From IMG/VR virus record IMGVR_UViG_3300045988_017048, positions 33,649-97,648 of that record: a stretch of 64,000 nucleotides of DNA. One strand, 5' to 3'. The DNA is from a virus. The notes under the pieces were generated by a model that had not been told where the DNA came from, searched no databases, and was given only the letters and a program-made list of their open reading frames with translations. The position numbers were made by a program, and so were the translations under genes. Numbering within the stretch: the stretch's first letter is position 1; each line of letters opens with the position of its first letter. Below, in pieces: positions 1 to 64,000 of this stretch.

Positions 1-125
1 AGGGGACTGTTAATTATGCACGGAACCTCTGTGACTCCTAAGTAATATGACAGAATGTCTGCTTCTGTCACTTTACTTAGAATATCATCAAGGCTCACAG
101 AAGATTTACCTTTGCTGAATGCCAT
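1..125 (-). CDS. partial CDS (first 41 codons; continues past the left window edge), function unknown
   Basis: ATG at 125-123, then an open frame to position 1 (MAFSKGKSSVSLDDILSKVTEADILSYYLGVTEVPCIINSP...). Co-directional with the downstream gene string. Missing from the ORF track because no stop lies in the window. Confidence 0.45.
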   Translation of the reverse strand, partial: MAFSKGKSSVSLDDILSKVTEADILSYYLGVTEVPCIINSP

Positions 126-140
126 TTGTTTTTTTTCTAA

Positions 141-1094
141 TTATTTCTTACCAAAATCCCAAGGTGTACTACCAGCATCATTGCCAGGAGGGAAAGGCAT
201 ATCACCTGCTGCACCAGAGTTACTGAGGTCTGTAGACTCTACATCATACTCCTTCAAATCATCTACAATAAACTCAGTAGTAGGATATACACCAGCAGCC
301 TTCTTTTCCTGCAAGTTTTCATCCAACTTACTGTAATCAGTGGTATTGTTCCTTAAGAACATCTGATTATAAACAGCCTGATACTGCTTGTTATCATCAG
401 TGGTTCTTACACCAAACAATACCTTAACCTTGTTATTAGGCTGCAATGCAATAACATCTCTCAGCTCCTTGAAATTACCCTTGAAGTACTCAGCAATACT
501 CTCAAGTCTTGCTTCACAATCCTCAGGGTTGTCTACCATAACCCAAGTATTATTGACATACTTCATTACATTAGGAATGCCAAGATATGCCTTGATGAAT
601 TTGGTAAGTTCCTCCTCACCCTGATAAGCAGGTCTATAATCCTTGTCAATGTTGGCAGGACCATTCTTATATATAGGAATCTCATGTGCTCTAGCCTGCT
701 CTATAGTAACCCAAGCAGTTCTACCATACTTGTCAATTACCTGTACCTTAGTTTGGCCTTTATTATATCTGTATTCATTCCTGATGAAGAAAGCTACCTT
801 AGTAGTAAACTCAATACCACCACAGTTCTCAGCATCAGTCTTAACAATGAAGTCAAGTCTGACAGTCTGTACCTTGTGCTTGTCCTCACCTACCTCAACC
901 TCACTCAAATATTCAGGGTCATTTTCAAGCTGGGTATTATAAAGTTTCTCTAACTCTGCCTTGTTAGGATTTATAGCCAAAACAAATACAGGAGCTACAC
1001 CTATATATCTCTTTACTGCATTGCCTTCCTTGCTCTCTGTTCCTTTACTAAATGCCATGAAAGCATATCCAACTTTTTTATTATTCTCACTCAT
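141..1094 (-). CDS. hypothetical protein; weak positional guess of ssDNA-binding protein
   Basis: 317-aa ORF in a tightly packed minus-strand string beside an ATPase and helicases. No diagnostic motif recognised. Confidence 0.6.
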   Translation of the reverse strand: MSENNKKVGYAFMAFSKGTESKEGNAVKRYIGVAPVFVLAINPNKAELEKLYNTQLENDPEYLSEVEVGEDKHKVQTVRLDFIVKTDAENCGGIEFTTKVAFFIRNEYRYNKGQTKVQVIDKYGRTAWVTIEQARAHEIPIYKNGPANIDKDYRPAYQGEEELTKFIKAYLGIPNVMKYVNNTWVMVDNPEDCEARLESIAEYFKGNFKELRDVIALQPNNKVKVLFGVRTTDDNKQYQAVYNQMFLRNNTTDYSKLDENLQEKKAAGVYPTTEFIVDDLKEYDVESTDLSNSGAAGDMPFPPGNDAGSTPWDFGKK

Positions 1095-1123
1095 ATTCTT
1101 ATTTTTTTTTAGTTTCTAATTAA

Positions 1124-1606
1124 TTACTCTCCAAGAGACAGTCTGCTATCAGCCTCTGCATCATTAAAGGAGTTAGTAGGGTCAAAAGGAGCCTTTTCAC
1201 CAGCCTTTACTTCTGTCTCAGGTGCCTTCTCAGTGTCATCTACCATCTCAAAGTCAATATTTTCAACCTCAGGCTCTTCTACATGGATTTCATATACATT
1301 AGCCTCCTCATTGAATACTACTGTACCAGCCTTAGGCTCATACTTAGTAACCTTTACAGGCTTACCATCCTTATCAACCTTACCAGTATCTTCTACCTTC
1401 TTGACAACCAAGTCTTCACTTGTGAAGCCACCTGTCAAAGCCTTGACACCCATCTCATGTCCCTCAATCTCCTCAGTCAGAGCATTATACTCTGCATTGA
1501 GTTCATCAATCTTGGCAGCAATCTTGTTCTTCTTTACTACCAAGGGATTAACATTCTGTGCAATTCTTTTTACACCTGCAAACTGTCTTACTGTTAATGT
1601 CTTCAT
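1124..1606 (-). CDS. hypothetical acidic protein
   Basis: 160-aa ORF with a Glu/Asp-rich C-terminal half, packed in the minus-strand operon. Confidence 0.7.
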   Translation of the reverse strand: MKTLTVRQFAGVKRIAQNVNPLVVKKNKIAAKIDELNAEYNALTEEIEGHEMGVKALTGGFTSEDLVVKKVEDTGKVDKDGKPVKVTKYEPKAGTVVFNEEANVYEIHVEEPEVENIDFEMVDDTEKAPETEVKAGEKAPFDPTNSFNDAEADSRLSLGE

Positions 1607-1617
1607 AATTGTTTCTT

Positions 1618-1881
1618 TTAATATATTAAAATAACTTTGTTATTATTACTTAATCTAAATACATTGTACTTGGTAATATAATAATCAATTGCAGTTAAAT
1701 AGAAATTAAGAGTTATTTGTATTGGTAATTGGGATAGTGTTTTAATAAACAAATCAATCTTACTTTTCTCTTTACCTTTTTCCAATAAGAACTCTTCTAA
1801 CATCTGTAACTGACTATTCATATTAAATGGTGTAATACCATATATTTGATTACCAAGTTCTATTGTCTTCTCTCTATCCAT
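1618..1881 (-). CDS. hypothetical protein
   Basis: 87-aa ORF. Its start overlaps the upstream gene's stop by 8 nt (1874-1881). Confidence 0.55.
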   Translation of the reverse strand: MDREKTIELGNQIYGITPFNMNSQLQMLEEFLLEKGKEKSKIDLFIKTLSQLPIQITLNFYLTAIDYYITKYNVFRLSNNNKVILIY

Positions 1882-2644
1882 AAATCTCTCTCAATTTATC
1901 TACTACTATAGATAAATCATTAGGAATCTCATCAGGAAGGTCATCCAATGCACCAAGGCTGTCTTTAGCAGGATATTCTCCATCAAACTCCTTTACAAAG
2001 TGCTTGATAGGTCTCTTGTTTTCTGCATCATATCCTACCTTGCCAAAGAGGATAATATCAAATTTCCCTTCTGGTGTGATGTAATCATCCACCATCTTTC
2101 CAGTAGTCTTAAACTTATAGGAAATAGAGTCTCCATTCTTATCCTTATACTCCTCATAGTGGGCACAGCAGATAATGTTCTTATTCTCAGGAAGACCCTT
2201 AAAGGCATCAAAGATAAGACCCATTCCATAGCCAATCTGCTTAGGAGTATCCCATCCACCCTTCATGGCATTAGCCATATAGAAATCCTGTGCAAGATAA
2301 TTGAAATCATCAATCACAATATTCTTGAAAGGAGACTTCTTCAGCATATCTATGAGTTCTGCTATCACTGCAAACCTATCAAGACCTGTAAGACTATCTA
2401 CCTGTACCCTGTTACCTGTACCAAGGGCATTTGTATTTGTAAGTTTCTGTGTAGGCTTACCTACATTCTCTATCCCAATGCTACCCTCAATTAGTTTGAA
2501 GTTAGGGTTAGGAACACCCCTACCAATACACTGGATAACATAAGTTTCCTTTGGGTCAAGCCCCTTAATACCTAACTTCTCCCTACCACAGTAGGAAGTA
2601 GTCTTTCCAAAACCACTTTTTGCAAGAACTAAAATCTTTGCCAT
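1874..2644 (-). CDS. P-loop NTPase (AAA_24/Sak4-like phage ATPase)
   Basis: Walker A in LVLAKSGFGKTTS and Walker B in NIVIDDFNYL. Size and position are typical of phage recombination/replication ATPases. Confidence 0.65.
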   Translation of the reverse strand: MAKILVLAKSGFGKTTSYCGREKLGIKGLDPKETYVIQCIGRGVPNPNFKLIEGSIGIENVGKPTQKLTNTNALGTGNRVQVDSLTGLDRFAVIAELIDMLKKSPFKNIVIDDFNYLAQDFYMANAMKGGWDTPKQIGYGMGLIFDAFKGLPENKNIICCAHYEEYKDKNGDSISYKFKTTGKMVDDYITPEGKFDIILFGKVGYDAENKRPIKHFVKEFDGEYPAKDSLGALDDLPDEIPNDLSIVVDKLREIYG

Positions 2645-2667
2645 TGTTTTTGTTTTATATGTTACTT

Positions 2668-3873
2668 TTACTTGAAAAGGGCTGCAAATTTACTAAATAG
2701 TTTAGTTATCCACAACCCTTTATCTATTTTACTTATTCCATAGCTAAAAAATGACTTAGCTATCTTTGCTCTCATGTCTTGGAGAGATTTATATACGTTC
2801 TGTATCTTAGGGTCATCAGCTTTTGGTAGTTCACTGAAATAGTTGGCAGCTCCATCAAAGTATAAAGCTATTATACCTCCTGGACTTCCACCTCTATTGA
2901 TAAGCACCTCCAAGAATCTACAATTATCCCTTAACTTTGAGATGTCATAACCAAAGTATTCTTTGAGTTCATACTTGAAAGGGCTAAATATACCCAAAGC
3001 TACATTACAATCTCTCATAGTATACTTTGAATCAGCAGCTCCTGCAACTGTAGGTCTTACTCTATTAAGTTTTATGTTCTCAATACCTTCATTCTCAAAG
3101 GCTTGCTGTTGTACAATTACAGGACTAAAGTTATATCTGTTTCTAAGTATAACACAATACTCACTTAATTTGTCAATACTTTGTTTCAAGGACATTCCTC
3201 TCTCAGTATTAGTCAATGATATATGGTCATAGAATATAATTCTATACTCATCTGGGTCATTAGATTCATACCAATCAAAGGCATCCACAGTGGTAACTTC
3301 TCCTAATTCTCCTTTTATAGTTTGCTTCTTAGTGTGTACAATACCATTACTTTCTGCATACTTCCTACATTCATTGTATACTCCTGTAGGGTTTGTAGAT
3401 GCACTAAATATAATATTACTTTCAAAGAATTTAAGAATATCCAAATACTCATCCTTTTTAAGTAAGTCTATTATAGTTTCATCTAACACTTTATTATTCC
3501 TGACAGACCTTAGGTCAGTTGGGCTAATTCTTATCTTGTAGCCACTCAATGTGTAGAGCAGATAAGACATGAATCTTGTCATAATATCCTCAGGAGTTTC
3601 CTCCAAAGGATAATAAAATATCTTAACCCTCAGCTTGTCAGGATTATTATAGGCATAAAGTAGAGTATTATATATGAATAAATAAGATGCTATTTGAGTC
3701 TTAGCTGACTTTGTTGAGCCAGTTACAACATAATACTTACCCTGTTCTACTCCCAAGAAATCCTCACTAAATCTAATAAAGGGGGATGGAATAGAGTTTA
3801 TACCGCCATTGATGACCTTTTTTCTCCTTTCTTCAAGACCACTTAATACTCTGTTTATAAGACTCTTATCCAT
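2668..3873 (-). CDS. RecA-fold replicative helicase, DnaB/gp4-like
   Basis: Walker A-like VVTGSTKSAKTQ, Walker B-like RIIFYDHISL and a VIVQQQ segment resembling DnaB motif H3. 401 aa. Confidence 0.5.
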   Translation of the reverse strand: MDKSLINRVLSGLEERRKKVINGGINSIPSPFIRFSEDFLGVEQGKYYVVTGSTKSAKTQIASYLFIYNTLLYAYNNPDKLRVKIFYYPLEETPEDIMTRFMSYLLYTLSGYKIRISPTDLRSVRNNKVLDETIIDLLKKDEYLDILKFFESNIIFSASTNPTGVYNECRKYAESNGIVHTKKQTIKGELGEVTTVDAFDWYESNDPDEYRIIFYDHISLTNTERGMSLKQSIDKLSEYCVILRNRYNFSPVIVQQQAFENEGIENIKLNRVRPTVAGAADSKYTMRDCNVALGIFSPFKYELKEYFGYDISKLRDNCRFLEVLINRGGSPGGIIALYFDGAANYFSELPKADDPKIQNVYKSLQDMRAKIAKSFFSYGISKIDKGLWITKLFSKFAALFK

Positions 3874-3874
3874 A

Positions 3875-4474
3875 CTACCTTAACTCTGTATTCCAATCCC
3901 TACTTAGAGTATCTTCTTGCCCGAAGTTCTCAATATAACTAATCAATTCTGAGTCTCCTTCAACCTCACCAGCAGCACCAACTTTCTCTTTGAATATGAA
4001 ATACTTCAATAACCTCATATATGTATAGTTCCCATTGAAACCCTCCACATACTTACTGGTTGCCTGTATGATTTGCTCATCAGTATAAGTACTTCCATAC
4101 TTCTTAAAGAATAACTTTAATCTTCGCACAATCAAAGCTACCCCATCTGCCCAATAATAGTTAGTGCCATCTTTCTTACCTTTAGGAAATATCTCCTTTA
4201 GCCTTGTAGCCAACTGAATTAACCTGTCATTAGGTTCTTGTTTCTTATCAGAGTCTACAATTACAGAATCTATTACCTCAGTGCCCTTATTAGTAAGTCT
4301 CCATCCAATCTGCTGGAACAGGTCATCCCTGTTAGCAGTTATATAGCCTTTCCTGATTAGCTCCTTTTGAGCCACATCAAGGTCAGCATTATTATGGATG
4401 GCAAGCATTAAAAGAGCCTCAGCAAGACTAATGTTGTTCTTCTGACACCCTTCTTTACTTAAACATATTGTCAT
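3875..4474 (-). CDS. hypothetical protein
   Basis: 199-aa ORF. Overlaps the upstream helicase gene by 4 nt (4471-4474). Confidence 0.7.
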   Translation of the reverse strand: MTICLSKEGCQKNNISLAEALLMLAIHNNADLDVAQKELIRKGYITANRDDLFQQIGWRLTNKGTEVIDSVIVDSDKKQEPNDRLIQLATRLKEIFPKGKKDGTNYYWADGVALIVRRLKLFFKKYGSTYTDEQIIQATSKYVEGFNGNYTYMRLLKYFIFKEKVGAAGEVEGDSELISYIENFGQEDTLSRDWNTELR

Positions 4475-5607
4475 AGCTTAATGTCATTAATACTATCAAC
4501 ACTAATGATAGAATCCTCAGAGTACTCCTCTATCATCTTCTGCACAAGTTCTTCTTCCCTTGTATCCTTGAAATAAGGTATGATAATAATAGGGGATTTA
4601 TGTCTAAGTATTCTACCAACTCTTTGCTTTACTACAATCTCCGAACTATTCAAGTTGCAGAATATACCTATCCTACAATTAGTCAAGTTCACACCTTCAT
4701 TGAGTATGTTACAGGCAGTAATATGTTTAATCTTGTTGAGATTAAACATCTCAAGGTTCTTTACTGAAGCCTTATTCTTCGAGGTGATATTATATTTACC
4801 TAACCTCTCTGACTGTTCAATACTACTACAGAAAGTCAAAGTCTTGTAATTTCTGAACTTGTCAAGAAGAGATGATACAAGGGCTTCCTTCTGTTCAGCA
4901 CACCACTTCAGCCTTTTACCTGCTGTTGAAAGCCATAAGTTCTTCATCCTCTCATTTCTTGAGTTAAAGTACTTATTCTTGTACCACTCTATGAGTGAAG
5001 AGACACTATCATAATAACCTTTCTGAGTAGTAGTAACCTCCTTGCCAAATCTTTTGGTTCTGTATTTACATATAGAATTATCCAAGGTTAAAGGCAACAG
5101 ATACACTGTAGGCTCAGGTAATACTTCATCTTTTACAGCCTCCTTGAGACCACATTTAATGACCTCAGCCTTATGATTGTAGATGAAATAATCCCTCATG
5201 TCTCTCTTAATAGTGGCAGACAATCCAATGAAAGATTCACTAATATGGATAGTCTCCAATACATCAATTCTTGCTTCTGACAAATGCTGCATCTCATCTG
5301 CTACTACTACATCAAAGCATGAGTTCTCATAGTTCTTTAATGACTCATAACACTCAATGGTAATATAGTCAGACTTAATACCTCCCCATTTCTCAATCTC
5401 ATCCTTCCAAGTCTGCTTATGTACAGTCTTGGCTACAAGGATAAGTATAGTAGGGCACTCATTATCCCTAAATATCCTATCACATATATGATTAATGAGG
5501 TCTATTGCCAATTTGGATTTACCAAAGCCTGTGATTAGCTCCAATATCATATACTTAGTCATATCTACCTTAGATAAGGCTAAATCATGTATCTCTTCTC
5601 TTGTCAT
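4471..5607 (-). CDS. superfamily-2 (DExH) helicase
   Basis: Motif I TGFGKS, motif II VADEMQH, motif III LSAT and motif VI VGRILRH. Confidence 0.75.
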   Translation of the reverse strand: MTREEIHDLALSKVDMTKYMILELITGFGKSKLAIDLINHICDRIFRDNECPTILILVAKTVHKQTWKDEIEKWGGIKSDYITIECYESLKNYENSCFDVVVADEMQHLSEARIDVLETIHISESFIGLSATIKRDMRDYFIYNHKAEVIKCGLKEAVKDEVLPEPTVYLLPLTLDNSICKYRTKRFGKEVTTTQKGYYDSVSSLIEWYKNKYFNSRNERMKNLWLSTAGKRLKWCAEQKEALVSSLLDKFRNYKTLTFCSSIEQSERLGKYNITSKNKASVKNLEMFNLNKIKHITACNILNEGVNLTNCRIGIFCNLNSSEIVVKQRVGRILRHKSPIIIIPYFKDTREEELVQKMIEEYSEDSIISVDSINDIKL

Positions 5608-6110
5608 TCTCTGTTATTTACAATACTTTTTAATGTACTTATATATTCTTTATCATTTGCATAGTTTATCTTTTCAAGAAAAGCATAGTAGTTATTCGGA
5701 GGTTGATATTTCTTTTGTATCCACTCCTTATAAGCTACAACACTTTCAGCCCAATGCTTGAACTTACAATACCTCTTTTCTTTACTATTATAAAGACCAA
5801 AGAGGTTATTATACTTCAAGCATATCTTAGACTTGAAATGTCCTGTTTCAAGAACAGCTTGGGCATAGACAATATCCTTATGCTCTAAACCATAATAAGA
5901 CAAAGCCTCCTCCAGACCCTCCTTAGGGGTCTGAGAGAAGAACTTTGGCTGCTCATTAATAATGGTATCAGCTACCTCTATGACAGGGACAGTTTCAACC
6001 TTTGGCTGTTGAGAAACTATACTCTTGACCTGCAAGAGTAATACAATTACTACACTCCACGGCACCACTGTAGCTGCTACAATGAGTGCTTTCAACCATT
6101 TATTTCTCAT
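5604..6110 (-). CDS. membrane-anchored peptidoglycan hydrolase (glucosaminidase/FlgJ-like domain)
   Basis: N-terminal hydrophobic anchor WLKALIVAATVVPWSVVIVLLLQV. AQAVLETGHFKS...YNNLFGL matches the glucosaminidase-family signature (A.lEsGwG...NNlFGi). Confidence 0.6.
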   Translation of the reverse strand: MRNKWLKALIVAATVVPWSVVIVLLLQVKSIVSQQPKVETVPVIEVADTIINEQPKFFSQTPKEGLEEALSYYGLEHKDIVYAQAVLETGHFKSKICLKYNNLFGLYNSKEKRYCKFKHWAESVVAYKEWIQKKYQPPNNYYAFLEKINYANDKEYISTLKSIVNNRE

Positions 6111-6427
6111 ATCTTTCTTGAAAAGAATTTATCCTTGAATCTCCAATATGTGTACCAAGTACCATAATAGTAACTATCAGGGTCTGAGTAGTGCTTTAAC
6201 CATATAACCCAAAATACAATGACCTCTGCTATATTAACAAATGGTATAATACTAGTAATCAGCATGATAAGTGCTATCCACAATGGAATACCTATCTTTT
6301 TAGCTTTTTCCCAGTCAAAGTCCCACTTATTATTACCTTCTGACATGATTGTAATTGTATAAGTGTGCTTTAGTACATATATCTGGATTATGAAGGACAC
6401 TAAACCAATTATAGTTAGATTTGCCAT
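6107..6427 (-). CDS. small integral membrane protein
   Basis: 106 aa with two or three hydrophobic helices. Overlaps its neighbours by 4 nt and 1 nt. Confidence 0.65.
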   Translation of the reverse strand: MANLTIIGLVSFIIQIYVLKHTYTITIMSEGNNKWDFDWEKAKKIGIPLWIALIMLITSIIPFVNIAEVIVFWVIWLKHYSDPDSYYYGTWYTYWRFKDKFFSRKI

Positions 6428-6951
6428 TAGATGTTGAGTTTATTGTTAATATCAGAAGACTTAGGAAAGAGTTTCTTTCTTTCAATATCAGCTACTTCAA
6501 TAGCTTCATTAAGAGTTTTATATCTTCCAAATGAGATACCATTTATTCTTACCCTATACTTCCCATCTTCTAATGTAACATTTCTATGTTTAGTATTAGA
6601 ATTTAATAGAGTAGAGATATTCTGAGCATTTTCTGTAGGAGTTACCTCCCTGAGATTGCTCTTTCTATTGTTCAAGGTATTATGGTCTATATGGTCAATA
6701 ACATTGTTAGGATTACTTTTGCTCATAATAACATTGTGAATCCAGTACTGCTTTCTCACCTTATCAATCTGAACTTTCGTCTTAACCCCATCAATGTGTC
6801 CTGTCCTATTTCTATTAATATGCCATGTACTCTTGAATTGTGACACCCTCATTAAGTCCTCTCTGTCTATATAACAAATTAAGTCCCTTTCTTTATAGTT
6901 TATGACTATACCTAAGGTGTCATCATCAATCTCTACTACTCTATTTTTCAT
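6427..6951 (-). CDS. HNH homing-type endonuclease with AP2-like DNA-binding domain
   Basis: VIDHIDHNTLNNRKSNLREVTPTENAQN (HNH_3-type) followed by YRVRINGISFGRYKTLNEAIEVA (AP2-like). One-nt overlaps with both flanking genes. Confidence 0.8.
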   Translation of the reverse strand: MKNRVVEIDDDTLGIVINYKERDLICYIDREDLMRVSQFKSTWHINRNRTGHIDGVKTKVQIDKVRKQYWIHNVIMSKSNPNNVIDHIDHNTLNNRKSNLREVTPTENAQNISTLLNSNTKHRNVTLEDGKYRVRINGISFGRYKTLNEAIEVADIERKKLFPKSSDINNKLNI

Positions 6952-7757
6952 TATTTACCTCCCATTTTACTTACATCTAAAAACACTCCACTATTACCCC
7001 CTGAAACTACAGTTGGAATTTCTCCATTCCACTTCTCAATCCACTGCTGCTTGAGAATCAATGGAGTCAAAGCCTGTGTTCTAAGCTTATTAGCCTCTGC
7101 TTCAGCCTGTGCTGCAACTACCTTCTTCTCTGCCTCTGCCTTAACTACAGCAAGCTCATTCTGAGCCTTCTGAGCCTTTTGTATAGCAGCATTTTTGGCA
7201 TTAACTGCATCTACAATAGACTGAGGATATTTCAATCCTGAAGTTAGCTGTTCCAACTGAAAATTTTCCTTGAGCAATGCCTTGGACAAATGTGCTTCAA
7301 TAGCTTTCTCTACCATATCTCTGTTTGATACAATCTCATCAGTAGTATACTTATTGAGCTGAATCCTAAAGGCATCCTTTACATAGTTAAAGAGAGTTCC
7401 ATTGATAACATCAGCAAGCTCCTTCCTATACTTCTTGAATACCTGAGGTGACTTGCCATCAGCAATCTTCAATGAAATAGTAGGGTCAATACTGAACTCT
7501 GAACCATCCTTTGCATTAATTGTGAAAGCAGGATAATCTACTGTCTGGACATAAGTAGGATACTCATAAACCTGCTCAGTGAATGGATTATACCACACTG
7601 CACCAGTAACCAAAGATACATCATCTACACCCTTTTCAGAGCCATAGAGGTTTACCTTAATACCCTCACAACCTGCATCCACTCTCTCATAACCACATGA
7701 GGACATACCCAACATGGTAAACAATGCCATAAGGCACATAATTACTTTACTTTTCAT
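6951..7757 (-). CDS. SPFH/Band-7 domain lipoprotein
   Basis: Lipobox signal MKSKVIMCLMALFTMLGMSSC. The body follows the SPFH pattern and ends in an Ala/Glu-rich coiled coil (AVVKAEAEKKVVAAQAEAEANK). Confidence 0.55.
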   Translation of the reverse strand: MKSKVIMCLMALFTMLGMSSCGYERVDAGCEGIKVNLYGSEKGVDDVSLVTGAVWYNPFTEQVYEYPTYVQTVDYPAFTINAKDGSEFSIDPTISLKIADGKSPQVFKKYRKELADVINGTLFNYVKDAFRIQLNKYTTDEIVSNRDMVEKAIEAHLSKALLKENFQLEQLTSGLKYPQSIVDAVNAKNAAIQKAQKAQNELAVVKAEAEKKVVAAQAEAEANKLRTQALTPLILKQQWIEKWNGEIPTVVSGGNSGVFLDVSKMGGK

Positions 7758-7938
7758 TTTCTTTTGTTTTAATGAATTTAATTATTACTTCTACACCCAT
7801 CCATATAGCTACTATTAACAATACAATTCCTGCAATGTTAGCAGCTGTGTTACTCATGGTGAGTAATTGAGTAACAGCATTTAGTGCTATGAATAAACAT
7901 AGTACTAAACATACTACCTTGATAATGAATTTTCTCAT
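7747..7938 (-). CDS. small two-helix membrane protein
   Basis: 63 aa, almost entirely hydrophobic. Overlaps the SPFH gene start by 11 nt. Confidence 0.6.
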   Translation of the reverse strand: MRKFIIKVVCLVLCLFIALNAVTQLLTMSNTAANIAGIVLLIVAIWMGVEVIIKFIKTKENEK

Positions 7939-7942
7939 ATTA

Positions 7943-8149
7943 TTAATCCCAATACCAAATACTTCTTGATACCATCTTTCTCATAGATATATGACCATCC
8001 AAGAGCTTCCAAAGCTTTTTATGTCTAAAAAACTTAAACTTTGCTTTTTCACCATTTTTGCCTCCCACTATCTTATATATAGCTCTTTTCCTTATAGGAT
8101 ATTTGCTAAGATACTTATGGGGTATTTTGTACTTCTTTCCTTTACTCAT
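7943..8149 (-). CDS. small basic hypothetical protein
   Basis: 68 aa, Lys/Arg-rich. Confidence 0.5.
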   Translation of the reverse strand: MSKGKKYKIPHKYLSKYPIRKRAIYKIVGGKNGEKAKFKFFRHKKLWKLLDGHISMRKMVSRSIWYWD

Positions 8150-8340
8150 ATTACAAATAGTTGTATGTAATTTCTTACTACCATAGGCTCATTGATAAAA
8201 TGATTCCATTGGTGTTTATTATACCATAATAGAATCTTATATCTATTGCCTACTACTATTATATCTATTGATGGCTCATAATGATTAAATAGGACCATCG
8301 CGTATATTATGAGTAAAACTATAATCCATATCCTTGTCAT
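8146..8340 (-). CDS. small hypothetical membrane protein
   Basis: 64 aa with an N-terminal hydrophobic helix. 4-nt overlap with the downstream gene. Confidence 0.5.
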   Translation of the reverse strand: MTRIWIIVLLIIYAMVLFNHYEPSIDIIVVGNRYKILLWYNKHQWNHFINEPMVVRNYIQLFVI

Positions 8341-8354
8341 AAATTACTTTTTTT

Positions 8355-8915
8355 TTATTCATCCTCTTTTGGTTCAGGACAACATACTACATACCTAAAT
8401 CTTGAACAAATTCCTTTCCATTTTTTATAGTCCATACATGAGTTCTTTTTCAGCGATTTTTCATCAATGAAGTTACTTACACAAAGCATATCATACTTCT
8501 CAGTAGGATGATGAATTATCCCAAAGTACCTATCCAGTTCCTGTATAACTGCTTCAATAGTTTCACCTGATGATATAAAGTCATCCACAACTATAAACCT
8601 TGTAGCACCAACCTCATCAATTCCTCTCAATGAAGAACAATGAGCACCATCTTCCTTCTTCCTGACAATCAAGATATAGGTTCTAATAGTTGGATTAATG
8701 TTATGTAGCTCATTAAGCATAGCACCTGCAATCATGGCTCCTGATGTGCCTCTTGCTACAAAAGTAATGCTTGTACCTTTCTCAATGTCTTCTTTATATG
8801 TATTGAAGATTGCTTCTGCACATTGTTGTATATAACTATGCCTCCAATAAACACCAAATGGATATTCTACGCTAATAAAATGGTCAAGATGTATAAATTT
8901 AGGAATATATCCCAT
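8355..8915 (-). CDS. type I phosphoribosyltransferase-fold protein
   Basis: PRPP-binding signature RFIVVDDFISSGETI, plus ARGTSGAMIAGAM upstream. Confidence 0.7.
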   Translation of the reverse strand: MGYIPKFIHLDHFISVEYPFGVYWRHSYIQQCAEAIFNTYKEDIEKGTSITFVARGTSGAMIAGAMLNELHNINPTIRTYILIVRKKEDGAHCSSLRGIDEVGATRFIVVDDFISSGETIEAVIQELDRYFGIIHHPTEKYDMLCVSNFIDEKSLKKNSCMDYKKWKGICSRFRYVVCCPEPKEDE

Positions 8916-8952
8916 AGTCTCTTAGTTTTATCCTACTTATTCAGTAGGTTGT

Positions 8953-8991
8953 AAAAAAAAGAAGGACAAGGATATTATAGTACCCTTGTCC
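8953..8991 (-). terminator. rho-independent terminator after the 9014-9448 gene
   Basis: Stem GGACAAGG/CCTTGTCC. On the minus strand it is followed by an 8-U run (plus-strand A8 at 8953-8960). Confidence 0.65.
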
Positions 8992-9013
8992 TTTGCTATA
9001 AGAATATTCCCAG

Positions 9014-9448
9014 TTAGTCCTCAAACACTTGATAAGTGTACGAAGTACCCCCAAGATGTTCTACTGTTCTCTGCAAATGAGCTTCAAGTCTTTCCTTTTC
9101 ACTCATTGCAGCCCACTTGCCAGGCTTAGACCATGAAGGACAAGAATCCTTGTCAATCATGTACTCATAAGCCTCTTTGCTCATGTTCAGGGACTGTGTA
9201 GCTGGCTTGCACTTCCTTGTATAGAAAGTGATAATCTCTGGGTTGGTACCATCCTTGTTAATCACTCTCATAGAGCACTTCTCCATCTTATCCCAATCCT
9301 CTACCTTTACCTTAATGGTTTTCTTGTAAATTTTACCAGATTTGGTCTTCTTCTCAATCACTTTGTGAGTTGTTTTAAGGCACTCCTCCTTGCTGAACAT
9401 TGTGCTTCCTTGAAGCTCAATACTCAGACTTAACTTGATTTCACTCAT
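9014..9448 (-). CDS. hypothetical protein
   Basis: 144-aa ORF followed by a terminator. Confidence 0.7.
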   Translation of the reverse strand: MSEIKLSLSIELQGSTMFSKEECLKTTHKVIEKKTKSGKIYKKTIKVKVEDWDKMEKCSMRVINKDGTNPEIITFYTRKCKPATQSLNMSKEAYEYMIDKDSCPSWSKPGKWAAMSEKERLEAHLQRTVEHLGGTSYTYQVFED

Positions 9449-9453
9449 GTTTA

Positions 9454-9819
9454 TTAATCTTCTTCAGATTCTTTCTTCATAGTTGCAGCAAGCAAAAGGG
9501 CAGCTATTGTATCTTCTGCTGTGGCTTCTCCCTTATCTACCTTTTCTTTCAGTTCCTCTACCATTTTGACACGGAGAGTATACTTCAAGGCTTCAGTAAC
9601 ACTCACCAACTCTTTTGCATTGAGGAATATTGCACTTGTTATAATCACCTCAATAGGTGCCTGTACTGTCTTGCCTTTGTAGCTTTCTACCAAGTTTTCA
9701 ACAAGTTCAACATTGGTTAAACTACCACTCTCTTTGCCACCTTCAATGGCTTTCATAGCATTCTCAAAATGCTTCTGTTCCAGATTTCTTTCCAGAACCT
9801 TTTCTTCATTCTTTTCCAT
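9454..9819 (-). CDS. hypothetical protein
   Basis: 121-aa ORF, Glu/Lys-rich and predicted helical. Confidence 0.65.
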   Translation of the reverse strand: MEKNEEKVLERNLEQKHFENAMKAIEGGKESGSLTNVELVENLVESYKGKTVQAPIEVIITSAIFLNAKELVSVTEALKYTLRVKMVEELKEKVDKGEATAEDTIAALLLAATMKKESEED

Positions 9820-9847
9820 TTTTTTTTAGAAATGAAACAATAAATGT

Positions 9848-9918
9848 AGTGTATCTTAAGACTCGAACCTAACCTCTAACCCAACAGTTAGTGTGCTACC
9901 AATTACACCAAGATACAA
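9848..9918 (-). tRNA. tRNA-like gene with non-canonical anticodon loop (perfect 5-bp stem, 6-nt loop UGUUGG; GUU/Asn-like)
   Basis: Minus strand reads TTGTATC-TT-GGTG-TAATTGGTAG-CACA-CTAAC-TGTTGG-GTTAG-AGG-TTAGG-TTCGAGT-CTTAA-GATACAC. Normal acceptor, D-loop GG and T-arm, but a 6-nt (or 4 bp + 8 nt) anticodon loop and a 3-nt variable loop. Confidence 0.55.
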
Positions 9919-10175
9919 AGACAAGTTACACATAGCAAGTATCTACCAATACAAAACCAATATCAATAGCAAGAACCTGTTACTCCATCAAGAACAAGAA
10001 CATCCCTCCATCAGTCAGACTTCATAGGGTTGATTATTTGGAATAACAGACTATCTAATGGCTGAGCATTAGATATATTACTTTGCATTAGCAATCATGT
10101 ATATTCTTATTAATAAGAACAGATACCTGCCATGTGTATTCAATAAGGTTAGGGATTAATATCCCAAGTCCTTAT

Positions 10176-11075
10176 TTACTTGCCCAAAGAGTTGATAGTA
10201 TTATAAATACCCAACAGTGAGTTAGGTACTACAATCTTCAACTTGCTGTACTCTTGAGATTTCTCATCCTTCCATGTCTTGAAGGCTCCCAATACATCTT
10301 TGAGTTCAGCTTGGTACTTCTGTGAAGCAGCCATATACTCTGTGTTCACCTTATTGGTGGACTCATTAATAGCTTGTTCACAACTGTATTTCATAGCATT
10401 CAGTTGAGCCTGTACTTCTCTGTGCTTCTTTTGAAGCTCAAAGAATATATTATCCACCTTTGTTACATCCACAGTAGGAATATAGGTATAGATGAAAGCA
10501 TCCCTACCTTTACCATCTACCTTATGTGGGTGTTGGAGCTTATCTTTCAACTCCTTTCTTGCATCAGACAAGTGTCCTTCAGGATGAATATACTTGCCAA
10601 ATACAGCAGCCTCAGCCTCTAACTGATAGTATCTATTTCTCTCCTTAATAGGAAGAGAATCATAATACTCTGCCTCAGTTAATACATGACCTCGGTTAGG
10701 AGCCTCAGGCTTAACTATTCCACTCTCCTTGTACCAGTCTTCAAGACTAATAGTCTGTAGGCCTTTCATCAAATTCTCCTTAGCTTTGATAGCTTCTCTC
10801 AACCAAGCTATAAGGGACTTAACCTGTGCTACCCCCTCAAGCATTGACTGTAGATTATTCAAGGCTTCAGGTGATACTCCTGCCTGAATGGTGATTGCAT
10901 CACCAACACTACCTACTAATGCTACCTCAGCATAGAAGAAGCATATATTATTCAGTTGTGTCTCCACACCTTGGATATACTCCTTAGCTAAGTTAGCAAT
11001 GTGGTTAGCACTTGTAGAAGTTAAGGCTACTCCTTCTTCACCTTCCTTCTTGAAGAAAACTAAATCCTCTTGCAT
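10176..11075 (-). CDS. hypothetical protein
   Basis: 299-aa ORF. Confidence 0.75.
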   Translation of the reverse strand: MQEDLVFFKKEGEEGVALTSTSANHIANLAKEYIQGVETQLNNICFFYAEVALVGSVGDAITIQAGVSPEALNNLQSMLEGVAQVKSLIAWLREAIKAKENLMKGLQTISLEDWYKESGIVKPEAPNRGHVLTEAEYYDSLPIKERNRYYQLEAEAAVFGKYIHPEGHLSDARKELKDKLQHPHKVDGKGRDAFIYTYIPTVDVTKVDNIFFELQKKHREVQAQLNAMKYSCEQAINESTNKVNTEYMAASQKYQAELKDVLGAFKTWKDEKSQEYSKLKIVVPNSLLGIYNTINSLGK

Positions 11076-11090
11076 ATCTTACTGTTTTAA

Positions 11091-11486
11091 TTATTCGTGT
11101 AAATGTTTTAAGTAATTCTTATCTAAGTCAGGATGTTTGTGTATTAAGAATCTGCAACTTATACACACTATCAGGTGAGCTACACCTTCTGCTGCTATAA
11201 TTCCTATTACAATATCCTGCCACTTAGGAAGTGAATCCCAGCTTGTCAAGAAGAGTACAAGAATGAGCATGGTTATCCAAAAAGTACTGCAATAGATGCA
11301 GAATCCCAATGGATATGCTATAAAATGTAAGAACCTATTGCCACTTTTAACCATAGGTATAAACACTTTACTGTACAAAGGATAGAATATCATATCCTCA
11401 ACCTTCAGGCAATTCCTATAGAATATGCCTAATAGTCCACCTATTACTCCCAATAGCATGAACTCAAACATTAATACATAAAACAT
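11091..11486 (-). CDS. integral membrane protein
   Basis: 131 aa with about four hydrophobic helices. Confidence 0.65.
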   Translation of the reverse strand: MFYVLMFEFMLLGVIGGLLGIFYRNCLKVEDMIFYPLYSKVFIPMVKSGNRFLHFIAYPLGFCIYCSTFWITMLILVLFLTSWDSLPKWQDIVIGIIAAEGVAHLIVCISCRFLIHKHPDLDKNYLKHLHE

Positions 11487-11519
11487 ACTTTTTTTTTAGT
11501 TAATACTAAGATTGTTTTG

Positions 11520-11900
11520 TGGAGCATAGGGGAGTCGAACCCCTGTCTTACCAATCTTTAATAAAAGAATTACACATGCTTACTACTTTTTAATGTGGTT
11601 AGTTACCCACTGGGCTGACTGGATTTACAGCATTTCCACCACCTTATTTTATTGTCCATAAACAAGGAAAAAGTTGAGTTACCTTCTGTGAGACCACAGC
11701 CTATTAATGCTCTTAAAGTCGGACCCTCAGCCTTAGTCTTCATTCAGGCTTTGCACCTTTCTGTTTCCAAGTAAGTGCTACTCAGCCTATTTAGGCAGCA
11801 ACTCTATAAGAAGTATTGCCAGTTATTGTTTTGATGTCTTTCCATCAGTCTTTGCATGTTCTCTTACCAAATAATTAGCAATCAAAACCAAAAATGCCCC
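11520..11900 (-). ncRNA. ssrA: tmRNA (transfer-messenger RNA)
   Basis: 5' GGGGCAU pairs with 3' AUGCUCC, including the G3:U70 wobble. T-arm AGGGG-UUCGACU-CCCCU and discriminator A. No anticodon arm; about 300 nt of internal sequence instead. Tag frame GGC AAU ACU UCU UAU AGA GUU GCU GCC UAA lies at 11820-11791 (GNTSYRVAA). Confidence 0.85.
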
Positions 11901-12118
11901 TAATAAATGGATTCATTTTCTATTGAAAGAATGTCCTAACAAAGTCAAATATTGTTTCTTCTTGAAACATCATTATTAAAGTCACTTAGCTTCCTCTTTA
12001 TATCCCCACATTGAAGCAGTTGCATTTATTAAGTGGTGATAGCTTACCTATCAGCATCACATTTTGCTTTTCTTCAGGTTCCATGCTTAGTAGAAATAGT
12101 GAGCTAAATCCACCATTG

Positions 12119-12190
12119 TATCTCCACTGAGACTCGAACTCAGATATATAGTTTAGAAGACTATTGTTCTATCCCTTGAACTATGGAGAC
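12119..12190 (-). tRNA. tRNA-Arg(TCT)
   Basis: Minus strand: acceptor GTCTCCA/TGGAGAT, AC stem ATAGT/ACTAT, loop CT-TCT-AA, T-arm CTGAG-TTCGAGT-CTCAG. Confidence 0.85.
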
Positions 12191-12308
12191 ATTATAAAAG
12201 AAGACCTATATTCACATACCAGCCTCCTGTAGCAATATTACTATTGCCTGAACTAAAAATCCTTTGCTTAAAAACAATCAAATTGCCTTATATGAGTAAA
12301 TACCTTAG

Positions 12309-12382
12309 TACTCCCTATTGGGCTTGAACCAATGACCTATGGTTTAGGAAACCATTGCTCTATCCAACTGAGCTAAGGGAGC
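12309..12382 (-). tRNA. tRNA-Arg(CCT)
   Basis: Minus strand: acceptor GCTCCCT/AGGGAGT, D-arm GCTC-AGTTGGATA-GAGC, AC stem ATGGT/ACCAT, loop TT-CCT-AA, T-arm ATTGG-TTCAAGC-CCAAT. Confidence 0.85.
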
Positions 12383-12434
12383 AAATACTTCCACCATAGA
12401 CAGTAGAAGTAAACTACACATGCTTATGCCATAA

Positions 12435-12827
12435 CTATTCCTCTACTTTCATACCGAAGGGTGTGCCATCAGTGAAAGTAAATTTTTCAAATACTTGTGC
12501 TAACTTCCACCAACTTCCATTGATAGATATTGGAAGGTCGTTGGCATCTTCTGAACCATCAAATACGTCAATCATTTTTGACCTTTCTGTATTTGTACTA
12601 ATTATCCATCCGAATGGCTGATGTTTCAGCATCTCTTGCCAGCACTCTTCTGCATCCTTGAAAGGTCTGTAGGTAGGCTCTGGCTTGATACGAAACTCTT
12701 GTGTTCCATCAAAGAATGCTATAGCCTCAGCTGAATACCATCTTCCATTCTCCTTATATTGTATTTCTTTTCCTTCGCTAAATGCCTTAATAATAGGCAA
12801 TAGCTTTGCTGCTTCATCTCTTCTCAT
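12435..12827 (-). CDS. hypothetical protein
   Basis: 130-aa ORF. Confidence 0.7.
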   Translation of the reverse strand: MRRDEAAKLLPIIKAFSEGKEIQYKENGRWYSAEAIAFFDGTQEFRIKPEPTYRPFKDAEECWQEMLKHQPFGWIISTNTERSKMIDVFDGSEDANDLPISINGSWWKLAQVFEKFTFTDGTPFGMKVEE

Positions 12828-12832
12828 ACGCT

Positions 12833-12994
12833 TTACTTAAATAATAAAAGCTTTCCTTTTTCAATGCCTATGGATTTAATTTCTCGATAGTGAGATTCCC
12901 TATCCCCATAAGGATTGATAACTACATCCTCTTTTATGCAAACATCCATATCTGGATTGAGTTGTAGAAACGCTGCTAATTCTTTTGCTTTCAT
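12833..12994 (-). CDS. small hypothetical protein (53 aa)
   Basis: Read by hand: MKAKELAAFLQLNPDMDVCIKEDVVINPYGDRESHYREIKSIGIEKGKLLLFK. Fills the gap between neighbouring genes. Below the ORF-track length cutoff. Confidence 0.4.
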   Translation of the reverse strand: MKAKELAAFLQLNPDMDVCIKEDVVINPYGDRESHYREIKSIGIEKGKLLLFK

Positions 12995-12999
12995 GTGAT

Positions 13000-13170
13000 T
13001 TACTCCTCAACTTTTTTAAATATTATATTTTTACCATCAGAACGGTCTGAAGCAGAACAATACTCATGACATGCTTCTCCTTCTATTGCAAAGAAACAGT
13101 CTTGACAAGAAATACATTCTACTTCAACTACTTCTAAGATAATTCTTTCTCCAACTTTAAGCTCTTTCAT
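13000..13170 (-). CDS. small Cys-rich hypothetical protein (56 aa)
   Basis: Read by hand: MKELKVGERIILEVVEVECISCQDCFFAIEGEACHEYCSASDRSDGKNIIFKKVEE. Carries CxxC...C...C. Below the ORF-track cutoff. Confidence 0.4.
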   Translation of the reverse strand: MKELKVGERIILEVVEVECISCQDCFFAIEGEACHEYCSASDRSDGKNIIFKKVEE

Positions 13171-13182
13171 AACTCTATCTAT

Positions 13183-13491
13183 TTAAACAATTTTAAAAAT
13201 AAGCACTCTTAAATCCTTCTCAATCCAGTAATCATAATGTGGAAAACTAGAAGTAATGCAGGAATATTTTTGAAGTGTGGGAAACGGGTTTTCATTGTTA
13301 TACATTACTGTAATATAGTCTCCTGGTTCAAAGAATTTATCACCTCCACTGCCAAAAACCTCATCAGCATTCCAAGTATAATCGCTGCTGAATACCATCC
13401 AAAATTCTTTGTCAACCTCTTCATTGTTAATTGCCTCCAACAACATTACTATTTGGGCTTTATCTATTGGTTGTAATTCTATCATATCCAT
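13183..13491 (-). CDS. hypothetical protein
   Basis: 102-aa ORF. Confidence 0.65.
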   Translation of the reverse strand: MDMIELQPIDKAQIVMLLEAINNEEVDKEFWMVFSSDYTWNADEVFGSGGDKFFEPGDYITVMYNNENPFPTLQKYSCITSSFPHYDYWIEKDLRVLIFKIV

Positions 13492-13839
13492 CCAATTAAT
13501 TTACACATTATTAAATAAATGTTATAAGCATAGCAGTTGGACGGATGATTATTACAGAAATCTCCTAAATCACTCATCCAATCCAATACCCACTTTGCAT
13601 ATAACAACAACCACAAGTCTCTTTTCATCCTTTCCATTCTTTAGTAGTGTCTATTAAAGAGAGAGAGAAGTCTCTCATAGGGAATTTATGGTTTACTTCT
13701 TGATAGTTATTCAAGCATCTTGCAGGTTGCATATCCCCTTACCTACAATTAACATGCACCAAGTTAAATGCTTGGGCTTTTCTAACCATACCAAATCTCG
13801 GGAATTTCTGGAATCTCCATAATCATACAATTTAATGTT

Positions 13840-14601
13840 CTAATCAAATAAGTTTTTCACTCTATCACCAAGAATCTTAGCTGCCTTGATTGCATCTTCT
13901 TGATTTCTGAAGTATACAATACCTGCATACTGTACAGTATTGTGCTGATATACACCAACACCACTGCAAGTATCAACTACAGGACCACTGCCATTGTTAT
14001 AATTGCCAAGGAAATATCCTGTATTGCTTGTAGTTTTCTTCCAAGAGCCATTGAAGAACTTAGCAATGACTGCCAAGTCTACAAGTGTATTATACTTCTC
14101 TGCTTCATCAACAGGGACATTGGCACAGAAGCATGTATTGCATACTTTACTGTTGATGTATTTGAAGTTGAGCTTCAATTCATCCTCAGTATATGCACTC
14201 AGTGCTAATGTACGCAATGTGCTATTACCACTATTATACCACTCTATTGCCTGTTCAAGTGTTACCTTGATGTTTCTTTTCTCTTCCATGTTATTTGTTC
14301 TTTGTTTGTCAATGTCAAAATCACTTCCTACCAAGCTACCATTAACCAATCCAGTAGGCTGGGTAATAACCTGTCCATTTACCTTGGTAATGTAGATGTC
14401 TTTCAGTGTTATTCCTTGTTGAACTCTATCAGTATCATAAGTAAACCCTACTACCATCATCCCAGTAGTGTATCTTGGGTCTTCTACCATATCATAAAGA
14501 GATACAGTATCATAGTTGCACAAGAATTTATATCTCTTATATGAAGCTATTTGATAGAAAGGTTCTTTTCTGTGTGTGAAAATTACAGTTATTGTTCGCA
14601 T
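13840..14601 (-). CDS. hypothetical protein
   Basis: 253-aa ORF. Confidence 0.75.
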   Translation of the reverse strand: MRTITVIFTHRKEPFYQIASYKRYKFLCNYDTVSLYDMVEDPRYTTGMMVVGFTYDTDRVQQGITLKDIYITKVNGQVITQPTGLVNGSLVGSDFDIDKQRTNNMEEKRNIKVTLEQAIEWYNSGNSTLRTLALSAYTEDELKLNFKYINSKVCNTCFCANVPVDEAEKYNTLVDLAVIAKFFNGSWKKTTSNTGYFLGNYNNGSGPVVDTCSGVGVYQHNTVQYAGIVYFRNQEDAIKAAKILGDRVKNLFD

Positions 14602-14870
14602 GATTCTTCTCCTATTATTTTGTTAAACCACATGTACAAAGACAATACTTCAAACTCTTTCTTTGAGATTAGCTTATAGCAACAGAATATCATTACTGCA
14701 ACAGCTATAAAAGTCTGAAAGAAATATCCATTGTCATAGATGCTATCTACTCCTCCTACAAAGAGTATAGTTACAAAGCCTGTTGTCCATAACAATATGC
14801 CTTTGATTATAAACTTAAATTTGTTCATTTTGTTTAATTGCTTGTTAAGTTGAAAATAATTCAAGCACAT
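14589..14870 (-). CDS. small membrane protein (alternative start at 14828)
   Basis: Two hydrophobic helices. The internal ATG at 14828 (MNKFKF...) would avoid overlap with the upstream gene. Confidence 0.55.
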   Translation of the reverse strand: MCLNYFQLNKQLNKMNKFKFIIKGILLWTTGFVTILFVGGVDSIYDNGYFFQTFIAVAVMIFCCYKLISKKEFEVLSLYMWFNKIIGEESCEQ

Positions 14871-15099
14871 CTTCTGTACTAAATTCTACCTTATTCTTAT
14901 AGTCTATGTTAGACTTACTCATAGATTCACTGCCTTGATTATTCATAATGTTGCTATGAGCTAAGGTATTATTATGTACAGAGATGTGCTTTATATATTC
15001 ATCAATGACCAATCCCACACTCTTGTCAAGAAGAGCATGAGATTGGGCAAAGATGTATAACTCTCTAATTGTCACTGTTATATCTTTTATGGAATCCAT
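14845..15099 (-). CDS. hypothetical protein
   Basis: 84-aa ORF. Confidence 0.5.
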   Translation of the reverse strand: MDSIKDITVTIRELYIFAQSHALLDKSVGLVIDEYIKHISVHNNTLAHSNIMNNQGSESMSKSNIDYKNKVEFSTEDVLELFST

Positions 15100-15322
15100 C
15101 TAAGAAAGTAGAGTCAAGCTCATATCTAAGATTAAGATAATCAGACATATAATCTGAACCATCTTTATCCCAAATCCCATTGTTATCCAGTATATTGTCT
15201 GAATAATTTAGGCACTTATCCATCAGTCTTATTGTATCATTCTGTTTGGATATTGTTTCACCCATTGCTACTATTATCAGTAATAGAGCAAAAGATAAAA
15301 GTGTAATTATTATCTTATACAT
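15065..15322 (-). CDS. small secreted or membrane-anchored hypothetical protein
   Basis: 85 aa with the N-terminal hydrophobic segment IIITLLSFALLLIIVAM. Confidence 0.55.
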   Translation of the reverse strand: MYKIIITLLSFALLLIIVAMGETISKQNDTIRLMDKCLNYSDNILDNNGIWDKDGSDYMSDYLNLRYELDSTFLDGFHKRYNSDN

Positions 15323-15333
15323 TGTTATCTATT

Positions 15334-15609
15334 TTATTGTTCAGTATCTATCAAATCTTCTATTATTATACAAGGTATCTTGTCTAGATTTAATTGATAC
15401 TTACATACTTTGAAGCCTGTAATATCTAGGAGTTTTTCTATTTCCTTAAATGTAGTTAGTGTAATGTAGACTTCTTCATAGAATGATTCACCTAGAAAAT
15501 ATTCTTTGGCTCCAGTATTTCTGACTTTGAAACCTTTTCTTTTTAAGAAGTTATATATTTCTACATTGACTCCTAAGGAGTTGCCTCTCTCTAATAATTG
15601 AAACTTCAT
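15334..15609 (-). CDS. hypothetical protein
   Basis: 91-aa ORF. Confidence 0.6.
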   Translation of the reverse strand: MKFQLLERGNSLGVNVEIYNFLKRKGFKVRNTGAKEYFLGESFYEEVYITLTTFKEIEKLLDITGFKVCKYQLNLDKIPCIIIEDLIDTEQ

Positions 15610-15620
15610 ATATTTAATAA

Positions 15621-15722
15621 CTATTTATTTAATTGTTCGTTGGTACTTTTGGCATATTCTATCAATAAATATATGAATAGAATGCCAAGAATTTGTGCAA
15701 GGATGAATAGGATTATTTCCAT
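15621..15722 (-). CDS. possible 33-aa single-pass membrane peptide
   Basis: Read by hand: MEIILFILAQILGILFIYLLIEYAKSTNEQLNK. Its start overlaps the upstream gene's end by 10 nt (15713-15722). Confidence 0.3.
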   Translation of the reverse strand: MEIILFILAQILGILFIYLLIEYAKSTNEQLNK

Positions 15723-15949
15723 ATTATAGTCACCTCCTTTTCAAGTCTTGTTACTTCCATTGGTGTAATAGCCATCAAGTTACCAAATACTTTGATATAT
15801 GCCTGTTTCTTGATAACTATTTCCTTCTTTGTTGTCATTTCCATGAATACTTTATGATTTCTCTTCAACATATCCATGTGTAATTTCTTTGATTGCTTGT
15901 AATTCTTTGAACTACATACTGCATTAGGATTTACTCTGCATCTTGCCAT
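15713..15949 (-). CDS. small basic hypothetical protein
   Basis: 78-aa ORF. Confidence 0.55.
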   Translation of the reverse strand: MARCRVNPNAVCSSKNYKQSKKLHMDMLKRNHKVFMEMTTKKEIVIKKQAYIKVFGNLMAITPMEVTRLEKEVTIIWK

Positions 15950-15952
15950 AAC

Positions 15953-16144
15953 TTAGTCCATCATTAAGTCCCATAAATATGATTCATACTCACATGCAAT
16001 TTCACTATAAGTTAGTTTGGCTTCCTCTAAATACTCTGAGAGGAAATTACTTACTTGTTGGAAATTGTTAATATCACCACTGAAGGTGACATTAAGCCAC
16101 TGCTCACAAAAGTGAACAGCAGCTTTCTGTCTGTCTGTAGTCAT
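15953..16144 (-). CDS. small acidic hypothetical protein
   Basis: 63-aa ORF. 4-nt overlap with the upstream gene. Confidence 0.55.
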   Translation of the reverse strand: MTTDRQKAAVHFCEQWLNVTFSGDINNFQQVSNFLSEYLEEAKLTYSEIACEYESYLWDLMMD

Positions 16145-16329
16145 AATCCTATTCCTTTGACAAGTTTATATGGTATATATACTGAATCACTAACAGATAC
16201 TCCATGTTTGTGATACTTTATAGTATCCCACTCTGAGATACAAGCACACATACCATTTTTACCTATTATAGTGCAAAAGCCTTTACTATTCTTCAAGACT
16301 TTCTTTATTCCTCTAACACTTTTGCTCAT
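16141..16329 (-). CDS. small hypothetical protein
   Basis: 62-aa ORF, the first gene downstream of the tRNA-like element at 16359-16434. Confidence 0.55.
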   Translation of the reverse strand: MSKSVRGIKKVLKNSKGFCTIIGKNGMCACISEWDTIKYHKHGVSVSDSVYIPYKLVKGIGL

Positions 16330-16358
16330 TTGATTGTTTGTTTATGGATTGATAAAAG

Positions 16359-16434
16359 GGAGATATGATAGACTCGAACTATCATTATAACTGCAATTAT
16401 TGAGTTATGTACTAACCATTGTACTAATATCTCC
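16359..16434 (-). tRNA. tRNA-like gene with a 10-nt anticodon loop (identity undetermined)
   Basis: Minus strand reads G-GAGATAT-TA-GTAC-AATGGTTA-GTAC-A-TAACT-CAATAATTGC-AGTTA-TAAT-GATAG-TTCGAGT-CTATC-ATATCTC-C. Every arm is canonical except the anticodon loop (10 nt). The 5' G lies opposite C73, as in His tRNAs. Confidence 0.5.
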
Positions 16435-16826
16435 TAATTCCTAAGTCATAATATTAGTTGCTGTCTTTTACATATCTTAATTCTGACCTAATATATTTAG
16501 TTTCAAAACCTTCTTACTCTCTGTGCAATTTTATGTTGATTCTGCTCCTTTCTATCCTCACTAAGTGTATTGAGTAATTAATAATGTTACTCTCACCACA
16601 GTCCTGTAGTAGTATGCTATTCTTTACATCTGCACCCAATTTCAGTAGCACTCCCAATATTATTGGTACTAATTGAAGACATTTTAACAACAATTAATAT
16701 GTGTTTGTTCGATTGTTTGCTTGTTAGAGTGTGGTTTGTATTATTCCTGTAACAGTAAAAACAGTCATACATTATTGGATGACTATTCTTTGTTGCTAAT
16801 TGTAATGAGGTAATAATTATGGGGTA

Positions 16827-16860
16827 GTGACATAATGTCACACATCTGACAATATGTCAG
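16827..16860. repeat. two adjacent perfect palindromes
   Basis: GTGACATAATGTCAC at 16827-16841 and CTGACAATATGTCAG at 16846-16860, inside a non-coding region of about 0.8 kb. Confidence 0.8.
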
Positions 16861-16916
16861 TCCATTCTATTAACTCTCAGTAAATCAACAAGTTACATTC
16901 AACACAAGACAAGGAA

Positions 16917-16956
16917 GATAGGATATAAAGTGTATTCCACACTCTATTATCCTATC
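16917..16956. repeat. inverted repeat GATAGGATA ... TATCCTATC (22-nt spacer)
   Basis: Arms at 16917-16925 and 16948-16956. The 10-mer CCTATCCTAC (16951-16960) recurs at 19049-19058. Confidence 0.7.
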
Positions 16957-17200
16957 CTACTTATCCAATACATTAAACCCCTAAATACTCTACTTACCTC
17001 TCTAATCCTCTTGTCAGGAAGAGATATAAATAGGGCACATCTCATCTCACTCTATACATTAACAGAGTTAAATCCTATTACATATAATATAATGTGTAAC
17101 ATATCTCAGAGTTATACTAAGAGCATACTGATGCCTACTCATATAACTTTTACACATAAATACTATTAATGTTTAAAGGATTAAACTCTATTAATGCTTA

Positions 17201-17240
17201 AAGGAAATGAAAAGGCAAACAGGCATTCCTGCCTGTTGCC
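17201..17240 (-). terminator. rho-independent terminator after the 17247-17504 gene
   Basis: Stem GGCAACAGGCA / TGCCTGTT(T)GCC with loop GGAA, followed on the minus strand by UUUUCAUUUCC. Confidence 0.7.
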
Positions 17241-17246
17241 CTCCTG

Positions 17247-17504
17247 TTAGAAGCTTGCCAATGTGGGTGCACCTCCCTGACCTTCCTCATGAAGAAGCCA
17301 GAATGAGCTACCATCTGAGCCTGTGACATTGCTCAGCATAGGATGAGTTGGAATACCCTTGACTGCAACTGCTCCTGTCTTAGCACCATAGGTGAAGAAC
17401 AACTTCCCAGTCTTAGGATTCTTCTTGACATCAATCTTGGTCACATGCATTTCAGCCTTGAACTGCTCAACAGTCAAGGTGTCATTAAAAACGAGATTTC
17501 CCAT
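17247..17504 (-). CDS. hypothetical protein, first gene of the minus-strand module
   Basis: 85-aa ORF with its own terminator, next to the divergent intergenic region. Confidence 0.7.
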   Translation of the reverse strand: MGNLVFNDTLTVEQFKAEMHVTKIDVKKNPKTGKLFFTYGAKTGAVAVKGIPTHPMLSNVTGSDGSSFWLLHEEGQGGAPTLASF

Positions 17505-17680
17505 AGTAGTGTAAAATGTTAAATTGTTAATAATGTTAATTTTGGCTTACGGGGGTAGGACCCCCTTGGGCTAAGTGATGGGGAGGGTGTGGTTGGTGTA
17601 ACTACCACTCCTAAAAATACAATAGAAAAAAAAAATTAAAAAAAAAATTATTTTTATGCAATAAATTTTTTATTTATATA

Positions 17681-17712
17681 TTTGCATATATCAAAACTTT
17701 TACCTACCTTTG
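17681..17712 (+). promoter_or_regulatory. Bacteroidota-type promoter (-33 TTTG / -7 TACCTTTG)
   Basis: TTTG at 17681-17684, a 20-nt spacer, then TACCTTTG at 17705-17712. Preceded by A10TTA10 tracts. Confidence 0.6.
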
Positions 17713-18009
17713 CATCCTAGTAGAGGCTGTGGTGGAAGAGCCTTTCACCCATGAGGTTAAAAAGTAATGGGTCAGAAGTTGGGTTAGTACTCTCACACTT
17801 ACATAGAGAGGAGGTTGTCCCCAATACTACTAAAATTGCTACTATATAAATTAGATTGCATGAGCATATCCACCTGAGAAAATGCACAGGGAATCATGCT
17901 ATAGGGGTATAATCAAGAACTGGTCTAATGAAGTTAGTAGTTAAAAGGAGATTAGAAATAACTCTTATGAAGCCATAACAAAGCTTCAGGGACATTACTA
18001 TATACAAGA

Positions 18010-18411
18010 ATGAAGAAGATTAGTAATTACATTAAGGATTCTATTAAGTGGTTATGGCAGTTTCCACAGAATATGCTTGCTCTATGTATAGAGGGTATAT
18101 TGTGTCAAGCTGCATACAGGGAAGGTAAAGCAGATGGTAATATCATTATAATGAATATTGTTCTATCTTCAGCTATGTCATTAGGAGATTATCTCTTTGT
18201 GAGTCCTATGTCATCACAGGAGTCTATCCAACATGAATGTGGTCATAGTAAGCAATCTGACATATTAGGTCCACTATATTTGATAGTAATAGGAATACCA
18301 TCATTACTACATAACATAATACATTATCTGTGTAGTAAGATAGGAATTAAATGGAACTACTACAGTTTTTATACTGAATCTTGGGCTAACAAGTTAGTAG
18401 GAATTACTTGA
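18010..18411 (+). CDS. hypothetical membrane protein with HExxH motif
   Basis: 133 aa with hydrophobic segments and IQHECGHSKQS (HExxH). Confidence 0.6.
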   Translation: MKKISNYIKDSIKWLWQFPQNMLALCIEGILCQAAYREGKADGNIIIMNIVLSSAMSLGDYLFVSPMSSQESIQHECGHSKQSDILGPLYLIVIGIPSLLHNIIHYLCSKIGIKWNYYSFYTESWANKLVGIT

Positions 18412-18499
18412 AAGAATATAGATAAGACCTAAAACCAAGCCTATTTTACTCCTTCAAGACGAGAAAATGATACTTGAATTGAAAATAATTGGGGAAAAG

Positions 18500-18531
18500 C
18501 TTGTACAATTCAAATATTTTTCTTACCTTTG
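18500..18531 (+). promoter_or_regulatory. Bacteroidota-type promoter (CTTG-N20-TACCTTTG)
   Basis: CTTG at 18500-18503 and TACCTTTG at 18524-18531. Confidence 0.6.
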
Positions 18532-18575
18532 CAGTGTGATTAAGGAAAATTGGTTTTAGGAAATTTCCACATAAG

Positions 18576-18621
18576 GAATGTTGCTTTAACCAGTTGTTTA
18601 AGGTAACATTCTTTTTTTTTT
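18576..18621 (+). terminator. hairpin plus T10 terminator/attenuator immediately upstream of the tRNA array
   Basis: Stem GAATGTTGC/GTAACATTC (9 bp including one G:U) with an 18-nt loop, then a T10 run ending 2 nt before tRNA-Gln. Confidence 0.55.
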
Positions 18622-18623
18622 AT

Positions 18624-18696
18624 TGCCTCATAGTATAGTTGGTTATTACACGGGATTTTGGCTCCTGTAACATAAGTTCGAGTCTTATTGGGGTAA
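18624..18696 (+). tRNA. tRNA-Gln(TTG)
   Basis: Acceptor TGCCTCA/TGGGGTA, AC stem CGGGA/TCCTG, loop TT-TTG-GC, T-arm ATAAG-TTCGAGT-CTTAT. Confidence 0.85.
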
Positions 18697-18713
18697 CAAT
18701 AATAAAGGTAAAT

Positions 18714-18785
18714 ACCCTCTTAGTTCAATGGATAGAATAAGAGACTTCTAATCTTTTGATATAGGTTCGATTCCTATAGGGGGTA
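18714..18785 (+). tRNA. tRNA-Arg(TCT)
   Basis: Acceptor ACCCTCT/AGGGGGT, AC stem AGAGA/TCTTT, loop CT-TCT-AA, T-arm ATAGG-TTCGATT-CCTAT. Confidence 0.85.
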
Positions 18786-18791
18786 CTAAAT

Positions 18792-18865
18792 GTTGGGTTA
18801 GACGAAGTGGTGAAGTCATCACACTTTCAATGTGAAGATTATGGGTTCGAGTCCCATACCCAATA
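18792..18865 (+). tRNA. tRNA-Glu(TTC)
   Basis: Acceptor GTTGGGT/ACCCAAT, AC stem TCACA/TGTGA, loop CT-TTC-AA, T-arm ATGGG-TTCGAGT-CCCAT. Confidence 0.85.
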
Positions 18866-18871
18866 CAATAT

Positions 18872-18943
18872 AGAGCTATCTACTAATGGACAGGTAACTG
18901 CCCTCTCAAGGCAGAAATTTGGGTTCAATTCCCAATAGCTCTA
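18872..18943 (+). tRNA. tRNA-Glu(CTC)
   Basis: Acceptor AGAGCTA/TAGCTCT, AC stem CTGCC/GGCAG, loop CT-CTC-AA, T-arm TTGGG-TTCAATT-CCCAA. Confidence 0.85.
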
Positions 18944-18949
18944 CAATTT

Positions 18950-19022
18950 AGGGTGTGTAGCATAGTGGTTAATGTGCCTGACTGTCAATTAGGAGATTGG
19001 AGTTCAATTCTCCCACATCCTG
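18950..19022 (+). tRNA. tRNA-Asp(GTC)
   Basis: Acceptor AGGGTGT/ACATCCT, AC stem CCTGA/TTAGG, loop CT-GTC-AA, T-loop TTCAATT. Confidence 0.8.
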
Positions 19023-19048
19023 CTAATCCACCTTTAATCTACTGAAGT

Positions 19049-19072
19049 CCTATCCTACAGAGGTAGGATAGG
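19049..19072. repeat. perfect 10-bp hairpin between tRNA-Asp and tRNA-Ser
   Basis: CCTATCCTAC-AGAG-GTAGGATAGG. Shares the 10-mer CCTATCCTAC with 16951-16960. Confidence 0.8.
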
Positions 19073-19077
19073 CAAAT

Positions 19078-19162
19078 GGAGAGGTAACTCAGTGGGACTG
19101 GGACTTGTCTTGAAAACAATGGGAGCAGTAAAATGCTTGGGGGTCAGGACCTCACCTCTCCG
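19078..19162 (+). tRNA. tRNA-Ser(TGA)
   Basis: Class II: acceptor GGAGAGG/CCTCTCC, loop CT-TGA-AA, variable arm GAGCA-GTAAAA-TGCTT. The T-loop is atypical (GTCAGGA). Confidence 0.75.
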
Positions 19163-19201
19163 CAATAATGGTGTTCTTTGACATGTTGGTGAGGAAAGTA
19201 T

Positions 19202-19287
19202 GGAGAGTAAACTATCAAGGTGATAGTCCTATCTGCTAAATAGTGAGTACCCTAATAAGGTATTTGTTTCGAGTACAATGCTCTCCG
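19202..19287 (+). tRNA. tRNA-Ser(GCT)
   Basis: Class II: acceptor GGAGAGT/GCTCTCC, loop CT-GCT-AA, variable arm GTACC-CTAATAA-GGTAT, T-loop TTCGAGT. Confidence 0.8.
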
Positions 19288-19293
19288 CAATAT

Positions 19294-19366
19294 ATGGGTG
19301 TAATTCAGTAGGTAGAATGCTGGCTTTGGGAGCCAGTTGTCCTTGGTTCGAGTCCAAGTACCCATA
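19294..19366 (+). tRNA. tRNA-Pro(TGG)
   Basis: Acceptor ATGGGTG/TACCCAT, AC stem CTGGC/GCCAG, loop TT-TGG-GA, T-arm CTTGG-TTCGAGT-CCAAG. Confidence 0.85.
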
Positions 19367-19371
19367 CTAAT

Positions 19372-19445
19372 GGGCTTTGTAGTGTAATCAGGTTAGCACA
19401 AGACATTTGCAATGTTTTAGAGGAGTTCAAATCTCACAAGGTCCA
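19372..19445 (+). tRNA. tRNA-Ala(TGC)
   Basis: Acceptor GGGCTTT/AAGGTCC with G3:U70, AC stem AGACA/TGTTT, loop TT-TGC-AA, T-loop TTCAAAT (weak T stem). Confidence 0.75.
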
Positions 19446-19529
19446 CTATGCTTTCATGTTTTCATAATGTTGAGCTTTTGCTTGAACCCTCTTTTGGGTA
19501 GTTAGAGGTTAAAGAAATTACCCTATCAA

Positions 19530-19603
19530 TGCTCTTTAGTTCAGTGGTTTAGAATAGTTCCCTTACAAGGAAAAGGTCATTAGTTCGATTCTAATAGGAG
19601 CAA
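19530..19603 (+). tRNA. tRNA-Val(TAC)
   Basis: Acceptor TGCTCTT/AGGAGCA, loop CT-TAC-AA, T-arm ATTAG-TTCGATT-CTAAT. Confidence 0.85.
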
Positions 19604-19610
19604 CATAAAT

Positions 19611-19682
19611 GGGTCTTTAGTTCAAAGGTCAGAACAAGGGGCTGTTAACCCTTAGATGTAAGTTCGAGTCTTACAGGTCCCG
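19611..19682 (+). tRNA. tRNA-Asn(GTT)
   Basis: Acceptor GGGTCTT/AGGTCCC (one mismatch), AC stem AGGGG/CCCTT, loop CT-GTT-AA, T-arm GTAAG-TTCGAGT-CTTAC. Confidence 0.8.
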
Positions 19683-19791
19683 CAAAAACTTTTGCAAGAA
19701 GTTTAGTCAAGTAGCTTGCAATACTTGATGCCATCATTTCTGAAAAGTCTCTGAGTGCAATAAGGAGGAGTAATCAATGATTTGATGCTTT

Positions 19792-19864
19792 AGCAGGTTA
19801 GAGAAGTAGTAATCTTGCCCCACCCATAATGGGGAGACCAGTGGTGCAAATCCACTACCTGCAA
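19792..19864 (+). tRNA. tRNA(CAT), Met or Ile-lysidine type, with unusual C33 and A1xA72
   Basis: Acceptor AGCAGGT/ACCTGCA (terminal A x A), D-arm GAGA-AGTAGTAA-TCTT with no GG in the loop, AC stem CCCCA/TGGGG, loop CC-CAT-AA, T-arm AGTGG-TGCAAAT-CCACT. Confidence 0.65.
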
Positions 19865-19872
19865 CTATAAAT

Positions 19873-19944
19873 TGGTACTTAGTTTAATGGTAAAACCTCA
19901 GACTCCAAATCTGAAAGATGAGTGTTCGAGTCATTCAGTACCTG
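19873..19944 (+). tRNA. tRNA-Trp(CCA)
   Basis: Acceptor (T)GGTACT/AGTACC(T), AC stem TCAGA/TCTGA, loop CT-CCA-AA, T-arm GAGTG-TTCGAGT-CATTC. Confidence 0.8.
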
Positions 19945-19950
19945 CTATAT

Positions 19951-20022
19951 TGGCATATCTTCTAATGGTCAGGAAGCTACTCTGATAAGGTAGTAATCAA
20001 GGTTCAATTCCTTGTATGCCAA
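19951..20022 (+). tRNA. tRNA-Ile(GAT)
   Basis: Acceptor TGGCATA/TATGCCA, AC stem CTACT/GGTAG, loop CT-GAT-AA, T-arm CAAGG-TTCAATT-CCTTG. Confidence 0.85.
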
Positions 20023-20024
20023 CT

Positions 20025-20444
20025 ATGATTAGAAAATATTTAAGTAGTAGAGGCAAGAGAATAGTTCTTATCTGTAAACATTGTGGCAAGGAATTTGAAA
20101 CCTTGCAACTAAAGGCTAATGCAGGTAGAGAAAAGTTCTGTAGTAGGGAATGTTATAACCAATACAGGAAGGAATGCTGTACCAGCATAAAAGAAAGGAA
20201 CATTTTATATCAGAAAAAGTCTAAATATGGTTTGACAGAAGAGGAATATAAGGGTCTATTTGATGCACAAGGTAATAGATGTTCTATATGTGGGACTTCT
20301 TTTGAAGTTACTAAAGCTTTTGTAGACCATGACCATAAAACAGGAAGGGTAAGAGGATTGCTATGTTCTCAATGCAATACATTACTTGGGATGGCTAAGG
20401 ATAATACTGAGGTATTAGAAGCTGCTATTCAATACCAGAAATAG
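20025..20444 (+). CDS. endonuclease VII-family (T4 gp49-like) nuclease embedded in the tRNA array
   Basis: CSICGTSFEVTKAFVDHDHKTGRVRGLLCSQCNTLLG matches the Endonuclease_7 signature (C.iC...vDHdH.tG.vRGlLC..CN..lG). An N-terminal CxxC...C..C zinc module is also present. The track start (20016) lies inside tRNA-Ile, so the start was moved to the ATG at 20025. Confidence 0.8.
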   Translation: MIRKYLSSRGKRIVLICKHCGKEFETLQLKANAGREKFCSRECYNQYRKECCTSIKERNILYQKKSKYGLTEEEYKGLFDAQGNRCSICGTSFEVTKAFVDHDHKTGRVRGLLCSQCNTLLGMAKDNTEVLEAAIQYQK

Positions 20445-20515
20445 CTGATGTACTTCAATGGTAGAAGACTGCTCTCATAAGGCAGTAGTTGAAAGTTCGA
20501 GTCTTTCTATCAGCA
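20444..20515 (+). tRNA. tRNA-Met(CAT), elongator-like
   Basis: Acceptor GCTGATG/TATCAGC, AC stem CTGCT/GGCAG, loop CT-CAT-AA, T-arm GAAAG-TTCGAGT-CTTTC. Begins on the last base of the upstream stop codon. Confidence 0.8.
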
Positions 20516-20517
20516 CT

Positions 20518-20591
20518 GTGTTAGTAGCTCAGTCAGGTAGAGCAAAGGATTGTGGCTCCTTATGGCATGGGTTCAAATCCCATCTAACACC
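20518..20591 (+). tRNA. tRNA-His(GTG)
   Basis: Acceptor GTGTTAG/CTAACAC (the 5' G can be read as G-1 opposite C73), AC stem AAGGA/TCCTT, loop TT-GTG-GC, T-arm ATGGG-TTCAAAT-CCCAT. Confidence 0.85.
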
Positions 20592-20598
20592 CCAATAT

Positions 20599-20675
20599 AC
20601 TAGCATATCCCCTCTGTCTTATACACAGTAGAAAGGGTAATAGGTCACATGTGGGTTCAATCCCCTCTGCTAGTA
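20599..20675 (+). tRNA. tRNA-like element with a perfect acceptor stem and T-arm but a non-cloverleaf core
   Basis: Acceptor ACTAGCA/TGCTAGT (7/7) and T-arm GTGGG-TTCAATC-CCCTC. The interior holds the hairpin CTCTGT-CTTATAC-ACAG(T)AG (loop reads U-UAU-A) flanked by CCC...GGG. No normal D-arm could be folded. Confidence 0.4.
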
Positions 20676-20679
20676 CTAT

Positions 20680-20753
20680 CTTGGAGTACCAGAGTGGCTA
20701 ATGGCACAGACTGCAAATCTGATGATTCGTGGGTTCAAATCCCACCTCCAAGT
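20680..20753 (+). tRNA. tRNA-Cys(GCA)
   Basis: Acceptor CTTGGAG/CTCCAAG, loop CT-GCA-AA, T-arm GTGGG-TTCAAAT-CCCAC. Confidence 0.85.
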
Positions 20754-20755
20754 CT

Positions 20756-21007
20756 ATGTGTTATATAGATAAACTTATAAAGAACAATACAGGAGTTTCT
20801 TCAAAGAACTTCTTCTTAGTGGCAGTTACCTTAATAGGTTTAATCCTACTATTAGTTCCTGCTGTACTTCTTATAATAGAAGTATATTATAATCATACTA
20901 TACAGACAGACCTTAATGGTCTTGCTGCTTATATAGGTGCTGTTGCTGGAGTATTTGCATCAGCAGGTATTACTAAAGCATGGTCTGAAAAGTATGAAAA
21001 GAAATAA
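20756..21007 (+). CDS. small two-helix membrane protein (holin-like topology)
   Basis: Start trimmed to the ATG at 20756 because the track start lies inside tRNA-Cys. 83 aa with two hydrophobic helices (FFLVAVTLIGLILLLVPAVLLII and LAAYIGAVAGVFASAGI). Confidence 0.55.
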   Translation: MCYIDKLIKNNTGVSSKNFFLVAVTLIGLILLLVPAVLLIIEVYYNHTIQTDLNGLAAYIGAVAGVFASAGITKAWSEKYEKK

Positions 21008-21008
21008 T

Positions 21009-21082
21009 GCTCCTATAGCTGAATTGGTTAAAGCAACAGTCTCTTAAACTGTGGATTCAAGGTTCAAGTCCTTGTGGGGGCA
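21009..21082 (+). tRNA. tRNA-Lys(CTT)
   Basis: Acceptor GCTCCTA/TGGGGGC (G:U-rich), AC stem ACAGT/ACTGT, loop CT-CTT-AA, T-arm CAAGG-TTCAAGT-CCTTG. Confidence 0.8.
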
Positions 21083-21103
21083 CAACCCAACCTTGGCAAA
21101 TAT

Positions 21104-21176
21104 TCCCCCAAAGCATTGATGGTGGATGCTCTGGACTTTTAATCCTGAAAGTAAGGTTCGATTCCTTATGGGGGAA
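21104..21176 (+). tRNA. tRNA-Lys(TTT)
   Basis: Acceptor TCCCCCA/TGGGGGA, D-arm GCAT-TGATGGTGG-ATGC, loop CT-TTT-AA, T-arm TAAGG-TTCGATT-CCTTA. Confidence 0.85.
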
Positions 21177-21210
21177 CATAACATATTATTAACTCCAAAT
21201 TTTTATTGTT

Positions 21211-21318
21211 ATGAAGAAAGTTATTTCATTAATTAAGAGAGGTGCTAAGGCATACTTTAGACAATCTGCTAAGACTTATGCTTGGGCACCTACAGGAACT
21301 ATTCCAGTTGGAATATAG
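21211..21318 (+). CDS. possible 35-aa basic peptide
   Basis: Read by hand: MKKVISLIKRGAKAYFRQSAKTYAWAPTGTIPVGI. It is the only open frame in the 178-nt gap between tRNA-Lys and tRNA-Tyr. Confidence 0.25.
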   Translation: MKKVISLIKRGAKAYFRQSAKTYAWAPTGTIPVGI

Positions 21319-21354
21319 TTCCTTTGATGCTGGAGTGAGTAATAAATATTATAT

Positions 21355-21437
21355 GGGGTAGCTTTAATGTGGTGAATTAGTGTGGACTGTAAATCCACTG
21401 CCTCAGGCTATTTAAGGTTCGATTCCTTTCTGCCCCA
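21355..21437 (+). tRNA. tRNA-Tyr(GTA)
   Basis: Class II: acceptor GGGGTAG/CTGCCCC, AC stem GTGGA/TCCAC, loop CT-GTA-AA, variable arm, T-loop TTCGATT. Confidence 0.85.
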
Positions 21438-21505
21438 CTTCAATAGAAATCTTTGTCCTTGACTTATGGAAAGTGATGTGGGTAGAGACACAAATAAGTC
21501 ATTAT

Positions 21506-21580
21506 GGGTGTTGGGCAGGTATGGTTACATTGCGTAGGTCTGAAAAACCTAAGAATAAAGTTCGATTCTTTGAACACCCA
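21506..21580 (+). tRNA. tRNA-Phe(GAA)
   Basis: Acceptor GGGTGTT/AACACCC, AC stem TAGGT/ACCTA, loop CT-GAA-AA, T-loop TTCGATT. Confidence 0.85.
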
Positions 21581-21586
21581 CTATAT

Positions 21587-21671
21587 ACTCCTGTGGTGGA
21601 ACTGGTAGACACACTTGCCTCAAAAGCAAGAGCTTGAAAAAAGAGTAAGAGTTCAAGTCTCTTCAGGAGTA
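21587..21671 (+). tRNA. tRNA-Leu(CAA)
   Basis: Class II: acceptor ACTCCTG/CAGGAGT, AC stem CTTGC/GCAAG, loop CT-CAA-AA, T-arm AAGAG-TTCAAGT-CTCTT. Confidence 0.85.
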
Positions 21672-21679
21672 CTTATAAT

Positions 21680-21768
21680 GCCCTCTTGGTGGAATTTGGT
21701 AGACACATCTGCCTTAGAAGCAGACATGAAGTAATAGTAGTGTAAGAGTTCAAGTCTCTTAGAGGGTA
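21680..21768 (+). tRNA. tRNA-Leu(TAG)
   Basis: Class II: acceptor GCCCTCT/AGAGGGT, AC stem TCTGC/GCAGA, loop CT-TAG-AA, T-arm AAGAG-TTCAAGT-CTCTT. Confidence 0.85.
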
Positions 21769-21770
21769 CT

Positions 21771-22091
21771 ATGAAAGAGATTAATATTAAATATAGTGAG
21801 TACATTATTAATGTGCTTTTAAGTACCAATAATACTTCTATAACAGACTCTTATAGGATAAGGAGAGTAAAAGACATGGTTAATGTCTTAAAGAAGATAA
21901 GAAACACATGTGATAATTCTTATGCTATACACAAGAGAAGTATATTTGGTATGGTTAATGAATGGAGAGTACATAATCTATTATACTTTTTACATATAAA
22001 AAGGAGAAGGACAGGTACAGTAGATTTAAATATAAATCAGAGTATATGGGCAAAAATAGCTTATACATTGCTCTCTGTATTTTATTTTTAA
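21771..22091 (+). CDS. hypothetical protein
   Basis: 106-aa ORF starting 3 nt after tRNA-Leu. Confidence 0.55.
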   Translation: MKEINIKYSEYIINVLLSTNNTSITDSYRIRRVKDMVNVLKKIRNTCDNSYAIHKRSIFGMVNEWRVHNLLYFLHIKRRRTGTVDLNINQSIWAKIAYTLLSVFYF

Positions 22092-22118
22092 AGAATAAAA
22101 AAAATAAATAGTATTTTA

Positions 22119-22150
22119 CTTGCATATTTCAATTAAAATACTTATCTTTG
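22119..22150 (+). promoter_or_regulatory. Bacteroidota-type promoter (CTTG-N20-TATCTTTG)
   Basis: CTTG at 22119-22122 and TATCTTTG at 22143-22150, 20 nt upstream of the 22171 ATG. Confidence 0.6.
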
Positions 22151-22170
22151 CACCATCAAAATAAGAGAAT

Positions 22171-22617
22171 ATGTTTGAAGAAGATAACCTATTTACTCCA
22201 ATGGAATCAAGTAGAAGTACTGAAGTATCTGGCTCTCAGTTCTTTATTAACTTCTTAAACCAGCTTGAAGGTTGGAAGACCAAGTGTAAGAACTTGCATT
22301 GGGCAGCACCTAAGAAGAATATCCATGTATATCTTGATGAATTTCTTGATATATTGTCAGACTATCAAGATGGTCTTGCAGAAGGATATATGGGAATACT
22401 TGGTAAGATGCAACCTAATGTAATCAAAGGAACTCCAAGTGATGCACTGAATGCTTTTGACTTTATAAGTGAAGTTAAGTCTGCTACTACTGCATTTTAT
22501 GATAAGATTCCTCAAGAGACTATTTATAAAGGTATAGCATCTGAATGTGAGACCTTTATTCAGAATATCAATAAGTATGACTTCTTATTCCACTTATGTG
22601 ATATAAGACCTTATTGA
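22171..22617 (+). CDS. Dps/ferritin-like four-helix-bundle protein (tentative)
   Basis: CKNLHWAAPKKNIHVYLDEFLDILSDYQDGLAEGYMGILG parallels the Dps signature (HW.v.G..F..lHe.fde.y......D..AER...lG). Confidence 0.4.
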   Translation: MFEEDNLFTPMESSRSTEVSGSQFFINFLNQLEGWKTKCKNLHWAAPKKNIHVYLDEFLDILSDYQDGLAEGYMGILGKMQPNVIKGTPSDALNAFDFISEVKSATTAFYDKIPQETIYKGIASECETFIQNINKYDFLFHLCDIRPY

Positions 22618-22625
22618 CAAGAGAT

Positions 22626-22711
22626 GCTCTCATGGTGGAATTGGTAGACACGAGGGACTTAAAATCCCTTGGCCAGAAATGGTTGTCTGGGTTCAACTCC
22701 CAGTGGGAGTA
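22626..22711 (+). tRNA. tRNA-Leu(TAA)
   Basis: Class II: acceptor GCTCTCA/TGGGAGT, AC stem AGGGA/TCCCT, loop CT-TAA-AA, T-arm CTGGG-TTCAACT-CCCAG. Followed by an encoded CCA. Confidence 0.85.
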
Positions 22712-22717
22712 CCATTT

Positions 22718-22791
22718 GCCTCCTTAGTGTTAATGGTTTAGCAAGCCTGTCTTGTAAACAGGAAGAGAGGGTTCAAATCCTTCAGGAGGCT
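22718..22791 (+). tRNA. tRNA-Thr(TGT)
   Basis: Acceptor GCCTCCT/AGGAGGC, AC stem CCTGT/ACAGG, loop CT-TGT-AA, T-arm GAGGG-TTCAAAT-CCTTC. Confidence 0.85.
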
Positions 22792-22797
22792 CAAAGT

Positions 22798-22870
22798 GTA
22801 GGTATGGTGTTAGTGGTTAGCATATGACATTGCCAATGTCAAGGGGTCAGTTCAAATCTGATTATCTACT
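22798..22870 (+). tRNA. tRNA-Gly(GCC)
   Basis: Acceptor GTAGGTA/TATCTAC, AC stem TGACA/TGTCA, loop TT-GCC-AA, T-loop TTCAAAT. Confidence 0.85.
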
Positions 22871-22875
22871 CAAAT

Positions 22876-22947
22876 GCAGGTATAGTATAAAGGTTAGTAT
22901 GTAACACTTCCAATGTTAATGTGTGGGTTCGATTCCCACTATCTGCT
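22876..22947 (+). tRNA. tRNA-Gly(TCC)
   Basis: Acceptor GCAGGTA/TATCTGC, AC stem TAACA/TGTTA, loop CT-TCC-AA, T-arm GTGGG-TTCGATT-CCCAC. Confidence 0.85.
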
Positions 22948-22956
22948 CAGATATAT

Positions 22957-23029
22957 CATGGGGTGATAGCAATGGTAGCTAGCAAGGCTCATAACCTTGA
23001 GGTTGGAGGTTCGAGTCCTCCCCCCGTAA
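22957..23029 (+). tRNA. initiator-like tRNA-fMet(CAT)
   Basis: CATGGGG-TGA-TAGC-AATGGTA-GCTA-G-CAAGG-CTCATAA-CCTTG-AGGTT-GGAGG-TTCGAGT-CCTCC-CCCCGTA-A. Carries the C1xA72 mismatch and a GGGG/CCCC acceptor like bacterial initiators, but only two G:C pairs at the base of the anticodon stem. Confidence 0.7.
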
Positions 23030-23043
23030 CTAAATTACTTTAT

Positions 23044-23241
23044 ATGGAAGAGATAGAGAAGGCAAAGATGACAAGAGTCAAGAAGACCAATGGTTCAGAA
23101 GTTCATCAAATTATGACTGCATTGACTGATACTACAATCAGAGGCATTGTAAGGTCAGCCAATGAGGAAGGAATTAAGAGAGAGAATATAGTTTCTCTAC
23201 TTAAAGAAAATGGTCAGTTTGTATTAATCTACTTTAAATAA
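23044..23241 (+). CDS. small hypothetical protein (65 aa)
   Basis: The track ORF 22921-23241 overlaps two tRNAs, so the start was trimmed to the first ATG after tRNA-fMet (MEEIEKAKM...). Confidence 0.5.
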   Translation: MEEIEKAKMTRVKKTNGSEVHQIMTALTDTTIRGIVRSANEEGIKRENIVSLLKENGQFVLIYFK

Positions 23242-23246
23242 ACATC

Positions 23247-23576
23247 ATGGAAATGGAAGAGCAGAAGACAATAGAAAGGCCCTTGATGGGTGAAGAGGAG
23301 TTCAAGGACTACATGGAGAAGAATAGAGTAGATATTGTGGGAGATTTCTATGAAAGAGGTATTCTTCACCTGAGAACTTATGAAGCAGTAAGCAAATTCA
23401 AGTCTGTAAGGAGGGCAATCAAGAGAGGCCATGTATCTCTTGATGGTATTATCTTTCCTAAGAGACCTTTCAACAATAAGGCTAATACTTGTAAGAGAAA
23501 AGGGCATCACAGTAGGACTATTAATGAAAGAAAGAAGATGATTTATGAGCAACTTAAACACAGAAAATCAGCCTAA
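23247..23576 (+). CDS. hypothetical basic protein
   Basis: 109-aa ORF. Confidence 0.6.
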   Translation: MEMEEQKTIERPLMGEEEFKDYMEKNRVDIVGDFYERGILHLRTYEAVSKFKSVRRAIKRGHVSLDGIIFPKRPFNNKANTCKRKGHHSRTINERKKMIYEQLKHRKSA

Positions 23577-23766
23577 TGATTACAATAAAGTGCCAGTATT
23601 ATACTGCAAGCATTGTCTATCATTGAATATTAGGAACATTCCAAGAATAAAGGATTCAGATTACTGTGATGAGTGTGGCTCCACTGATATAGGAGAATGT
23701 TCAATAGAAGAGTGGGAAACTCTATACAAGAATAGATATGGACATAGATTCCTTGAAGAATATTAA
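23545..23766 (+). CDS. small zinc-ribbon protein
   Basis: 73 aa with CKHC...CDEC. Confidence 0.55.
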   Translation: MSNLNTENQPNDYNKVPVLYCKHCLSLNIRNIPRIKDSDYCDECGSTDIGECSIEEWETLYKNRYGHRFLEEY

Positions 23767-23786
23767 TAACTTAATTATAAATTAAA

Positions 23787-24107
23787 ATGGAAGAGCAGAA
23801 GGGAAAAGTTGTAGAAATGCAACAAAAACAAAAGGAAACAGAGAGACCTGAGAAGATGTCTTATGAGCAGTTAGAGAACATAGCTCATCAGCTTAGTGAG
23901 CAAGCTAAGCAGTTATATATGAAGCTACAAGCTGCCAATATGGGCAATATGTTCAAGAGGCTTGACTACTTGTTTAAAGTAGTAGAGAATGGACATATGT
24001 TTAAGCAAGACTTCCTTGAGAAGTGTATTGCTGAGATTGAGGAGCTTATGACAGTTCCTGAAGAGGTTGAGGAAGAGGAAGCACCAGATATTAAAACTGA
24101 AGAGTAG
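23787..24107 (+). CDS. hypothetical acidic coiled-coil protein
   Basis: 106-aa ORF. Confidence 0.6.
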   Translation: MEEQKGKVVEMQQKQKETERPEKMSYEQLENIAHQLSEQAKQLYMKLQAANMGNMFKRLDYLFKVVENGHMFKQDFLEKCIAEIEELMTVPEEVEEEEAPDIKTEE

Positions 24108-24119
24108 CATCAATGTGTT

Positions 24120-24500
24120 ATGAAGAAGCCTAATAATATAGTTAGAGTGCCATGTTCTTTGAGTGGAAGCTTCTTTAGGTACTGGTTTATGTTCTTAGAG
24201 CCTTTTCATAAGCTAACTGATAGAGAGATTGATGTAATTACATCCTTTGTTAAGCAGAGATATGAACTCAGTAAAGTTATCAAGGATAATGAGATACTTG
24301 ATAAAGTTACAATGAGTGAAGATACAAAGAAGAAAGTAAGGGAAGAGTGTAACATCACTCTCCCACACTTTCAAGTAATTATGGGCAAGCTAAGGAAGAA
24401 TAAGGTCATCATTAATGGTAAGATTAATCCAAGGTTTATTCCTAACATTGATGAAGAAACTGGTACTTTCCAACTATTGTTACTTTTTGAATTGAAATGA
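24120..24500 (+). CDS. hypothetical protein
   Basis: 126-aa ORF. 4-nt overlap with the next gene. Confidence 0.65.
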   Translation: MKKPNNIVRVPCSLSGSFFRYWFMFLEPFHKLTDREIDVITSFVKQRYELSKVIKDNEILDKVTMSEDTKKKVREECNITLPHFQVIMGKLRKNKVIINGKINPRFIPNIDEETGTFQLLLLFELK

Positions 24501-24769
24501 ATTATTCTGATGTAATTGGTAAGGTTTCTGAAGAGTTGAATTTACCTAAAGAAGTGGTAGATAAAACATATAAAGCATTTTGGTTATTCATTAACCAATC
24601 CATACAGTCCTTGCCATTAAAGGAGAATCTTAATGAAGAGGATTTTGCTAAGTTAAGAACAAATTTCAACATTCCATCACTGGGTAAATTGACTTGCACT
24701 TATGATAGGATGTTAGGTATGAAAAAGAGACTCAAGTTTATAAAACAGATAAGGGAGAAGAAATGTTAA
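24497..24769 (+). CDS. hypothetical protein with an HU/IHF-like N-terminal pattern (tentative)
   Basis: MNYSDVIGKVSEELNLPKEVVDKTYKAF... resembles the N-terminal helices of HU/IHF, but no clear beta-arm signature is present. Confidence 0.3.
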   Translation: MNYSDVIGKVSEELNLPKEVVDKTYKAFWLFINQSIQSLPLKENLNEEDFAKLRTNFNIPSLGKLTCTYDRMLGMKKRLKFIKQIREKKC

Positions 24770-25188
24770 AATTAAAAAAGATAAAGCCAATGTTCACTGC
24801 ACTTATCACTACAATGGATAAGTATGAGCATGATATGATGGTGGGAGCTGGTCTTATTGATGTGACCAAGAGAGAAGGCAGCTTGAAGGAATATCAGAGA
24901 GTACTTGCAGTGGGTAGCTCTGTAAGAGACATTAAAGTTGGTGACTTGGTATGGGTTAATCCTACAAGATTTGGTGTAAAGAAACACCAAGAAGGTTCTC
25001 TAAAAGATGGAGTAGTAACTGATAACCCTATCATAACTTACAACTTTGATGTTGTTGAGATGGATGGGAAGCAGTGCCTATTACTACAGGATAGGGATAT
25101 TGACTTCATTATTGAAGAGTATGAGGAAGTTCCTGACCCAACTCCTTCACCAATCATTCAACCAGAGAAGAAGAAACTAATTGTATAA
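24763..25188 (+). CDS. hypothetical protein, GroES/gp31-like pattern (tentative)
   Basis: IKPMFTALITT...VLAVGSSVRDIKVGDLVWVNP resembles the co-chaperonin layout. 141 aa, followed by a strong terminator. Confidence 0.3.
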   Translation: MLKLKKIKPMFTALITTMDKYEHDMMVGAGLIDVTKREGSLKEYQRVLAVGSSVRDIKVGDLVWVNPTRFGVKKHQEGSLKDGVVTDNPIITYNFDVVEMDGKQCLLLQDRDIDFIIEEYEEVPDPTPSPIIQPEKKKLIV

Positions 25189-25193
25189 CTCAA

Positions 25194-25237
25194 AAGAGTG
25201 TATCAGGAAAACCAATCTTGATACACTCTTTTTTTTT
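25194..25237 (+). terminator. rho-independent terminator
   Basis: 12-bp stem AAGAGTGTATCA/TGATACACTCTT followed by T7. Confidence 0.8.
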
Positions 25238-25247
25238 ACCAGACTTT

Positions 25248-25787
25248 ATGTTGAAATTATTCAAATATGAGGGTTACAAGATAGTAATATCTGAGGAAGC
25301 CTTTGCTCTTAAACCATTCAGACAGATATGGCAAAGAGACAAGACTGTTAATAAGGATAAGGCTATTATGGAACTTGGCTTCATATACTTCTTTTGTGAC
25401 CCAAGAAGTGACTATCAATACCTTGTAGATGACAAGGAAAGAATGGAAGCTATCAAAGAGGGAGAGGGATTACCTCCTAAATGGGCACCAGACAGGATAG
25501 TAACAGAAGCAATGGAGTTTTATAAGTCCTTTAAGCCAATTTCAGCTTTACTCCTTGAAGACACGAGGTTTATGGTTGATAAGTATAGGAAAAGATTAAA
25601 AGCCCAAGAGTTTGATGAACTTGAAATTAAGGATTTGAAGGAAGCAGGTGCCCTCATTAAGCAAATACCTTCTCTTGTGAAAGACCTCAATGAGGCTGAA
25701 AAGGCACTTAACTCTGAAATGAGAGAGTCAGGTAGAATGAGAGGTCAGGGAGAAAAGACTATATTTGAGGATGACTTATCATTATAA
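25248..25787 (+). CDS. hypothetical protein upstream of the terminase (small-terminase position)
   Basis: The track start (TTG at 25218) lies in the terminator, so the ATG at 25248 was chosen. 179 aa. Function guessed from position only. Confidence 0.6.
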   Translation: MLKLFKYEGYKIVISEEAFALKPFRQIWQRDKTVNKDKAIMELGFIYFFCDPRSDYQYLVDDKERMEAIKEGEGLPPKWAPDRIVTEAMEFYKSFKPISALLLEDTRFMVDKYRKRLKAQEFDELEIKDLKEAGALIKQIPSLVKDLNEAEKALNSEMRESGRMRGQGEKTIFEDDLSL

Positions 25788-25788
25788 T

Positions 25789-26142
25789 ATGAAAGCAGAA
25801 GATATAATAGAAGGACTCAATAGACATATTGAGATAAGGAGAAGTGAAAGAGGAATTGAAAATGTAGGACATATTGTACTACAGAGGGAAATAATACCCC
25901 ATTCCTCATTCAAAGTTTATAAGATTTATAAGTACACTCTTTGGTTCACTAAGAGAGGTAAATCTTATAGAGTAATGGCAGTACAGCACACTGCTAAGGT
26001 TCCTGATGGTCAGGAAGAGAATATGTTAAGGGAGATGAATGTCAGGTTGAGTACACTAATATTCAATTGGATGGACTCTGCTTCTTATGAAGCAGTTATA
26101 AAGGGAGAATATAATGGAGTTTCAGAAGATACCAATGAATGA
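25789..26142 (+). CDS. hypothetical protein
   Basis: The ATG at 25789 sits 1 nt after the upstream stop (the track start 25765 overlaps). 117 aa. Confidence 0.6.
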   Translation: MKAEDIIEGLNRHIEIRRSERGIENVGHIVLQREIIPHSSFKVYKIYKYTLWFTKRGKSYRVMAVQHTAKVPDGQEENMLREMNVRLSTLIFNWMDSASYEAVIKGEYNGVSEDTNE

Positions 26143-28414
26143 ATATCAGACTGAGCTAACTGAGGAATTGGTTAATAGCCTTCCTCAGGAAGTTCAGGAC
26201 CAGTTATTTGATATTATAAATAATGTAGAGTTTGTCAAGAGATTGATAAGTCCTACAAGAGAACATGCCAAGGATAGACCAAGAGATGATAGGGGTAGAA
26301 TCATTGTAGACTTGGCTAATCCTCATATATTGGAGGATATGGACTATTTCAGACCATCTGCTATACATTATGAGAAGTATGGTACATTTACTAACCTTAG
26401 ACCCAATGCCAATCCTAATAGTGAATATGGTAAGTGGGTAAGAGAAGAAAGGAGAAGAATCTGGGATGGTTGTGTGAGGGAAAGTGATGGAGAATGGGTT
26501 ACAGGCTATATGTACTGGTTCCTTAACTATTCTCCTATGATGCTCTCTAAGATTAGAGAATACAAGGATAAGAATGGTAAGAAGAGAAAGTCCAAGAGGG
26601 CTGATAGAGTAGAGGCACTTCCTGAATGTTGGGAAGGAATCTATTGGAGATTCCATTGCTTAGACCAAGCATCAAATGGAGGCTTATATAATAACTTTGA
26701 GGGAGGTCAGCACATGGCTGAGCTTGCTTCCAGAGGTAAGGGTAAGTCATATAGTCTTGCATCAATACTTAACCATATCTTTGTGGTAGGTGAGAATGAG
26801 GAAGCACATGAAAAGGTAAAGGGCATAGTAACTGCCTATCAGAAAGAGTACCTTACTAAGGATGGTGTTCTTAACAAGTTTGTAGATATGGCTAACTTCT
26901 GTGCAACTAATACTCAGTTTCCAAGAAAGAGATTAAAGAACTCTTTGCAGGAAATGACATGGATAATGGGATATAAGGATGTAGACCTTGATATTGAAAG
27001 AGGTACTCAAAATACAGTACTTGGAGTATCATCTAAGGATGATGAGTCTAAGTTGAGAGGTAAGAGAGCTGCTAAGATTCTTATTGAGGAGTTTGGTACA
27101 TTCCCAAGACTTGTGGACCTTTATAATGTGTTGTTACCTTCAGTACAAGAAGGTGATATTGTCTTTGGTCAAATCTACATGTTAGGTACTGCTGGTGATA
27201 ATGAATCAGACTTTGCTGGTGCTCAGGAAATCATGTATAATCCTAAAGGTTATAATATGTATGCCTTACCTAATGTATTTGATAAATACAACCAAGGTAA
27301 ACCTTACTTTGTATTCTTCTTTCCTGGCTATGTAAATAGAAAGGGATGCTATAATGAGAATGGTGTATCTGATGTAATTAAGGCTCTAATTGAAATCCTT
27401 ATGAATAGGTATAGGGTAAAGTACAATTCTACTGACCCTAATACTATTATTAAAACCATTGCTGAGGTTCCTATTACTCCTGCTGAGGCTATTGTTAAGA
27501 CAGGTGTAAATATGTTCCCTGTAGCTGACTTGACTGAGAGAATAGGTCAATTGGATGCTAATCCTACAGAGTATGATGATGTATATGTAGGTGATTTGGT
27601 ATTTAATAAAGATGGTCAAGTAGAGTATAAACCTACCTCTGCTACACCTATTAGGGATTTCCCACATAAGGATAACAAAATAGAGGGTGCTATTGAAATA
27701 TATCAAATGCCTGAGATTGATAGGAATACAAGCAAGCCATACAATGACAGGTATATATTAGGTGCTGACCCTTATGATGATGATGAATCAAATACTATGT
27801 CTTTAGGTTCTATATTTGTATTAGACCTATGGACAGATAGGATAGTAGCTGAATACACTGGAAGACCTCCTTTTGCTGATGATTACTATGAGATTTGTAG
27901 AAAACTTTGTCTATTCTACAATGGTAGATTGAATTATGAGTATAATAAGAAAGGTCTATTCTCTCACTTCTCGACAAGAAATAGTCTTTATCTTCTCACA
28001 GATGTTCTTGATTTCTTAAAGGAAAAGCAGATGATGAAGGATGGCTATGGTAACAAGTCAAAAGGTACTAATGCCTCTCCTGCCATTAATGCTTATGCAA
28101 GAAGTAGATTGAGAAGCTGGCTATTGGCTCCAGTTCCTATTATGCAGACTATTGATGGAGAAGAGAAAGAAGTAATGGTCCCAAGATTATTTACTGTAAG
28201 GAATAGAGCACTGCTAAAAGAACTTATTAATTATAACTCTGAGGGTAACTTCGATAGAATATCTGCTATGGGTATGCTGATGCTTCTAAGGGAAGATAGG
28301 ATGATAAGATACCAAGGAGATGTTAGTAAGGAAAAGCAAGAAAGGGCTAATAATAGCTATGATGGTAATGACCCATTCTTCAAGAGAAATTATGACTTTA
28401 GGTTCAGGCAGTAA
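26114..28414 (+). CDS. terL: terminase large subunit
   Basis: Walker A LASRGKGKSYS, Walker B KILIEEFG, coupling motif LGTAGD and a C-terminal nuclease acidic cluster ILGADPYDDDES. 766 aa. Confidence 0.85.
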   Translation: MEFQKIPMNEYQTELTEELVNSLPQEVQDQLFDIINNVEFVKRLISPTREHAKDRPRDDRGRIIVDLANPHILEDMDYFRPSAIHYEKYGTFTNLRPNANPNSEYGKWVREERRRIWDGCVRESDGEWVTGYMYWFLNYSPMMLSKIREYKDKNGKKRKSKRADRVEALPECWEGIYWRFHCLDQASNGGLYNNFEGGQHMAELASRGKGKSYSLASILNHIFVVGENEEAHEKVKGIVTAYQKEYLTKDGVLNKFVDMANFCATNTQFPRKRLKNSLQEMTWIMGYKDVDLDIERGTQNTVLGVSSKDDESKLRGKRAAKILIEEFGTFPRLVDLYNVLLPSVQEGDIVFGQIYMLGTAGDNESDFAGAQEIMYNPKGYNMYALPNVFDKYNQGKPYFVFFFPGYVNRKGCYNENGVSDVIKALIEILMNRYRVKYNSTDPNTIIKTIAEVPITPAEAIVKTGVNMFPVADLTERIGQLDANPTEYDDVYVGDLVFNKDGQVEYKPTSATPIRDFPHKDNKIEGAIEIYQMPEIDRNTSKPYNDRYILGADPYDDDESNTMSLGSIFVLDLWTDRIVAEYTGRPPFADDYYEICRKLCLFYNGRLNYEYNKKGLFSHFSTRNSLYLLTDVLDFLKEKQMMKDGYGNKSKGTNASPAINAYARSRLRSWLLAPVPIMQTIDGEEKEVMVPRLFTVRNRALLKELINYNSEGNFDRISAMGMLMLLREDRMIRYQGDVSKEKQERANNSYDGNDPFFKRNYDFRFRQ

Positions 28415-28458
28415 ATTTAGTAAAAATGAAGACTAATGGTTAATAAATTACTTATATA

Positions 28459-28490
28459 CTTGCATGGGTCAAGGATTTTATTTACCTTTG
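28459..28490 (+). promoter_or_regulatory. Bacteroidota-type promoter (CTTG-N20-TACCTTTG)
   Basis: CTTG at 28459-28462 and TACCTTTG at 28483-28490, upstream of the portal gene. Confidence 0.6.
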
Positions 28491-28512
28491 CACAGTAATT
28501 AAATTGAAGAAT

Positions 28513-30927
28513 ATGGGATATGAAATGATAAATTTACCCCCACAGCAACTTCCATTTACTAAGAAGAATAAAGCTTGGAGAAAAAAGCACCTTGACTGGG
28601 CTGATTCTAAAACATTCTTCAATTATAGTTTGGTAAGGAAGTCTGTGATACATAAGAAAATAAACTATGACCTCCTTAATGGGAAACTTCACATGAGTGA
28701 CCTTGAGATGATACTGAATCCTGAAAAGCTACAGGCAGGTTTTATACCTGACAGGATTCAACATTATCCTATTATGAATAGTAAGTTGAATGTGCTTAGA
28801 GGTGAGGAAAGCAAGAGAGTCTTTGACTTCAAGGTAGTAGTCACTAACCCTAATGCTATTACAGAGATAGAGAATAATAAGAAGCAAGAATTGCTCCAAA
28901 AGCTACAAGAATGGGTGTCTAATACTTCTCAATCAGAAGAAGAAGCTAATCAAGAGCTTGAAAAGATAAATGACTATTACAGCTATGAGTGGCAGGACAT
29001 GAGGGAAATAAGGGCAAATGCCCTATTAAACCATTATGTAAAGGAATTAAATATCCCTCTAATGTTCAACCAAGGCTTCATGGATGCAATGGCAGTTGGT
29101 GAAGAGATTTATCAATGTGATATTGTAGGAGGTGAGCCTACTATTGAAAGACTGAACCCACTCAAAGTAAGAATCTTCAAGTCGGGATATAGCAATAAGA
29201 TTGAGGATGCAGACATGATAATCCTTGAAGATTATTGGAGTCCAGGCAAGGTTATTGATACTTACTATGATGTATTGACAAAGAAAGACATGGAGTACAT
29301 AGAGAAGATGCCTGACCATATAGGTCAAGCTGCTACAGACTCTATGGATAACATAGATGAAAGATATGGCTTTGTCAATAACCACATGATAGGAGATGAA
29401 ATAAGTACAGAGGGACTCTTTTGGGACCCATTAGGAGAATATGATGGTGTTAATAACTCACTTCTTCCTTATGATGTTGCAGGAAACTTGAGAGTACTTA
29501 GAGTATATTGGAAGTCAAGGAGAAAGATTAAGAAGGTAAGAAGTTATGACCCTCAAACAGGTGAAGAAGTATTTAACTTCTACCCAGAGACCTATGTAAT
29601 AGATAGGGATGCTGGAGAGGAGGAGCAGATATTCTACATCAATGAAGCATGGGAAGGAACTAAGATTGGTACTGATATTTATGTTAATATGAGACCAAGA
29701 GTAGTTCAGTACAACAGGCTAAGTAATCCTTCAAGATGTCACTTTGGAATTGTTGGCTCTATTTACAACCTTAATGACAATAGACCATTCAGTTTAGTAG
29801 ACATGATGAAGCCATACAATTACTTGTATGATGCAATACATGATAGATTAAATAAGCTGATAGCAAGGAACTGGGGTTCATTAGTCAGACTTGACTTTGC
29901 CAAAAAGCCTAAAGGATGGGATGTAGAGAAGTGGTTGTACTATGCAAAGACTATGGGTCTTGCAGTAGAGGATAGCTTCAATGAAGGTAATGTAGGTGCA
30001 GCTACAGGTAAACTTGCAGGTGCATTAAACAATGCCTCTACTGGTGTAATTACAGCCTCTGATGGTAATCAGATACAGCAATACATCAATCTTCTTGAGT
30101 TTATCAAGATGGAAATGGCAGAAGTTGCTGGTATTACCAAGCAAAGAGAAGGTCAGGTAAGTAATAGAGAAACAGTAGGTGGAGTAGAGAGAGCTACCCT
30201 CCAATCTTCTCACATTACAGAGTGGCTATTTGTAGTGCATGAAGATGTCAAGAAGAGAGCATTAGAATGCTTGCTTGAAACAGCTAAGATAGCATTAAGA
30301 GGCAGAAGCAAGAAGTTCCAGTACATCTTATCAGATAATTCAATGAGAGTTATGGAGATAGATGGTGATGAATTTGCAGAAGCTGATTATGGTCTTGTAG
30401 TGGATAATAGTAATGGTATGCAGGAATTAAACTCAAAACTTGATACTTTAGCTCAGGCAGCATTGCAGAACCAGACTCTATCATTCTCAACTATTATGAA
30501 GTTATTCAGTTCATCTTCACTTGCTGAAAAGCAAAGACTTGTTGAAAAGGATGAAAGAAGTATTCAGGAAAGACAGGCCCAAGCTCAGCAACAACAGTTG
30601 CAGGTAAAGCAGCAAGAGATAGAACAGAAGACTCAGATGGAACAGGCTAAGATGCAACAAGAAGATACCCTTAACCAAAGAGATAATGAGACAAAGATTC
30701 TTATTGCACAGATGCAAGCCTATAGCAAGAATAATGAAGATGACGGTATAATAGAACCTGAATATTCACAAGAAGCTAAGGATAAGCTTATGGAATCAAT
30801 AAGACAATTTGATGAGAGAATTAAGCTTGATAGGGAAAGATTAGAGTTTGATAAAGATAAGGCAAGGTCTGATGCAAAACTTAAAGAAAAGCAGATAAAC
30901 AAAACAACTCAAAAAAAAATCAAATAA
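28513..30927 (+). CDS. portal protein (by position and size)
   Basis: About 805 aa, immediately downstream of terL. Gln/Glu-rich coiled C-terminus. ATG at 28513 preferred over the TTG at 28504. Confidence 0.6.
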   Translation: MGYEMINLPPQQLPFTKKNKAWRKKHLDWADSKTFFNYSLVRKSVIHKKINYDLLNGKLHMSDLEMILNPEKLQAGFIPDRIQHYPIMNSKLNVLRGEESKRVFDFKVVVTNPNAITEIENNKKQELLQKLQEWVSNTSQSEEEANQELEKINDYYSYEWQDMREIRANALLNHYVKELNIPLMFNQGFMDAMAVGEEIYQCDIVGGEPTIERLNPLKVRIFKSGYSNKIEDADMIILEDYWSPGKVIDTYYDVLTKKDMEYIEKMPDHIGQAATDSMDNIDERYGFVNNHMIGDEISTEGLFWDPLGEYDGVNNSLLPYDVAGNLRVLRVYWKSRRKIKKVRSYDPQTGEEVFNFYPETYVIDRDAGEEEQIFYINEAWEGTKIGTDIYVNMRPRVVQYNRLSNPSRCHFGIVGSIYNLNDNRPFSLVDMMKPYNYLYDAIHDRLNKLIARNWGSLVRLDFAKKPKGWDVEKWLYYAKTMGLAVEDSFNEGNVGAATGKLAGALNNASTGVITASDGNQIQQYINLLEFIKMEMAEVAGITKQREGQVSNRETVGGVERATLQSSHITEWLFVVHEDVKKRALECLLETAKIALRGRSKKFQYILSDNSMRVMEIDGDEFAEADYGLVVDNSNGMQELNSKLDTLAQAALQNQTLSFSTIMKLFSSSSLAEKQRLVEKDERSIQERQAQAQQQQLQVKQQEIEQKTQMEQAKMQQEDTLNQRDNETKILIAQMQAYSKNNEDDGIIEPEYSQEAKDKLMESIRQFDERIKLDRERLEFDKDKARSDAKLKEKQINKTTQKKIK

Positions 30928-31878
30928 ATGAGAAGATTTAGAGATATTGTAGAAGATATTAAGGCACCAAGTCCCCAAAGCCTATGGCTTGATAAAGGAA
31001 AGCTGAAGTTCTTTGGAACTAAGGGATGGGCTTCAATGGTAGGTGAAGGGGATGAGGATAGACAAGAGCTTGAGGAAAAGGTAGACAATCTTGATAAAGA
31101 AGTAGGTAATATACAGAAAGATGTAGCAGTGCTTAATAGTAAAGCTGTAATAGAGCTTGAAATAGGTAATAGTGAAAGTGTTAAGGCTAATAACTTGGCT
31201 AAACTACAAGCTATACAATCAGTAGACCATTTATTCTTTGCTGATATTGATTATGGTTATGGTGCAGCTAAATGGCTACCTACTACAGGGGGAGAAGCCT
31301 TTATTGTAACAAGCAGTGGTAAAGCAGTTATTTATACTATAGCAATTGATGGTTCAGTAACTAAGACTGGTATTGATATAGACCTTGCAAATCCTAATAC
31401 TGATATATTTGAAGTAGTTACAGAGTTACCTACTGAGAATATTTCTACCTCAAGGATTTATTGCGTACTTTCTTCAACAAAAGGAGAAGAAAATAAATAT
31501 ACTGAATATGCATATATAAAACAAACTGATGGACAATATGCTTGGGAAAAGATGGGTGAGTTTAAAGCTGAACCTGATTTAAGTGATTATGCTAAAATAA
31601 ATAGTCCTCATTTTACTGGACTAGTATCAGTGGATGGAGACCTAAAAATACCAAAGGGTATATTTGAAGTTGGCTATCTTAGTGTGAACTATGTAGCAAA
31701 AGAATCAGGAGTATATTTAAGAACAAGAAACATTATTGAGCAGTCTCCAACTAAAGCATTTGTTACAGATGGTAGTATTACTGATATAGGTACATCTGAA
31801 TCATTTAAATTCACTCTTGAAGATGGTTCTACAGTAACAAAGTCAATAAGAGTAGTAAGTACAACTTCTGCAACTTAA
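30928..31878 (+). CDS. virion-associated hypothetical protein (fibre-like)
   Basis: 316 aa with an N-terminal coiled coil (ELEEKVDNLDKEVGNIQKDVAVLN). Lies between the portal and capsid genes. Confidence 0.6.
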   Translation: MRRFRDIVEDIKAPSPQSLWLDKGKLKFFGTKGWASMVGEGDEDRQELEEKVDNLDKEVGNIQKDVAVLNSKAVIELEIGNSESVKANNLAKLQAIQSVDHLFFADIDYGYGAAKWLPTTGGEAFIVTSSGKAVIYTIAIDGSVTKTGIDIDLANPNTDIFEVVTELPTENISTSRIYCVLSSTKGEENKYTEYAYIKQTDGQYAWEKMGEFKAEPDLSDYAKINSPHFTGLVSVDGDLKIPKGIFEVGYLSVNYVAKESGVYLRTRNIIEQSPTKAFVTDGSITDIGTSESFKFTLEDGSTVTKSIRVVSTTSAT

Positions 31879-31890
31879 AAAGAAATAATT

Positions 31891-34107
31891 ATGGATTTTA
31901 GTAAAGTAACTGCTATAGAAATACCTGAAGGTAAAGTAACTAAGATAGAAGATAGTCAAGGTACAGTACTTTGGAGTGGGTTGGCTGACCCTAATGTGTA
32001 TGCTTATGGCATTAGATGGAATCACAATGTTCCAGATAGTCAAGCTACTACTGCTTGTGAAAGAATTGGTAATCTTGAGTTACATAAAACTCTTCCTATT
32101 CAATCTAAGTTTGCATGTTGTGTGCATCAAGGTACTACTATTCAATATTGGTGTAATAAAAGAGACACTAGGTTCAGAAGATTATCAAGAAAAGTACAAC
32201 AATATTATTGTAATTATGATACCTATCATATACAAATACCTATGCTAGGCGATATTAATGTTGTACCTGCAAGTGCATTAGCAAGTCAGTTTAATACTTA
32301 TAATATAGGAACTATTGATGATTGTAGAACACCTTCAGGAAGAATAGATGCTGTAATAAGCATATCAGATACTAATCTAACACAACAACAGTCAGAAGAA
32401 GTAACATTATTTAATACTACATATAAATATCTTTACATGTGGATTAAAATAATATATACTGATACTGAGGGTGTAGAGCAAACTAACGTAGCAAGAGTTG
32501 AATATGTAGATACAGCTAAAAAAATAGCCTATTTAGCATTTGAAGACAGTACTAAAGTAAATGCAACAATACAGGCATTACAGAATGAAGATGTCTATAC
32601 TAATGGAGTATTTATAGAGTTAGGCAGCTCTTTAAATGGCTATGATGGTGAAGTAAGTGTATATACTCCTAAATTCTATATATGGTCTGTAGATAATGAT
32701 GGTACTAATAATGAAGTATGGCAATCTGAAAAGAAATGTGTTGACTATGCTAGAGAAGTTAAAGCACATCTTATTGGTATAAGTAGATGTCCTGTGTTAA
32801 GCATAGCTATGAATGATGATAAATGGGGTTGGTTAAATACTTTATCTAATAATACATCAGTCAGTGTTATTAACTATCAACCTAATCTTAGAGGTGGTGG
32901 AAATGGTAAGAATAGTGAAAGCGATTTCGACCATTATCTTGGTGATAATAACTTTATAACAATGTTAGGTAAAGCTGCTACAGATATGTCACTTGATAAC
33001 ATGAGAACATATACTCAAAAGATAGAAGGCAGTCAAGTATTATATTATCAGATATGGAATGCCATAGTATGGTGCTACTTCATAGAGTATGCTGACTTTG
33101 ATGTAAAGAAGGCTTTTAATAGTAATTTAACTGATGAAGGATACCATCAAGGTGGTTTAGGTAATGGATTAATTACTATAAATAATTGGAGAGAATATAA
33201 TTATAGATTACCAAATGTTCCTGTAGATTATACTTTAAGTATAGGTAATAATACTGGTATTATAACAAATCCATCACATTCTTTCTCCGTAAAATCAGAA
33301 GATAATTCTACTTGGGGTAGTTGGACTATGTATAGAATTACAGCTACTATTGATAGTACTAATAGTAACATAGTAAATATTACATCTATTCCAAGAATTT
33401 ATAATGATTGGATGATATATTCAACACCAACTAAAGTAGGTGGTACACATAAGTATAAAATAGAGGGTCTTACAGGAGGTCAAACTGTTGTATTTAAAAG
33501 ACAACAAGGTAACTTAACTATCACAACAGATGGAGAATATGACGTTAATTGGGGTAGTAATTATGATAACAGAAATATTATATTTGGCTTAGTACAAAAA
33601 AGTTGTAATATAAAAATTACTATTTTAAGTTCTCCTGCAATTACATACACATTTACTCAACTACAATTAAATGTACCTTGTTATAGAGGATTTAATACAT
33701 TTTGGTATGGAGATATTTATATATTACTTGAAAATTTAATATCCTCTATATATGATGACGAAAGATGTTTTTATTTTACAGATAATCCTAATAATTTTAG
33801 CAGCAACAAATACGATAAAGAACATTCCATATGTTATAAATATGCAGAAGATGGTTGGGCTAAGAATATAAAAGTAGGTAAAACCGCAGATTTAATAATA
33901 GATAAAACTTCCAAGAATCCTAATTATTTAAACTCTTATAGATTTGATAGTGACAGGGCACAACCACATGATAATCTATCTGCGACTATAGTTGGTGGTT
34001 CTGCTAGTGAAAATTCAAAATGTGGTTTGGCTTATATGTTAAGTGCATATAGCTCTTTAGAGAGAGATTCAGACATTGGTTTTGTTAAATGTTATATAAT
34101 AGATTAA
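31891..34107 (+). CDS. large fibre/receptor-binding-like hypothetical protein
   Basis: 738 aa, Asn/Thr/Tyr-rich. Function is only inferred from position. Confidence 0.55.
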   Translation: MDFSKVTAIEIPEGKVTKIEDSQGTVLWSGLADPNVYAYGIRWNHNVPDSQATTACERIGNLELHKTLPIQSKFACCVHQGTTIQYWCNKRDTRFRRLSRKVQQYYCNYDTYHIQIPMLGDINVVPASALASQFNTYNIGTIDDCRTPSGRIDAVISISDTNLTQQQSEEVTLFNTTYKYLYMWIKIIYTDTEGVEQTNVARVEYVDTAKKIAYLAFEDSTKVNATIQALQNEDVYTNGVFIELGSSLNGYDGEVSVYTPKFYIWSVDNDGTNNEVWQSEKKCVDYAREVKAHLIGISRCPVLSIAMNDDKWGWLNTLSNNTSVSVINYQPNLRGGGNGKNSESDFDHYLGDNNFITMLGKAATDMSLDNMRTYTQKIEGSQVLYYQIWNAIVWCYFIEYADFDVKKAFNSNLTDEGYHQGGLGNGLITINNWREYNYRLPNVPVDYTLSIGNNTGIITNPSHSFSVKSEDNSTWGSWTMYRITATIDSTNSNIVNITSIPRIYNDWMIYSTPTKVGGTHKYKIEGLTGGQTVVFKRQQGNLTITTDGEYDVNWGSNYDNRNIIFGLVQKSCNIKITILSSPAITYTFTQLQLNVPCYRGFNTFWYGDIYILLENLISSIYDDERCFYFTDNPNNFSSNKYDKEHSICYKYAEDGWAKNIKVGKTADLIIDKTSKNPNYLNSYRFDSDRAQPHDNLSATIVGGSASENSKCGLAYMLSAYSSLERDSDIGFVKCYIID

Positions 34108-34241
34108 GTAGGTTCTATTAAAGAATAAAAAGATATTAAGTTATCCACTAGTACAAATAGTAGCTAAAACAATTATATTAAAAATAGCATAAAAAGATTA
34201 AAAAGCCTGTGCTCATAGAATTAGAGAAACAGTTAGAAAAT

Positions 34242-34871
34242 ATGGGAAAAATAAAGAAAATCTTAGAAAATGAATTAGTAGGAGGAACTCAAAGTACTGA
34301 TGTATATCCTGTTACTTCTACTAAAGCTATATATGATGAGAATAATGTTAGATTGGATACTATACTTAAACCTGCAACAAAAGAAGCTGCGGGTTTAATG
34401 AGTCCTGAGGATAAAAATAATATTGGGTCATTACAGACAGAAGTGACTAAGAAGTTTGATAAGGCTAATGTTGCTCAAGAAACAGGCAGTGCAACTGATA
34501 AAGTGATGTCACAGAAAGCAGTTAGTGATATTTTAAATGAATTTAGAACTGTTATTTCAAATGCAGCTATACATGTTGATGGAGGAATGGGAGTTCTTGA
34601 TTTGAGTGTAGAGGTAGATAGTACTACAGTACTAGATAATCCAGTTGTTATGGGATTTTTTACTAATAGAGGAAAATTTTTGGCTATGAAAAATTCAGTT
34701 TGGTATTCTCATTGGAATGCTAATGTTTCTAAAAATATAGCTCCTTCCAGTAGGTATGGTATAGAAACTGATGATGGAGTTTTTCCTTTTAATAATCAAA
34801 TATATAAAATTAAGAACCAAATTTATATCGCTAATTGTTCTAATGGTACTTGCACTATGAAAAAACTCTAA
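34242..34871 (+). CDS. fibre-like hypothetical protein
   Basis: ATG at 34242 preferred over the GTG at 34209. 209 aa. Confidence 0.55.
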   Translation: MGKIKKILENELVGGTQSTDVYPVTSTKAIYDENNVRLDTILKPATKEAAGLMSPEDKNNIGSLQTEVTKKFDKANVAQETGSATDKVMSQKAVSDILNEFRTVISNAAIHVDGGMGVLDLSVEVDSTTVLDNPVVMGFFTNRGKFLAMKNSVWYSHWNANVSKNIAPSSRYGIETDDGVFPFNNQIYKIKNQIYIANCSNGTCTMKKL

Positions 34872-34949
34872 ATCACTGACTTCATAAAACAAGGTGTAAA
34901 TAAATCAGAATTTGGGAATCATAGATGAGACAAGATATAGGAATATAAT

Positions 34950-34990
34950 AAGCACGGTGGTGTATATGACCATCACCGTGCTTTTATTAA
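34950..34990 (+). terminator. rho-independent terminator
   Basis: 13-bp stem AAGCACGGTGGTG/CATCACCGTGCTT followed by TTATT. Confidence 0.7.
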
Positions 34991-35025
34991 TCTTTCTTTA
35001 TTTAGATTTTAGATAAATATTTGTA

Positions 35026-35634
35026 ATGAAATTAAATTTATTTAAAGTTCTTTTTATAGTAAGTTTGTTGGGTATAGGTATATATATATGGGATGGACGA
35101 CAGAATTTAAAAAAAGAAATATGTACATTAAGAAATAACCAAAAAGCATTTATAGCAGAGAACTCATCCTTAAAGGATGAGAACAGAGCATTCAAGTTTA
35201 CTGTAGAACAGCTTAACTACTACAATGACTCTATCTTACAAAAGATGAATGATGTCAAAAAGGAGTTAAAGATAAAGGATAAGAATTTAAAGCAACTACA
35301 GTATCTTCTATCAGTATCTACTAAGAAAGATACAGTACTTTTTACTGATACAATATTTAGAGATAAAAGTTTAGCATTAGATACAATTATAGGAGATAAA
35401 TGGTATAATATAAGGTTGGGATTAAAATATCCTAACCTTATATATACTGAACCTACATTTACTAGTGAGAAATATATTATAGTAAATAAGAAAAAAGAAA
35501 CAGTAAATCCACCTAAGAAATTCTTTTTGTTTAGGTGGTTTCAAAGAAAGCATTGGGTAATGGAAGTACATATAAAGGAGAAGAATCCCTACATAAAAGA
35601 AGTTAATAATAAATTTGTAGAGATTATAGAATAA
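35026..35634 (+). CDS. N-terminally anchored coiled-coil protein (spanin-like topology)
   Basis: Transmembrane helix LFKVLFIVSLLGIGIYIW, then coiled coil LRNNQKAFIAENSSLKDENRAF. Confidence 0.45.
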   Translation: MKLNLFKVLFIVSLLGIGIYIWDGRQNLKKEICTLRNNQKAFIAENSSLKDENRAFKFTVEQLNYYNDSILQKMNDVKKELKIKDKNLKQLQYLLSVSTKKDTVLFTDTIFRDKSLALDTIIGDKWYNIRLGLKYPNLIYTEPTFTSEKYIIVNKKKETVNPPKKFFLFRWFQRKHWVMEVHIKEKNPYIKEVNNKFVEIIE

Positions 35635-35635
35635 T

Positions 35636-36013
35636 ATGGTTGATTTTGGAATATTAATTACTGGAGGTATAGGGCTTGTTACCACAATAGTCAGTGGTTG
35701 GACATCATGGTTTTTTGCAAGAAAGAAGTACAATAGTGAAGTTGACAGTAACCTCATAAATAACATGAAAGAATCATTGGATTTTTATGAGAAGCTCTCC
35801 ACTGATAATAGAGAGAGATTGGAAGAGGTACTAAAAAGAAATACAGAGTTAGAGCAGGAGGTGGGAGAACTTAGGAAACAGTTGTTTAACCTTATGAGTT
35901 CCATATGTACTGACCTTACCTGCCAGTTAAGGAAAAAAAACTTAAATCTTTTTAATGAGCATGGAATTAGTAGTGGACAGAAAATGGAAGAAGCAGAACT
36001 ACACCATAAGTAA
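35636..36013 (+). CDS. TM plus coiled-coil protein (holin/spanin-like topology)
   Basis: Transmembrane helix ILITGGIGLVTTIVSGWTSWFF, then coiled coil RERLEEVLKRNTELEQEVGELRKQL. Confidence 0.45.
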   Translation: MVDFGILITGGIGLVTTIVSGWTSWFFARKKYNSEVDSNLINNMKESLDFYEKLSTDNRERLEEVLKRNTELEQEVGELRKQLFNLMSSICTDLTCQLRKKNLNLFNEHGISSGQKMEEAELHHK

Positions 36014-36425
36014 TCTTACTATTGATGGAAAGTGGTTCTGTAATGTGCTTGAGGACAAAGATAGAAATCTTGACAGCTCTATGAGTATAGCTAAGATTAG
36101 GGAGTTGAAGAAGCCCTCAATTACAGCTATACCAAGAGGTACTTATGAGATTATCTTAGATGTTATTTCTCCTAAGTACTGCACTAATAGTTTCTATAAG
36201 CAAGTGTGTAATGGTAAAGTACCAAGACTACTTAATGTAAAGGGATTTGAAGGTGTACTTATTCATGCTGGTAATACTGAAAAAGATTCAGCAGGATGCC
36301 TATTAGTAGGTGTCAATAAAGTTAAGGGTCAGGTAATAAATAGCAGAGAGACATTTAAAGAGCTATACAAGCTCCTTAAAGACAAGCATGATGAAGGTGA
36401 AAAAATAACAATTAAAATTTTATAA
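35955..36425 (+). CDS. putative cell-wall peptidase/endolysin (H-x-GN ... S-x-GC motif, DUF5675-like)
   Basis: VLIHAGNTEKDSAGCLLVG resembles the His...Gly-Cys active-site layout of YkuD-like/DUF5675 proteins. Family assignment is from memory and was not searched. Confidence 0.4.
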   Translation: MSMELVVDRKWKKQNYTISNLTIDGKWFCNVLEDKDRNLDSSMSIAKIRELKKPSITAIPRGTYEIILDVISPKYCTNSFYKQVCNGKVPRLLNVKGFEGVLIHAGNTEKDSAGCLLVGVNKVKGQVINSRETFKELYKLLKDKHDEGEKITIKIL

Positions 36426-36427
36426 TC

Positions 36428-36526
36428 ATGGCAAGAAGAACAGGTAGAGCAAAGCCTATGACAGCTAAAGCTGGTGTCACTAAGACTAAGAGAAGATATG
36501 CTTGTGGTGGCAAAATGAAAAAGTGA
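36428..36526 (+). CDS. possible 32-aa highly basic peptide
   Basis: Read by hand: MARRTGRAKPMTAKAGVTKTKRRYACGGKMKK. Confidence 0.25.
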   Translation: MARRTGRAKPMTAKAGVTKTKRRYACGGKMKK

Positions 36527-36753
36527 TGAACAAGTTATTATACAAGATAGAGTTGTGTTTAGTAAAAGTAATACCTATGATTTACGCATTACTTAGTTTA
36601 TTGAATACAACTCTATCTTACTTTGGTATTGATGTAGTAATACTAAGTTATATTGGTAGTGTATCTTTTATAACATTATTACTCTTGTATGTCACATCTT
36701 ATGTATTAAGTTTTGTGAGTATCACAGGATGTTTATACATTATACTACTATAA
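36526..36753 (+). CDS. small membrane protein
   Basis: ATG at 36526 (the track uses the TTG at 36502). Two hydrophobic helices. Confidence 0.5.
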   Translation: MNKLLYKIELCLVKVIPMIYALLSLLNTTLSYFGIDVVILSYIGSVSFITLLLLYVTSYVLSFVSITGCLYIILL

Positions 36754-36911
36754 CTTGGATACTAAATATAATAGATTTGTATATAGGAATACCTGTTAGT
36801 GATATTTGGTATTTAGGCATCCAATTAATAATAGCAGGCATTTCATTATTCATAATACTTTATTTATATGTTAAAAGTTATAAGAAGCCTACTGTTAAAG
36901 ATAGTAGATGA
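36729..36911 (+). CDS. small membrane protein overlapping the previous ORF in another frame
   Basis: 60 aa with two hydrophobic helices. 25-nt overlap with 36526-36753. Confidence 0.45.
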   Translation: MFIHYTTITWILNIIDLYIGIPVSDIWYLGIQLIIAGISLFIILYLYVKSYKKPTVKDSR

Positions 36912-37200
36912 TATTGATGCAGGTAATTCAAATATATCTGAGGGAGAAGCTATAGAAATAGTGGATAGTTTGAAGAGGTTTACTGATAAGGAGAAGAGAT
37001 TAAGCAAGTATGCAGCCTGTGAATATTTGAATGTCAGTAGAGCAACTTTTGACAACTATGTTAGAGAAGGAAAATTACCAAGAGGTAAGCATGAGATAGG
37101 TTTCAAAGAATTAAGTTGGTCTAAGAAAGAGTTAGATGAGTTTGTCAAGAAGTGTAGAGATGACACTCTCTTGCGCAGCAAGAAACACTCTCTTGCTTAG
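36868..37200 (+). CDS. MerR/excisionase-type helix-turn-helix protein
   Basis: LSKYAACEYLNVSRATFDNYVREGKLPRGKHEIGFKELSWSKKELDEF fits the HTH_17-type pattern. Confidence 0.55.
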   Translation: MLKVIRSLLLKIVDDIDAGNSNISEGEAIEIVDSLKRFTDKEKRLSKYAACEYLNVSRATFDNYVREGKLPRGKHEIGFKELSWSKKELDEFVKKCRDDTLLRSKKHSLA

Positions 37201-37245
37201 TAACTAATCTAATAGAACTGTATAATGTAATTAGGAGGAGAGGAT

Positions 37246-37590
37246 ATGATAACACAAAAGAGAATGATAATACCTATATTTAACTACAAACTTACTGTAG
37301 TCATATTTGATAAATGGGAGGAGTTAGAGAGGTTTCTTCCAAAGGAAGAATATGAGGAGGAGGCCAAGGCTATAACCATAAATCAATATGGAGCATCTCT
37401 TGTGGCTATCAATTCTAAGAGAGGAAGCAGTATTATCCATGAAGCTGAGCATATAAAGAACTCTATATGGAGATATATAGGCTATACTCCTCAAGAGGAT
37501 AATGATGAGGTGGATGCTTACCTTATAACCTACATATATGACAAGATAACAGATGTTTTCTATAAACATGATAGATTAATAAAGAGTTAG
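37246..37590 (+). CDS. small HExxH protein (putative zinc metallopeptidase-like)
   Basis: SSIIHEAEHIKN. Preceded by the strong Shine-Dalgarno-like TAGGAGGAGAGG. Confidence 0.45.
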   Translation: MITQKRMIIPIFNYKLTVVIFDKWEELERFLPKEEYEEEAKAITINQYGASLVAINSKRGSSIIHEAEHIKNSIWRYIGYTPQEDNDEVDAYLITYIYDKITDVFYKHDRLIKS

Positions 37591-37616
37591 CAACATAATG
37601 CTAACTCTTTTGTTTT
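37584..37616 (+). terminator. rho-independent terminator
   Basis: Stem GAGTTAGCA/TGCTAACTC followed by TTTTGTTTT. Confidence 0.75.
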
Positions 37617-37620
37617 ATAA

Positions 37621-37655
37621 CCCCCTTAGAGTCAAGGCTTTAAGGGGGTATTTTT
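37621..37655 (+). terminator. second tandem terminator hairpin
   Basis: Stem CCCCCTTA/TAAGGGGG followed by TATTTTT. Confidence 0.6.
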
Positions 37656-37761
37656 ATGCCTATTAGCATTGATAGGCATCTTGAGAAATATTACTTATCT
37701 TTGTTTCCAGTAAGCTTACAGAAGAGAGATAAAACAATAACTAATTTCAAAAATTGCTACT

Positions 37762-38079
37762 ATGGAAATAATTGAGAAGCAAGTAGAAAAGGTAAAGGAA
37801 GTTCCTACTGATGGCTACTATGGTGATGGTAGAAGAGATGTCAATGGTAAGGCTAATGCAGGTCTTACTCTTGGTATTATAGGTACTGCACTTGGTGCTT
37901 GGGCACTATTTGGTAATAGAAGAAGTAGTGGTCTATTGGGTCTTGCTGGTTCAGGTATGGGAGGCTCAAACATTAATGGTATAGAACAGAAAATAGTTGA
38001 ATCTGCTATTGTATTCTGGTTTAAGGATGTAGATTGCAAAGCTGAAAACAAGGTAGTAGAATATCTTGGAGAATACTAA
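37762..38079 (+). CDS. Gly-rich small membrane protein
   Basis: GLTLGIIGTALGAWALFG and GLLGLAGSGMGGS. A weaker TATCTTTG box lies upstream at 37696-37703. Confidence 0.55.
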   Translation: MEIIEKQVEKVKEVPTDGYYGDGRRDVNGKANAGLTLGIIGTALGAWALFGNRRSSGLLGLAGSGMGGSNINGIEQKIVESAIVFWFKDVDCKAENKVVEYLGEY

Positions 38080-38085
38080 TAAGAT

Positions 38086-38117
38086 AAGGGTAAGAGATAA
38101 TCTTACCCTTTCTTTTT
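38086..38117 (+). terminator. rho-independent terminator
   Basis: Stem AAGGGTAAGA/TCTTACCCTT followed by TCTTTTT. Confidence 0.8.
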
Positions 38118-38168
38118 GCCTATACTACAAGTATTTTATTTAAATAAACAAAGTATTTTATTTATTAT

Positions 38169-38200
38169 ATTGTAGGTATGCAAAACTTTATTTACCTTTG
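38169..38200 (+). promoter_or_regulatory. Bacteroidota-type promoter (ATTG-N20-TACCTTTG)
   Basis: ATTG at 38169-38172 and TACCTTTG at 38193-38200, upstream of the scaffold-like and capsid genes. Confidence 0.55.
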
Positions 38201-38230
38201 CACTGTTTAAGAACAAAAAGGTAGAAGAGT

Positions 38231-39397
38231 ATGGAAGAAGAACTTAGCTTAGATAACATCTTAGGAGCAGAGGAAATTGAGAATCTGTTTGTAGAAGATG
38301 AGAATACACAGGACCCACCTGCAAATGGGGAACCTCCTAAGAAAGAGGAGGAGTCAAGTGATGACAAAAAAGAAGAAACTACTGAGGTTGTTGATGTAGA
38401 TAACTTGTTTACTGAAGCACCAGAGAGCGTAGGTAGTGGAAAAGAAAATACAGAGGAAAAGGAAGATACCACTCCTAAAGGGGATGGCACTTCTCCCAAA
38501 AACTTCTACTCTTCCATTGCCAAAGCCTTGAAAGAGGAAGGTATCTTCCCAAACCTTGATGATGAAGGTTTATCTAAGGTTAAAGACCCTGAAGACTTTA
38601 GAGATTTGATTGACCAACAGATAAAGGCAGGTCTTGATGAGAGGCAGAAAAGAATTGATGAAGCCTTGAATGCTGGAGTTGAATCTACAGAGATTAGAAA
38701 GTATGAGAATACTATAAACTTCCTTGGTTCTATTAAGGAAGAAGATGTCTCTGATGAAGGTGATAAGGGAGAGAAACTTAGAAAAGACCTAATTTATCAA
38801 GACTTTATCAATAGAGGTTATAGTAAGGAAAGAGCTGCAAGAGAAGTACAGAAGTCTTTCAATGCTGGTACTGATATTGATGATGCAAAAGAGGCTTTGG
38901 AAAGTAATATTGGCTTCTTCAAAGATAAGTATGATGAGCTTGTCAATGAGGCTAAGTCAGAAGCAGAACAGGAAGAGAAGGAAAGAAAAGAACAGGCTGA
39001 AAAGCTTAAATCATCAATCCTTAATGACAAGGAAGTGTTTGGGGATTTATCAGTAGATAAATCTACAAGACAGAAGATTTATGATAATATAGCTAAGCCT
39101 GTGTATAAAGACCCAGAGACAGGAGAGTACTTTACTGCTATCCAAAAGTATGAGATGGAGAACAGGACAGACTTCCTAAAGAACATTGGGCTACTTTTCA
39201 CACTAACTGATGGCTTTAAGAACCTTGATGGTTTGGTGAAAGGTAAAGTAAAGAAAGAAGTAAAGAAAGGTCTTAGAGAGCTGGAACATACTCTCAACAA
39301 CACAGCAAGAACCTCAGATGGTAATCTAAAGTTTGTCAGTGGAGTTGATGAGGACCCTGAATCCTTTATTGGTAAAGGGTGGAACCTTGATGTCTAA
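38231..39397 (+). CDS. acidic coiled-coil protein, scaffold-like (by position)
   Basis: 388 aa with a very acidic N-terminus and long helical Glu/Lys regions. Immediately upstream of the capsid gene. Confidence 0.5.
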   Translation: MEEELSLDNILGAEEIENLFVEDENTQDPPANGEPPKKEEESSDDKKEETTEVVDVDNLFTEAPESVGSGKENTEEKEDTTPKGDGTSPKNFYSSIAKALKEEGIFPNLDDEGLSKVKDPEDFRDLIDQQIKAGLDERQKRIDEALNAGVESTEIRKYENTINFLGSIKEEDVSDEGDKGEKLRKDLIYQDFINRGYSKERAAREVQKSFNAGTDIDDAKEALESNIGFFKDKYDELVNEAKSEAEQEEKERKEQAEKLKSSILNDKEVFGDLSVDKSTRQKIYDNIAKPVYKDPETGEYFTAIQKYEMENRTDFLKNIGLLFTLTDGFKNLDGLVKGKVKKEVKKGLRELEHTLNNTARTSDGNLKFVSGVDEDPESFIGKGWNLDV

Positions 39398-39439
39398 GCC
39401 CATAATATAGAGTAAAATAACTGATAAATTTAAGTAAAA

Positions 39440-40951
39440 ATGGCTGGAAAATTAGGTAAGTTTCAAATGGTAGGCTTCCAACACTGGAAGGGTCTTACTA
39501 AGGAAAATCACCTTGGTTCTATCTTTCAGTTAGCTCCACAGAAGGCTACGAACCTAATGGTGCAACTGTTGGCTTATTACAGAGGAAAGACACTTGACAC
39601 ATTCCTAAATCAATTCCCAACAAGAGAGTTTGAGGATGATAATGAATACTACTGGGATGTTATTGGTTCTTCAAGAAGAAACATTCCTCTTGTAGAGGCA
39701 AGAGATGAAAATGGTACTGTTGTTACAGATGCCAGTGGTATGGTTGGAGTAGGCACTGCTCCTTTCTATTTAGTATTCCCTGAGGATTGGTTTGCTGATG
39801 GTGAGTACATTGTAGGTAATCTGAATGAAATCTATCAGTTCAGAATACTTGGAGACCCAAGAATGGAGGGTACTAATGCAGTGTATAAGGTAGAGCTTGC
39901 AGGTGGCAACACAGCAGGTGTTCCTGCTGAAAGATTGCTTGCAGGTGAGAGATTCTCAGTTGAAGCTGCATTTGTTGAGAAGGAACTTTCAAGAAAGGTT
40001 GGTGATGTAAGATTTACAAGCCCTGTTTCTATGAGAAATGAGTGGTCTGTAGTAAGAATCCAACACAAGGTTCCAGGTTCTATGTTGAACAAGAAGCTGG
40101 CTGTAGGTATTCCTATTGTTAAGGAAACTGAGGGTAGATATACTAAGTCAGTTGCTACAATGTGGATGCACAATGTAGATTGGGAAGTAGAACAGCAATT
40201 CTCTGAGTACAAGAACAATGCACTTGCATTTGGTAGAAGCAACAGAAATGCCAATGGTGAGTACATGAACTTTGGTAAGTCTGGCAATGTTATTAAGACA
40301 GGTGCTGGTCTATTTGAGCAGATGGAAGTTGCTAATACTATGTATTACAACACATTTAGCTTGAAGCTTCTTGAAGATGCTCTATATGAGCTTTCTGCTT
40401 CTAAGTTAGACTTTGGAGACAGATACTTCTTGATTAAGACTGGTGAGAGAGGTGCTATCCAATTCCATAAGGAAGTACTAAAGACAGTATCAGGTTGGAC
40501 ACAGTTTGTTCTTGACAACAGCTCTATTGGTGTTATTCAAAAGACTCAATCTAAGTTGCACCAAAACTCATTGAGTGCTGGTTTCCAATTTGTTGAGTAT
40601 AAGGCTCCTAATGGTGTTAGAGTTAAGATTGATGTAGACCCATTCTATGATGACCCAGTAAGAAACAAGATACTCCACCCAAATGGAGGTGTTGCCTTCT
40701 CTTACAGATATGATATTATGTACATTGGTACTATGGACCAACCTAATATCTTTAAGTGTAAGATTAAGGGTGACAATGAGTACAGAGGTTATCAGTGGGG
40801 ATTGAGAAACCCATTCACAGGTCAAAAGGGTAATCCTTATATGTCATTTGATGAGGACTCTGCTGTAATTCACAGAATGGCTACTCTTGGCATCTGTGTT
40901 CTTGACCCAACAAGAACTATGTCACTAATCCCTGCAATCCTACAGGGTTAA
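39440..40951 (+). CDS. major capsid protein (by position, size and expression signals)
   Basis: 503 aa. Sits between a consensus promoter and a strong terminator, as expected for the most abundant virion protein. No motif-level proof. Confidence 0.6.
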   Translation: MAGKLGKFQMVGFQHWKGLTKENHLGSIFQLAPQKATNLMVQLLAYYRGKTLDTFLNQFPTREFEDDNEYYWDVIGSSRRNIPLVEARDENGTVVTDASGMVGVGTAPFYLVFPEDWFADGEYIVGNLNEIYQFRILGDPRMEGTNAVYKVELAGGNTAGVPAERLLAGERFSVEAAFVEKELSRKVGDVRFTSPVSMRNEWSVVRIQHKVPGSMLNKKLAVGIPIVKETEGRYTKSVATMWMHNVDWEVEQQFSEYKNNALAFGRSNRNANGEYMNFGKSGNVIKTGAGLFEQMEVANTMYYNTFSLKLLEDALYELSASKLDFGDRYFLIKTGERGAIQFHKEVLKTVSGWTQFVLDNSSIGVIQKTQSKLHQNSLSAGFQFVEYKAPNGVRVKIDVDPFYDDPVRNKILHPNGGVAFSYRYDIMYIGTMDQPNIFKCKIKGDNEYRGYQWGLRNPFTGQKGNPYMSFDEDSAVIHRMATLGICVLDPTRTMSLIPAILQG

Positions 40952-40960
40952 TGATAAAAA

Positions 40961-40999
40961 AGGAAAGTAGGATAAACTCCTGCTTTCCTTATTTTATTT
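40961..40999 (+). terminator. rho-independent terminator after the capsid gene
   Basis: 11-bp stem AGGAAAGTAGG/CCTGCTTTCCT followed by TATTTTATTT. Confidence 0.75.
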
Positions 41000-41019
41000 A
41001 ATATAATTAAGGAGAAGAT

Positions 41020-42042
41020 ATGGCAGAAAAGAAAATGGAAGAGAAGGTGGATTATACTGTGCCTGACTTTGATATAGACAATACAGAGACTCCACTTCAG
41101 GAAGTACCAAGAGAAGAGGCTACTGTAAAAAGCCCTAAGAAAACACAAAAGAAAGTAGAGGTATCTGATGATGCCTTAGTTAGTTGTCTGAAAGATGAGA
41201 AAATCATTGTAAGACATGTGCCTAAGCTGACAGGTATGTGGGGCAATAACCCTAAACATGTATTGTCGGGAGGTATGGCAGAGGGTGCAGTTAGAACATT
41301 TGTAGTACCAAGATTATCTTCAGGTATGTTTGTTAATGTCCTTACAGACAAGGAAAAGGCATTTCTTGAGGAAATAATGGGGCTTGAGTATAATGCACTA
41401 AGTATCTACAAGAAGGTAGATAACTTCTGGGATGATTCTAATGAGAATGGTATTAATAAAGTAAGATTAACAAAACAGGATAATTACTTTAATCTATCTG
41501 ACCCAGAGGATTACATCAGATATAAGATACTGTTAGCTAACAAGGATTATATTGCCCCTTCATTGCAGGCATTGCAAGATACTCCCAAGGCTACTTACCA
41601 ATTTGTTATCATTTCTGAGGGTGAGGAGACTAAGGTTGCTAAGAACAATATGAGCACTACAATGATGTGCTATAAAGAGTTTGGTAAGATTGAGAATGAT
41701 GTTGATACATTAAGAGTTATTGTTGAGACCATTGATGGTAGACCTACATCACAGACTGCTAAACTTGAGTTCTTGCAGACTAAGGCTAATGACTTGATAC
41801 AGGCTGATAGCAAAATATTCTTGAAGGTTATTACTGACCCAATGCTTTCTACAAAGGTTCTTATCAAGAGAGCTATAGAGGCAGGTCTGATTTCTAATAG
41901 GGGTAATTACCTATACTTAAGAAAGGATAATACTCCACTTTGTGAGGCTAATGAAGAGCCTACATTGAATGTAGCAGCTAAATACTTAAACTCTCCTAAG
42001 CATCAAGAAGTTAAGTTTGCTTTGGAAGCTAAGCTGAAGTAG
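41020..42042 (+). CDS. virion-module hypothetical protein
   Basis: 340-aa ORF. Confidence 0.7.
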   Translation: MAEKKMEEKVDYTVPDFDIDNTETPLQEVPREEATVKSPKKTQKKVEVSDDALVSCLKDEKIIVRHVPKLTGMWGNNPKHVLSGGMAEGAVRTFVVPRLSSGMFVNVLTDKEKAFLEEIMGLEYNALSIYKKVDNFWDDSNENGINKVRLTKQDNYFNLSDPEDYIRYKILLANKDYIAPSLQALQDTPKATYQFVIISEGEETKVAKNNMSTTMMCYKEFGKIENDVDTLRVIVETIDGRPTSQTAKLEFLQTKANDLIQADSKIFLKVITDPMLSTKVLIKRAIEAGLISNRGNYLYLRKDNTPLCEANEEPTLNVAAKYLNSPKHQEVKFALEAKLK

Positions 42043-42049
42043 AAAAAGT

Positions 42050-42784
42050 ATGACAACACAGGAATTTTCTAATGAATTTGATGTTCTGTATAACAATATA
42101 ATGAGCAATCAGGCTCCAGGTCTTGATGAGTATGAGAAGTCTGTCTTTCTAACTAAGGCTCAATTGGAGATATTGAAGAATTACTTCAATCCTAAGGGTA
42201 ATAAGTATGGACAGGGATTTGATGAGAATGCTAAGAGACAGATAGATTTCTCTACCTTAATAACTGTAGCTAAACCATCACCATATACTCCTACAGATGA
42301 CTATGTTAAGTTTGATGATAGAAGTCAGCTTTATAGAATGCCATCAGATATTCTACTTGTGTTGAATGAGACAGGCATTAATACTGTAGGTGAGGTTAAG
42401 AGGCTGATTAGTATAGTTCCTATAAATTATGAAGAGTATGCAAGACTCATGTCTAAACCTTGGAAACAACCTTTAAAGAATCAAGGTTGGAGATTATTTC
42501 AATCTACTGGAGGAGTAGATTATATTTCTGAGGTAGTTATTAAATATAATAGCACTTTGACTGATTACAAGATTAGGTATGTAAGAAGACCAAAGCCTAT
42601 TATACTTGCAAATCTGGCTGATGAATATTCTAATATATCTATTGGAGGATTAAATAATATCACAGAATGTGAATTAGACCCTATTCTTCATCCAGAGATT
42701 CTTCAGAGAGCAGTAGAACTTGCAAAGTCTGCTTATACAGGAGACTTGAAGAGTAGTGTAGAACTTGGTCAAAGAACTGAATAA
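42050..42784 (+). CDS. virion-module protein, paralog A of a tandem pair
   Basis: MTTQEFSNEFDVLYNNI...DEYEKSVFLTKAQ...ECELDPILHPEILQRAVELA parallels the next gene. Confidence 0.7.
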   Translation: MTTQEFSNEFDVLYNNIMSNQAPGLDEYEKSVFLTKAQLEILKNYFNPKGNKYGQGFDENAKRQIDFSTLITVAKPSPYTPTDDYVKFDDRSQLYRMPSDILLVLNETGINTVGEVKRLISIVPINYEEYARLMSKPWKQPLKNQGWRLFQSTGGVDYISEVVIKYNSTLTDYKIRYVRRPKPIILANLADEYSNISIGGLNNITECELDPILHPEILQRAVELAKSAYTGDLKSSVELGQRTE

Positions 42785-43491
42785 TGACAACTGAAGAATT
42801 TTCTAATGAGTTTGATACCTTACTGAATAGCTATTCTACCATAGAGGCATTTGGAAAGACACCCAACACTATTGAGCTTGATGAATATGAGAAATCTGTA
42901 TTTCTCACTAATGCTCAAGAAGAGATAGTAATGGGTATGTATAATGGTAAGAATCCATTTGGAGACTCATTTGAGAGGACTGAGGAAATCAGAAGATACT
43001 TGAGTGACCTAATAAAGACTTACACAACTACTGACAAGAAAGTAGGATATACAGGACTGTCCAAATCCTCAGTATTCTTTGAATTACCTGATGACTTATG
43101 GTTCATAACCTATGAATCAGTTAATTTGAAAGATGATGGATTAGGATGTATGAGTGGTGAAGACATCTCTGTAATACCAATTACTCAAGATGAGTACCAT
43201 AGGATAAGAAAAAATCCTTTCAGAGGTACTAATGAAAGAAGAGCTTTAAGGCTTGATTTGAGTGGTAAGGTAGTAGAGATAGTATCAAAGTATAATGTGG
43301 AGAGGTATCTTGTCAGATACCTTTCAAGACCTGCTCCAATTATATTAACTGATTTGACAGATAACCTGTCAATTAATGGCATAAGTGTGAAAACAGAATG
43401 TGAATTGAACCCTGTAGTACATAGAGCTATACTTGAGAGAGCAGTAAAACTTGCCATCATGAGTAGGGTTCCAAATACAGGAAAAGAATAA
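42784..43491 (+). CDS. virion-module protein, paralog B of a tandem pair
   Basis: MTTEEFSNEFDTLLNSY...DEYEKSVFLTNAQ...ECELNPVVHRAILERAVKLA. Its start overlaps the stop of paralog A by 1 nt. Confidence 0.7.
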   Translation: MTTEEFSNEFDTLLNSYSTIEAFGKTPNTIELDEYEKSVFLTNAQEEIVMGMYNGKNPFGDSFERTEEIRRYLSDLIKTYTTTDKKVGYTGLSKSSVFFELPDDLWFITYESVNLKDDGLGCMSGEDISVIPITQDEYHRIRKNPFRGTNERRALRLDLSGKVVEIVSKYNVERYLVRYLSRPAPIILTDLTDNLSINGISVKTECELNPVVHRAILERAVKLAIMSRVPNTGKE

Positions 43492-43522
43492 AACTATTGT
43501 ATAATTTAATATTAAATTAAAA

Positions 43523-44548
43523 ATGGCAACATTTAGTACAAATCAAGTAAGACAGCTTTATGTAGCAAAGGAACTAAAGAGTCCTCGTGTACTTGCAGCA
43601 GATGCTGCTGGCTCTATTGCAGTAAAGAATGACACTGCGAAGAATCATCTATATTTTGAGTACAAGGGTGCTGACAACTTGATGAGAAGTGACCTAATTG
43701 ACACCAAGAATATTCTTTATGCTAAGGCTACTGATGCTGATAATATGGCACATGAGTTGAGGGCAGTTACAGTAACTCTTGATGGTGAAGTAAATGCAGG
43801 TGCTCCTGTAGCTGGACAGGATTATATCCTAAGAATTGTATTCAAGCAATATGTAGGTATGTCTGATGAAGACCAGTACTTCAAGTATGGCATGGTACAT
43901 GCTTATGCAGGTATGACAGCTTCAGACTTTTATAAGAAGCTAGCTCTATCACTGGCTAAGAACTTTAGTAGAGAGATAGTTCCTCTTGTTAAATTTATCT
44001 TGACAGATTCAGGTAATGAGGCAGTTCCTGTTGATGCTACTACAAAGGAAAGCTCTTTAACTGGAACTTATAAGGCACTTGTTATTGATGAGGTTGAACA
44101 GCCTTGGAGACTTGGTATCATGGAGCAAACTCCTGTATATTTTGAAGTACAGCCTGTCCCAGTTACTGTAAATGGTGATGAAAGAATTTGGGGTAAGGTA
44201 GAAGAGACTGACCCTGCTGGCACCATTGCTAATGGCAAGAAGATTGCAGACCTTGAGTACTTCTGCATGGGTGAGAGAGGTGACATGTATAGAGGTATTG
44301 GTTATCCTAACAATATTCCTACTACTTATCTTGTAGACCCAGCTGTTAAGTATAATGTGATTGATATACACTATGCTTATGTAGGTAGCAATGAGTCAGT
44401 TCAGAAGTCTGAAAAGACAATCACTCTTGTAGTGCCAAAGATAGGTGCTAAGAATAATGTAAGTAATAAACTTACTAATGATATAATCACTGCTATCAAT
44501 ACTGCTACAGGTTTGACTATAGCTGCTCTTGATGCTTCAGCAGTTTAA
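43523..44548 (+). CDS. abundant virion protein candidate (auxiliary capsid/decoration-like, by context)
   Basis: 341 aa, followed by its own terminator. Confidence 0.55.
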   Translation: MATFSTNQVRQLYVAKELKSPRVLAADAAGSIAVKNDTAKNHLYFEYKGADNLMRSDLIDTKNILYAKATDADNMAHELRAVTVTLDGEVNAGAPVAGQDYILRIVFKQYVGMSDEDQYFKYGMVHAYAGMTASDFYKKLALSLAKNFSREIVPLVKFILTDSGNEAVPVDATTKESSLTGTYKALVIDEVEQPWRLGIMEQTPVYFEVQPVPVTVNGDERIWGKVEETDPAGTIANGKKIADLEYFCMGERGDMYRGIGYPNNIPTTYLVDPAVKYNVIDIHYAYVGSNESVQKSEKTITLVVPKIGAKNNVSNKLTNDIITAINTATGLTIAALDASAV

Positions 44549-44563
44549 AAAAAAAAGAATTAA

Positions 44564-44596
44564 AAGGGAGGCTATTAAGTCTCCCTTTATTTGTTT
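44564..44596 (+). terminator. rho-independent terminator
   Basis: Stem AAGGGAG/CTCCCTT with a 10-nt loop, followed by TATTTGTTT. Confidence 0.6.
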
Positions 44597-44602
44597 AAGG
44601 GA

Positions 44603-45379
44603 ATGACTATGGTAACATTTAATGAATTAAGAATAACTCCTGATGGTAATACTCTAATTATAGATGTAGCAATCAAGGATTTGAGATACTATACAAATGT
44701 AGGTCTAAAAACTATACTTATAGATACTCAAGATACTTTTACAGCAGAAGGACCTTCAAATAAAGCAGTTGAATTTCCTGTTAAGAATGATGTAGACCCT
44801 AAGTTATTTGAAAAAAGAACTCCTTTTACTTACATATTTAGAGGCACTTTAAAGGAAGGATTCCTATATACTTTTGGCGCACTACCAGCTCCTACAAATG
44901 ATATACAATATATTATTAATGGTATTCCTTATACTGCAAATGAACTAACTGTAGGTGTACACAAGTATGAAAAAGGAAAACTAGTAGCTGTTACTACTCC
45001 TATAAAGTCTTATAGGATAGAGATAAACAAGAATGATTCTACACTGATTTTTAAGGATAATTTGTTATTTGTTTATGTAAAAACAAAGGGCACTCCTGCT
45101 TCAGATACTCCTTGTGGGATGGATAATATTACTACATTGGGAGTTGTATCTAACCTTTATCCTCTGTACCAACATGCCTTTAGTTACATTAAAGAATTGA
45201 GTGATACTTGTTCTATCCCTAAGAACTTCATCAACTATATACTTCAATATAAGGTATTTGAACTTGCTATAAAGACAGGTCATTATACTAAGGCAATAAA
45301 GTATTGGAAAAAATTCTTTATGGGAATTAAAGACTCAGTGATAACCCCTAATTGTGGATGCTATGGACAAGGTACTTAA
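44603..45379 (+). CDS. virion-module hypothetical protein
   Basis: ATG at 44603 preferred over the TTG at 44591. About 258 aa. Confidence 0.65.
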   Translation: MTMVTFNELRITPDGNTLIIDVAIKDLRYYTNVGLKTILIDTQDTFTAEGPSNKAVEFPVKNDVDPKLFEKRTPFTYIFRGTLKEGFLYTFGALPAPTNDIQYIINGIPYTANELTVGVHKYEKGKLVAVTTPIKSYRIEINKNDSTLIFKDNLLFVYVKTKGTPASDTPCGMDNITTLGVVSNLYPLYQHAFSYIKELSDTCSIPKNFINYILQYKVFELAIKTGHYTKAIKYWKKFFMGIKDSVITPNCGCYGQGT

Positions 45380-45629
45380 TGAATCACTTACAAGATATTT
45401 CAATGTCTTATCAAAGTTAGGATATATGAGTTATTCAGAAGTAGATAAGCTATTGGTGCTAATATTCATATATGATTTGCTTGAGAGTGATTGTAAGTCC
45501 TTTATAACAGAAGAAGAGTATAGAATTTTAGATAGTGCCCTATACTGTCTATATGGTTCTACTTGCTTAATACCTTACCCAGAGTATATAGCAAACACTT
45601 CAATCTCTTGTACAGGCAAGTCAGTATAA
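45354..45629 (+). CDS. small hypothetical protein
   Basis: 91 aa. Alternative ATG at 45363. Confidence 0.5.
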   Translation: MDAMDKVLNESLTRYFNVLSKLGYMSYSEVDKLLVLIFIYDLLESDCKSFITEEEYRILDSALYCLYGSTCLIPYPEYIANTSISCTGKSV

Positions 45630-45668
45630 TTATTACATTAATACTTCTGACATAAAAATAGTAAAGTC

Positions 45669-45700
45669 CTTGCAGATATAAGAAATTATGCTTATATTTG
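45669..45700 (+). promoter_or_regulatory. Bacteroidota-type promoter (CTTG-N20-TATATTTG)
   Basis: CTTG at 45669-45672 and TATATTTG at 45693-45700. Confidence 0.55.
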
Positions 45701-45734
45701 CAGGGATTTTTAGTTATAGCTAATAAATAAAATT

Positions 45735-46424
45735 ATGAGTACATATAAAGAATTAACCTACATGGTACTTGATGAATTGAAACTGTACTCAGATGATGCC
45801 CTATATACAGAGGAGCATGTTATGTTTCTACTTGGCAAGTATAGGACATTCTTACTGAAACAGAGATATTCAGATGTAAAGAAGCAGATACCTGAGAGTA
45901 ACTATCAGACTATATGCTTGGATTTAATTGAGGTACCTGCTATATCAGGTGAACCTTGTGAAGGTGGTTCTTATCTAAGAAGTAAGGAGAAGATACCTTT
46001 CCTAATGAAGATAGGCAATCCCAAGGTATATCCAGTTGATTATTATCAAGGGGAGATTACTTATGTAAGTAGGGAAAGGATGAGATATGTGGGATATAAT
46101 AAGTATCTGAAGAATATTATCTATGCTTCTATTGGTCCAGATAATTACCTATACTTTAAGTCTTTCAATCCACAGTACTTGTATCTTGAAAAGGCAAGAA
46201 TGACAGGTATATTTGAAGACCCACAGGCTGCATCAGAATTGCAGTGTCCTAATGAGAATGGTGATACAGTATGTGATGTATTAGATAGAGAGTTTCCTAT
46301 AGAGTCTGCATTAGTACCTCCCCTGATTGAACTTGTAGTCAAGGAATTATTAGGTGCTGAGTACAGACCTAAAGATGAATCCAATGATGCAAAGGATGAG
46401 TTATCAGAAGTAGCATCTAAATAG
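45735..46424 (+). CDS. virion-module hypothetical protein
   Basis: 229-aa ORF. Confidence 0.7.
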   Translation: MSTYKELTYMVLDELKLYSDDALYTEEHVMFLLGKYRTFLLKQRYSDVKKQIPESNYQTICLDLIEVPAISGEPCEGGSYLRSKEKIPFLMKIGNPKVYPVDYYQGEITYVSRERMRYVGYNKYLKNIIYASIGPDNYLYFKSFNPQYLYLEKARMTGIFEDPQAASELQCPNENGDTVCDVLDREFPIESALVPPLIELVVKELLGAEYRPKDESNDAKDELSEVASK

Positions 46425-46430
46425 TGAGTT

Positions 46431-46988
46431 ATGGAATCTTGTCAAGAAGAGAGAAATAAAGAGTTGGCTGATTTCCTAAACTCCATTAAAAAGGTAAATG
46501 AACCAAGGGTTCACAAGGTTAGAGGTTCCTATGGTGTATATGATGCCTATAAGTGGATAAGAAAGAATAGATGGCTCAATATAGGAAGATGCCTTACAGA
46601 ACATGAGTTTTATAGTATTATAAGGAAAGTCAATGACTACTTAGCTGATAGTTTCCTTCGTGGTAATGATATTAAGTTGCCACATAGAATGGGTAGAATA
46701 GAGCTAAGGAAATATGATGTAAGAATTAATCTTGATGGAGAAAAGGTCAAGACTAACCTACCTATAGACTGGGATAAAACTCTTAAATTATGGTATGAAG
46801 ATGAGGAAGCCTATAAGGAAAAAACACTTGTTAAAGTGGAGGAAAAAGAAATTTTTAAAGTCTACTATAATAAGCAATTAGCAGACTACAATAATCAGGT
46901 CTTCTATGAATTTAATGTCAATAGAGAACTGAAGAAGAGATTAAAACAAAGAATAAAAGAAGGAAAATTAGATGCTTTCAAGATATAA
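46431..46988 (+). CDS. virion-module hypothetical protein
   Basis: 185-aa ORF. Confidence 0.7.
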   Translation: MESCQEERNKELADFLNSIKKVNEPRVHKVRGSYGVYDAYKWIRKNRWLNIGRCLTEHEFYSIIRKVNDYLADSFLRGNDIKLPHRMGRIELRKYDVRINLDGEKVKTNLPIDWDKTLKLWYEDEEAYKEKTLVKVEEKEIFKVYYNKQLADYNNQVFYEFNVNRELKKRLKQRIKEGKLDAFKI

Positions 46989-46990
46989 TT

Positions 46991-47698
46991 ATGGTAAAAG
47001 AATATAACTACATAAACATAAGAGAAGCTCTAAGTAGGGTACTAAGGCACCCTCTTCTTCAAGATATGACTTTGGAACAAGCTGTGCAATATACTATTGA
47101 TTTTATTGGTATATTTGGTATGCCAAAGTTATATCAAGATAAGGAAGAGGCCCTTCATATAGAAGACTTTAGAGCCAAGCTTCCTTGTGATTTAATATCT
47201 ATCAACCAGATTAAGGAGTGTAAAACTGGTGTATGCCTTAGGAGCATGACAGATAATTTCATGCCAAGAGAGCATTATGATAGGAGTGCTGGCTACAAGA
47301 TACCACAAGAGTTATCTTTCAAAACACAAGGACAAGTACTATATGTATCCTTCAAGACAGGAGATGTATCAGTATCTTATAAGGCAATTCCAGTAGATAA
47401 GGATGGATTTCCACTACTTATTGATAACCCTGTATTTCTGAAAGCACTTGAGGCATATATAAAGAAGGAGGCATTTACCATTCTGTTTGATATGGGCAAG
47501 ATTGCACCTGTTGTACTACAGAATACTCAGCAACAGTATGCTTGGCTGGCTGGTCAATTACAGAGTGAATTTACTATCCCTTCACAATCTGAAATGGAAA
47601 GTATATCAAGAATGTGGAATACACTTGTACAAAGAACAAGTGAGTTTAATAATGGGTTCTCATCTCTTGGTAATAAAGAATACATTAAACTACAATAA
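46991..47698 (+). CDS. virion-module hypothetical protein
   Basis: 235-aa ORF. Confidence 0.7.
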   Translation: MVKEYNYINIREALSRVLRHPLLQDMTLEQAVQYTIDFIGIFGMPKLYQDKEEALHIEDFRAKLPCDLISINQIKECKTGVCLRSMTDNFMPREHYDRSAGYKIPQELSFKTQGQVLYVSFKTGDVSVSYKAIPVDKDGFPLLIDNPVFLKALEAYIKKEAFTILFDMGKIAPVVLQNTQQQYAWLAGQLQSEFTIPSQSEMESISRMWNTLVQRTSEFNNGFSSLGNKEYIKLQ

Positions 47699-47700
47699 CT

Positions 47701-50700
47701 ATGCAGAAACAAGTTATTTTCAAAACAAAGGGAATGCAGAGGGACTTATCAGCTTCTGCATTTAACTCTGGATATTCTTATGAAAATAAGAATGTTAGAG
47801 TAATGCCAACTGATGAGAGTACTCTGCTTAGTTTGATAAATGAGAAAGGTAATAAGAAGTCAAGTATAGCAGGGGTAGGGGACTACATCAAAGGTATTCC
47901 TATTGGACAGGCTTTAGTTAATGATGAACTTGTTATATTTACTGCTGGTAATGATAAAGACTCTCTATATACTAATATAAAAGGAGAAGAACTAGAAATT
48001 GATAATATTGCAGCAAATGAATTAACTATTGATATAGATTATCCATTTGAGGATAGAATTTATAAATTATGGTTTAATAATAAAGTTTTAACTGGGGAGA
48101 GATTATTCAGAGGAGACTTAGGATTTAATTATAAGCATCCTATAGAAACTATCTCATTCTATGAGAATACTGATATTAGAAAGGTATATTGGACTGATGG
48201 TTTGAACCAACCAAGAGTAATTAACATAGCTGCTGCATCTGATGTAGTAAGCAAGTGGAATACTGATTCATTCAACTTTGTAAGAACACTTAATCTTAAT
48301 GAGAAAGTGACTATTGAAAGAAATATTGTAGCCAATGGTAGTTTTGCTCCTGGAGTAATACAATATGCCTTCACATACTTTGATAAGTATGGCCAAGAAA
48401 GTAACATATTCTATACTTCTCCACTTTACTACATTTCATATAATAACAGAGGTGCAAGTCCTGAAGATAGAGTAAGTAACAGTTTCAATATAGAGGTGAC
48501 TAATGTAGATAAGAGATTTGACTACATCAGAATATATTCAATACATAGAACAAGCATAAATGCAACTCCAGATGTTAAGAGAGTTGTAGATTTAGCTCCT
48601 CCTACAGGAAGGTCAAATTATAAGCTCAGTAGTTATGAGATTAATCTCCCAGCTAATAAGATGACTATGTATAGAATAGGTAGTGGTGCTGAAAAGACAC
48701 TTGACCAATATGAGCCTTCTCAGTCAGGGTCAAACTATAAGTCTTGGACATTTGATACTAATAAATATTATAGTATAAACTTTGGAGGTGACTATCTGAC
48801 TTGGGATACAGGCACATCATTCACTATTACTATTATCAATGGTAAAGCAAGTATGCAATTGGCTAATAATGGTAATATGACTGGTACTTTCAGTATGGCC
48901 AAAGTTACTTACACTGACAATGGCTTATCAGGAGATTCAGTAGACCCTACTGAGTTATTGTATATAGGAGGTGAAGAAGTAGTATTTGGCACAATGGCTC
49001 AAAAGGATAATACTCTGTTCCTTGGAGACATTAAGACAAAGAGAAAAACTCTCGACTCTACTATCAGAAGCTACTTCAAAGGCAAGAGCATCACCTTCTC
49101 TATCTATAATAAAAGTATAAGTTCTCCAGAAGCCAAGGGCTACTATCCCTACACTAATCAATTAAAGTCTAATTCATATCAATTCAAAACATTCAAATAT
49201 CTTGAATATTATAGATTTGGTATTCAGATGCAACACTATACAGGAAAGTGGTCAGAGCCTATATGGATAAATGATGTTAGAAATACCATTCATATAGATA
49301 CTACTTTCTATGATAGTAGTAATATTGGGTTGCCTGTAGCAGAGTTTACTTTTAATGATTCCAATATAATAAGCAGATTACTAAATCAAGGGTACATTAG
49401 AATAAGACCTGTAGTAGTATATCCAACTATTAATGACAGGGAAGCAATATGTCAAGGTATATTGTGCCCTACTGTATATAATGTATCTGACAGGTATGGC
49501 AATTCACCATTTGCACAATCATCTTGGTTTACGAGACCTAATGCACCATTTGATGAATATAAAGCCTTCCATTATCATCAAAGTGATAAGGGTGCTTGGA
49601 GTGGAGACTGGGTAAAATTAGGACAATTCTTAGGAAATCCATCTGCATATTCAAGGGCAGGTATTATGTCCAATGATAGAACTATAGTTACTTCAGAGGG
49701 AACACAATACAATATTGATGTAGTTAATAAGGGGGCTTGGGCTGAGTTTAGGCATAATAAGCCTATCCCAGGCAATAGTAATAGAAATGCAGAAATCCAA
49801 TGTATTTGGGACCCTCCTTCTGACCCCTATGTTGAGGATACTGCAACTGATTCAGATGTTGCAAGTTGGGTATCTAACAATGCAGAGAATTATTACATTG
49901 ACCAATCAATACTTACCTTCCATTCTCCTGACATAGAGTTTGATAATGAAGTAAGAAGTATTGATACATCAGGATTGAAGTTAAGGATAGTAGGTATGGT
50001 CCCTCTAACTGCATTTGTCTCAGATGTTGATATTCAGACTTCCACTCCTGTTAATAACTTCTATGATAGTTCAGAGTTGCCTGCTGGATTCTATAAGGAG
50101 CCTATAGGTGTGGAAAATGATTTTAGCTATGAAGGGTCTGGAACACATTTTGGTGATTCTCACTTTGGATGGAGAGGATTAATCTCTGGGGCATTCTGGT
50201 TTGATGAATTAACTGCATACAAGAAAGGTACAGGTAATACTGACCATCTTACTACAGGATTTGTTGTATATCCTTGGCACAGAAATGGCTCACTTAATAA
50301 CACTAAGTTTGCTACTGATGGGTATAGGTCAGCTATGCTTGACAAGAAGAAGATGTCTAATATGAGGTATTCATACAAATCAATCTACTTAGATTCAGTT
50401 TACATATGGAATGCTTACATAAAGGGCAATAATATCAGAACTGGCATATCTGGAGTTGCAATATTTGACTCTAATGAAGTCTCACTCATTAGGCTGCCTG
50501 CACAAGAAAACTCAGGTCTCACAGATATTAACTACTATGGTAACATAGATAAGCTTCTTACTATTTCAAGAGTTGGTAGCAAAAAAGATGGTTATCCTAT
50601 TATGACTACTGGAGTTCAAAGTGCAGAGACTAATGCACATACTCTGTTTAGTGGTAGCTATACACAGGTAGATAGTAAATTTACTGACCAAATTACAGGC

Positions 50701-52467
50701 ACTGACCCTGTTAGAATTAAGTATAAGTCTACCCCTCATGCTGTGCTAGCCTTGAACTATACTACATCAGGTGCTCAAAGAATATTACCTAATATTAAGG
50801 ATGGTGACTTAAATAAAACTTGGCCTGTAAATGCACAGGACTCAAGTGCTCCAAGTGGCAAGCACATGTATTGGGATAAGTCAGGAAGTGCCAAGAGTGT
50901 ATCACAAGATACTATTATTACTGGTGCTCTAAGAGGCCCTATATCTACTGTATCAAGTATTCAGCATGGATGGCTATGGCTAGGAGAATTGTATAATGAC
51001 AATGTACAGAATAGGTTTGGTGGTCAAACAGAAGAAGCCTTTGAGAATAACATATGGCTACCTTGTGGAGACCCAATTTCTCTTGTAGATACTAATAATA
51101 GAGTCAAGAGCAGTGTTACTATCAGGTGGGAGGAAGGTGATACCTATTTCCAAAGATATGACCATATCAAGACTTATCCATTTACTCTTGAAGACCAGAA
51201 TGCAGTAACTGATATTGTTTCATTCATGTGTGAAACAAGGGTAAATATTGATGGTAGGTATGACAGGAATAGGGGTCAGACAAACAACTTCTCAATAACT
51301 CCTGAGAACTTTAACTTAATGAATGATGTATATTCTCAGCCTAATAACTTCTTTAATTACAGGACAATTAATCCAAACAAATTGAACTTGGATAACTTTC
51401 ACAATTCAATTACTTGGACTAAGACTAAAACTGCTGGAGAGTTAGTGGACACTTGGACTAACATTACTCTTGCATCTACTCTTGACCTTGATGGGGATAA
51501 GGGAAATGTAAGGGCACTGAGAAGGTTTAATAACAATATACTTGCTTTCCAAGATAGAGGTATCAGCCAAATCCTGTATAATGAGAATATGCAGATTTCT
51601 TCTACTGATGGGGTTCCTATTGAGATTGCAAACAGTGGAAAGGTTAATGGTAAGAGATATATCTCTGATAGAATAGGATGCACTAATAAATGGTCTATAT
51701 GTGAAACATCTAATGGCATTTACTTTATAGATGACATTACAAAAGGCATATTCTTATTCAATGGTCAGTTGGATAATCTATCAGATAGATTAGGCTTCCA
51801 CTCTTGGATTAACAGAGCCTCTGATGGTATAGATATATGGAACCCAGTAGACTTTGATGGATTTGTTACCTACTATGATAAGGTTAATGGTGATGTATTC
51901 TTTATTAGTAAAGATGAGTGTTTAGCATTCTCTGAGCCATTAGGTCAGTTCAGCTCATTCTATAGTTATGAGAAAATGCCTTACTTCACTAACCTTGAAG
52001 ACAGAGGAATTGCTATCAATGTTGAAGGTACAGGCACATTATATAAACCTTGGTTGCATAATGAAGGGGATTACAATATGTTCTTTGGAGTGTATCAACC
52101 ATTCTATACTACTGTAATAGCCAATCCAGATATGCCTGTAGACAAGATATTTAATAACCTTGAGTTTAGGTCAGATAGTTGGGATAAGAATGGTAATTTA
52201 CTTAACACAACATTTGATACTCTAACTGCATGGAATGAATATCAACAAGGTACTTCTACTCTAAACAACATCTTAGGAAGACCTTCTGACCTAAAGAAGA
52301 AGTTTAGAATCTGGAGAGCTAATATACCAAGAGCCAGTGCTATTGGTTCTGATAAGAAAGGTAGGGATAGGATGAGGAATCCTTGGTTATATATTAAGCT
52401 GTCTATGGAAAAAGAGAATGTAAACAAGACTGTATTACATGATATGATTGTGCATTACTTTGAGTAA
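47701..52467 (+). CDS. very large tail structural protein (muzzle-like, by size and position)
   Basis: 1588-aa uninterrupted ORF in the position held by the large tail protein of crAss-like phages. Assignment rests on synteny only. Confidence 0.55.
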   Translation: MQKQVIFKTKGMQRDLSASAFNSGYSYENKNVRVMPTDESTLLSLINEKGNKKSSIAGVGDYIKGIPIGQALVNDELVIFTAGNDKDSLYTNIKGEELEIDNIAANELTIDIDYPFEDRIYKLWFNNKVLTGERLFRGDLGFNYKHPIETISFYENTDIRKVYWTDGLNQPRVINIAAASDVVSKWNTDSFNFVRTLNLNEKVTIERNIVANGSFAPGVIQYAFTYFDKYGQESNIFYTSPLYYISYNNRGASPEDRVSNSFNIEVTNVDKRFDYIRIYSIHRTSINATPDVKRVVDLAPPTGRSNYKLSSYEINLPANKMTMYRIGSGAEKTLDQYEPSQSGSNYKSWTFDTNKYYSINFGGDYLTWDTGTSFTITIINGKASMQLANNGNMTGTFSMAKVTYTDNGLSGDSVDPTELLYIGGEEVVFGTMAQKDNTLFLGDIKTKRKTLDSTIRSYFKGKSITFSIYNKSISSPEAKGYYPYTNQLKSNSYQFKTFKYLEYYRFGIQMQHYTGKWSEPIWINDVRNTIHIDTTFYDSSNIGLPVAEFTFNDSNIISRLLNQGYIRIRPVVVYPTINDREAICQGILCPTVYNVSDRYGNSPFAQSSWFTRPNAPFDEYKAFHYHQSDKGAWSGDWVKLGQFLGNPSAYSRAGIMSNDRTIVTSEGTQYNIDVVNKGAWAEFRHNKPIPGNSNRNAEIQCIWDPPSDPYVEDTATDSDVASWVSNNAENYYIDQSILTFHSPDIEFDNEVRSIDTSGLKLRIVGMVPLTAFVSDVDIQTSTPVNNFYDSSELPAGFYKEPIGVENDFSYEGSGTHFGDSHFGWRGLISGAFWFDELTAYKKGTGNTDHLTTGFVVYPWHRNGSLNNTKFATDGYRSAMLDKKKMSNMRYSYKSIYLDSVYIWNAYIKGNNIRTGISGVAIFDSNEVSLIRLPAQENSGLTDINYYGNIDKLLTISRVGSKKDGYPIMTTGVQSAETNAHTLFSGSYTQVDSKFTDQITGTDPVRIKYKSTPHAVLALNYTTSGAQRILPNIKDGDLNKTWPVNAQDSSAPSGKHMYWDKSGSAKSVSQDTIITGALRGPISTVSSIQHGWLWLGELYNDNVQNRFGGQTEEAFENNIWLPCGDPISLVDTNNRVKSSVTIRWEEGDTYFQRYDHIKTYPFTLEDQNAVTDIVSFMCETRVNIDGRYDRNRGQTNNFSITPENFNLMNDVYSQPNNFFNYRTINPNKLNLDNFHNSITWTKTKTAGELVDTWTNITLASTLDLDGDKGNVRALRRFNNNILAFQDRGISQILYNENMQISSTDGVPIEIANSGKVNGKRYISDRIGCTNKWSICETSNGIYFIDDITKGIFLFNGQLDNLSDRLGFHSWINRASDGIDIWNPVDFDGFVTYYDKVNGDVFFISKDECLAFSEPLGQFSSFYSYEKMPYFTNLEDRGIAINVEGTGTLYKPWLHNEGDYNMFFGVYQPFYTTVIANPDMPVDKIFNNLEFRSDSWDKNGNLLNTTFDTLTAWNEYQQGTSTLNNILGRPSDLKKKFRIWRANIPRASAIGSDKKGRDRMRNPWLYIKLSMEKENVNKTVLHDMIVHYFE

Positions 52468-52473
52468 TAATAG

Positions 52474-52513
52474 AGGGAGGGTAAGTTAATTACTTATCTT
52501 CCCTTTACTTTTT
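52474..52513 (+). terminator. possible terminator (imperfect hairpin)
   Basis: GGGAGGGTAAG...CTTATCTTCCC with two mismatches, followed by TTTACTTTTT. Confidence 0.35.
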
Positions 52514-52523
52514 GGATAATATC

Positions 52524-52555
52524 CTTGTATAATTCAAATACTTTGTTTATCTTTG
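52524..52555 (+). promoter_or_regulatory. Bacteroidota-type promoter (CTTG-N20-TATCTTTG)
   Basis: CTTG at 52524-52527 and TATCTTTG at 52548-52555. Confidence 0.6.
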
Positions 52556-52573
52556 CAAACAAATTAGTATGAT

Positions 52574-55126
52574 ATGGCTAAAAGAAAAGTTATAAGAAAG
52601 TCTAGCAGACCATTTACATATAACCCTCATTACTATTCTTGGGGTGGTGATTTCAAGGCTGCTATGGATGGCACAGGTGCATTTGACTTAAAGAGTACTT
52701 TTAGTGGAGGCAATGTTGCTAAAATGCTAAAGGGAGGCTTGGCAAGTAGTATAGGCAGTGCAGTAGGTAATATTGCAGGTGGTGCTATTGGAGGAGGGCT
52801 TGAATCAGGTGCAGGTAGTGCAATTAGTAACATCGGTGGTACTATAGGTGGTGCAGTAAGTGCAGTTAATCCTGTACTTGGAGGCATCATATCTGCTGGT
52901 ACTGGTGTTATTGGAGGTCTTACAAACAGGATGTTTGGCTCCAAGTTAAATAAAGAAAAAATTACTGAAGTTGAAGGAAGCAACAAAGCTATGAATACTG
53001 TTATGGTAGATAGTAGTAGTGCTGATTCTATAGAAGGTCAATGGGCTAATCAAGATTTTGGGGCAGATTTCTCTAAATCAGATATTGGTAAAGATGGTTG
53101 GTTCAGCAATAAGGCTAAGAGAAAATATAAAGCATTGAAGAAGCAACAAGACATTGCAAGGAATAGGGCTTTGACTTCTTATGAGAATGCAGCAGATGCA
53201 GCAGATACTCAGTCAGACCTTAATGCTATGGCAAATTTTGCTGCCTTTGGTGGTCCTCTTGGTATATGGGGAGGATATGGAAGTGGAGCAATAGGCTATG
53301 AATTGGCTAAGGAGAACTTAGGTATTAAGGCTCTTAATGCTGCAAATAAAGGTAGATTAACTTCATTACCTAACTCATTTGAATCTCCAGAGTTAAACAC
53401 ATTTGCTGAAGGAGGTAAAATACATATTAAACCCTCTAAGAAAGGAACTTTCACAGCAGCAGCTAAAAAGCATGGAAAGTCTGTGCAATCATTTGCTTCA
53501 CAAGTACTAGCTAATAAAGAGGATTACTCTCCTGCTATGGTGAAGAAGGCTAATTTTGCAAGAAATGCTGCTAAATGGAAGCATGCTTTAGGTGGTGAGT
53601 TAAATACTAATGGTGCTGACTTTAGTAATGGTCAAATTATTGTAGGTAATGGTGGAACCCATGAGGAGAATCCAATGGAGGGTGTACCTATGGGAATGGA
53701 TGCTGAGGGAAACCCAAATCTTGTAGAGCAAGGTGAGGTTATATTCAATGACTATGTATTCAGTAATAGGTTATTTGCTGATGGTGGTCTATTGGAGAGT
53801 TTTAATCTCCCTAAGTCTTATGATGGACATTCTTTTGCTGCAATAGCAGAGAAGTTAGGTGATGAATCAAAGGAAAGACCTAATGACCCAATAAGCAAGA
53901 GAGGACTTCTAAGTTCTATGTCCAGACTACAACAAGCCCAAGAGACTGTAAGACAACAGACCCAAAAAGGTCAAGAAGGAGTACAATATGCTCATGGTGG
54001 TAGAATGGGTACATTATTTGATGGTCTTGGTCAGTACCCTAATCATTTATTGATTATAGATGATGGAAGTGTTCCTGAAGGTACAATGTTTGACCCTATT
54101 AGTAATAAGTATGTATTTACTGGTTATCAAGACTCAGATGCTAACCCATTGAACTTTGGTTCAGGAATAACACCATCAGGTGAATGGGTGGAAGAACCTA
54201 AATATATGGCAAGGGCTGCTGCTAAGAGCGCAGGATATAATGTAGGAAGCTCTTTGGATGATTATAATAAAAACCCAATTAAGGCTCCTGAGAAGAAAAA
54301 GAGTGCTGTATCAAGATTGCTAAGCAATTTAGATGCTACAGACCTAAGATATGCTCCTGTAGTAGGTGCTGCAATAGGATTAGGTCAGAACTTATTTAGT
54401 AGACCTGACTATACGAGTGCAGATGCAATATTTGAAGCAGCTAATCAGGCAGGAAATTATACTCCAATAGGTTATACTCCAATAGGCAACTACTTACAAT
54501 ATAGACCTTTTGATAGAAACTTCTATCTAAATAAACTCAATGCACAAGCAGGTGCTACAAGAAGGGCTATTATAAATACTACAAGTCCTTCAAGGAATGC
54601 AGCCTTACTTGCAGCAGATTATAATGCTCAAGGTATAGTAGGAGACCTTGCAAGACAGGCTGAAGAGTATAACTTGGCACAAAGACAAGCTGTTGAAACC
54701 TTTAATAGAGGTACTAATCAAGCCAATGCTGAGATGGGACTCAAGGCTGCAATGGCAAATCAAGAGGCTGCATTAGAGTCAAGAAGTTCAAGACTAAGTG
54801 GAGTTGCACAGGCTATGGCAGTAAGAGATGCTGTTGATGCAAGAAGAGGTGCAAGTATGAGTGCTAACCTTACTAATTTGTTTGACAGTCTTGGTAATAT
54901 AGGTATTGATGCTTACAATAGAGAGGATAGAGATAAACTAATAAGAGCAGGTGTGTTTGGTACTTTAAGTGAGAAGCCTCAAGAATGGAGTGATGAAACT
55001 TGGAAAGAATATAAAGATTATATAAATAAAAGTTTAGAGAATAAAACTCCTAAAGTTAAAGGTAAGCAACCCAGTAAAGGTGGGTACTTAACTATTAAGA
55101 AAGGAAAACAACATGGCAAATTTTAG
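52574..55126 (+). CDS. large virion protein with a Gly-rich hydrophobic N-terminal region (ejection/cargo-like)
   Basis: 850 aa. About 90 residues of GGxIGGxxS-type repeats (GNIAGGAIGGGLESGAGSAISNIGGTIGGAVSAVNPVLGGIISAGTGVIGG). Confidence 0.6.
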   Translation: MAKRKVIRKSSRPFTYNPHYYSWGGDFKAAMDGTGAFDLKSTFSGGNVAKMLKGGLASSIGSAVGNIAGGAIGGGLESGAGSAISNIGGTIGGAVSAVNPVLGGIISAGTGVIGGLTNRMFGSKLNKEKITEVEGSNKAMNTVMVDSSSADSIEGQWANQDFGADFSKSDIGKDGWFSNKAKRKYKALKKQQDIARNRALTSYENAADAADTQSDLNAMANFAAFGGPLGIWGGYGSGAIGYELAKENLGIKALNAANKGRLTSLPNSFESPELNTFAEGGKIHIKPSKKGTFTAAAKKHGKSVQSFASQVLANKEDYSPAMVKKANFARNAAKWKHALGGELNTNGADFSNGQIIVGNGGTHEENPMEGVPMGMDAEGNPNLVEQGEVIFNDYVFSNRLFADGGLLESFNLPKSYDGHSFAAIAEKLGDESKERPNDPISKRGLLSSMSRLQQAQETVRQQTQKGQEGVQYAHGGRMGTLFDGLGQYPNHLLIIDDGSVPEGTMFDPISNKYVFTGYQDSDANPLNFGSGITPSGEWVEEPKYMARAAAKSAGYNVGSSLDDYNKNPIKAPEKKKSAVSRLLSNLDATDLRYAPVVGAAIGLGQNLFSRPDYTSADAIFEAANQAGNYTPIGYTPIGNYLQYRPFDRNFYLNKLNAQAGATRRAIINTTSPSRNAALLAADYNAQGIVGDLARQAEEYNLAQRQAVETFNRGTNQANAEMGLKAAMANQEAALESRSSRLSGVAQAMAVRDAVDARRGASMSANLTNLFDSLGNIGIDAYNREDRDKLIRAGVFGTLSEKPQEWSDETWKEYKDYINKSLENKTPKVKGKQPSKGGYLTIKKGKQHGKF

Positions 55127-56915
55127 TTTAGTCGTAAATAGCAAATTTAATCCTTTCTCTTTTGAAAGATACATACAGCCTTATCAGATATATGGACAAG
55201 CATATAGAGAGGTAGAAGATACTTTAGGTGAATTAGATACTAAGGCAAGTGTATGGGGGGAAATGGCTAATGAACAGACTGACCCTTATGCTTACAAGAT
55301 GTACAAGACCTATGCAAATGACCTTGAAGAGCAAGCAGGTCAGTTAGCAAGAGAGGGACTTAATGCTGCAAGTAGAAGGGACATGCTCAATATGAGAGCA
55401 AGGTACAGTAAGGAGATAACTCCTATTGAACAAGCTTATACAGCAAGACAGAAACAAGCAGAGCAACAGCAACAAGCATTATTACAAGACCCAACATTAT
55501 TATTAAGTAGAAGAGCTTCAACTACAAGCCTTGATGACTACATAAGGAATCCTCAATTAGCTTATGAAGCATATTCAGGTAAACTAATTACTGCACAGGC
55601 TGCAAGTGCTGCATCTGCATTAGCTAAGGAAATGCAAGAGAAACCAAGGAAATGGAGAAGCATCTTAGGCAACTCATACTATGAGACTATGATGCAGAAA
55701 GGCTTTAGTTCTCAAGCAGTATTACAGGCTATACAGGATAACCCCAATGCTGCTCCTCAACTTACAAGAATTGTTGAAGATGCCATTAATTCAAGTGGTG
55801 TTAGAAACTGGGGAGACCAAGCTACTATTGCAAGGGCTATTGACTATGCTAGGCAAGGTTTATGGAGTGCAGCTGGTGAGACTCAATACCAGACTCTTGA
55901 TAATTGGAGGGCTAAGATGGCTGAGCAGGAGGCTATGCAGATTAGGGCAGAGAAAAGAGCTGCTGCAAGAAAGGCAGAAGAGCAAAAACAAGTCCAACTG
56001 AATAATCTTGCTATCAATCCTCTGAATGTCTACAGTAATAGAGAGTTGAGTAAGGATGAAAAGAAGTATAAGGATAATATGAAGAACTTCTCTAAGTACT
56101 TCTATAAAGATAATCATGGTCAAATGAGGATGACTTGGGCTGGCTGGCAAGAATATAACAGGAATGCTACCCCAAAAGTAAGAGTAGCATATTCTGACAG
56201 TGGTACTGCAAGACTTATGAATGCAGAAACACAGATGCAGAAAAGTAGTAAGAAATTTACTCCTACTGTATTCAGACAGTTTATGGATAACTTAGGAGCA
56301 AATAAAGTTACTAGAGGCAAATGGCTACCTGGAAGTCTTGGTAATGTATGGAGCAAATATGTTAATTCTTCAGCAGGAAGAACTTCAAGGTATGATGCTA
56401 CAAGGGTTACTGAGTATGACTATCCTATTGCAGGTGCTCAGCAGGGTGATATGAAGGATGCTATTATGACTGCTGGCAGAGGATTAAGTCTGAAAGAAGT
56501 AGATTATGATAGCAAGTCCAAGAAATTCAAGGATACAGGTGAGGAAATCACTATGGAAGACTTGAAGAGTGATAAGTACAAAGTAACTGCTACAAGGTTC
56601 AGTCCCTATGGTAGTACTGTAATGATACAAGATGATAAGGGTAATGTAAGAAGATTCAGAATGCCTGCTGGTATCAACACAACTAATGAACAGAACAGGG
56701 ATAAGGCAATGGCTGCTGCAAATCAATGGCAACATGTAGTTAGTACAGGTCAATATACTGATGCAAGGGGTAATGTACATCAAGCTACTCCAGATGAAAT
56801 TACTTATGCTCAGCAACAATATGCTAATTCTATACAGCAAGCCTACTTATTCCACTCTCAATTAGGAGTACAGAATAAGACAAAAGAACAAGAGTTTAAT
56901 CCTTATGGATATTAA
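55113..56915 (+). CDS. large helical virion protein (cargo-like)
   Basis: 600 aa, Gln/Ala-rich helical. 14-nt overlap with the upstream gene. Confidence 0.6.
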   Translation: MANFSLVVNSKFNPFSFERYIQPYQIYGQAYREVEDTLGELDTKASVWGEMANEQTDPYAYKMYKTYANDLEEQAGQLAREGLNAASRRDMLNMRARYSKEITPIEQAYTARQKQAEQQQQALLQDPTLLLSRRASTTSLDDYIRNPQLAYEAYSGKLITAQAASAASALAKEMQEKPRKWRSILGNSYYETMMQKGFSSQAVLQAIQDNPNAAPQLTRIVEDAINSSGVRNWGDQATIARAIDYARQGLWSAAGETQYQTLDNWRAKMAEQEAMQIRAEKRAAARKAEEQKQVQLNNLAINPLNVYSNRELSKDEKKYKDNMKNFSKYFYKDNHGQMRMTWAGWQEYNRNATPKVRVAYSDSGTARLMNAETQMQKSSKKFTPTVFRQFMDNLGANKVTRGKWLPGSLGNVWSKYVNSSAGRTSRYDATRVTEYDYPIAGAQQGDMKDAIMTAGRGLSLKEVDYDSKSKKFKDTGEEITMEDLKSDKYKVTATRFSPYGSTVMIQDDKGNVRRFRMPAGINTTNEQNRDKAMAAANQWQHVVSTGQYTDARGNVHQATPDEITYAQQQYANSIQQAYLFHSQLGVQNKTKEQEFNPYGY

Positions 56916-56918
56916 GAT

Positions 56919-59900
56919 ATGGCAAAAGAAACTAAAGTAAAAGATATAGATATTACTAAGAGTGGTCCAATGACTTTCAGAGATTTGCAGAAAGCAAATC
57001 AAAAGCCATATACTAACCTTAGTCCTGAGTTTCAGTCATTCAGTATGAATGTAGGAGCAAGCACTGCTCCTACTTCACTGTATGATGCAAGGGCACATGG
57101 TGAGCAGATGGTACAATCATCCTTAGAGGGAACTGCTACACCTTGGGGTGAGAGTACGTTTGATGAGCCTACTACAACTGAGGCACAGTTTCAAGAGTTA
57201 GGGGATATAAGAGCTGAGAATCAACCTTGGTATGCACAGATAGGAGCAGGTCTTGCTAAGGGTGCTATACTTGCAGGTACTACTTTTCTTGATGGTACTT
57301 TAGGATTGTTGTTCGGAGGAAAGACTGCTATAGAAGAAGATAGATGGTCTGGTATTTGGGATAATGATTTCTCTAAGGCTATGCAGTCTGTTAATGAGTG
57401 GTCTGAGCAGGCATTGCCTAACTATTACACAAAGGCAGAACAAGAACAGCCTTGGTATGAAAATATCTTCACTGCTAACTTCTTAGGTGATAAGTTTATC
57501 AAGAACTTAGGTTTCACAGTAGGTGCTTTTTATAGTGGTGGTGTTACTGCTGCTGGATTGAAAGCAACTAAATTACCTCAACTTATTGGTGCTATTGCTA
57601 AGTCTTCAAAGGCTCCAGCAATAGTTAATTCTGCTGTAGGTGCTACTATCTCAGCAGTAAATGAGGGTAGAATTGAAGCACTCAACAATAGTAAGGATTG
57701 GTTTGAACTCCATAAAGCACAGCTTGATGATACTTATAGAGATAGGATACAAGCTATACAGAATAGGTATGAAGATACTAAAGGTACCCTTGTGAGCACA
57801 AGAGAAGGTCAAATGGTAGACCCTGCATACATAGAATATCAGAATGCTATAAAGAAAGAACAGGAGTCTTATAATGCAGCTTTAGGCAAACTGAGTGAGG
57901 ACAGATTAAAGATGGGTAATGCAGATTTGCTTATGAATATACCTATTCTTACTGCATCTAATATAATTCAGTTTGGTAAGTTGTATGCCAATGGATTTAA
58001 AACTGCAAGAAGAACTACTAATATAGTAGGCAAAGCAGGGGAATATACTGCTGGTACTACAAGATTAGGTGCTACTGCTGCAATAACAAAAGGTGCATTA
58101 TCTGAAGGTAATGAGGAAATATTACAAGTTGCTGCAAGTAGGATAGCAGGTAATTATTACTCTACTGATGTAAATAACTTCTATAAGTCAAAGACTGACC
58201 CAGAGGCTGCACAAGAGACTTTAAGTTGGACCAAATCATTTGCTGAGGGAATTAATGAGACAGTAAATGATGGTTCTGCTTGGGAAGAGTTCTTTATTGG
58301 TTCTTTGACAGGTGCATTAGGTATACCAAGATTTAGAGGAGTTAGAAGTGAGTCAGGCTCACTGCAATCTCCTATTACTATTGAGGGTGGTGCCATAAAT
58401 GAGTGGAGAGACTATAATGAGAAGATAGCAAGGGAAAATAAGATTGCTAACTACATGAATAGTAGGGTAAACTCTCCTGAATTTAAGAACTACTATCAAG
58501 GTCTTATCAGGCATAATAAGTATCAGAATGATATGAACAGAGCTGCTGAGAAAGGTGATGAGTTCAACTTTAAGAATGCAGAACATGCTCAATTAGTATC
58601 TGATATTGCCATGTTTGATAATGCAGGTAGAATGGAAGACCTTACTACACTGATTGATGCAGCCTTTGATACATCAGATGAAAACCTTGCCTCTATTGTG
58701 GAGAATACTACAACTACTCTTGAAGATGGTTCTAAGGTAGGTCCATTTGTTGATAAGAATGGTAATCCTATGTATGCTACTCCAGAGGGCAAGCAGGAAA
58801 TGATAGAGAAGCTACAGCAAAACCATGATGAAATGACCAACACTATCAATAATTATCTGAAGATAAAAGATGAGCTTGATATTAAAACAGGTCAGCAATT
58901 ATCAGATGACCAGCTTGAAGAATTGACATGGATGAAATCTCAGATAGGTAACTGGGCTGAAAGGGCAACAGCTATGTCTGGAGAGGTTAAATCAGCTATT
59001 GGTAATGTAATAGGTAACTTAGACTATCTACTTAAATTTAATCAACAAGTTAGAGATTTTGAAGGTCAACATCATGCTGATTTAACTGATAGATATAAAC
59101 AAGCAGATAAGAATGTAAGAGCCATTGAAGGTGCTATCAACACTCTTAATATGGTTAGAGGTCAGGATGATAAGGTATTGGCTCATACATTAGCAACTAA
59201 TCCTAAGTTTGTAGATGGTCTTATCAAGGAAATTAATGAGGTAGATGAAACTGTACTTAGTGCAGATGATAAAGAGGATATTACAACTAAATTGAATGAT
59301 ATTGTCAAGTTAGGTAATGCCTCAAAGACATATAATGCAAAGCTGAAAGAGTATCTTGAGGACCCTCAAAAGCAAGCAGAAGACCATGCAAAAGCTGATG
59401 AGCAAGCTGCACAACAAGAGACTAAGAAGAAGTCTGATGACCTAAAGACATCTTTGAATGCTGCACAGAACTTACAAGAGTTCAGGAGTACAATAGATGC
59501 CCAAGATGATACAGAGAATAGAGATAGAGTCCTAAAAGAACTTGAGGATGAAGGTAGTGAAATGGCTAAGAGCTACAGAGAAACTTCACAATATAATAAT
59601 GAAGTGAGAAGAGTTCTTAATGAGTCAGATGCAGAACCACAAGTTAAGCAAGATGCTATGAAACTCCTTCAAGACCAATTCAGTAACTCTGAGAATCTTG
59701 AACAGTTAGCTAATCCTAACTCAATTTACATTAATAATGAGAATGCCTTTGATGAAGATTCTGAGGGTGATGTTGAGTTGTCTGCAACAAGATTCCAAGA
59801 AGCTCAATATGAGCTACAGAAGGCTATGTCTCAGGTAAACAATGACAATAGATTTAAGGATAGATTCTCACCTGAATATAAGAAGCCTGTAGAGAAAAGA

Positions 59901-62900
59901 GAGGGAGCTGTAAGAGGTGATGATAGAACTACTACAGGAGATAGTGGAACTGCAACTACTCCTACTGTAACAAGTAGTGAGGACTTACCTACAACAGAAT
60001 TACCTGTAGGTAATATAACTGCTGAAATGGTCAGTGAGGAGAATAAGAAAGCCAATGAGAGGGTAGAGACTCCACAGAGACCAAGTAGAGATACCTCCAA
60101 TCAATTCTATAGACCTGCTATACCTGAACTACATATAGAGGCAAGCAAGGAAGGAGACTTCAGACCATTTGATGTTGTAGCAAGTGAGAGAGAAAAAGGT
60201 GTAGACTTCTCTGGTATTTATGGCTATCTAAGAGATAGTGGAGCATTTAGATACCTAAATGAAGGTAACTTAAAAGCAGGTGATGAACTTGGCTTTATGA
60301 TTGACCCTTCATTCAATGACCACACCATATTTATTATAGATAAAAGGAATGGTCAAGTAGTAGGTAGTTTAGATGAATCTGACTATAGTGTTTCAAGGTA
60401 TGAGGGCCTGAAGGGTCTTGAAGAGAAGATAAGGAAGGAGTATGCAGGAAGAGGTTCTGTACCAGTAGCACAAAAGGATGACTTAATACATATTACTAAT
60501 ACATCTCAAGGATATTCTGATTTAGGAGAAATACAAGAGTGGTCAAAAAAGACAGCAGATGTTAGAACAGAACCTGATGGTTTTGGTGTTAAGAATGGAT
60601 TGACTTATTTTAAAAAGTCTCATAAAGGAGGAAGAGGCGGAGATAATATTACTATATGGTTTAGGAATGAGCCAAGTCAAAAGATAAAGGATAGTATAGA
60701 ACAATTACTTAGTTCTTCTAAAGACCTTAATGAGTTTGGAGATAAAGTTACTGAACTCATTAGAGACACTCAATCTAAAGGTAAATTTATTGCCACACCT
60801 ACTACAAGGGTATCTAAGGTAATGATAGGTAGGATTCCTTATGGTAATACTGAAAGGAGTTTGTCTGAAATACCTAATGTATCTTCAACTGATAGAAAGC
60901 CTATCTTTGGTATTATAAAGAATGGTGTACTTACTACCAATAGTAAGATTGATGACAGTCTTATTATTAAGCCAGTGGATATGAGCCAAAAGGAGGGTAG
61001 ATTATATCTGCTTATACCTAATGGAGCTGGTAAGTATTCTCCTGCTGCTGTAAGAGTTAAGCACTTTAATAATGAAGAGTTTAATCTGAATGACAACAGT
61101 ATAAGTTCTACTCCTGTTGGAGAAGATATAAAGAATGCCATTACTAAGTTATCAACTGCTACATCACAGGATGATGTATCTGCTGCTATGCAAGACTTAG
61201 CACAAGATTTGTATATGCAGGACATCATGGTTACTTGGTTTAGTAGCAAGGCAGGTGATGGTATTGTTATCAGTAAGAAGGTGAGAAAGCCAGATGGTAC
61301 TTATGAGAAAGTAACCATTGATGGAAAGGAGCAAATCAAGGAGGATAAGTATGATGTATATTTCTCTACAAGTAGTAAGAGTGCAGAGATTGGAGGTATA
61401 AACTTTGATGTAACTGCTCTTGAAGCTTTAGGAGATACAAGTGCATTAGGTGCTCCCAAGAATCCTGAGGATATATACAATGAGATACTCGGACACCTTG
61501 TTAAGTTCAATCTTCCTCTGCAAGTCAGTACAAGGAGAATAAATGAAGGTGCATACAACAATAGATTGATAAACTCTAATATCCTTACTTCAAATATTAC
61601 TGAGGCTTCAGTAAGAAGTACTTGGTTTACAACTGACTACTTTGATAATGAAGGTAATCTACATCAAGCTATAAGTCCAGCTTCTGTAGCCCCTCAGCCT
61701 AAGAGGAAGATAGAGACTCCTGTAGGTGGCACTGAAGGTGCTATAAAGGGTATTTATATGCAGCCAGCAGGATTTACATATCCAGTATATGTAGATTTAT
61801 CTACTCACACTATAAGGGATAATCAAGGTAAAGCTATCATTATTAATGAAGGTTCAACAAAATTATTATTTGATTTAGCTTGGGCACAAGAGAACTTTGG
61901 AGATGCTACTAATTCCTCAATGATGGTAGATAACAAAGTTCTTACTCCTGATGGTAAGGTACTTGATAGAAATAAACAGACATATCTTAGTGGTCAAGAG
62001 GCACAAGATGTTAAGGATACTATTGCAGGTAGAAAGAAAGAAAGAGAGGATAGAGTTGCCAAGTCTAAGGAGGTTGTCAGTGAAATATATGAGAACCAGA
62101 AGAGGGTAGATAAGACAAGAACTGATGGTGAGTTTTATTATGTACTTGAAGATGATGGTGAATATCATCAGTATAGTAGAGTACATAGCAGATTAGGCTC
62201 CAATTGGGTAGAATCTGACAAGCAAGCAAAGGCTCTTGAATTAGTAAGACTTAATCTTAGCAAGTTTGTAGATAATCCCACTCAGTTTGAGAATTACCTG
62301 AAATACTTGGAGAACAAGTTTAAGGTAGACTTGACTGCCTACAGAGGTAAGACTGATGCCAAGAGTAGAGATACTATTGTGAATATAGTAAGAGATAAGA
62401 TGTCTGGTACTAACTCACAAAGAGCACTTGATGCTGGTTCAGCAGTAGATAGTATCATTAGACAGTACTTTACTATAAGAGATATATCTAAGATAGTAAG
62501 ACCATCCAATATATCAGAAAATGCTTTCATAGATTTGATTACTTCCCTTAATAGGATTAAGTCAAATATGGAGCAAATGGGAGAGAGATTCCTTGCTGAT
62601 AATATTGTATTGTTCCAAAAATACTCTGATGGTACAAGAGTTGCAGGTGAGGTTGATATTCTTTCTATTGACAAGGATGGTAACTTTAGAATCTATGATG
62701 TAAAGACAAGTAGATACAGTTTCTATGACTTTACAGACAGATATGGTCACAAGGTTAACTACTTTAACAATCCCTCTGCTACTCAAAGAATGAGTGCAAA
62801 GGATTACTATACTTTACAACTTTCTGCTTACAAGAACTTATTTGAATCTCAGTATGGTGTACCAGTTACTAAGTTAGCTGTAATGCCATTTGTATTGAGT

Positions 62901-64000
62901 TATAATAAAGAGAATGTATCAGCAGTACAAAGTGAAAGGGGTATTCCTATTACATATAATCCTGCTGTTAATGTGCCCTTAGTAAGTAATGTTAAGATAG
63001 ATAAACCTGTAGAAACTCCTGCTACTCCAGCACAAGCTCAGACAGTATTACCTATCTTTGAGACTTCATTAGAGACACAGAATCCTATTGAGGACTTAAC
63101 TCCTGAACACAGTATGAATAATGCTGATGAGGGAGTAGGTTACTTTGAGTTGGATGGCAAGTTACATAAAGGGTATTTAACTCCTGTTGCAGGTATTACA
63201 GAAGTAGATGTCTATATAACCAAGGTTCCTAATATTACAGAGGGATTTGGTAGACAGGGAGAAGCAGCTCATGTAGCTTCAAACAATTTCTATGCAGTAT
63301 TTCCTAATGGAAAGACATTCTTATTCTTGAAGAATAATCCTGTACAAGGAGGTATGAGTGAGTCTCAAGTTGAGGATTCCATTAGAAAAGCCTTATTAGG
63401 TAATCCTCAAAGAATGAAAGACTTAGCATCAGAAAAGACTATATTGTTTGACCCTAATGCAGTACCTACTGTAAGTGCTGCTCCTGTTACTACTGTAGAA
63501 ACTCCTGCAACTATTAATCAAGGTAATACCCAGACAGGTGCTGCCTATACTGCTCAAAAAGAACAGGCAATAAATGACCATGATGAAGAGTTTGAAGATG
63601 AGTTTACTCTAAGAAAGGCAAAGGATACTACAGAAACTCCTGTATGGAATCAAGAAAAGGAACTTAAATGGCTAAATAAAGTCTTACCTCAACTAAGTGA
63701 ATCAGATAGAGTAAAAGTAGTAAAAGGTCTTATTAAAGTAGGTAAAAAGGGTACTTTAGCTTGGGGTCAATTTGACAAAGGTGTAATCACACTGTCTGAC
63801 ATAGCTGCTGAAGGTACTGCATACCATGAAGCATTTCATGCTGTATTTAATCTCCTTCTTGACAATAATGAGAGACAGGCACTATATGATGAAGCAAGGA
63901 AATTATATGGTGAAAAAGATAACCTCTCATTAGAGGAAGACATGGCAGAGGGATTCAGAGAGTATGTAATGACAAGGCAGAATAGAGGCTTAGGCAAGAG
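56919..64000 (+). CDS. giant multidomain virion protein, 5' partial (at least 2360 codons, continues beyond the window)
   Basis: ATG at 56919, 4 nt after the upstream stop. I read the frame codon by codon to 64000 and found no stop. Only short antisense shadow ORFs are listed here in the track. Contains a PD-(D/E)xK/RecB-like motif set (about 62170-62840) and HEAFH (63825-63839). Confidence 0.85.
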   Translation, partial: MAKETKVKDIDITKSGPMTFRDLQKANQKPYTNLSPEFQSFSMNVGASTAPTSLYDARAHGEQMVQSSLEGTATPWGESTFDEPTTTEAQFQELGDIRAENQPWYAQIGAGLAKGAILAGTTFLDGTLGLLFGGKTAIEEDRWSGIWDNDFSKAMQSVNEWSEQALPNYYTKAEQEQPWYENIFTANFLGDKFIKNLGFTVGAFYSGGVTAAGLKATKLPQLIGAIAKSSKAPAIVNSAVGATISAVNEGRIEALNNSKDWFELHKAQLDDTYRDRIQAIQNRYEDTKGTLVSTREGQMVDPAYIEYQNAIKKEQESYNAALGKLSEDRLKMGNADLLMNIPILTASNIIQFGKLYANGFKTARRTTNIVGKAGEYTAGTTRLGATAAITKGALSEGNEEILQVAASRIAGNYYSTDVNNFYKSKTDPEAAQETLSWTKSFAEGINETVNDGSAWEEFFIGSLTGALGIPRFRGVRSESGSLQSPITIEGGAINEWRDYNEKIARENKIANYMNSRVNSPEFKNYYQGLIRHNKYQNDMNRAAEKGDEFNFKNAEHAQLVSDIAMFDNAGRMEDLTTLIDAAFDTSDENLASIVENTTTTLEDGSKVGPFVDKNGNPMYATPEGKQEMIEKLQQNHDEMTNTINNYLKIKDELDIKTGQQLSDDQLEELTWMKSQIGNWAERATAMSGEVKSAIGNVIGNLDYLLKFNQQVRDFEGQHHADLTDRYKQADKNVRAIEGAINTLNMVRGQDDKVLAHTLATNPKFVDGLIKEINEVDETVLSADDKEDITTKLNDIVKLGNASKTYNAKLKEYLEDPQKQAEDHAKADEQAAQQETKKKSDDLKTSLNAAQNLQEFRSTIDAQDDTENRDRVLKELEDEGSEMAKSYRETSQYNNEVRRVLNESDAEPQVKQDAMKLLQDQFSNSENLEQLANPNSIYINNENAFDEDSEGDVELSATRFQEAQYELQKAMSQVNNDNRFKDRFSPEYKKPVEKREGAVRGDDRTTTGDSGTATTPTVTSSEDLPTTELPVGNITAEMVSEENKKANERVETPQRPSRDTSNQFYRPAIPELHIEASKEGDFRPFDVVASEREKGVDFSGIYGYLRDSGAFRYLNEGNLKAGDELGFMIDPSFNDHTIFIIDKRNGQVVGSLDESDYSVSRYEGLKGLEEKIRKEYAGRGSVPVAQKDDLIHITNTSQGYSDLGEIQEWSKKTADVRTEPDGFGVKNGLTYFKKSHKGGRGGDNITIWFRNEPSQKIKDSIEQLLSSSKDLNEFGDKVTELIRDTQSKGKFIATPTTRVSKVMIGRIPYGNTERSLSEIPNVSSTDRKPIFGIIKNGVLTTNSKIDDSLIIKPVDMSQKEGRLYLLIPNGAGKYSPAAVRVKHFNNEEFNLNDNSISSTPVGEDIKNAITKLSTATSQDDVSAAMQDLAQDLYMQDIMVTWFSSKAGDGIVISKKVRKPDGTYEKVTIDGKEQIKEDKYDVYFSTSSKSAEIGGINFDVTALEALGDTSALGAPKNPEDIYNEILGHLVKFNLPLQVSTRRINEGAYNNRLINSNILTSNITEASVRSTWFTTDYFDNEGNLHQAISPASVAPQPKRKIETPVGGTEGAIKGIYMQPAGFTYPVYVDLSTHTIRDNQGKAIIINEGSTKLLFDLAWAQENFGDATNSSMMVDNKVLTPDGKVLDRNKQTYLSGQEAQDVKDTIAGRKKEREDRVAKSKEVVSEIYENQKRVDKTRTDGEFYYVLEDDGEYHQYSRVHSRLGSNWVESDKQAKALELVRLNLSKFVDNPTQFENYLKYLENKFKVDLTAYRGKTDAKSRDTIVNIVRDKMSGTNSQRALDAGSAVDSIIRQYFTIRDISKIVRPSNISENAFIDLITSLNRIKSNMEQMGERFLADNIVLFQKYSDGTRVAGEVDILSIDKDGNFRIYDVKTSRYSFYDFTDRYGHKVNYFNNPSATQRMSAKDYYTLQLSAYKNLFESQYGVPVTKLAVMPFVLSYNKENVSAVQSERGIPITYNPAVNVPLVSNVKIDKPVETPATPAQAQTVLPIFETSLETQNPIEDLTPEHSMNNADEGVGYFELDGKLHKGYLTPVAGITEVDVYITKVPNITEGFGRQGEAAHVASNNFYAVFPNGKTFLFLKNNPVQGGMSESQVEDSIRKALLGNPQRMKDLASEKTILFDPNAVPTVSAAPVTTVETPATINQGNTQTGAAYTAQKEQAINDHDEEFEDEFTLRKAKDTTETPVWNQEKELKWLNKVLPQLSESDRVKVVKGLIKVGKKGTLAWGQFDKGVITLSDIAAEGTAYHEAFHAVFNLLLDNNERQALYDEARKLYGEKDNLSLEEDMAEGFREYVMTRQNRGLGK

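Follow-up and report, generated by a model that had tools for sequence, protein, structure and literature searches.

A one-piece tmRNA gene with its own tag in a crAss-like phage genome and its probable role in ribosome rescue through host SmpB

The window, the whole 64,000-nucleotide stretch of viral DNA analyzed here, carries a one-piece tmRNA (ssrA) gene on its minus strand. ARAGORN called a tmRNA at 11519-11900 (minus strand) with the tag GNTSYRVAA*, encoded at gene positions 81-110 (window 11820-11791), and the Rfam model RF00023 matched 11517-11900 of the same strand over its entire length (model positions 1-374 of 374) with 76.1 bits and an E value of 9e-28, the gathering score being 47. 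The initial annotation, made from the letters alone, had placed a tmRNA at 11520-11900 with a tag frame at 11820-11791 starting at RNA position 81; both tools recover the gene, and ARAGORN puts the tag at the identical place. The features of the locus, all on the minus strand, are given below with the evidence for each.

11520-11900, minus strand: one-piece tmRNA (ssrA) gene of 381 nt, counted through discriminator A (ARAGORN, RF00023, sequence, fold)
11894-11900, minus strand: acceptor stem 5' strand GGGGCAU (RNA 1-7), with the G3 that pairs with U70 as the alanine identity element (sequence)
11520-11527, minus strand: acceptor 3' strand AUGCUCC (RNA 374-380) and discriminator A (RNA 381) (sequence)
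11528-11544, minus strand: T-arm AGGGG / loop UUCGACU / CCCCU (RNA 357-373) (sequence, covariation)
11854-11881, minus strand: helix 2, 5' strand (RNA 20-47) (MFE fold, covariation)
11548-11579, minus strand: helix 2, 3' strand (RNA 322-353) (MFE fold, covariation)
11832-11847, minus strand: hairpin UGAUG-GAAAGA-CAUCA (RNA 54-69) at the usual tmRNA PK1 position (covariation)
11791-11820, minus strand: tag frame GGC AAU ACU UCU UAU AGA GUU GCU GCC UAA = GNTSYRVAA* (RNA 81-110), resume codon GGC (ARAGORN)
11785-11796, minus strand: helix 5 GCCU / AGGC (RNA 105-116), with the UAA stop at the stem-loop junction (MFE fold)
11753-11778, minus strand: nearly invariant hairpin GCACUU...AGGUGC (RNA 123-148), 3' of helix 5 (covariation)
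11645-11752, minus strand: variable middle module of 108 nt (RNA 149-256) (alignments; predicted fold)
11595-11644, minus strand: 3' pseudoknot region (covariation)
12118-12190, minus strand: tRNA-Arg(UCU), 217 nt upstream of the tmRNA gene (ARAGORN and Rfam)
12308-12382, minus strand: tRNA-Arg(CCU), farther upstream (ARAGORN and Rfam)

Read from the minus strand, the RNA begins 5'-GGGGCAUUUUUGGUUUUGAU and ends AGACAGGGGUUCGACUCCCCUAUGCUCC-A, followed by CAA, so that the gene encodes the terminal CCA only in part. The absence of an encoded CCA had been noted from the letters, as had the acceptor GGGGCAU/AUGCUCC with its G3:U70 pair, the T-arm AGGGG-UUCGACU-CCCCU and the discriminator A, and all of these are present in the sequence. 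A D-loop-like UUUUGGUUUUGA (RNA 8-19) precedes the 5' strand of helix 2, and the anticodon arm is absent, with about 300 nt between the two tRNA-like halves instead. Folded as a lone sequence, the RNA adopted a tmRNA architecture at -106.6 kcal/mol (z = -2.83 versus shuffles). While the standard model was matched in full, the two-piece (permuted) model RF04321 reached 19.7 bits where its gathering score is 47, and the standard 5'-to-3' order is intact. The T-loop UUCGACU is continuous, so this is not an intron-form tmRNA. As such, the window gene is a genuine, intact, standard one-piece and intron-less tmRNA gene. We also considered an RNA family embedded inside the tmRNA, such as the riboswitch of phage Melnitz, and a permissive Rfam scan of 11300-12500 returned the tmRNA and tRNAs only.

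Pfam searches on the window identified Crass_capsid with 763 bits, as well as crAss muzzle and cargo proteins, and the structural genes are about 85% identical in nucleotides to a crAss-like phage, the likeness being to crAss001-group phages. The gene is thus borne by a phage, as the initial annotation had it, and on these sequence matches we assign the window to a Crassvirales phage in the neighbourhood of Steigviridae. Its nearest overall relative is bajarodcaudo virus 1. Of 64 related loci, 53 have a tRNA on the same strand no more than 700 nt upstream of the tmRNA gene, and at 9 loci the distance is only 5-10 nt; the tRNA-Arg(UCU) and tmRNA genes of the window probably form one tRNA-type transcription and processing unit. 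Matches to a sigma-70-like promoter upstream of the tmRNA gene were no better than in shuffled sequence, and the Bacteroides TAnnTTTG motif was absent from the 1 kb upstream. At 22718-22791 we found a tRNA that ARAGORN had missed, tRNA-Thr(UGU); no suppressor tRNA or recoding that would alter the readout of the tag was seen.

To follow the structure across relatives, we used 57 distinct homologous tmRNAs, mostly from gut viral contigs of about 90-104 kb. Helix pairing was counted in a MAFFT alignment of 32 non-redundant relatives, and an anchored check was carried out separately on the 57 distinct sequences. All helices together were paired in 82.5% of cells among the 32 relatives, versus 41-46% when the partners were slid. 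Each of the 57 distinct relatives (57/57) forms all seven acceptor pairs, and G3:U70 and A73 are kept in every one, a conservation that is partly by construction because the second of our two collection patterns fixed ATGCTCCA, which the first had left free. Two relatives carry the compensatory acceptor form GGGGCUA/UAGCUCC, in which CAU/AUG is replaced with CUA/UAG. In the alignment G3:U70 is present in 32/32 sequences; the aligned acceptor score is lowered because MAFFT set five sequences off by one column at their 5' ends, and the anchored check corrects it. The T-arm was paired in 100% of cells with both sides changed in four of its five pairs (32 relatives), and its 15 stem/loop variants each pair 5/5. 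In helix 2, pairing reached 97.8% in the 19-bp core, where 8 pairs were compensatory, and 97.9% in the CAUGC/GCAUG end.

PK1, located between helix 2 and the tag, is typical of tmRNAs but not universal, and the number of pseudoknots in the downstream ring PK2-PK4 differs among tmRNA lineages. At the PK1 site of the phage RNA, the 5-bp hairpin UGAUG/CAUCA was 90.6% paired across relatives with A:U to U:A and G:U exchanges, and inspection revealed no partner for the second PK1 pseudoknot helix. In E. coli tmRNA a hairpin can substitute for PK1, and PK2-4 are interchangeable (PMC3968760). Beyond the tag, helix 5 was 89.7% paired, and the GCACUU...AGGUGC hairpin was 93% paired and kept in all gut relatives. 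The 108-nt middle module is missing from the 300-316-nt RNAs of the cr106_1 type, and in other relatives unrelated sequence takes its place. Among relatives, the RNA is mosaic in its middle third. Farther 3', an H-type pseudoknot combines UGGA/UCCA (RNA 263-266/278-281) with GCUG/CAGC (270-273/284-287) and is followed by the hairpin GUGG/CCAC (RNA 291-294/303-306); these were paired in 92%, 90% and 88% of cases, respectively, and compensatory changes occurred in 3/4 pairs of GCUG/CAGC and 4/4 pairs of GUGG/CCAC. The Rfam alignment is poor over the middle and the downstream pseudoknots (overall accuracy 0.53).

The internal tag frame, which has no start codon of its own, is constrained as a coding sequence. 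It survives indels of 3, 12 and 15 nt in relatives, all of them multiples of 3, and third positions change synonymously (GCU/GCA/GCC and AAU/AAC). The gut variants include GNTSYRVAA, DNTSYRVAA, GNTSYKVAA, GNTSYRAAA, DNTYRVAA, DNTYKVAA, GNTYRAAA, GTSYKMAA, AKSYRMTPALMAA and AEVDYTPVRMAA. Apart from one VVA, all gut tags end in [V/M/A/L]AA, and conservation of the phage tags peaks at this terminal hydrophobic-Ala-Ala, the residues upstream being variable. Acceptor pairing and tag frame, whose loss in related genomes would have spoken against the initial annotation, are therefore conserved and covarying in related phage contigs. An alternative tag frame starting from GCA (AILLIELLPK*) was rejected, being lost in relatives with a GAC resume codon, and it is the frame called by ARAGORN with which the third-position changes agree.

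Bacteroides tmRNA natively encodes the tag GETNYALAA, in keeping with the Bacteroidota pattern G-E-x-N-Y-A-L-A-A given in the initial annotation, and the phage tag is unlike it and its own, as had been proposed. The two tags have equal length and share a G-x-T-x-Y-x-hydrophobic-A-A layout. Considering that the host tag destabilises GFP in Bacteroides and that a natural VAA-ending tag serves as a destabilising tag in Caulobacter (PMC1233412), GNTSYRVAA is, by analogy, a plausible degron.

Compared with more than 100 Bacteroidota tmRNAs, the phage tmRNA showed 48-55% identity, with about 53% to Bacteroides; between the tmRNAs of Bacteroides and Prevotella, identity is 73%. The GC content is 39% in the phage tmRNA versus 46% in the host RNA. 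With only about 53% identity to Bacteroides tmRNA, the gene appears to represent an old phage lineage, and recent capture from the host is ruled out by the comparison.

The gene is patchily distributed. It is absent from crAss001, the PhiCrAssBcn isolates and bajarodcaudo virus 1; the cultured isolate Kehishuvirus tikkala has a tmRNA gene with a non-pairing 3' end, and broken or truncated copies occur in tikkala and the related contigs L004 and L051, the last with a 91-nt version that has nothing but the tRNA-like domain. The tmRNA is therefore an accessory gene and dispensable in nature. Phage genomes in general carry tmRNAs at about 2% (402/18,146; PMC9004378), usually together with tRNA arrays (PMC7162821; PMC9004378; PMC11915505). 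In the searchable literature we found no paper on crAss-like tmRNAs.

Some relatives were notable in other respects. In cr128_1 (L247) and in the contig L096, a group I intron about 870 nt long splits the tmRNA after the second T-loop nucleotide, and standard tools miss such intron-split copies. The phage tmRNA introns showed no similarity to the host loci in our sample. In the GenBank records of cr128_1 and Kehishuvirus tikkala, the tmRNA gene is unannotated or overlaid by spurious small ORFs. The environmental viral contigs L099, L102, L103, L110 and L124 have long tags and the 3' end motif in common with the window RNA, but their stored loci have no detectable proteins in common with the window, and we do not count them among the crAss-like phages.

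The initial annotation had seen no SmpB-like ORF in the window, and our searches agree. tblastn with E. coli SmpB, a query verified by 194 bits on PF01668, gave a best E value of 2.6 in the 64-kb window, about 36 kb of the genome lying outside it, and no match in 1.14 Mb of related phage loci. Among GenBank phages, 73 records matched at E values up to 10, none of them crAss-like (0/73), and this search recovered the Lak and huge phages. Since no phage smpB was found, the phage RNA seems to depend on host SmpB, with which it would have to be compatible despite being only about 53% identical in sequence to the host's RNA.

We propose that the phage tmRNA acts with host SmpB, alanyl-tRNA synthetase (AlaRS) and EF-Tu in the rescue of stalled ribosomes during infection, as an accessory gene of a tmRNA lineage that circulates among crAss-like Bacteroides phages, and we assign this reading a probability of about 0.7. 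The gene's identity, its phage location, the constraint on structure and coding and the lack of a phage smpB are shown by the sequences, and expression, charging, SmpB binding, tagging, proteolysis and a fitness benefit are what we infer in this scheme. The tmRNA would be transcribed with the two upstream tRNA-Arg genes as part of an early or replication-side block, and would be processed by the host tRNA enzymes through RNase P, 3' trimming and CCA addition. Host alanyl-tRNA synthetase would then load alanine by way of G3:U70 and A73, and host SmpB and EF-Tu would deliver the RNA to ribosomes that have stalled on mRNAs that are broken or lack a stop codon. After the switch to the internal frame, (A)GNTSYRVAA would be added and translation would stop at UAA, freeing the ribosome, while the hydrophobic-Ala-Ala end would mark the tagged peptide for host proteases. 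The phage may benefit by keeping ribosomes available while infecting, possibly where host mRNA is damaged, where transcription of host ssrA is shut off or where host defences cleave RNA.

The same RNA could instead be a decoy or inhibitor that titrates or blocks host trans-translation via SmpB, EF-Tu or stalled ribosomes. The initial annotation had suggested that the RNA could hijack or saturate host trans-translation, and saturation corresponds to this reading. No phage smpB was found, so the RNA would compete for the host protein; the CDS-less tmRNA of mycobacteriophage DS6A has been reported to inhibit endogenous tmRNA in E. coli (PMC11915505), one relative retains the tRNA-like domain only (the 91-nt L051), and PK1 is reduced to a hairpin. 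A decoy, however, needs no translatable tag, whereas the relatives retain the frame, the helix 5 stop codon and the [V/M/A/L]AA ending despite indels and synonymous changes, and this degron-like ending favours an ordinary rescue-and-tag role more. G3:U70 and A73 are strictly kept as well, and tmRNAs with a hairpin in place of PK1 still tag in E. coli (PMC3968760), all of which makes a decoy improbable. We hold equally improbable that ribosomes are rescued without proteolysis or with an altered fate of the peptide, the tag, with Arg at -4 and Val at -3, working only weakly as a degron in Bacteroides or acting as another signal there. It does differ from GETNYALAA at 4/9 positions, including the residues directly before the final AA. 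For growth, some coliphages need a tmRNA that can be charged and can release ribosomes, but they do not need its degradation tag. Against such an altered fate, conservation in the tags is highest at the terminal hydrophobic-Ala-Ala and not in the residues upstream, and VAA-ending tags are degrons in Caulobacter (PMC1233412).

Loss of selection would make the gene a decaying passenger, either a captured tmRNA or the leftover of an integration (att) site. Temperate elements often bear ssrA 3' fragments (PMC9004378), the distribution is patchy with the gene missing from the nearest relative, and the copies in tikkala, L004 and L051 are broken or truncated. The window copy, though, is of full length and no 3' fragment, compensatory changes are found in four helices, the tag frame is kept down to about 60-70% identity, and the distance from host ssrA argues for long maintenance within phages; a passenger is thus very unlikely. 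Joining of a bacterial ssrA fragment to a phage contig during assembly is a general possibility in metagenomes, and it is effectively refuted: more than 60 independent viral contigs, as well as phage genomes in GenBank, have the gene in this tRNA-linked setting, its composition fits the phage, and it is about 53% identical to host tmRNA. Ribosome rescue by the phage tmRNA with host factors is the reading that we retain.

crAss-like phages are among the most abundant human gut viruses, and their takeover of Bacteroides translation is poorly understood. Here, one crAss-like branch combines a nearly complete tRNA set with a constrained tmRNA that must use host SmpB. Provided that the RNA is active, the phage translation toolkit would include ribosome rescue, and the PK1-site hairpin and exchangeable pseudoknot modules would make it a natural experiment in which parts of tmRNA are dispensable. 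A further reading, which we offer tentatively and consider doubtful, is that Steigviridae-type phages maintain an anciently diverged tmRNA lineage, with a PK1 hairpin, a swappable pseudoknot module, short [G/D]NT(S)YRVAA tags and, in some members, T-loop introns, as a tool of counter-defence or takeover that works entirely via host SmpB. If so, rescue would be restored or monopolised when host tmRNA is shut off or cleaved or when defences create stop-less mRNAs, and trans-translation would be a resource for which Bacteroides and the most abundant gut phages compete.

Compared with known systems, the Bacteroides ssrA (B. faecis, L162:4039-4433) is likewise one-piece, with 395 nt versus 381 nt in the phage. 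Both share G3:U70, A73, an incompletely encoded CCA and a 9-codon tag that resumes at GGC after a similar A(A/U)CU context. In contrast, the Bacteroides acceptor is GGGGUUG/GGGGCUG where that of the phage is GGGGCAU, Bacteroides has a true PK1 and 48 nt from helix 2 to the tag where the phage has a 33-nt stretch with a simple hairpin, and the downstream pseudoknot ring, mosaic in the phage, differs. Among phages, Lak and huge phages encode a tmRNA together with a phage SmpB, whereas no SmpB was found in the window phage; the marine myophage Melnitz has a two-piece tmRNA with a glutamine riboswitch, whereas the window RNA is one-piece without an embedded riboswitch; and the tmRNA of DS6A is CDS-less, whereas the tag in the window is intact. 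In terms of the intron-form tmRNA genes of the Williams laboratory tmRNA database (2025), the split site in the relatives corresponds to T-loop position 3, where introns are reported only from class Bacteroidia (PMC11915505). The introns of L247 and L096 lie in phage genomes, while the window copy is uninterrupted.

The closest known counterpart is the tmRNA of cr106_1 (Mahstovirus faecalis; MT774378 / NC_055871), annotated in GenBank as 'transfer-messenger RNA, SsrA'. The novelty implied by the initial annotation was therefore overstated: phage tmRNAs are documented generally and a homologous one is already in GenBank, which leaves the window gene only moderately new. The two RNAs are homologous, with 91.6% identity across 150 nt at the 5' end and 96 nt at the 3' end. 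The two have in common the acceptor, helix 2, the PK1-site hairpin and a location downstream of tRNA genes on the replication-side strand. The cr106_1 RNA has about 302 nt (304 by ARAGORN) versus 381 in the window, which has the 108-nt module at 11645-11752 in addition, and its tag is DNTYRVAA versus GNTSYRVAA, differing by an Asp or Gly resume residue and by one extra in-frame Ser codon in the window. Considering the homology, the GGGGCAU acceptor, the x-N-T-(S)-Y-R-V-A-A tag and the tRNA-adjacent position on the replication-side strand, we place the window RNA, by sequence, in a crAss-like (Steigviridae) phage tmRNA clade exemplified by cr106_1.

The minus-strand RNA of window positions 11520-11900 starts with GGGGCAUUUUUGGUUUUGAU and ends with ...AGACAGGGGUUCGACUCCCCUAUGCUCC-A, and since the discriminator A is followed by CAA in the DNA, the CCA tail of the tmRNA is incompletely encoded. 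ARAGORN called a tmRNA at 11519-11900 (-) with the tag peptide GNTSYRVAA*, whose frame occupies gene positions 81-110 (window 11820-11791), and Rfam RF00023 matched 11517-11900 (-) over model positions 1-374 at 76.1 bits (gathering threshold 47, E 9e-28). Folded by itself, the sequence formed the 7-bp acceptor, the T-arm and a long helix 2, with a hairpin ahead of the tag and the stop codon at helix 5; its energy was -106.6 kcal/mol, and the z-score relative to dinucleotide shuffles was -2.83. All traits that define a tmRNA were found: the CM score, the G3:U70 acceptor, the T-arm, helix 2 and a tag frame that terminates at helix 5. A permuted form was rejected, as RF04321 gave only 19.7 bits, and so was an intron form. 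The feature is a real phage tmRNA and was correctly interpreted in the initial annotation, whose tag and details of the RNA ends, acceptor, T-arm and unencoded CCA all proved right, and the two programs proposed there as checks agree; an artefact is hardly conceivable.

The structural block of the window shares ~85% nucleotide identity with bajarodcaudo virus 1 and 76-77% with crAss001, Kehishuvirus and cr106_1, members of the Crassvirales in the Steigviridae/Asinivirinae neighbourhood. Genes from 1 to ~17,000 are on the minus strand and include a helicase, an SPFH protein, a phosphoribosyltransferase and an HNH endonuclease, and the tRNA array and structural genes are on the plus strand; Pfam also identified cargo proteins 1 and 2.

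9849-9917, minus strand: 'tRNA-???' of ARAGORN, no Rfam support
16359-16433, minus strand: tRNA-like gene (RF00005, 50.6 bits) with an oversized anticodon loop, 4-nt anticodon 'taat' in ARAGORN
18624-23030, plus strand: array of 27 tRNA genes, 26 by ARAGORN plus tRNA-Thr(UGU) by Rfam
20016-20444, inside the array: Endonuclease VII-family ORF (PF02945, 88 bits)
22718-22791, in the plus-strand array: tRNA-Thr(UGU), found by Rfam and missed by ARAGORN
39440-40951: crAss major capsid protein (Pfam, 763.6 bits)
47701-52467: muzzle protein (Pfam)
56916-64000, plus strand: single ORF of >2,361 codons, running off the window end

The array covers most amino acids, and neither a tRNA-Ser nor a suppressor tRNA was seen within 18624-23030. 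Since the ORF at 56916-64000 comes after cargo proteins 1 and 2, it probably encodes the giant RNA polymerase that crAss-like phages package in their virions. The tmRNA gene is on the replication-side strand, and tRNA-Arg(UCU), 217 nt away, and tRNA-Arg(CCU) lie upstream of it.

A homologous tmRNA of the uncultured crAss-like phage cr106_1 (MT774378/NC_055871) is already in GenBank as 'transfer-messenger RNA, SsrA' (304 nt by ARAGORN, tag DNTYRVAA, RF00023 74.3 bits). Within a collection of 50,697 phage records, the whole gene was present in only three phages (five records), namely cr106_1, Kehishuvirus tikkala and cr128_1, and in a sixth record the match was limited to 29 nt at the tmRNA 3' end. 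When IMG/VR was scanned with two exact patterns, we obtained loci L004-L126, from which 57 distinct full-length tmRNA sequences in four size classes, mostly on gut viral contigs of ~90-104 kb, were extracted.

300-316 nt: cr106_1 type
354 nt: two identical environmental contigs (L110 and L124)
377-393 nt: window type, with several members that share 97-98% identity with the window
439-450 nt: L010, L036, L081, L067, L098, L100, L106, L111 and L116

The largest class has a larger, unrelated middle module, tags DNTYRVAA or GNTYRAAA, and no ARAGORN call. The environmental contigs L099, L102, L103, L110 and L124 carry the same 3' end motif with long tags (DEMSTMTYDDLMAFVGADYALAA; AEDLMSFPTSITMGRNTIVENIELAIAG) and, within the stored loci, no detectable proteins in common with the window. 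On the minus strand of L107 and L121, a second, divergent gene starts with its 5' end ~100 nt beyond a tmRNA-like 3' end, and the two may be a tandem tmRNA-like pair. Bajarodcaudo virus 1, overall the nearest relative of the window, keeps both tRNA-Arg genes and lacks the ~1-kb stretch with the tmRNA and a 131-aa ORF, and the tmRNA is also absent from crAss001 and the PhiCrAssBcn isolates; therefore, the gene is accessory. Compared with bajarodcaudo virus 1 (window 11076-12117 against 3075-3103), the tmRNA and the 131-aa ORF (11091-11486) act as one insertion/deletion cassette, and just 30 nt separate tRNA-Arg(UCU) from a conserved 299-aa ORF in that relative. Homologues of the 131-aa ORF are annotated DUF1360 in relatives, and the window ORF has no Pfam match.

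The fold of the window sequence was tested on an alignment of 32 non-redundant relatives. In this alignment, 82.5% of cells were paired, against 41-46% once the 3' partners were slid, and the observed pairing and covariation were reached by 0/500 shuffles. The T-arm was 100% paired with changes on both sides in 4/5 pairs, the 19-bp core of helix 2 was 97.8% paired with 8 compensatory pairs, and G3:U70 was G:U in 32/32 sequences. As MAFFT displaced five 5' ends by one column, the acceptor was re-checked by anchored extraction, and it was 7/7 paired in all 57 sequences, a conservation limited as evidence by the acceptor 3' strand being fixed in the second collection pattern and free in the first. 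Two relatives have GGGGCUA/UAGCUCC in place of GGGGCAU/AUGCUCC, G3:U70 and A73 occur in all 57, and each of 15 T-arm variants is 5/5 paired. Support was also obtained for an H-type pseudoknot close to the 3' end (UGGA/UCCA 92% paired; GCUG/CAGC 90% paired, 3/4 compensatory), followed by a hairpin GUGG/CCAC with 4/4 compensatory pairs. In the covariation check suggested initially, the acceptor, the T-arm and this one pseudoknot were supported. At the PK1 position, where a pseudoknot normally precedes the tag, support was found for a 5-bp hairpin only, and the 108-nt middle module is a mosaic that is missing, replaced or enlarged among relatives. At window 11832-11853 (RNA 48-69), the hexamer before this hairpin is repeated directly in its loop, and the two copies change in step (AAAGAC...AAAGAC in RNAs of the window type, AGAGAC...AGAGAC in those of the cr106_1 type); pairing between the copies is impossible, and no partner shared among relatives was found.

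Among gut relatives, the commonest tags were DNTYRVAA and GNTSYRVAA (23/55 and 17/55 ARAGORN calls); rarer ones are DNTSYRVAA, GNTSYKVAA, GNTSYRAAA, GNSYRVVA, DNTYKVAA, GNTYRAAA and GTSYKMAA and the further variants AKSYRMTPALMAA, AEVDYTPVRMAA and AEVDETPVRMAA; in L059, the called tag AEPHLLGNRKVYSHKQRFLA starts at gene position 111 instead of ~81. Tag indels are 3, 3, 12 and 15 nt, every one a multiple of 3, several differences are synonymous at the third position (GCU/GCA/GCC, AAU/AAC), and the frame stops at UAA, with UGA instead in two sequences. Tags of the gut relatives end in hydrophobic-Ala-Ala throughout with the single exception of VVA, and the tag frame is conserved in related phages. 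The gene is dispensable in nature; with the frame kept in this way, we regard a decaying passenger gene as very unlikely.

Several related copies depart from this form. In cr128_1 (L247, MT774392) and L096, group I introns interrupt the gene behind the second T-loop nucleotide (after UU, internucleotide position 3); they are 74% identical to each other and score 86-88 bits with RF00028.

L247, 1931-2799: group I intron, 869 nt
L096, 13474-14344: group I intron, 871 nt

The 3' exon, reading CGA(A/G)UCCC...AUGCUCCA, restores CGAAUCCCUCAUGCUCCA. ARAGORN missed both split genes, and the cr128_1 copy is unannotated in GenBank; an opposite-strand ORF of 186 aa lies in its intron, with a zf-FCS zinc finger as the only Pfam match. 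A 2025 tmRNA database paper (PMC11915505) reported introns at position 3 of the T-loop from class Bacteroidia only. The cultured Kehishuvirus tikkala (OQ198717, ~2993-3313 (-)) has this tmRNA too; its DNTYRVAA tag is intact, and two small 'hypothetical' CDS are annotated over the gene. Its 3' end (...GGGUUCGAGUCCAACCAUCCCCA) allows neither a T-stem nor a full acceptor, and the RNA has G3:C70, which may reflect a defective gene, recombination or an error in the sequence. In L051, a 91-nt mini gene (2126-2216 (-)) is confined to the tRNA-like domain: it joins the 5' end of the tmRNA and part of helix 2 to the T-arm and the 3' strand of the acceptor, and the tag region is absent. It is comparable to the CDS-less tmRNA of mycobacteriophage DS6A, a reported host-tmRNA inhibitor, and could alternatively be a deletion or assembly artefact.

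The absence of an SmpB-like ORF from the window was upheld with a verified query (PF01668, 194 bits), whose best match in the window, with ~36 kb of the genome lying outside it, had E 2.6. The query had no match in related phage loci totalling 1.14 Mb, and no crAss-like record of the phage collection matched even at E up to 10. Lak and huge phages did match (E 1e-12 to 1e-23), and five matching records labelled 'uncultured' are huge phages of 630-735 kb. A same-strand tRNA lies <=700 nt upstream of the tmRNA in 53/64 related loci, and just 5-10 nt away in nine, which suggests that the tmRNA is co-transcribed and processed by RNase P in the manner of tRNAs; no promoter was recognised for the tmRNA. 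Charging by AlaRS through G3:U70 and A73 is established knowledge, and by inference the phage tmRNA, presumably co-transcribed with the upstream tRNAs, would be charged with alanine in this way, delivered to ribosomes by SmpB and EF-Tu, and translated from GGC to UAA, whereupon the VAA end would direct proteolysis of the tagged product. The anatomy fits a standard tmRNA dependent on host factors, and ordinary trans-translation is most likely the mechanism.

We assign a probability of about 0.7 to an active rescue-and-tag tmRNA using host SmpB. A decoy has a precedent in the CDS-less tmRNA of DS6A (PMC11915505), and for the window gene, with its complete tag frame, it is improbable. That ribosomes are rescued with a tag that is not a degron seems unlikely as well: the phage tag equals the Bacteroides tag GETNYALAA in length and has G1, T3, Y5, A8 and A9 in common with it, the latter is a strong GFP destabiliser in Bacteroides (bioRxiv 10.1101/2025.03.18.644028), and in Caulobacter a natural tag with a VAA end serves as a destabilising tag (PMC1233412).

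Huge phages encode tmRNA together with SmpB (PMC7162821), and one survey counted tmRNAs in 402/18,146 phage genomes (2.3%) (PMC9004378). No paper discussing crAss-like tmRNAs was found in the literature searched; since phage tmRNAs are documented and the cr106_1 homologue is annotated, the novelty of the window gene is modest. To compare it with host tmRNAs, we used a back-translated GETNYALAA* pattern, which retrieved 120 Bacteroidota loci with 106 ARAGORN tmRNAs of ~395 nt. The window RNA shares 48-55% identity with these (for example 52.8% with B. faecis), whereas Bacteroides and Prevotella tmRNAs share 73% with each other, and the GC content is 39% in the phage tmRNA and 46% in the host tmRNA. 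Judged from these sequences, the gene is a long-separated phage lineage, neither a recent capture nor contamination, and the alignment to candidate hosts suggested initially revealed a divergent RNA with a tag distinct from theirs. Host genes, like the phage gene, encode CCA incompletely. Some traits of the phage lineage are unusual, namely the PK1 hairpin, the modular middle and the short tags. Since E. coli tolerates a stable hairpin in place of PK1 and interchange of PK2-4 (PMC3968760), the hairpin and the mosaic middle are compatible with activity. Bacteroides tmRNA has a true PK1 and 48 nt from helix 2 to the resume codon, whereas the phage tmRNA spans this distance in only 33 nt with a 5-bp hairpin.

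What the first reader, a model, noticed from the sequence alone, without database searches (positions are those of the whole stretch)
18624..23029. Decoding kit covering all 20 amino acids: about 28 plus-strand tRNAs, 2 minus-strand tRNA-Arg and a tmRNA
Hand folding gives these plus-strand tRNAs: Gln, Arg, Glu x2, Asp, Ser x2, Pro, Ala, Val, Asn, CAT x3, Trp, Ile, His, Cys, Lys x2, Tyr, Phe, Leu x3, Thr and Gly x2. Arg(TCT) and Arg(CCT) lie on the minus strand. Every amino acid is represented, including an initiator-like tRNA. Most anticodons read A/U-ending codons, and AGA alone has two dedicated tRNAs. AGA is visibly the dominant Arg codon in the phage ORFs. This fits compensation for a host tRNA pool that does not match the phage's AT-rich codon usage, or resistance to host tRNA-targeting defences. 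The array is dense, with many spacers of 2-10 nt, yet it is interrupted by protein genes and longer spacers.
Basis: seen in the sequence. Interest (0 to 1): 0.65.

Follow-up and report, generated by a model that had tools for sequence, protein, structure and literature searches.

The report
Near-complete tRNA set of crAss-like phage
A gut crAss-like phage carries 29 tRNA genes in one cluster, plus two tRNA-Arg genes and a tmRNA nearby, which is a known trait of this phage family; one of them, a tRNA-Ile, has a rearranged core that tRNA finders miss and that proves to be widespread in phages.

Summary
ARAGORN finds 25 at default settings, Rfam adds Thr, and the two Ser genes are supported by relaxed ARAGORN plus strong covariation. 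Arg(TCT), Arg(CCT) and a full-length tmRNA lie on the minus strand at 11.5-12.4 kb, outside the stated coordinates. All 20 amino acids are covered.

The window is a Steigviridae crAss-like phage. Its array is syntenic with crAss001 (25 tRNAs) and cr85_1, and the tmRNA is already annotated in relative cr106_1. The array itself is therefore a known kind.

New points:
- AGA dominance reflects a 20-fold CpG depletion (observed/expected 0.05), not AT-richness alone. CGN makes up 9 of 591 Arg codons.
- If U34 reads whole codon boxes, the phage tRNAs could read 99.9% of its codons.
- Both Ser tRNAs are non-canonical, with long D stems; Ser(GCT) is 8/4-like.
- The "spacer" at 20599-20675 is a 29th gene, a tRNA-Ile(UAU) whose D-stem 5' strand and D loop sit after the anticodon arm.
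- This form has at least 93 distinct relatives in viral contigs, all with Ile anticodons and full covariation. It is mutually exclusive with canonical tRNA-Ile at the same array slots. I found no description of it.

The parts
18624..18697 (+). tRNA-Gln(TTG), first gene of the array
   Evidence: ARAGORN; Rfam 57.0 bits
18714..18786 (+). tRNA-Arg(TCT)
   Evidence: ARAGORN; Rfam 66.5 bits
18792..18866 (+). tRNA-Glu(TTC)
   Evidence: ARAGORN; Rfam 65.3 bits
18872..18944 (+). tRNA-Glu(CTC)
   Evidence: ARAGORN; Rfam 58.5 bits
18950..19023 (+). tRNA-Asp(GTC)
   Evidence: ARAGORN; Rfam 61.4 bits
19049..19072 (+). Conserved 10-bp hairpin in the Asp-Ser spacer; role unknown, possibly a processing signal
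   Evidence: MFE fold z = -3.7; compensatory changes against cr85_1; conserved in 33 loci
19078..19163 (+). tRNA-Ser(TGA), non-canonical: 5-bp D stem with 5-nt loop, T loop GUCAGGA, long variable arm, G73
   Evidence: ARAGORN only at -ps90; alignment A3, 100% paired with 10 compensatory pairs
19202..19288 (+). tRNA-Ser(GCT), non-canonical: 8/4-type acceptor/T branch, 5-6 bp D stem, long variable arm, G73
   Evidence: ARAGORN only at -ps90; alignment A2, 98.9% paired with 13 compensatory pairs
19294..19367 (+). tRNA-Pro(TGG)
   Evidence: ARAGORN; Rfam 64.6 bits
19372..19446 (+). tRNA-Ala(TGC)
   Evidence: ARAGORN; Rfam 40.4 bits
19530..19604 (+). tRNA-Val(TAC)
   Evidence: ARAGORN; Rfam 62.3 bits
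19611..19683 (+). tRNA-Asn(GTT)
   Evidence: ARAGORN; Rfam 64.8 bits
19792..19865 (+). CAT tRNA no. 1: atypical (A1.A72 mismatch, A11:U24, C33, T loop UGCAAAU, D loop without GG); identity unresolved
   Evidence: ARAGORN; Rfam 47.1 bits; relatives carry other anticodon loops on the same scaffold
19873..19945 (+). tRNA-Trp(CCA)
   Evidence: ARAGORN; Rfam 61.0 bits
19951..20023 (+). tRNA-Ile(GAT), canonical
   Evidence: ARAGORN; Rfam 61.5 bits
20016..20444 (+). Endonuclease VII / HNH-type (homing-endonuclease-like) gene inside the array
   Evidence: Pfam PF02945 E = 3.4e-25; PHROG endonuclease VII E = 3e-32
20444..20516 (+). CAT tRNA no. 2: elongator-type (Met, or Ile2 if lysidinylated)
   Evidence: ARAGORN; Rfam 66.8 bits; regular 1:72 pair and Y11:R24 read from the sequence
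20518..20594 (+). tRNA-His(GTG)
   Evidence: ARAGORN; Rfam 68.6 bits
20599..20675 (+). Rewired ("X-form") tRNA-Ile(UAU). It has a 7-bp acceptor stem with A73, a normal T arm and an anticodon hairpin with loop CUUAUAC. The D-stem 5' strand and D-loop-like segment lie 3' of the anticodon arm.
   Evidence: Rfam tRNA 26.7 bits, below threshold; ARAGORN finds nothing; RNAalifold; model R1 101 bits; 93 distinct relatives; covariation; mutually exclusive with canonical Ile
20680..20754 (+). tRNA-Cys(GCA)
   Evidence: ARAGORN; Rfam 55.0 bits
20729..21007 (+). ORF of unknown function inside the array (up to 92 aa; hydrophobic)
   Evidence: the ORF listing; no Pfam or PHROG hit
21009..21083 (+). tRNA-Lys(CTT)
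   Evidence: ARAGORN; Rfam 67.7 bits
21104..21177 (+). tRNA-Lys(TTT)
   Evidence: ARAGORN; Rfam 50.0 bits
21355..21438 (+). tRNA-Tyr(GTA), long variable arm
   Evidence: ARAGORN; Rfam 32.5 bits
21506..21581 (+). tRNA-Phe(GAA)
   Evidence: ARAGORN; Rfam 46.6 bits
21587..21672 (+). tRNA-Leu(CAA)
   Evidence: ARAGORN; Rfam 58.2 bits
21680..21769 (+). tRNA-Leu(TAG)
   Evidence: ARAGORN; Rfam 53.3 bits
21771..22091 (+). ORF of unknown function (106 aa) inside the array
   Evidence: the ORF listing; no family hit
22171..22617 (+). Dps-like protein gene, a conserved landmark inside the array
   Evidence: Annotated "putative DpsA" in cr85_1 and crAss001; 146 relatives in IMG/VR
22626..22714 (+). tRNA-Leu(TAA)
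   Evidence: ARAGORN; Rfam 54.5 bits
22718..22791 (+). tRNA-Thr(TGT)
   Evidence: Rfam 51.9 bits; ARAGORN only at relaxed threshold
22798..22871 (+). tRNA-Gly(GCC)
   Evidence: ARAGORN; Rfam 50.1 bits
22876..22948 (+). tRNA-Gly(TCC)
   Evidence: ARAGORN; Rfam 66.8 bits
22957..23030 (+). CAT tRNA no. 3: initiator-like (C1.A72, A11:U24, G30-C40, G31-C39, loop CUCAUAA)
   Evidence: ARAGORN; Rfam 44.8 bits; features read from the sequence
12308..12382 (-). tRNA-Arg(CCT)
   Evidence: ARAGORN; Rfam 67.2 bits
12118..12190 (-). tRNA-Arg(TCT), second AGA reader
   Evidence: ARAGORN; Rfam 65.6 bits
11517..11900 (-). tmRNA (SsrA), tag GNTSYRVAA
   Evidence: Rfam RF00023 76.1 bits, model positions 1-374 of 374; ARAGORN; homologue annotated as SsrA in cr106_1
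16359..16433 (-). tRNA-like gene with a regular body and a 10-nt anticodon loop (CAAUAAUUGC); probably not a decoder
   Evidence: Rfam 50.6 bits; in relatives the loop is CAATTGC, CATTGC or TTATTGC while the acceptor stem covaries
9849..9917 (-). Doubtful tRNA-like sequence with a 6-nt anticodon loop
   Evidence: ARAGORN only; no Rfam match at E <= 1; fold z = -1.4

Best explanation
This is the tRNA operon of a Steigviridae (crAss001-like) phage. It sits at the head of the plus-strand gene block, next to the strand-switch region. Twenty-nine tRNA genes are packed head to tail, mostly 1-8 nt apart. They are interrupted by an endonuclease VII/HNH gene, a Dps-like gene and small ORFs.

Inferred steps, none shown here:
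- The genes are transcribed as long precursors.
- Host RNase P and 3' nucleases cut the precursors.
- The host CCA enzyme finishes the 3' ends, since only one gene encodes CCA.
- Host synthetases charge the tRNAs.

Together with two minus-strand tRNA-Arg genes, the set has one U34 tRNA for each four-codon box, plus G34 or C34 partners elsewhere. If U34 reads whole boxes, the phage can read every codon it uses except CGN. The phage has almost none of those, because its genome is nearly free of CpG.

The most likely role is to supply decoding capacity for a codon usage that a Bacteroides-type tRNA pool serves poorly. That usage is AGA/AGG only for Arg, with UUA, AUA and A/U-ending codons favoured. 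The tmRNA adds ribosome rescue.

Within the set, AUA is read by a structurally rewired tRNA-Ile(UAU). It replaces the canonical tRNA-Ile(UAU) that relatives carry at the same slot.
For: Gene calls.

Lineage and synteny with cr85_1 and crAss001.

Codon usage: AGA 417, AGG 165, CGN 9. 83% of 13,976 codons are readable by Watson-Crick plus simple wobble; all but 9 are readable if U34 reads four-codon boxes.

CpG observed/expected is 0.053 in the window and about 0.10 in relatives.

Bacteroides plasmid proxy: CGN is 65% and AGA 8% of Arg codons, and CpG observed/expected is 1.19.

Anticodons of nearly all array tRNAs are invariant across relatives.

X-form tRNA-Ile:
- 93 distinct members, all with UAU or GAU loops although the search pattern left the loop free.
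- The 17 top mutual-information pairs are exactly the 17 variable pairs of the model.
- It sits 4-14 nt from same-strand tRNAs. In many marine contigs it forms the trio Leu(UAA)-Arg(UCU)-X, the decoders for the AT-rich rare codons.
- It never co-occurs with the canonical tRNA-Ile of the same anticodon (both 0, X only 25, canonical only 28, neither 9, for UAU) and occupies the same slots.

Literature: Steigviridae and Zeta crAss-like phages encode 1-34 tRNAs (PMC10136315). Codon-compensation and host-degradation models are summarised in PMC11025619.
Against: - There are no expression, processing or charging data.
- The real host is unknown, and the host proxy is a plasmid, not a chromosome.
- Array content is very variable among close relatives (9-29 tRNAs, 6-20 amino acids), so many members are dispensable in some settings.
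- The Watson-Crick match to phage tRNAs is the same for minus-strand and plus-strand genes. This gives no support to a late-gene-specific role.
- Reading of all four codons of a box by U34 is assumed, not shown.
- A set that also covers codons any host reads well (Trp, Met, GAA, AAA) is more than compensation alone requires.
Confidence: 0.62

Rival explanations
1. Independence from, or insensitivity to, host tRNA loss. The near-complete set keeps phage translation running when host tRNAs are cleaved by anticodon nucleases (PrrC, VapC, colicin-type, PARIS or retron effectors) or degraded during infection. Unusual tRNA bodies (rewired Ile, long-D-stem Ser, CAT1 with C33) would be variants that host tRNases do not recognise.
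For: - The set covers all 20 amino acids and about 99.9% of the codons used, more than compensation needs.
- Several members have non-canonical bodies that are conserved by covariation.
- The CAT1 scaffold carries many different anticodon loops among close relatives while its stem stays paired.
- Array content turns over fast, as expected in an arms race.
- The hypothesis is in the literature (van den Berg 2023, PMC10264068; PMC11025619).
Against: - No tRNA-targeting defence was examined in any host.
- The anticodon loops of the X-form are the standard Ile loops, not mutated ones.
- Most array tRNAs are ordinary cloverleaves with high Rfam scores.
- The strong codon-usage and CpG signal already gives a sufficient reason for the AGR, AUA and UUA decoders.
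Confidence: 0.25
2. Largely neutral accretion. The array is a recombination-prone landing pad where tRNA cassettes and homing endonucleases come and go. Completeness in this genome is a chance extreme with little selective meaning.
For: - Relatives have 9-29 tRNAs, and only 11 of 58 arrays cover 20 amino acids.
- An endonuclease VII/HNH gene lies inside the array, and crAss001 has one at another position.
- L005 carries a chimeric Ser gene formed by recombination between the two Ser genes.
- Degenerate tRNA-like copies exist on the minus strand.
Against: - Anticodons and stems are under clear purifying selection across relatives.
- Gene order is conserved from crAss001 to this phage.
- The tRNA set mirrors the phage's peculiar codon usage.
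Confidence: 0.1
3. The X-form element is not a decoding tRNA. It would be a tRNA-Ile mimic, for example a decoy for an Ile-specific tRNase or modification enzyme, or a processing signal.
For: - It lacks a D arm at the normal place, scores below the Rfam tRNA threshold and is invisible to ARAGORN.
- No charging data exist.
Against: - It keeps every feature a decoder needs: a 7-bp acceptor stem, A73, U33, A37, TTC and GG motifs, and an R15:Y48-like covarying pair.
- It replaces canonical tRNA-Ile at the same slot and never coexists with it.
- In small arrays it accompanies Leu(UAA) and Arg(UCU).
Confidence: 0.12

Closest known systems
tRNA arrays of Steigviridae crAss-like phages (crAss001, MH675552; cr85_1, MT774390)
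   Same: - Same genomic position, strand and gene order (Gln-Arg-Glu-Asp-Ser-Pro-Ala-Val-Asn-Trp-Ile-Met-...-Gly-Gly-Met).
- A Dps-like gene sits inside the array and an HNH-type endonuclease is inserted in it.
- crAss001 was reported with 25 tRNAs for 17 amino acids (PMC6235969).
- Steigviridae and Zeta phages are reported with 1-34 tRNAs (PMC10136315).
   Different: - This array is at the top of the range: 29 plus-strand genes covering 20 amino acids.
- It adds Cys, Tyr, a second Glu, a third Leu and an extra CAT tRNA.
- Its Ser tRNAs and its Ile(UAU) are non-canonical forms. crAss001 has canonical Ser(GCT) and Ile(UAU).
(8/4) tRNA-Ser / allo-tRNA class (Mukai et al. 2017, PMC5389517)
   Same: Long variable arm, G73, and a long D stem with a 4-5 nt loop. 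For Ser(GCT), a 4-bp T stem with an eighth acceptor pair. (8/4) tRNA-Ser was already reported in bacteriophages.
   Different: - These are found in Bacteroidota-infecting crAss-like phages rather than alpha-proteobacterial phages.
- The eighth acceptor pair is invariant, so covariation cannot prove it.
- For Ser(TGA), 7/5 and 8/4 cannot be told apart, and its T loop (GUCRGGA) is unusual.
D-arm-lacking mitochondrial tRNAs (e.g. mt-tRNA-Ser(AGY); nematode tRNAs), reviewed in PMC7609411
   Same: No D hairpin between the acceptor and anticodon stems. Standard tRNA finders miss them.
   Different: - The X-form keeps a D-stem-like helix (CYC:GRG) that encloses the anticodon hairpin.
- It keeps a conserved D-loop-like segment (UARUWGGU) with GG, placed after the anticodon arm.
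- It keeps a covarying R15:Y48-like pair and a fully canonical T arm.
- It is encoded by phages of bacteria, not by organelles. The review does not mention phage or viral tRNAs.
Phage-encoded tmRNA (annotated SsrA in crAss-like phage cr106_1, MT774378)
   Same: The matched stretches (about 28% of the 901-nt query) are 91% identical, and the feature under the match is annotated as transfer-messenger RNA. The window copy is a full-length match to Rfam RF00023.
   Different: None of note. The tag peptide GNTSYRVAA contains an AGA codon and ends in AA, like bacterial tags.
Large tRNA sets of other lytic phages, and the general hypotheses for them
   Same: Dense arrays, bias towards codons the phage uses, and homing endonucleases between genes. 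The hypotheses are codon compensation, host tRNA degradation and nuclease evasion (PMC11025619; PMC10264068).
   Different: Here the codon bias is tied to near-absence of CpG, so CGN decoders are not needed at all.

Membership tests
crAss001-type (Steigviridae) tRNA array | Nucleotide similarity to Steigviridae genomes across the array | tested here: met
   megablast hits 80-95% identical to cr85_1, crAss001, PhiCrAssBcn phages and Kehishuvirus
crAss001-type (Steigviridae) tRNA array | Conserved order of tRNA genes with the Dps-like gene inside, followed by the Zn-finger / VpsT-like / HU / GroES-like genes and terminase | tested here: met
   Annotated regions of cr85_1 and crAss001 show the same order. 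The window ORFs downstream were not individually compared.
Canonical bacterial tRNA (Rfam RF00005) | Score at or above the gathering threshold (29 bits) | tested here: met
   26 of 29 plus-strand genes and both minus-strand Arg genes score 32.5-68.6 bits. The exceptions are the two Ser genes (no hit) and the X-form Ile (26.7 bits).
tmRNA (Rfam RF00023) | Full-length match above threshold, with a tag reading frame ending in a stop codon | tested here: met
   76.1 bits against 47, model positions 1-374 of 374; tag GNTSYRVAA*; reading frame visible in the sequence
(8/4) tRNA-Ser / allo-tRNA | 12-bp acceptor branch split 8/4: a 4-bp T stem and an eighth acceptor pair | tested here: inconclusive
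   Ser(GCT): the T stem has only 4 pairs, the outermost covarying GC/UA/AU. A fifth pair would be U.U in all 27 sequences. A8-U is present in all but never varies. Ser(TGA): U8-A and U62-A78 are both possible and invariant.
(8/4) tRNA-Ser / allo-tRNA | Long D stem with a small loop, long variable arm, G73 or U73 | tested here: met
   5-6 bp D stems with 4-5 nt loops, all five pairs covarying in Ser(GCT); 5-bp variable-arm stems; G73 in most sequences
Bacterial initiator tRNA-fMet (for CAT tRNA no. 3, 22957-23030) | C1.A72 mismatch and A11:U24 | tested here: met
   Read from the sequence: CATGGGG...CCCCGTA-A gives C1.A72; D stem TAGC/GCTA gives A11:U24
Bacterial initiator tRNA-fMet (for CAT tRNA no. 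3) | Three consecutive G-C pairs, 29-31 with 39-41 | tested here: not met
   Only G30-C40 and G31-C39 are present; 29:41 is A-U. There is also an extra nucleotide between the acceptor and D stems. I therefore call it "initiator-like".
tRNA, as a decoding adaptor (for the X-form, 20599-20675) | 7-bp acceptor stem with discriminator, T arm with TTC loop, 7-nt anticodon loop with U33 and a purine at 37 | tested here: met
   All are present and conserved or covarying in 70 aligned members; A73, U33 and A37 are invariant
tRNA, as a decoding adaptor (for the X-form) | D arm between position 9 and the anticodon arm (cloverleaf order) | tested here: not met
   Only UCYCC lies there. CYC pairs with GRG located after the anticodon hairpin (12:38 is C-G in 52 and U-A in 41, with no mismatch). 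The D-loop-like segment follows.
tRNA, as a decoding adaptor (for the X-form) | Aminoacylation and use on the ribosome | not testable with these tools
   Indirect support only: mutual exclusivity with canonical tRNA-Ile at the same slots and position within tRNA clusters
Stop-codon-recoding crAss-like phages (suppressor tRNA) | A suppressor tRNA and in-frame TAG or TGA in late genes | tested here: not met
   No suppressor among the calls. Long uninterrupted ORFs under code 11, up to 1588 aa.

The most novel reading that the evidence does not exclude
The element at 20599-20675 represents an undescribed, virus-associated class of functional tRNA-Ile. In it the D-stem 5' strand and the D loop have moved to the 3' side of the anticodon arm. 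The order is acceptor 5' strand, U8-A9, D 3' strand, position 26, anticodon arm, NGAAA linker, D 5' strand, D loop, positions 46-48, T arm.

The molecule could still form the usual L-shape with rewired strand connectivity, keeping U8:A14-like, R15:Y48-like and GG:TΨC-like contacts. Standard tRNA finders miss it, so AUA (and AUY) decoders would be under-annotated in many gut, marine and freshwater phages.
Probability: 0.5. Interest if true: 0.8.

Novelty: new variant of a known kind. Interest (0 to 1): 0.55.

Why it matters
The array as such adds little. Large tRNA sets and a tmRNA are already recorded for this phage family. Three things go further.

1. Codon usage and CpG. The near-complete set goes together with an almost CpG-free genome. 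This explains why all arginine decoding rests on AGR tRNAs, and it gives a concrete, testable link between dinucleotide avoidance and tRNA carriage.

2. Annotation gaps. Default tRNA finders miss 3 to 4 of the 29 genes, so published counts such as "25 tRNAs for 17 amino acids" are likely underestimates for this family.

3. The rewired tRNA-Ile.
- If it is a working adaptor, it would show that the tRNA core tolerates a change of strand order.
- It is common in phages of many habitats and occurs in a cultured phage (Kehishuvirus 'tikkala'), so charging, processing and structure can be tested directly.

Tried and rejected
- Sigma-70 promoter and terminator scan of 17.5-23.6 kb: fewer promoter-like sites than in shuffles (13 against 20.5). 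The scan does not suit Bacteroidota promoters.
- Bacteroidota-type promoter pattern TTTG-N17-23-TANNTTTG: 3 matches against 2.8 expected, so uninformative. TAnnTTTG motifs seen by eye at 18524 and 22139 are only a lead.
- Early-versus-late test: the Watson-Crick match to phage tRNAs is 54.2% for minus-strand genes and 54.1% for plus-strand genes, so no difference.
- Recoding by the Sec/allo-like Ser tRNAs: rejected, because their anticodons (UGA, GCU) are serine anticodons and are invariant.
- Stop-codon reassignment: rejected. There is no suppressor tRNA, and ORFs are long under code 11.
- A diversity-generating retroelement as the cause of CAT1 anticodon-loop variation: rejected, because the changes are not confined to adenines.
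- Other hidden tRNAs in the longer spacers (19447-19529, 19684-19791, 21178-21354, 21439-21505): the spacers are conserved and hold small hairpins or a 35-aa ORF, but nothing tRNA-like. Model R1 finds only one X-form in the window.
- BLAST of a marine X-form against GenBank phages gave only two hits, both unannotated. Too insensitive to judge distribution.
- The apparent ORF-free stretch at 56.9-64 kb is explained by a plus-strand ORF that runs off the window end, which the ORF tool does not list.
- Host comparison: no Bacteroides chromosome could be fetched, so I used plasmid p5482 as a weak proxy.
- Seven literature searches and targeted reading found no description of the X-form. The single search on CpG depletion in crAss-like phages returned only unrelated papers, so that question is open rather than answered. 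Absence from this library is not proof of novelty.

Full report
**1. What is there**

ARAGORN at default settings finds 25 plus-strand tRNA genes between 18624 and 23030. On the minus strand it finds Arg(TCT) at 12118-12190, Arg(CCT) at 12308-12382, and a tmRNA at 11519-11900 with tag GNTSYRVAA. Rfam agrees. The tmRNA is a full-length match (76.1 bits against a threshold of 47). The tRNA model scores 32.5-68.6 bits for 26 plus-strand genes and both minus-strand Arg genes, and it adds Thr(TGT) at 22718-22791 with 51.9 bits.

ARAGORN at 90% of its threshold calls Ser(TGA) at 19078-19163 and Ser(GCT) at 19202-19288. The minus-strand Arg genes and the tmRNA are real but lie 6-7 kb outside the coordinates given. 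Sixteen of the 28 spacers are 8 nt or shorter.

**2. Where it comes from**

The region matches crAss-like phages of the family Steigviridae: cr85_1 (Kahnovirus), crAss001 and other Kehishuvirus, and the PhiCrAssBcn isolates of Bacteroides intestinalis. The annotated arrays of cr85_1 and crAss001 have the same gene order, the same Dps-like gene inside the array, and an HNH-type endonuclease inserted among the tRNAs.

crAss001 was published with 25 tRNAs for 17 amino acids (PMC6235969). Reviews state that Steigviridae and Zeta crAss-like phages encode 1-34 tRNAs (PMC10136315; PMC7886860). The matched stretches of the tmRNA region (28% of the query) are 91% identical to cr106_1, where the feature under the match is annotated as SsrA. 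As a kind of thing, the array with its tmRNA is already known.

The GC-skew sign change at about 17-18 kb places the array at the head of the plus-strand gene block.

**3. The two serine tRNAs are real but non-canonical**

I fetched 80 related loci from IMG/VR, anchored on the Dps-like gene, and collected the homologues.

- Ser(GCT): 27 distinct sequences, 98.9% of cells paired, 13 pairs with changes on both sides, 0 of 500 shuffles as good.
- Ser(TGA): 16 distinct sequences, 100% paired, 10 compensatory pairs.

Both have a 5-6 bp D stem with a 4-5 nt loop, a long variable arm, and usually G73. In Ser(GCT) the T stem has only four pairs, and a fifth would be U.U in every sequence. A8 can pair with the next base, giving the 8/4 arrangement of Mukai et al., who already reported (8/4) tRNA-Ser in bacteriophages (PMC5389517). 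The eighth pair never varies, so covariation cannot prove it. For Ser(TGA), 7/5 and 8/4 cannot be distinguished, and its T loop (GUCRGGA) is unusual.

crAss001 and some relatives carry canonical 7/5 versions instead. The anticodons are serine anticodons and do not vary, so nothing suggests recoding.

**4. A 29th gene: a rewired tRNA-Ile**

*What the tools see in the window.* The 85-nt "spacer" between His and Cys contains a 77-nt element at 20599-20675. Rfam scores it at 26.7 bits, just under threshold. ARAGORN does not see it even at 70% threshold.

*Structure.* It has a 7-bp acceptor stem with A73, a normal T arm (loop UUCAAUC), and a 4-bp hairpin whose loop CUUAUAC is the standard loop of tRNA-Ile(UAU). 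It has no D arm at the usual place. Instead CCC at positions 11-13 pairs with GGG at positions 37-39, so this helix encloses the anticodon hairpin. After it comes UAAUAGGUCACAU, which looks like a D loop (A14, R15, G18, G19) running straight into the T stem. RNAalifold on 17 relatives predicts this fold independently.

*Distribution in viral contigs.* I scanned IMG/VR with the pattern TATCYCC-N18-GAAAGRGTARTWGGT, which leaves the anticodon hairpin and the Y/R pairing free. These gave 93 distinct members plus one chance match.

- All 93 have Ile anticodon loops: UAU in 79 and GAU in 14.
- Position 12 against position 38 is C-G in 52 and U-A in 41, with no mismatch.

*Covariation.* On 70 aligned members, 96.9% of cells pair. 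Every acceptor, anticodon-stem and T-stem pair that varies covaries. Position 42 covaries with position 52 (A-U 46, G-C 18, other 6), as the R15:Y48 Levitt pair does in ordinary tRNAs. In an unbiased mutual-information ranking, the top 17 column pairs are exactly the 17 variable pairs of this model.

*Inferred architecture.* I infer that the D-stem 5' strand and the D loop have been moved to the 3' side of the anticodon arm. The order would be: acceptor 5' strand, U8-A9, D 3' strand, position 26, anticodon arm, NGAAA linker, D 5' strand, D loop, positions 46-48, T arm. The known tertiary partners are all still present. That this folds into an L-shape is inference; no tool here models RNA in three dimensions.

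**5. Is the rewired form a working tRNA-Ile?**

Three observations from comparative genomics favour this.

- It lies on the same strand, 4-14 nt from neighbouring tRNAs. In many marine contigs the whole cluster is Leu(UAA)-Arg(UCU)-X, the decoders of the three classic AT-rich rare codons UUA, AGA and AUA.
- In 62 complete arrays of this phage lineage, the canonical and rewired forms never co-occur:

| Anticodon | Canonical only | Rewired only | Both | Neither |
|---|---|---|---|---|
| UAU | 28 | 25 | 0 | 9 |
| GAU | 39 | 13 | 0 | 10 |

- The two forms occupy the same slots: His_Cys for UAU and Trp_Met for GAU.

The family is essentially virus-associated. The same pattern found only 21 places in 596 Gb of species-representative genomes. 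All are in metagenome-assembled bins of scattered taxa. Twenty are true members, and one of these has a CAU loop.

In GenBank phages a BLAST search found it, unannotated, in the cultured Kehishuvirus 'tikkala' and in cr130_1. Rfam 15 has no family for it. Seven literature searches and a review of non-canonical tRNAs gave no description.

**6. Other odd members**

*CAT tRNA no. 3 (22957-23030)* is initiator-like. It has C1.A72, A11:U24, G30-C40 and G31-C39, but only two of the three G-C pairs and an extra base before the D stem.

*CAT tRNA no. 2 (20444-20516)* is an ordinary elongator type.

*CAT tRNA no. 1 (19792-19865)* is atypical, with A1.A72, C33, T loop UGCAAAU and no GG in the D loop. 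Among relatives the same scaffold carries these anticodon loops, while the stem stays paired:

| Loop | Number of loci |
|---|---|
| CTCATAA | 16 |
| CCCATAA | 2 |
| CTGCTAA | 2 |
| CTCATAG | 1 |
| CCCTTAA | 1 |
| TTGAGAT | 1 |
| CGCATGA | 1 |
| CGTATGA | 1 |

Its identity is unresolved.

*The minus-strand element at 16359-16433* scores 50.6 bits as a tRNA but has a 10-nt anticodon loop. Relatives have CAATTGC, CATTGC or TTATTGC there, without U33, while the acceptor stem covaries. It is probably not a decoder.

*The call at 9849-9917* is doubtful.

**7.

In 45 long ORFs (13,976 codons), Arg is AGA 417, AGG 165 and all CGN together 9. GCG, CCG, TCG and ACG occur 3, 3, 7 and 5 times. This is not simply AT-richness. 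CpG observed/expected is 0.053 over the whole window (107 CpG in 64 kb), while GpC is 1.00. The depletion is shared by relatives (median 0.10; crAss001 fragment 0.11) but not by other phages that carry the rewired tRNA-Ile (median 0.67).

The phage tRNAs read 83% of codons by Watson-Crick and simple wobble. If the single U34 tRNA of each four-codon box reads the whole box, they read everything except the 9 CGN codons.

A Bacteroides proxy, plasmid p5482 of B. thetaiotaomicron, has CpG observed/expected 1.19, CGN at 65% and AGA at 8% of Arg codons, and frequent NCG codons. A large mismatch with a Bacteroides-type pool is therefore plausible. However, the proxy is weak and the real host is unknown.

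Minus-strand and plus-strand genes match the phage tRNAs equally well. Completeness is not conserved: 58 complete arrays of relatives hold 9-29 tRNAs for 6-20 amino acids, and 11 of them cover all 20. This window ties for the largest.

The supply (compensation) reading is therefore the best supported. The defence-evasion reading is open and untested. Part of the content may be neutral turnover driven by recombination and the endonuclease VII/HNH gene at 20016-20444.

**8. Verdict**

The array and tmRNA are a known feature of this phage family.

Beyond that, three things are, to my knowledge, new: the link to CpG avoidance, the non-canonical Ser tRNAs, and above all the rewired tRNA-Ile family. 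The secondary structure of that family is shown by covariation. Its function as an adaptor and its three-dimensional fold are inferred.

Noticed in passing
window 1-64000: Extreme CpG depletion: 107 CpG in 64 kb, observed/expected 0.053, while GpC is 1.00. Relatives share it (median 0.10), but a Bacteroides plasmid does not (1.19). Many of the remaining CpGs sit in tRNA T loops (TTCGA). Cause unknown; restriction avoidance or another CpG-directed pressure are possibilities.
   Followed up: partly
L005:5188-5274 (IMG/VR 3300045988_010435): A chimeric Ser gene: the 5' half of Ser(TGA) fused to the 3' half of Ser(GCT). This deletes the DNA between the two genes, a footprint of recombination between paralogous tRNAs in the array.
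   Followed up: no
window 19792-19865 and homologues in L020, L027, L029, L034, L010: One tRNA scaffold (CAT tRNA no. 1) carries different anticodon loops in close relatives (CAT, CTT, GCT, GAG, TAT; position 33 is U, C or G), while the anticodon stem stays paired through compensatory changes.
   Followed up: partly
window 16359-16433 (-): tRNA-like gene closest to a tRNA-Arg(UCU) of crAss001. Its anticodon loop has lost U33 and varies in length (6, 7 or 10 nt) among relatives, while the body is conserved.
   Followed up: partly
window 19049-19072, 19500-19525, 19684-19791: The longer spacers inside the array are conserved across dozens of relatives and contain hairpins with compensatory changes (e.g. 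GGGTAG/CTACCC against GGGCAG/CTGCCC). None is tRNA-like. They could be processing signals or small RNAs.
   Followed up: partly
window 21213-21320 (+): A conserved 35-codon ORF (MKKVISLIKRGAKAYFRQSAKTYAWAPTGTIPVGI) between Lys(TTT) and Tyr. It is kept in 37 related loci with mostly conservative changes.
   Followed up: no
window 18573-18614 (+): A 17-pair hairpin followed by a run of T lies directly upstream of the first tRNA, and a TAccTTTG motif at 18524-18531 precedes it. It is terminator-like or attenuator-like, at the entry to the array.
   Followed up: no
L081, L140 (related arrays): ARAGORN calls a TTA (ochre) suppressor in L081 and a CTA (amber) tRNA in L140, within otherwise similar arrays. 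In several relatives the Val(TAC) slot is called Cys(ACA) or has a shortened loop. These look like anticodon changes in progress.
   Followed up: no
L100:about 7760 (IMG/VR 3300031994_002623): An unrelated phage contig carries a rewired tRNA-Ile(GAU) next to a tmRNA (tag GEIDFSPAYEYAVAA) and 12 tRNAs. The tmRNA-plus-array combination therefore recurs outside crAss-like phages.
   Followed up: no
L210, L204, L223, L215 (genome contigs): A few rewired tRNA-Ile copies lie on large contigs of Prevotellaceae and Erysipelotrichaceae MAGs with normal CpG and higher GC. One has a CAU loop. They could be prophages, mis-binned phage contigs or genuine cellular copies.
   Followed up: no
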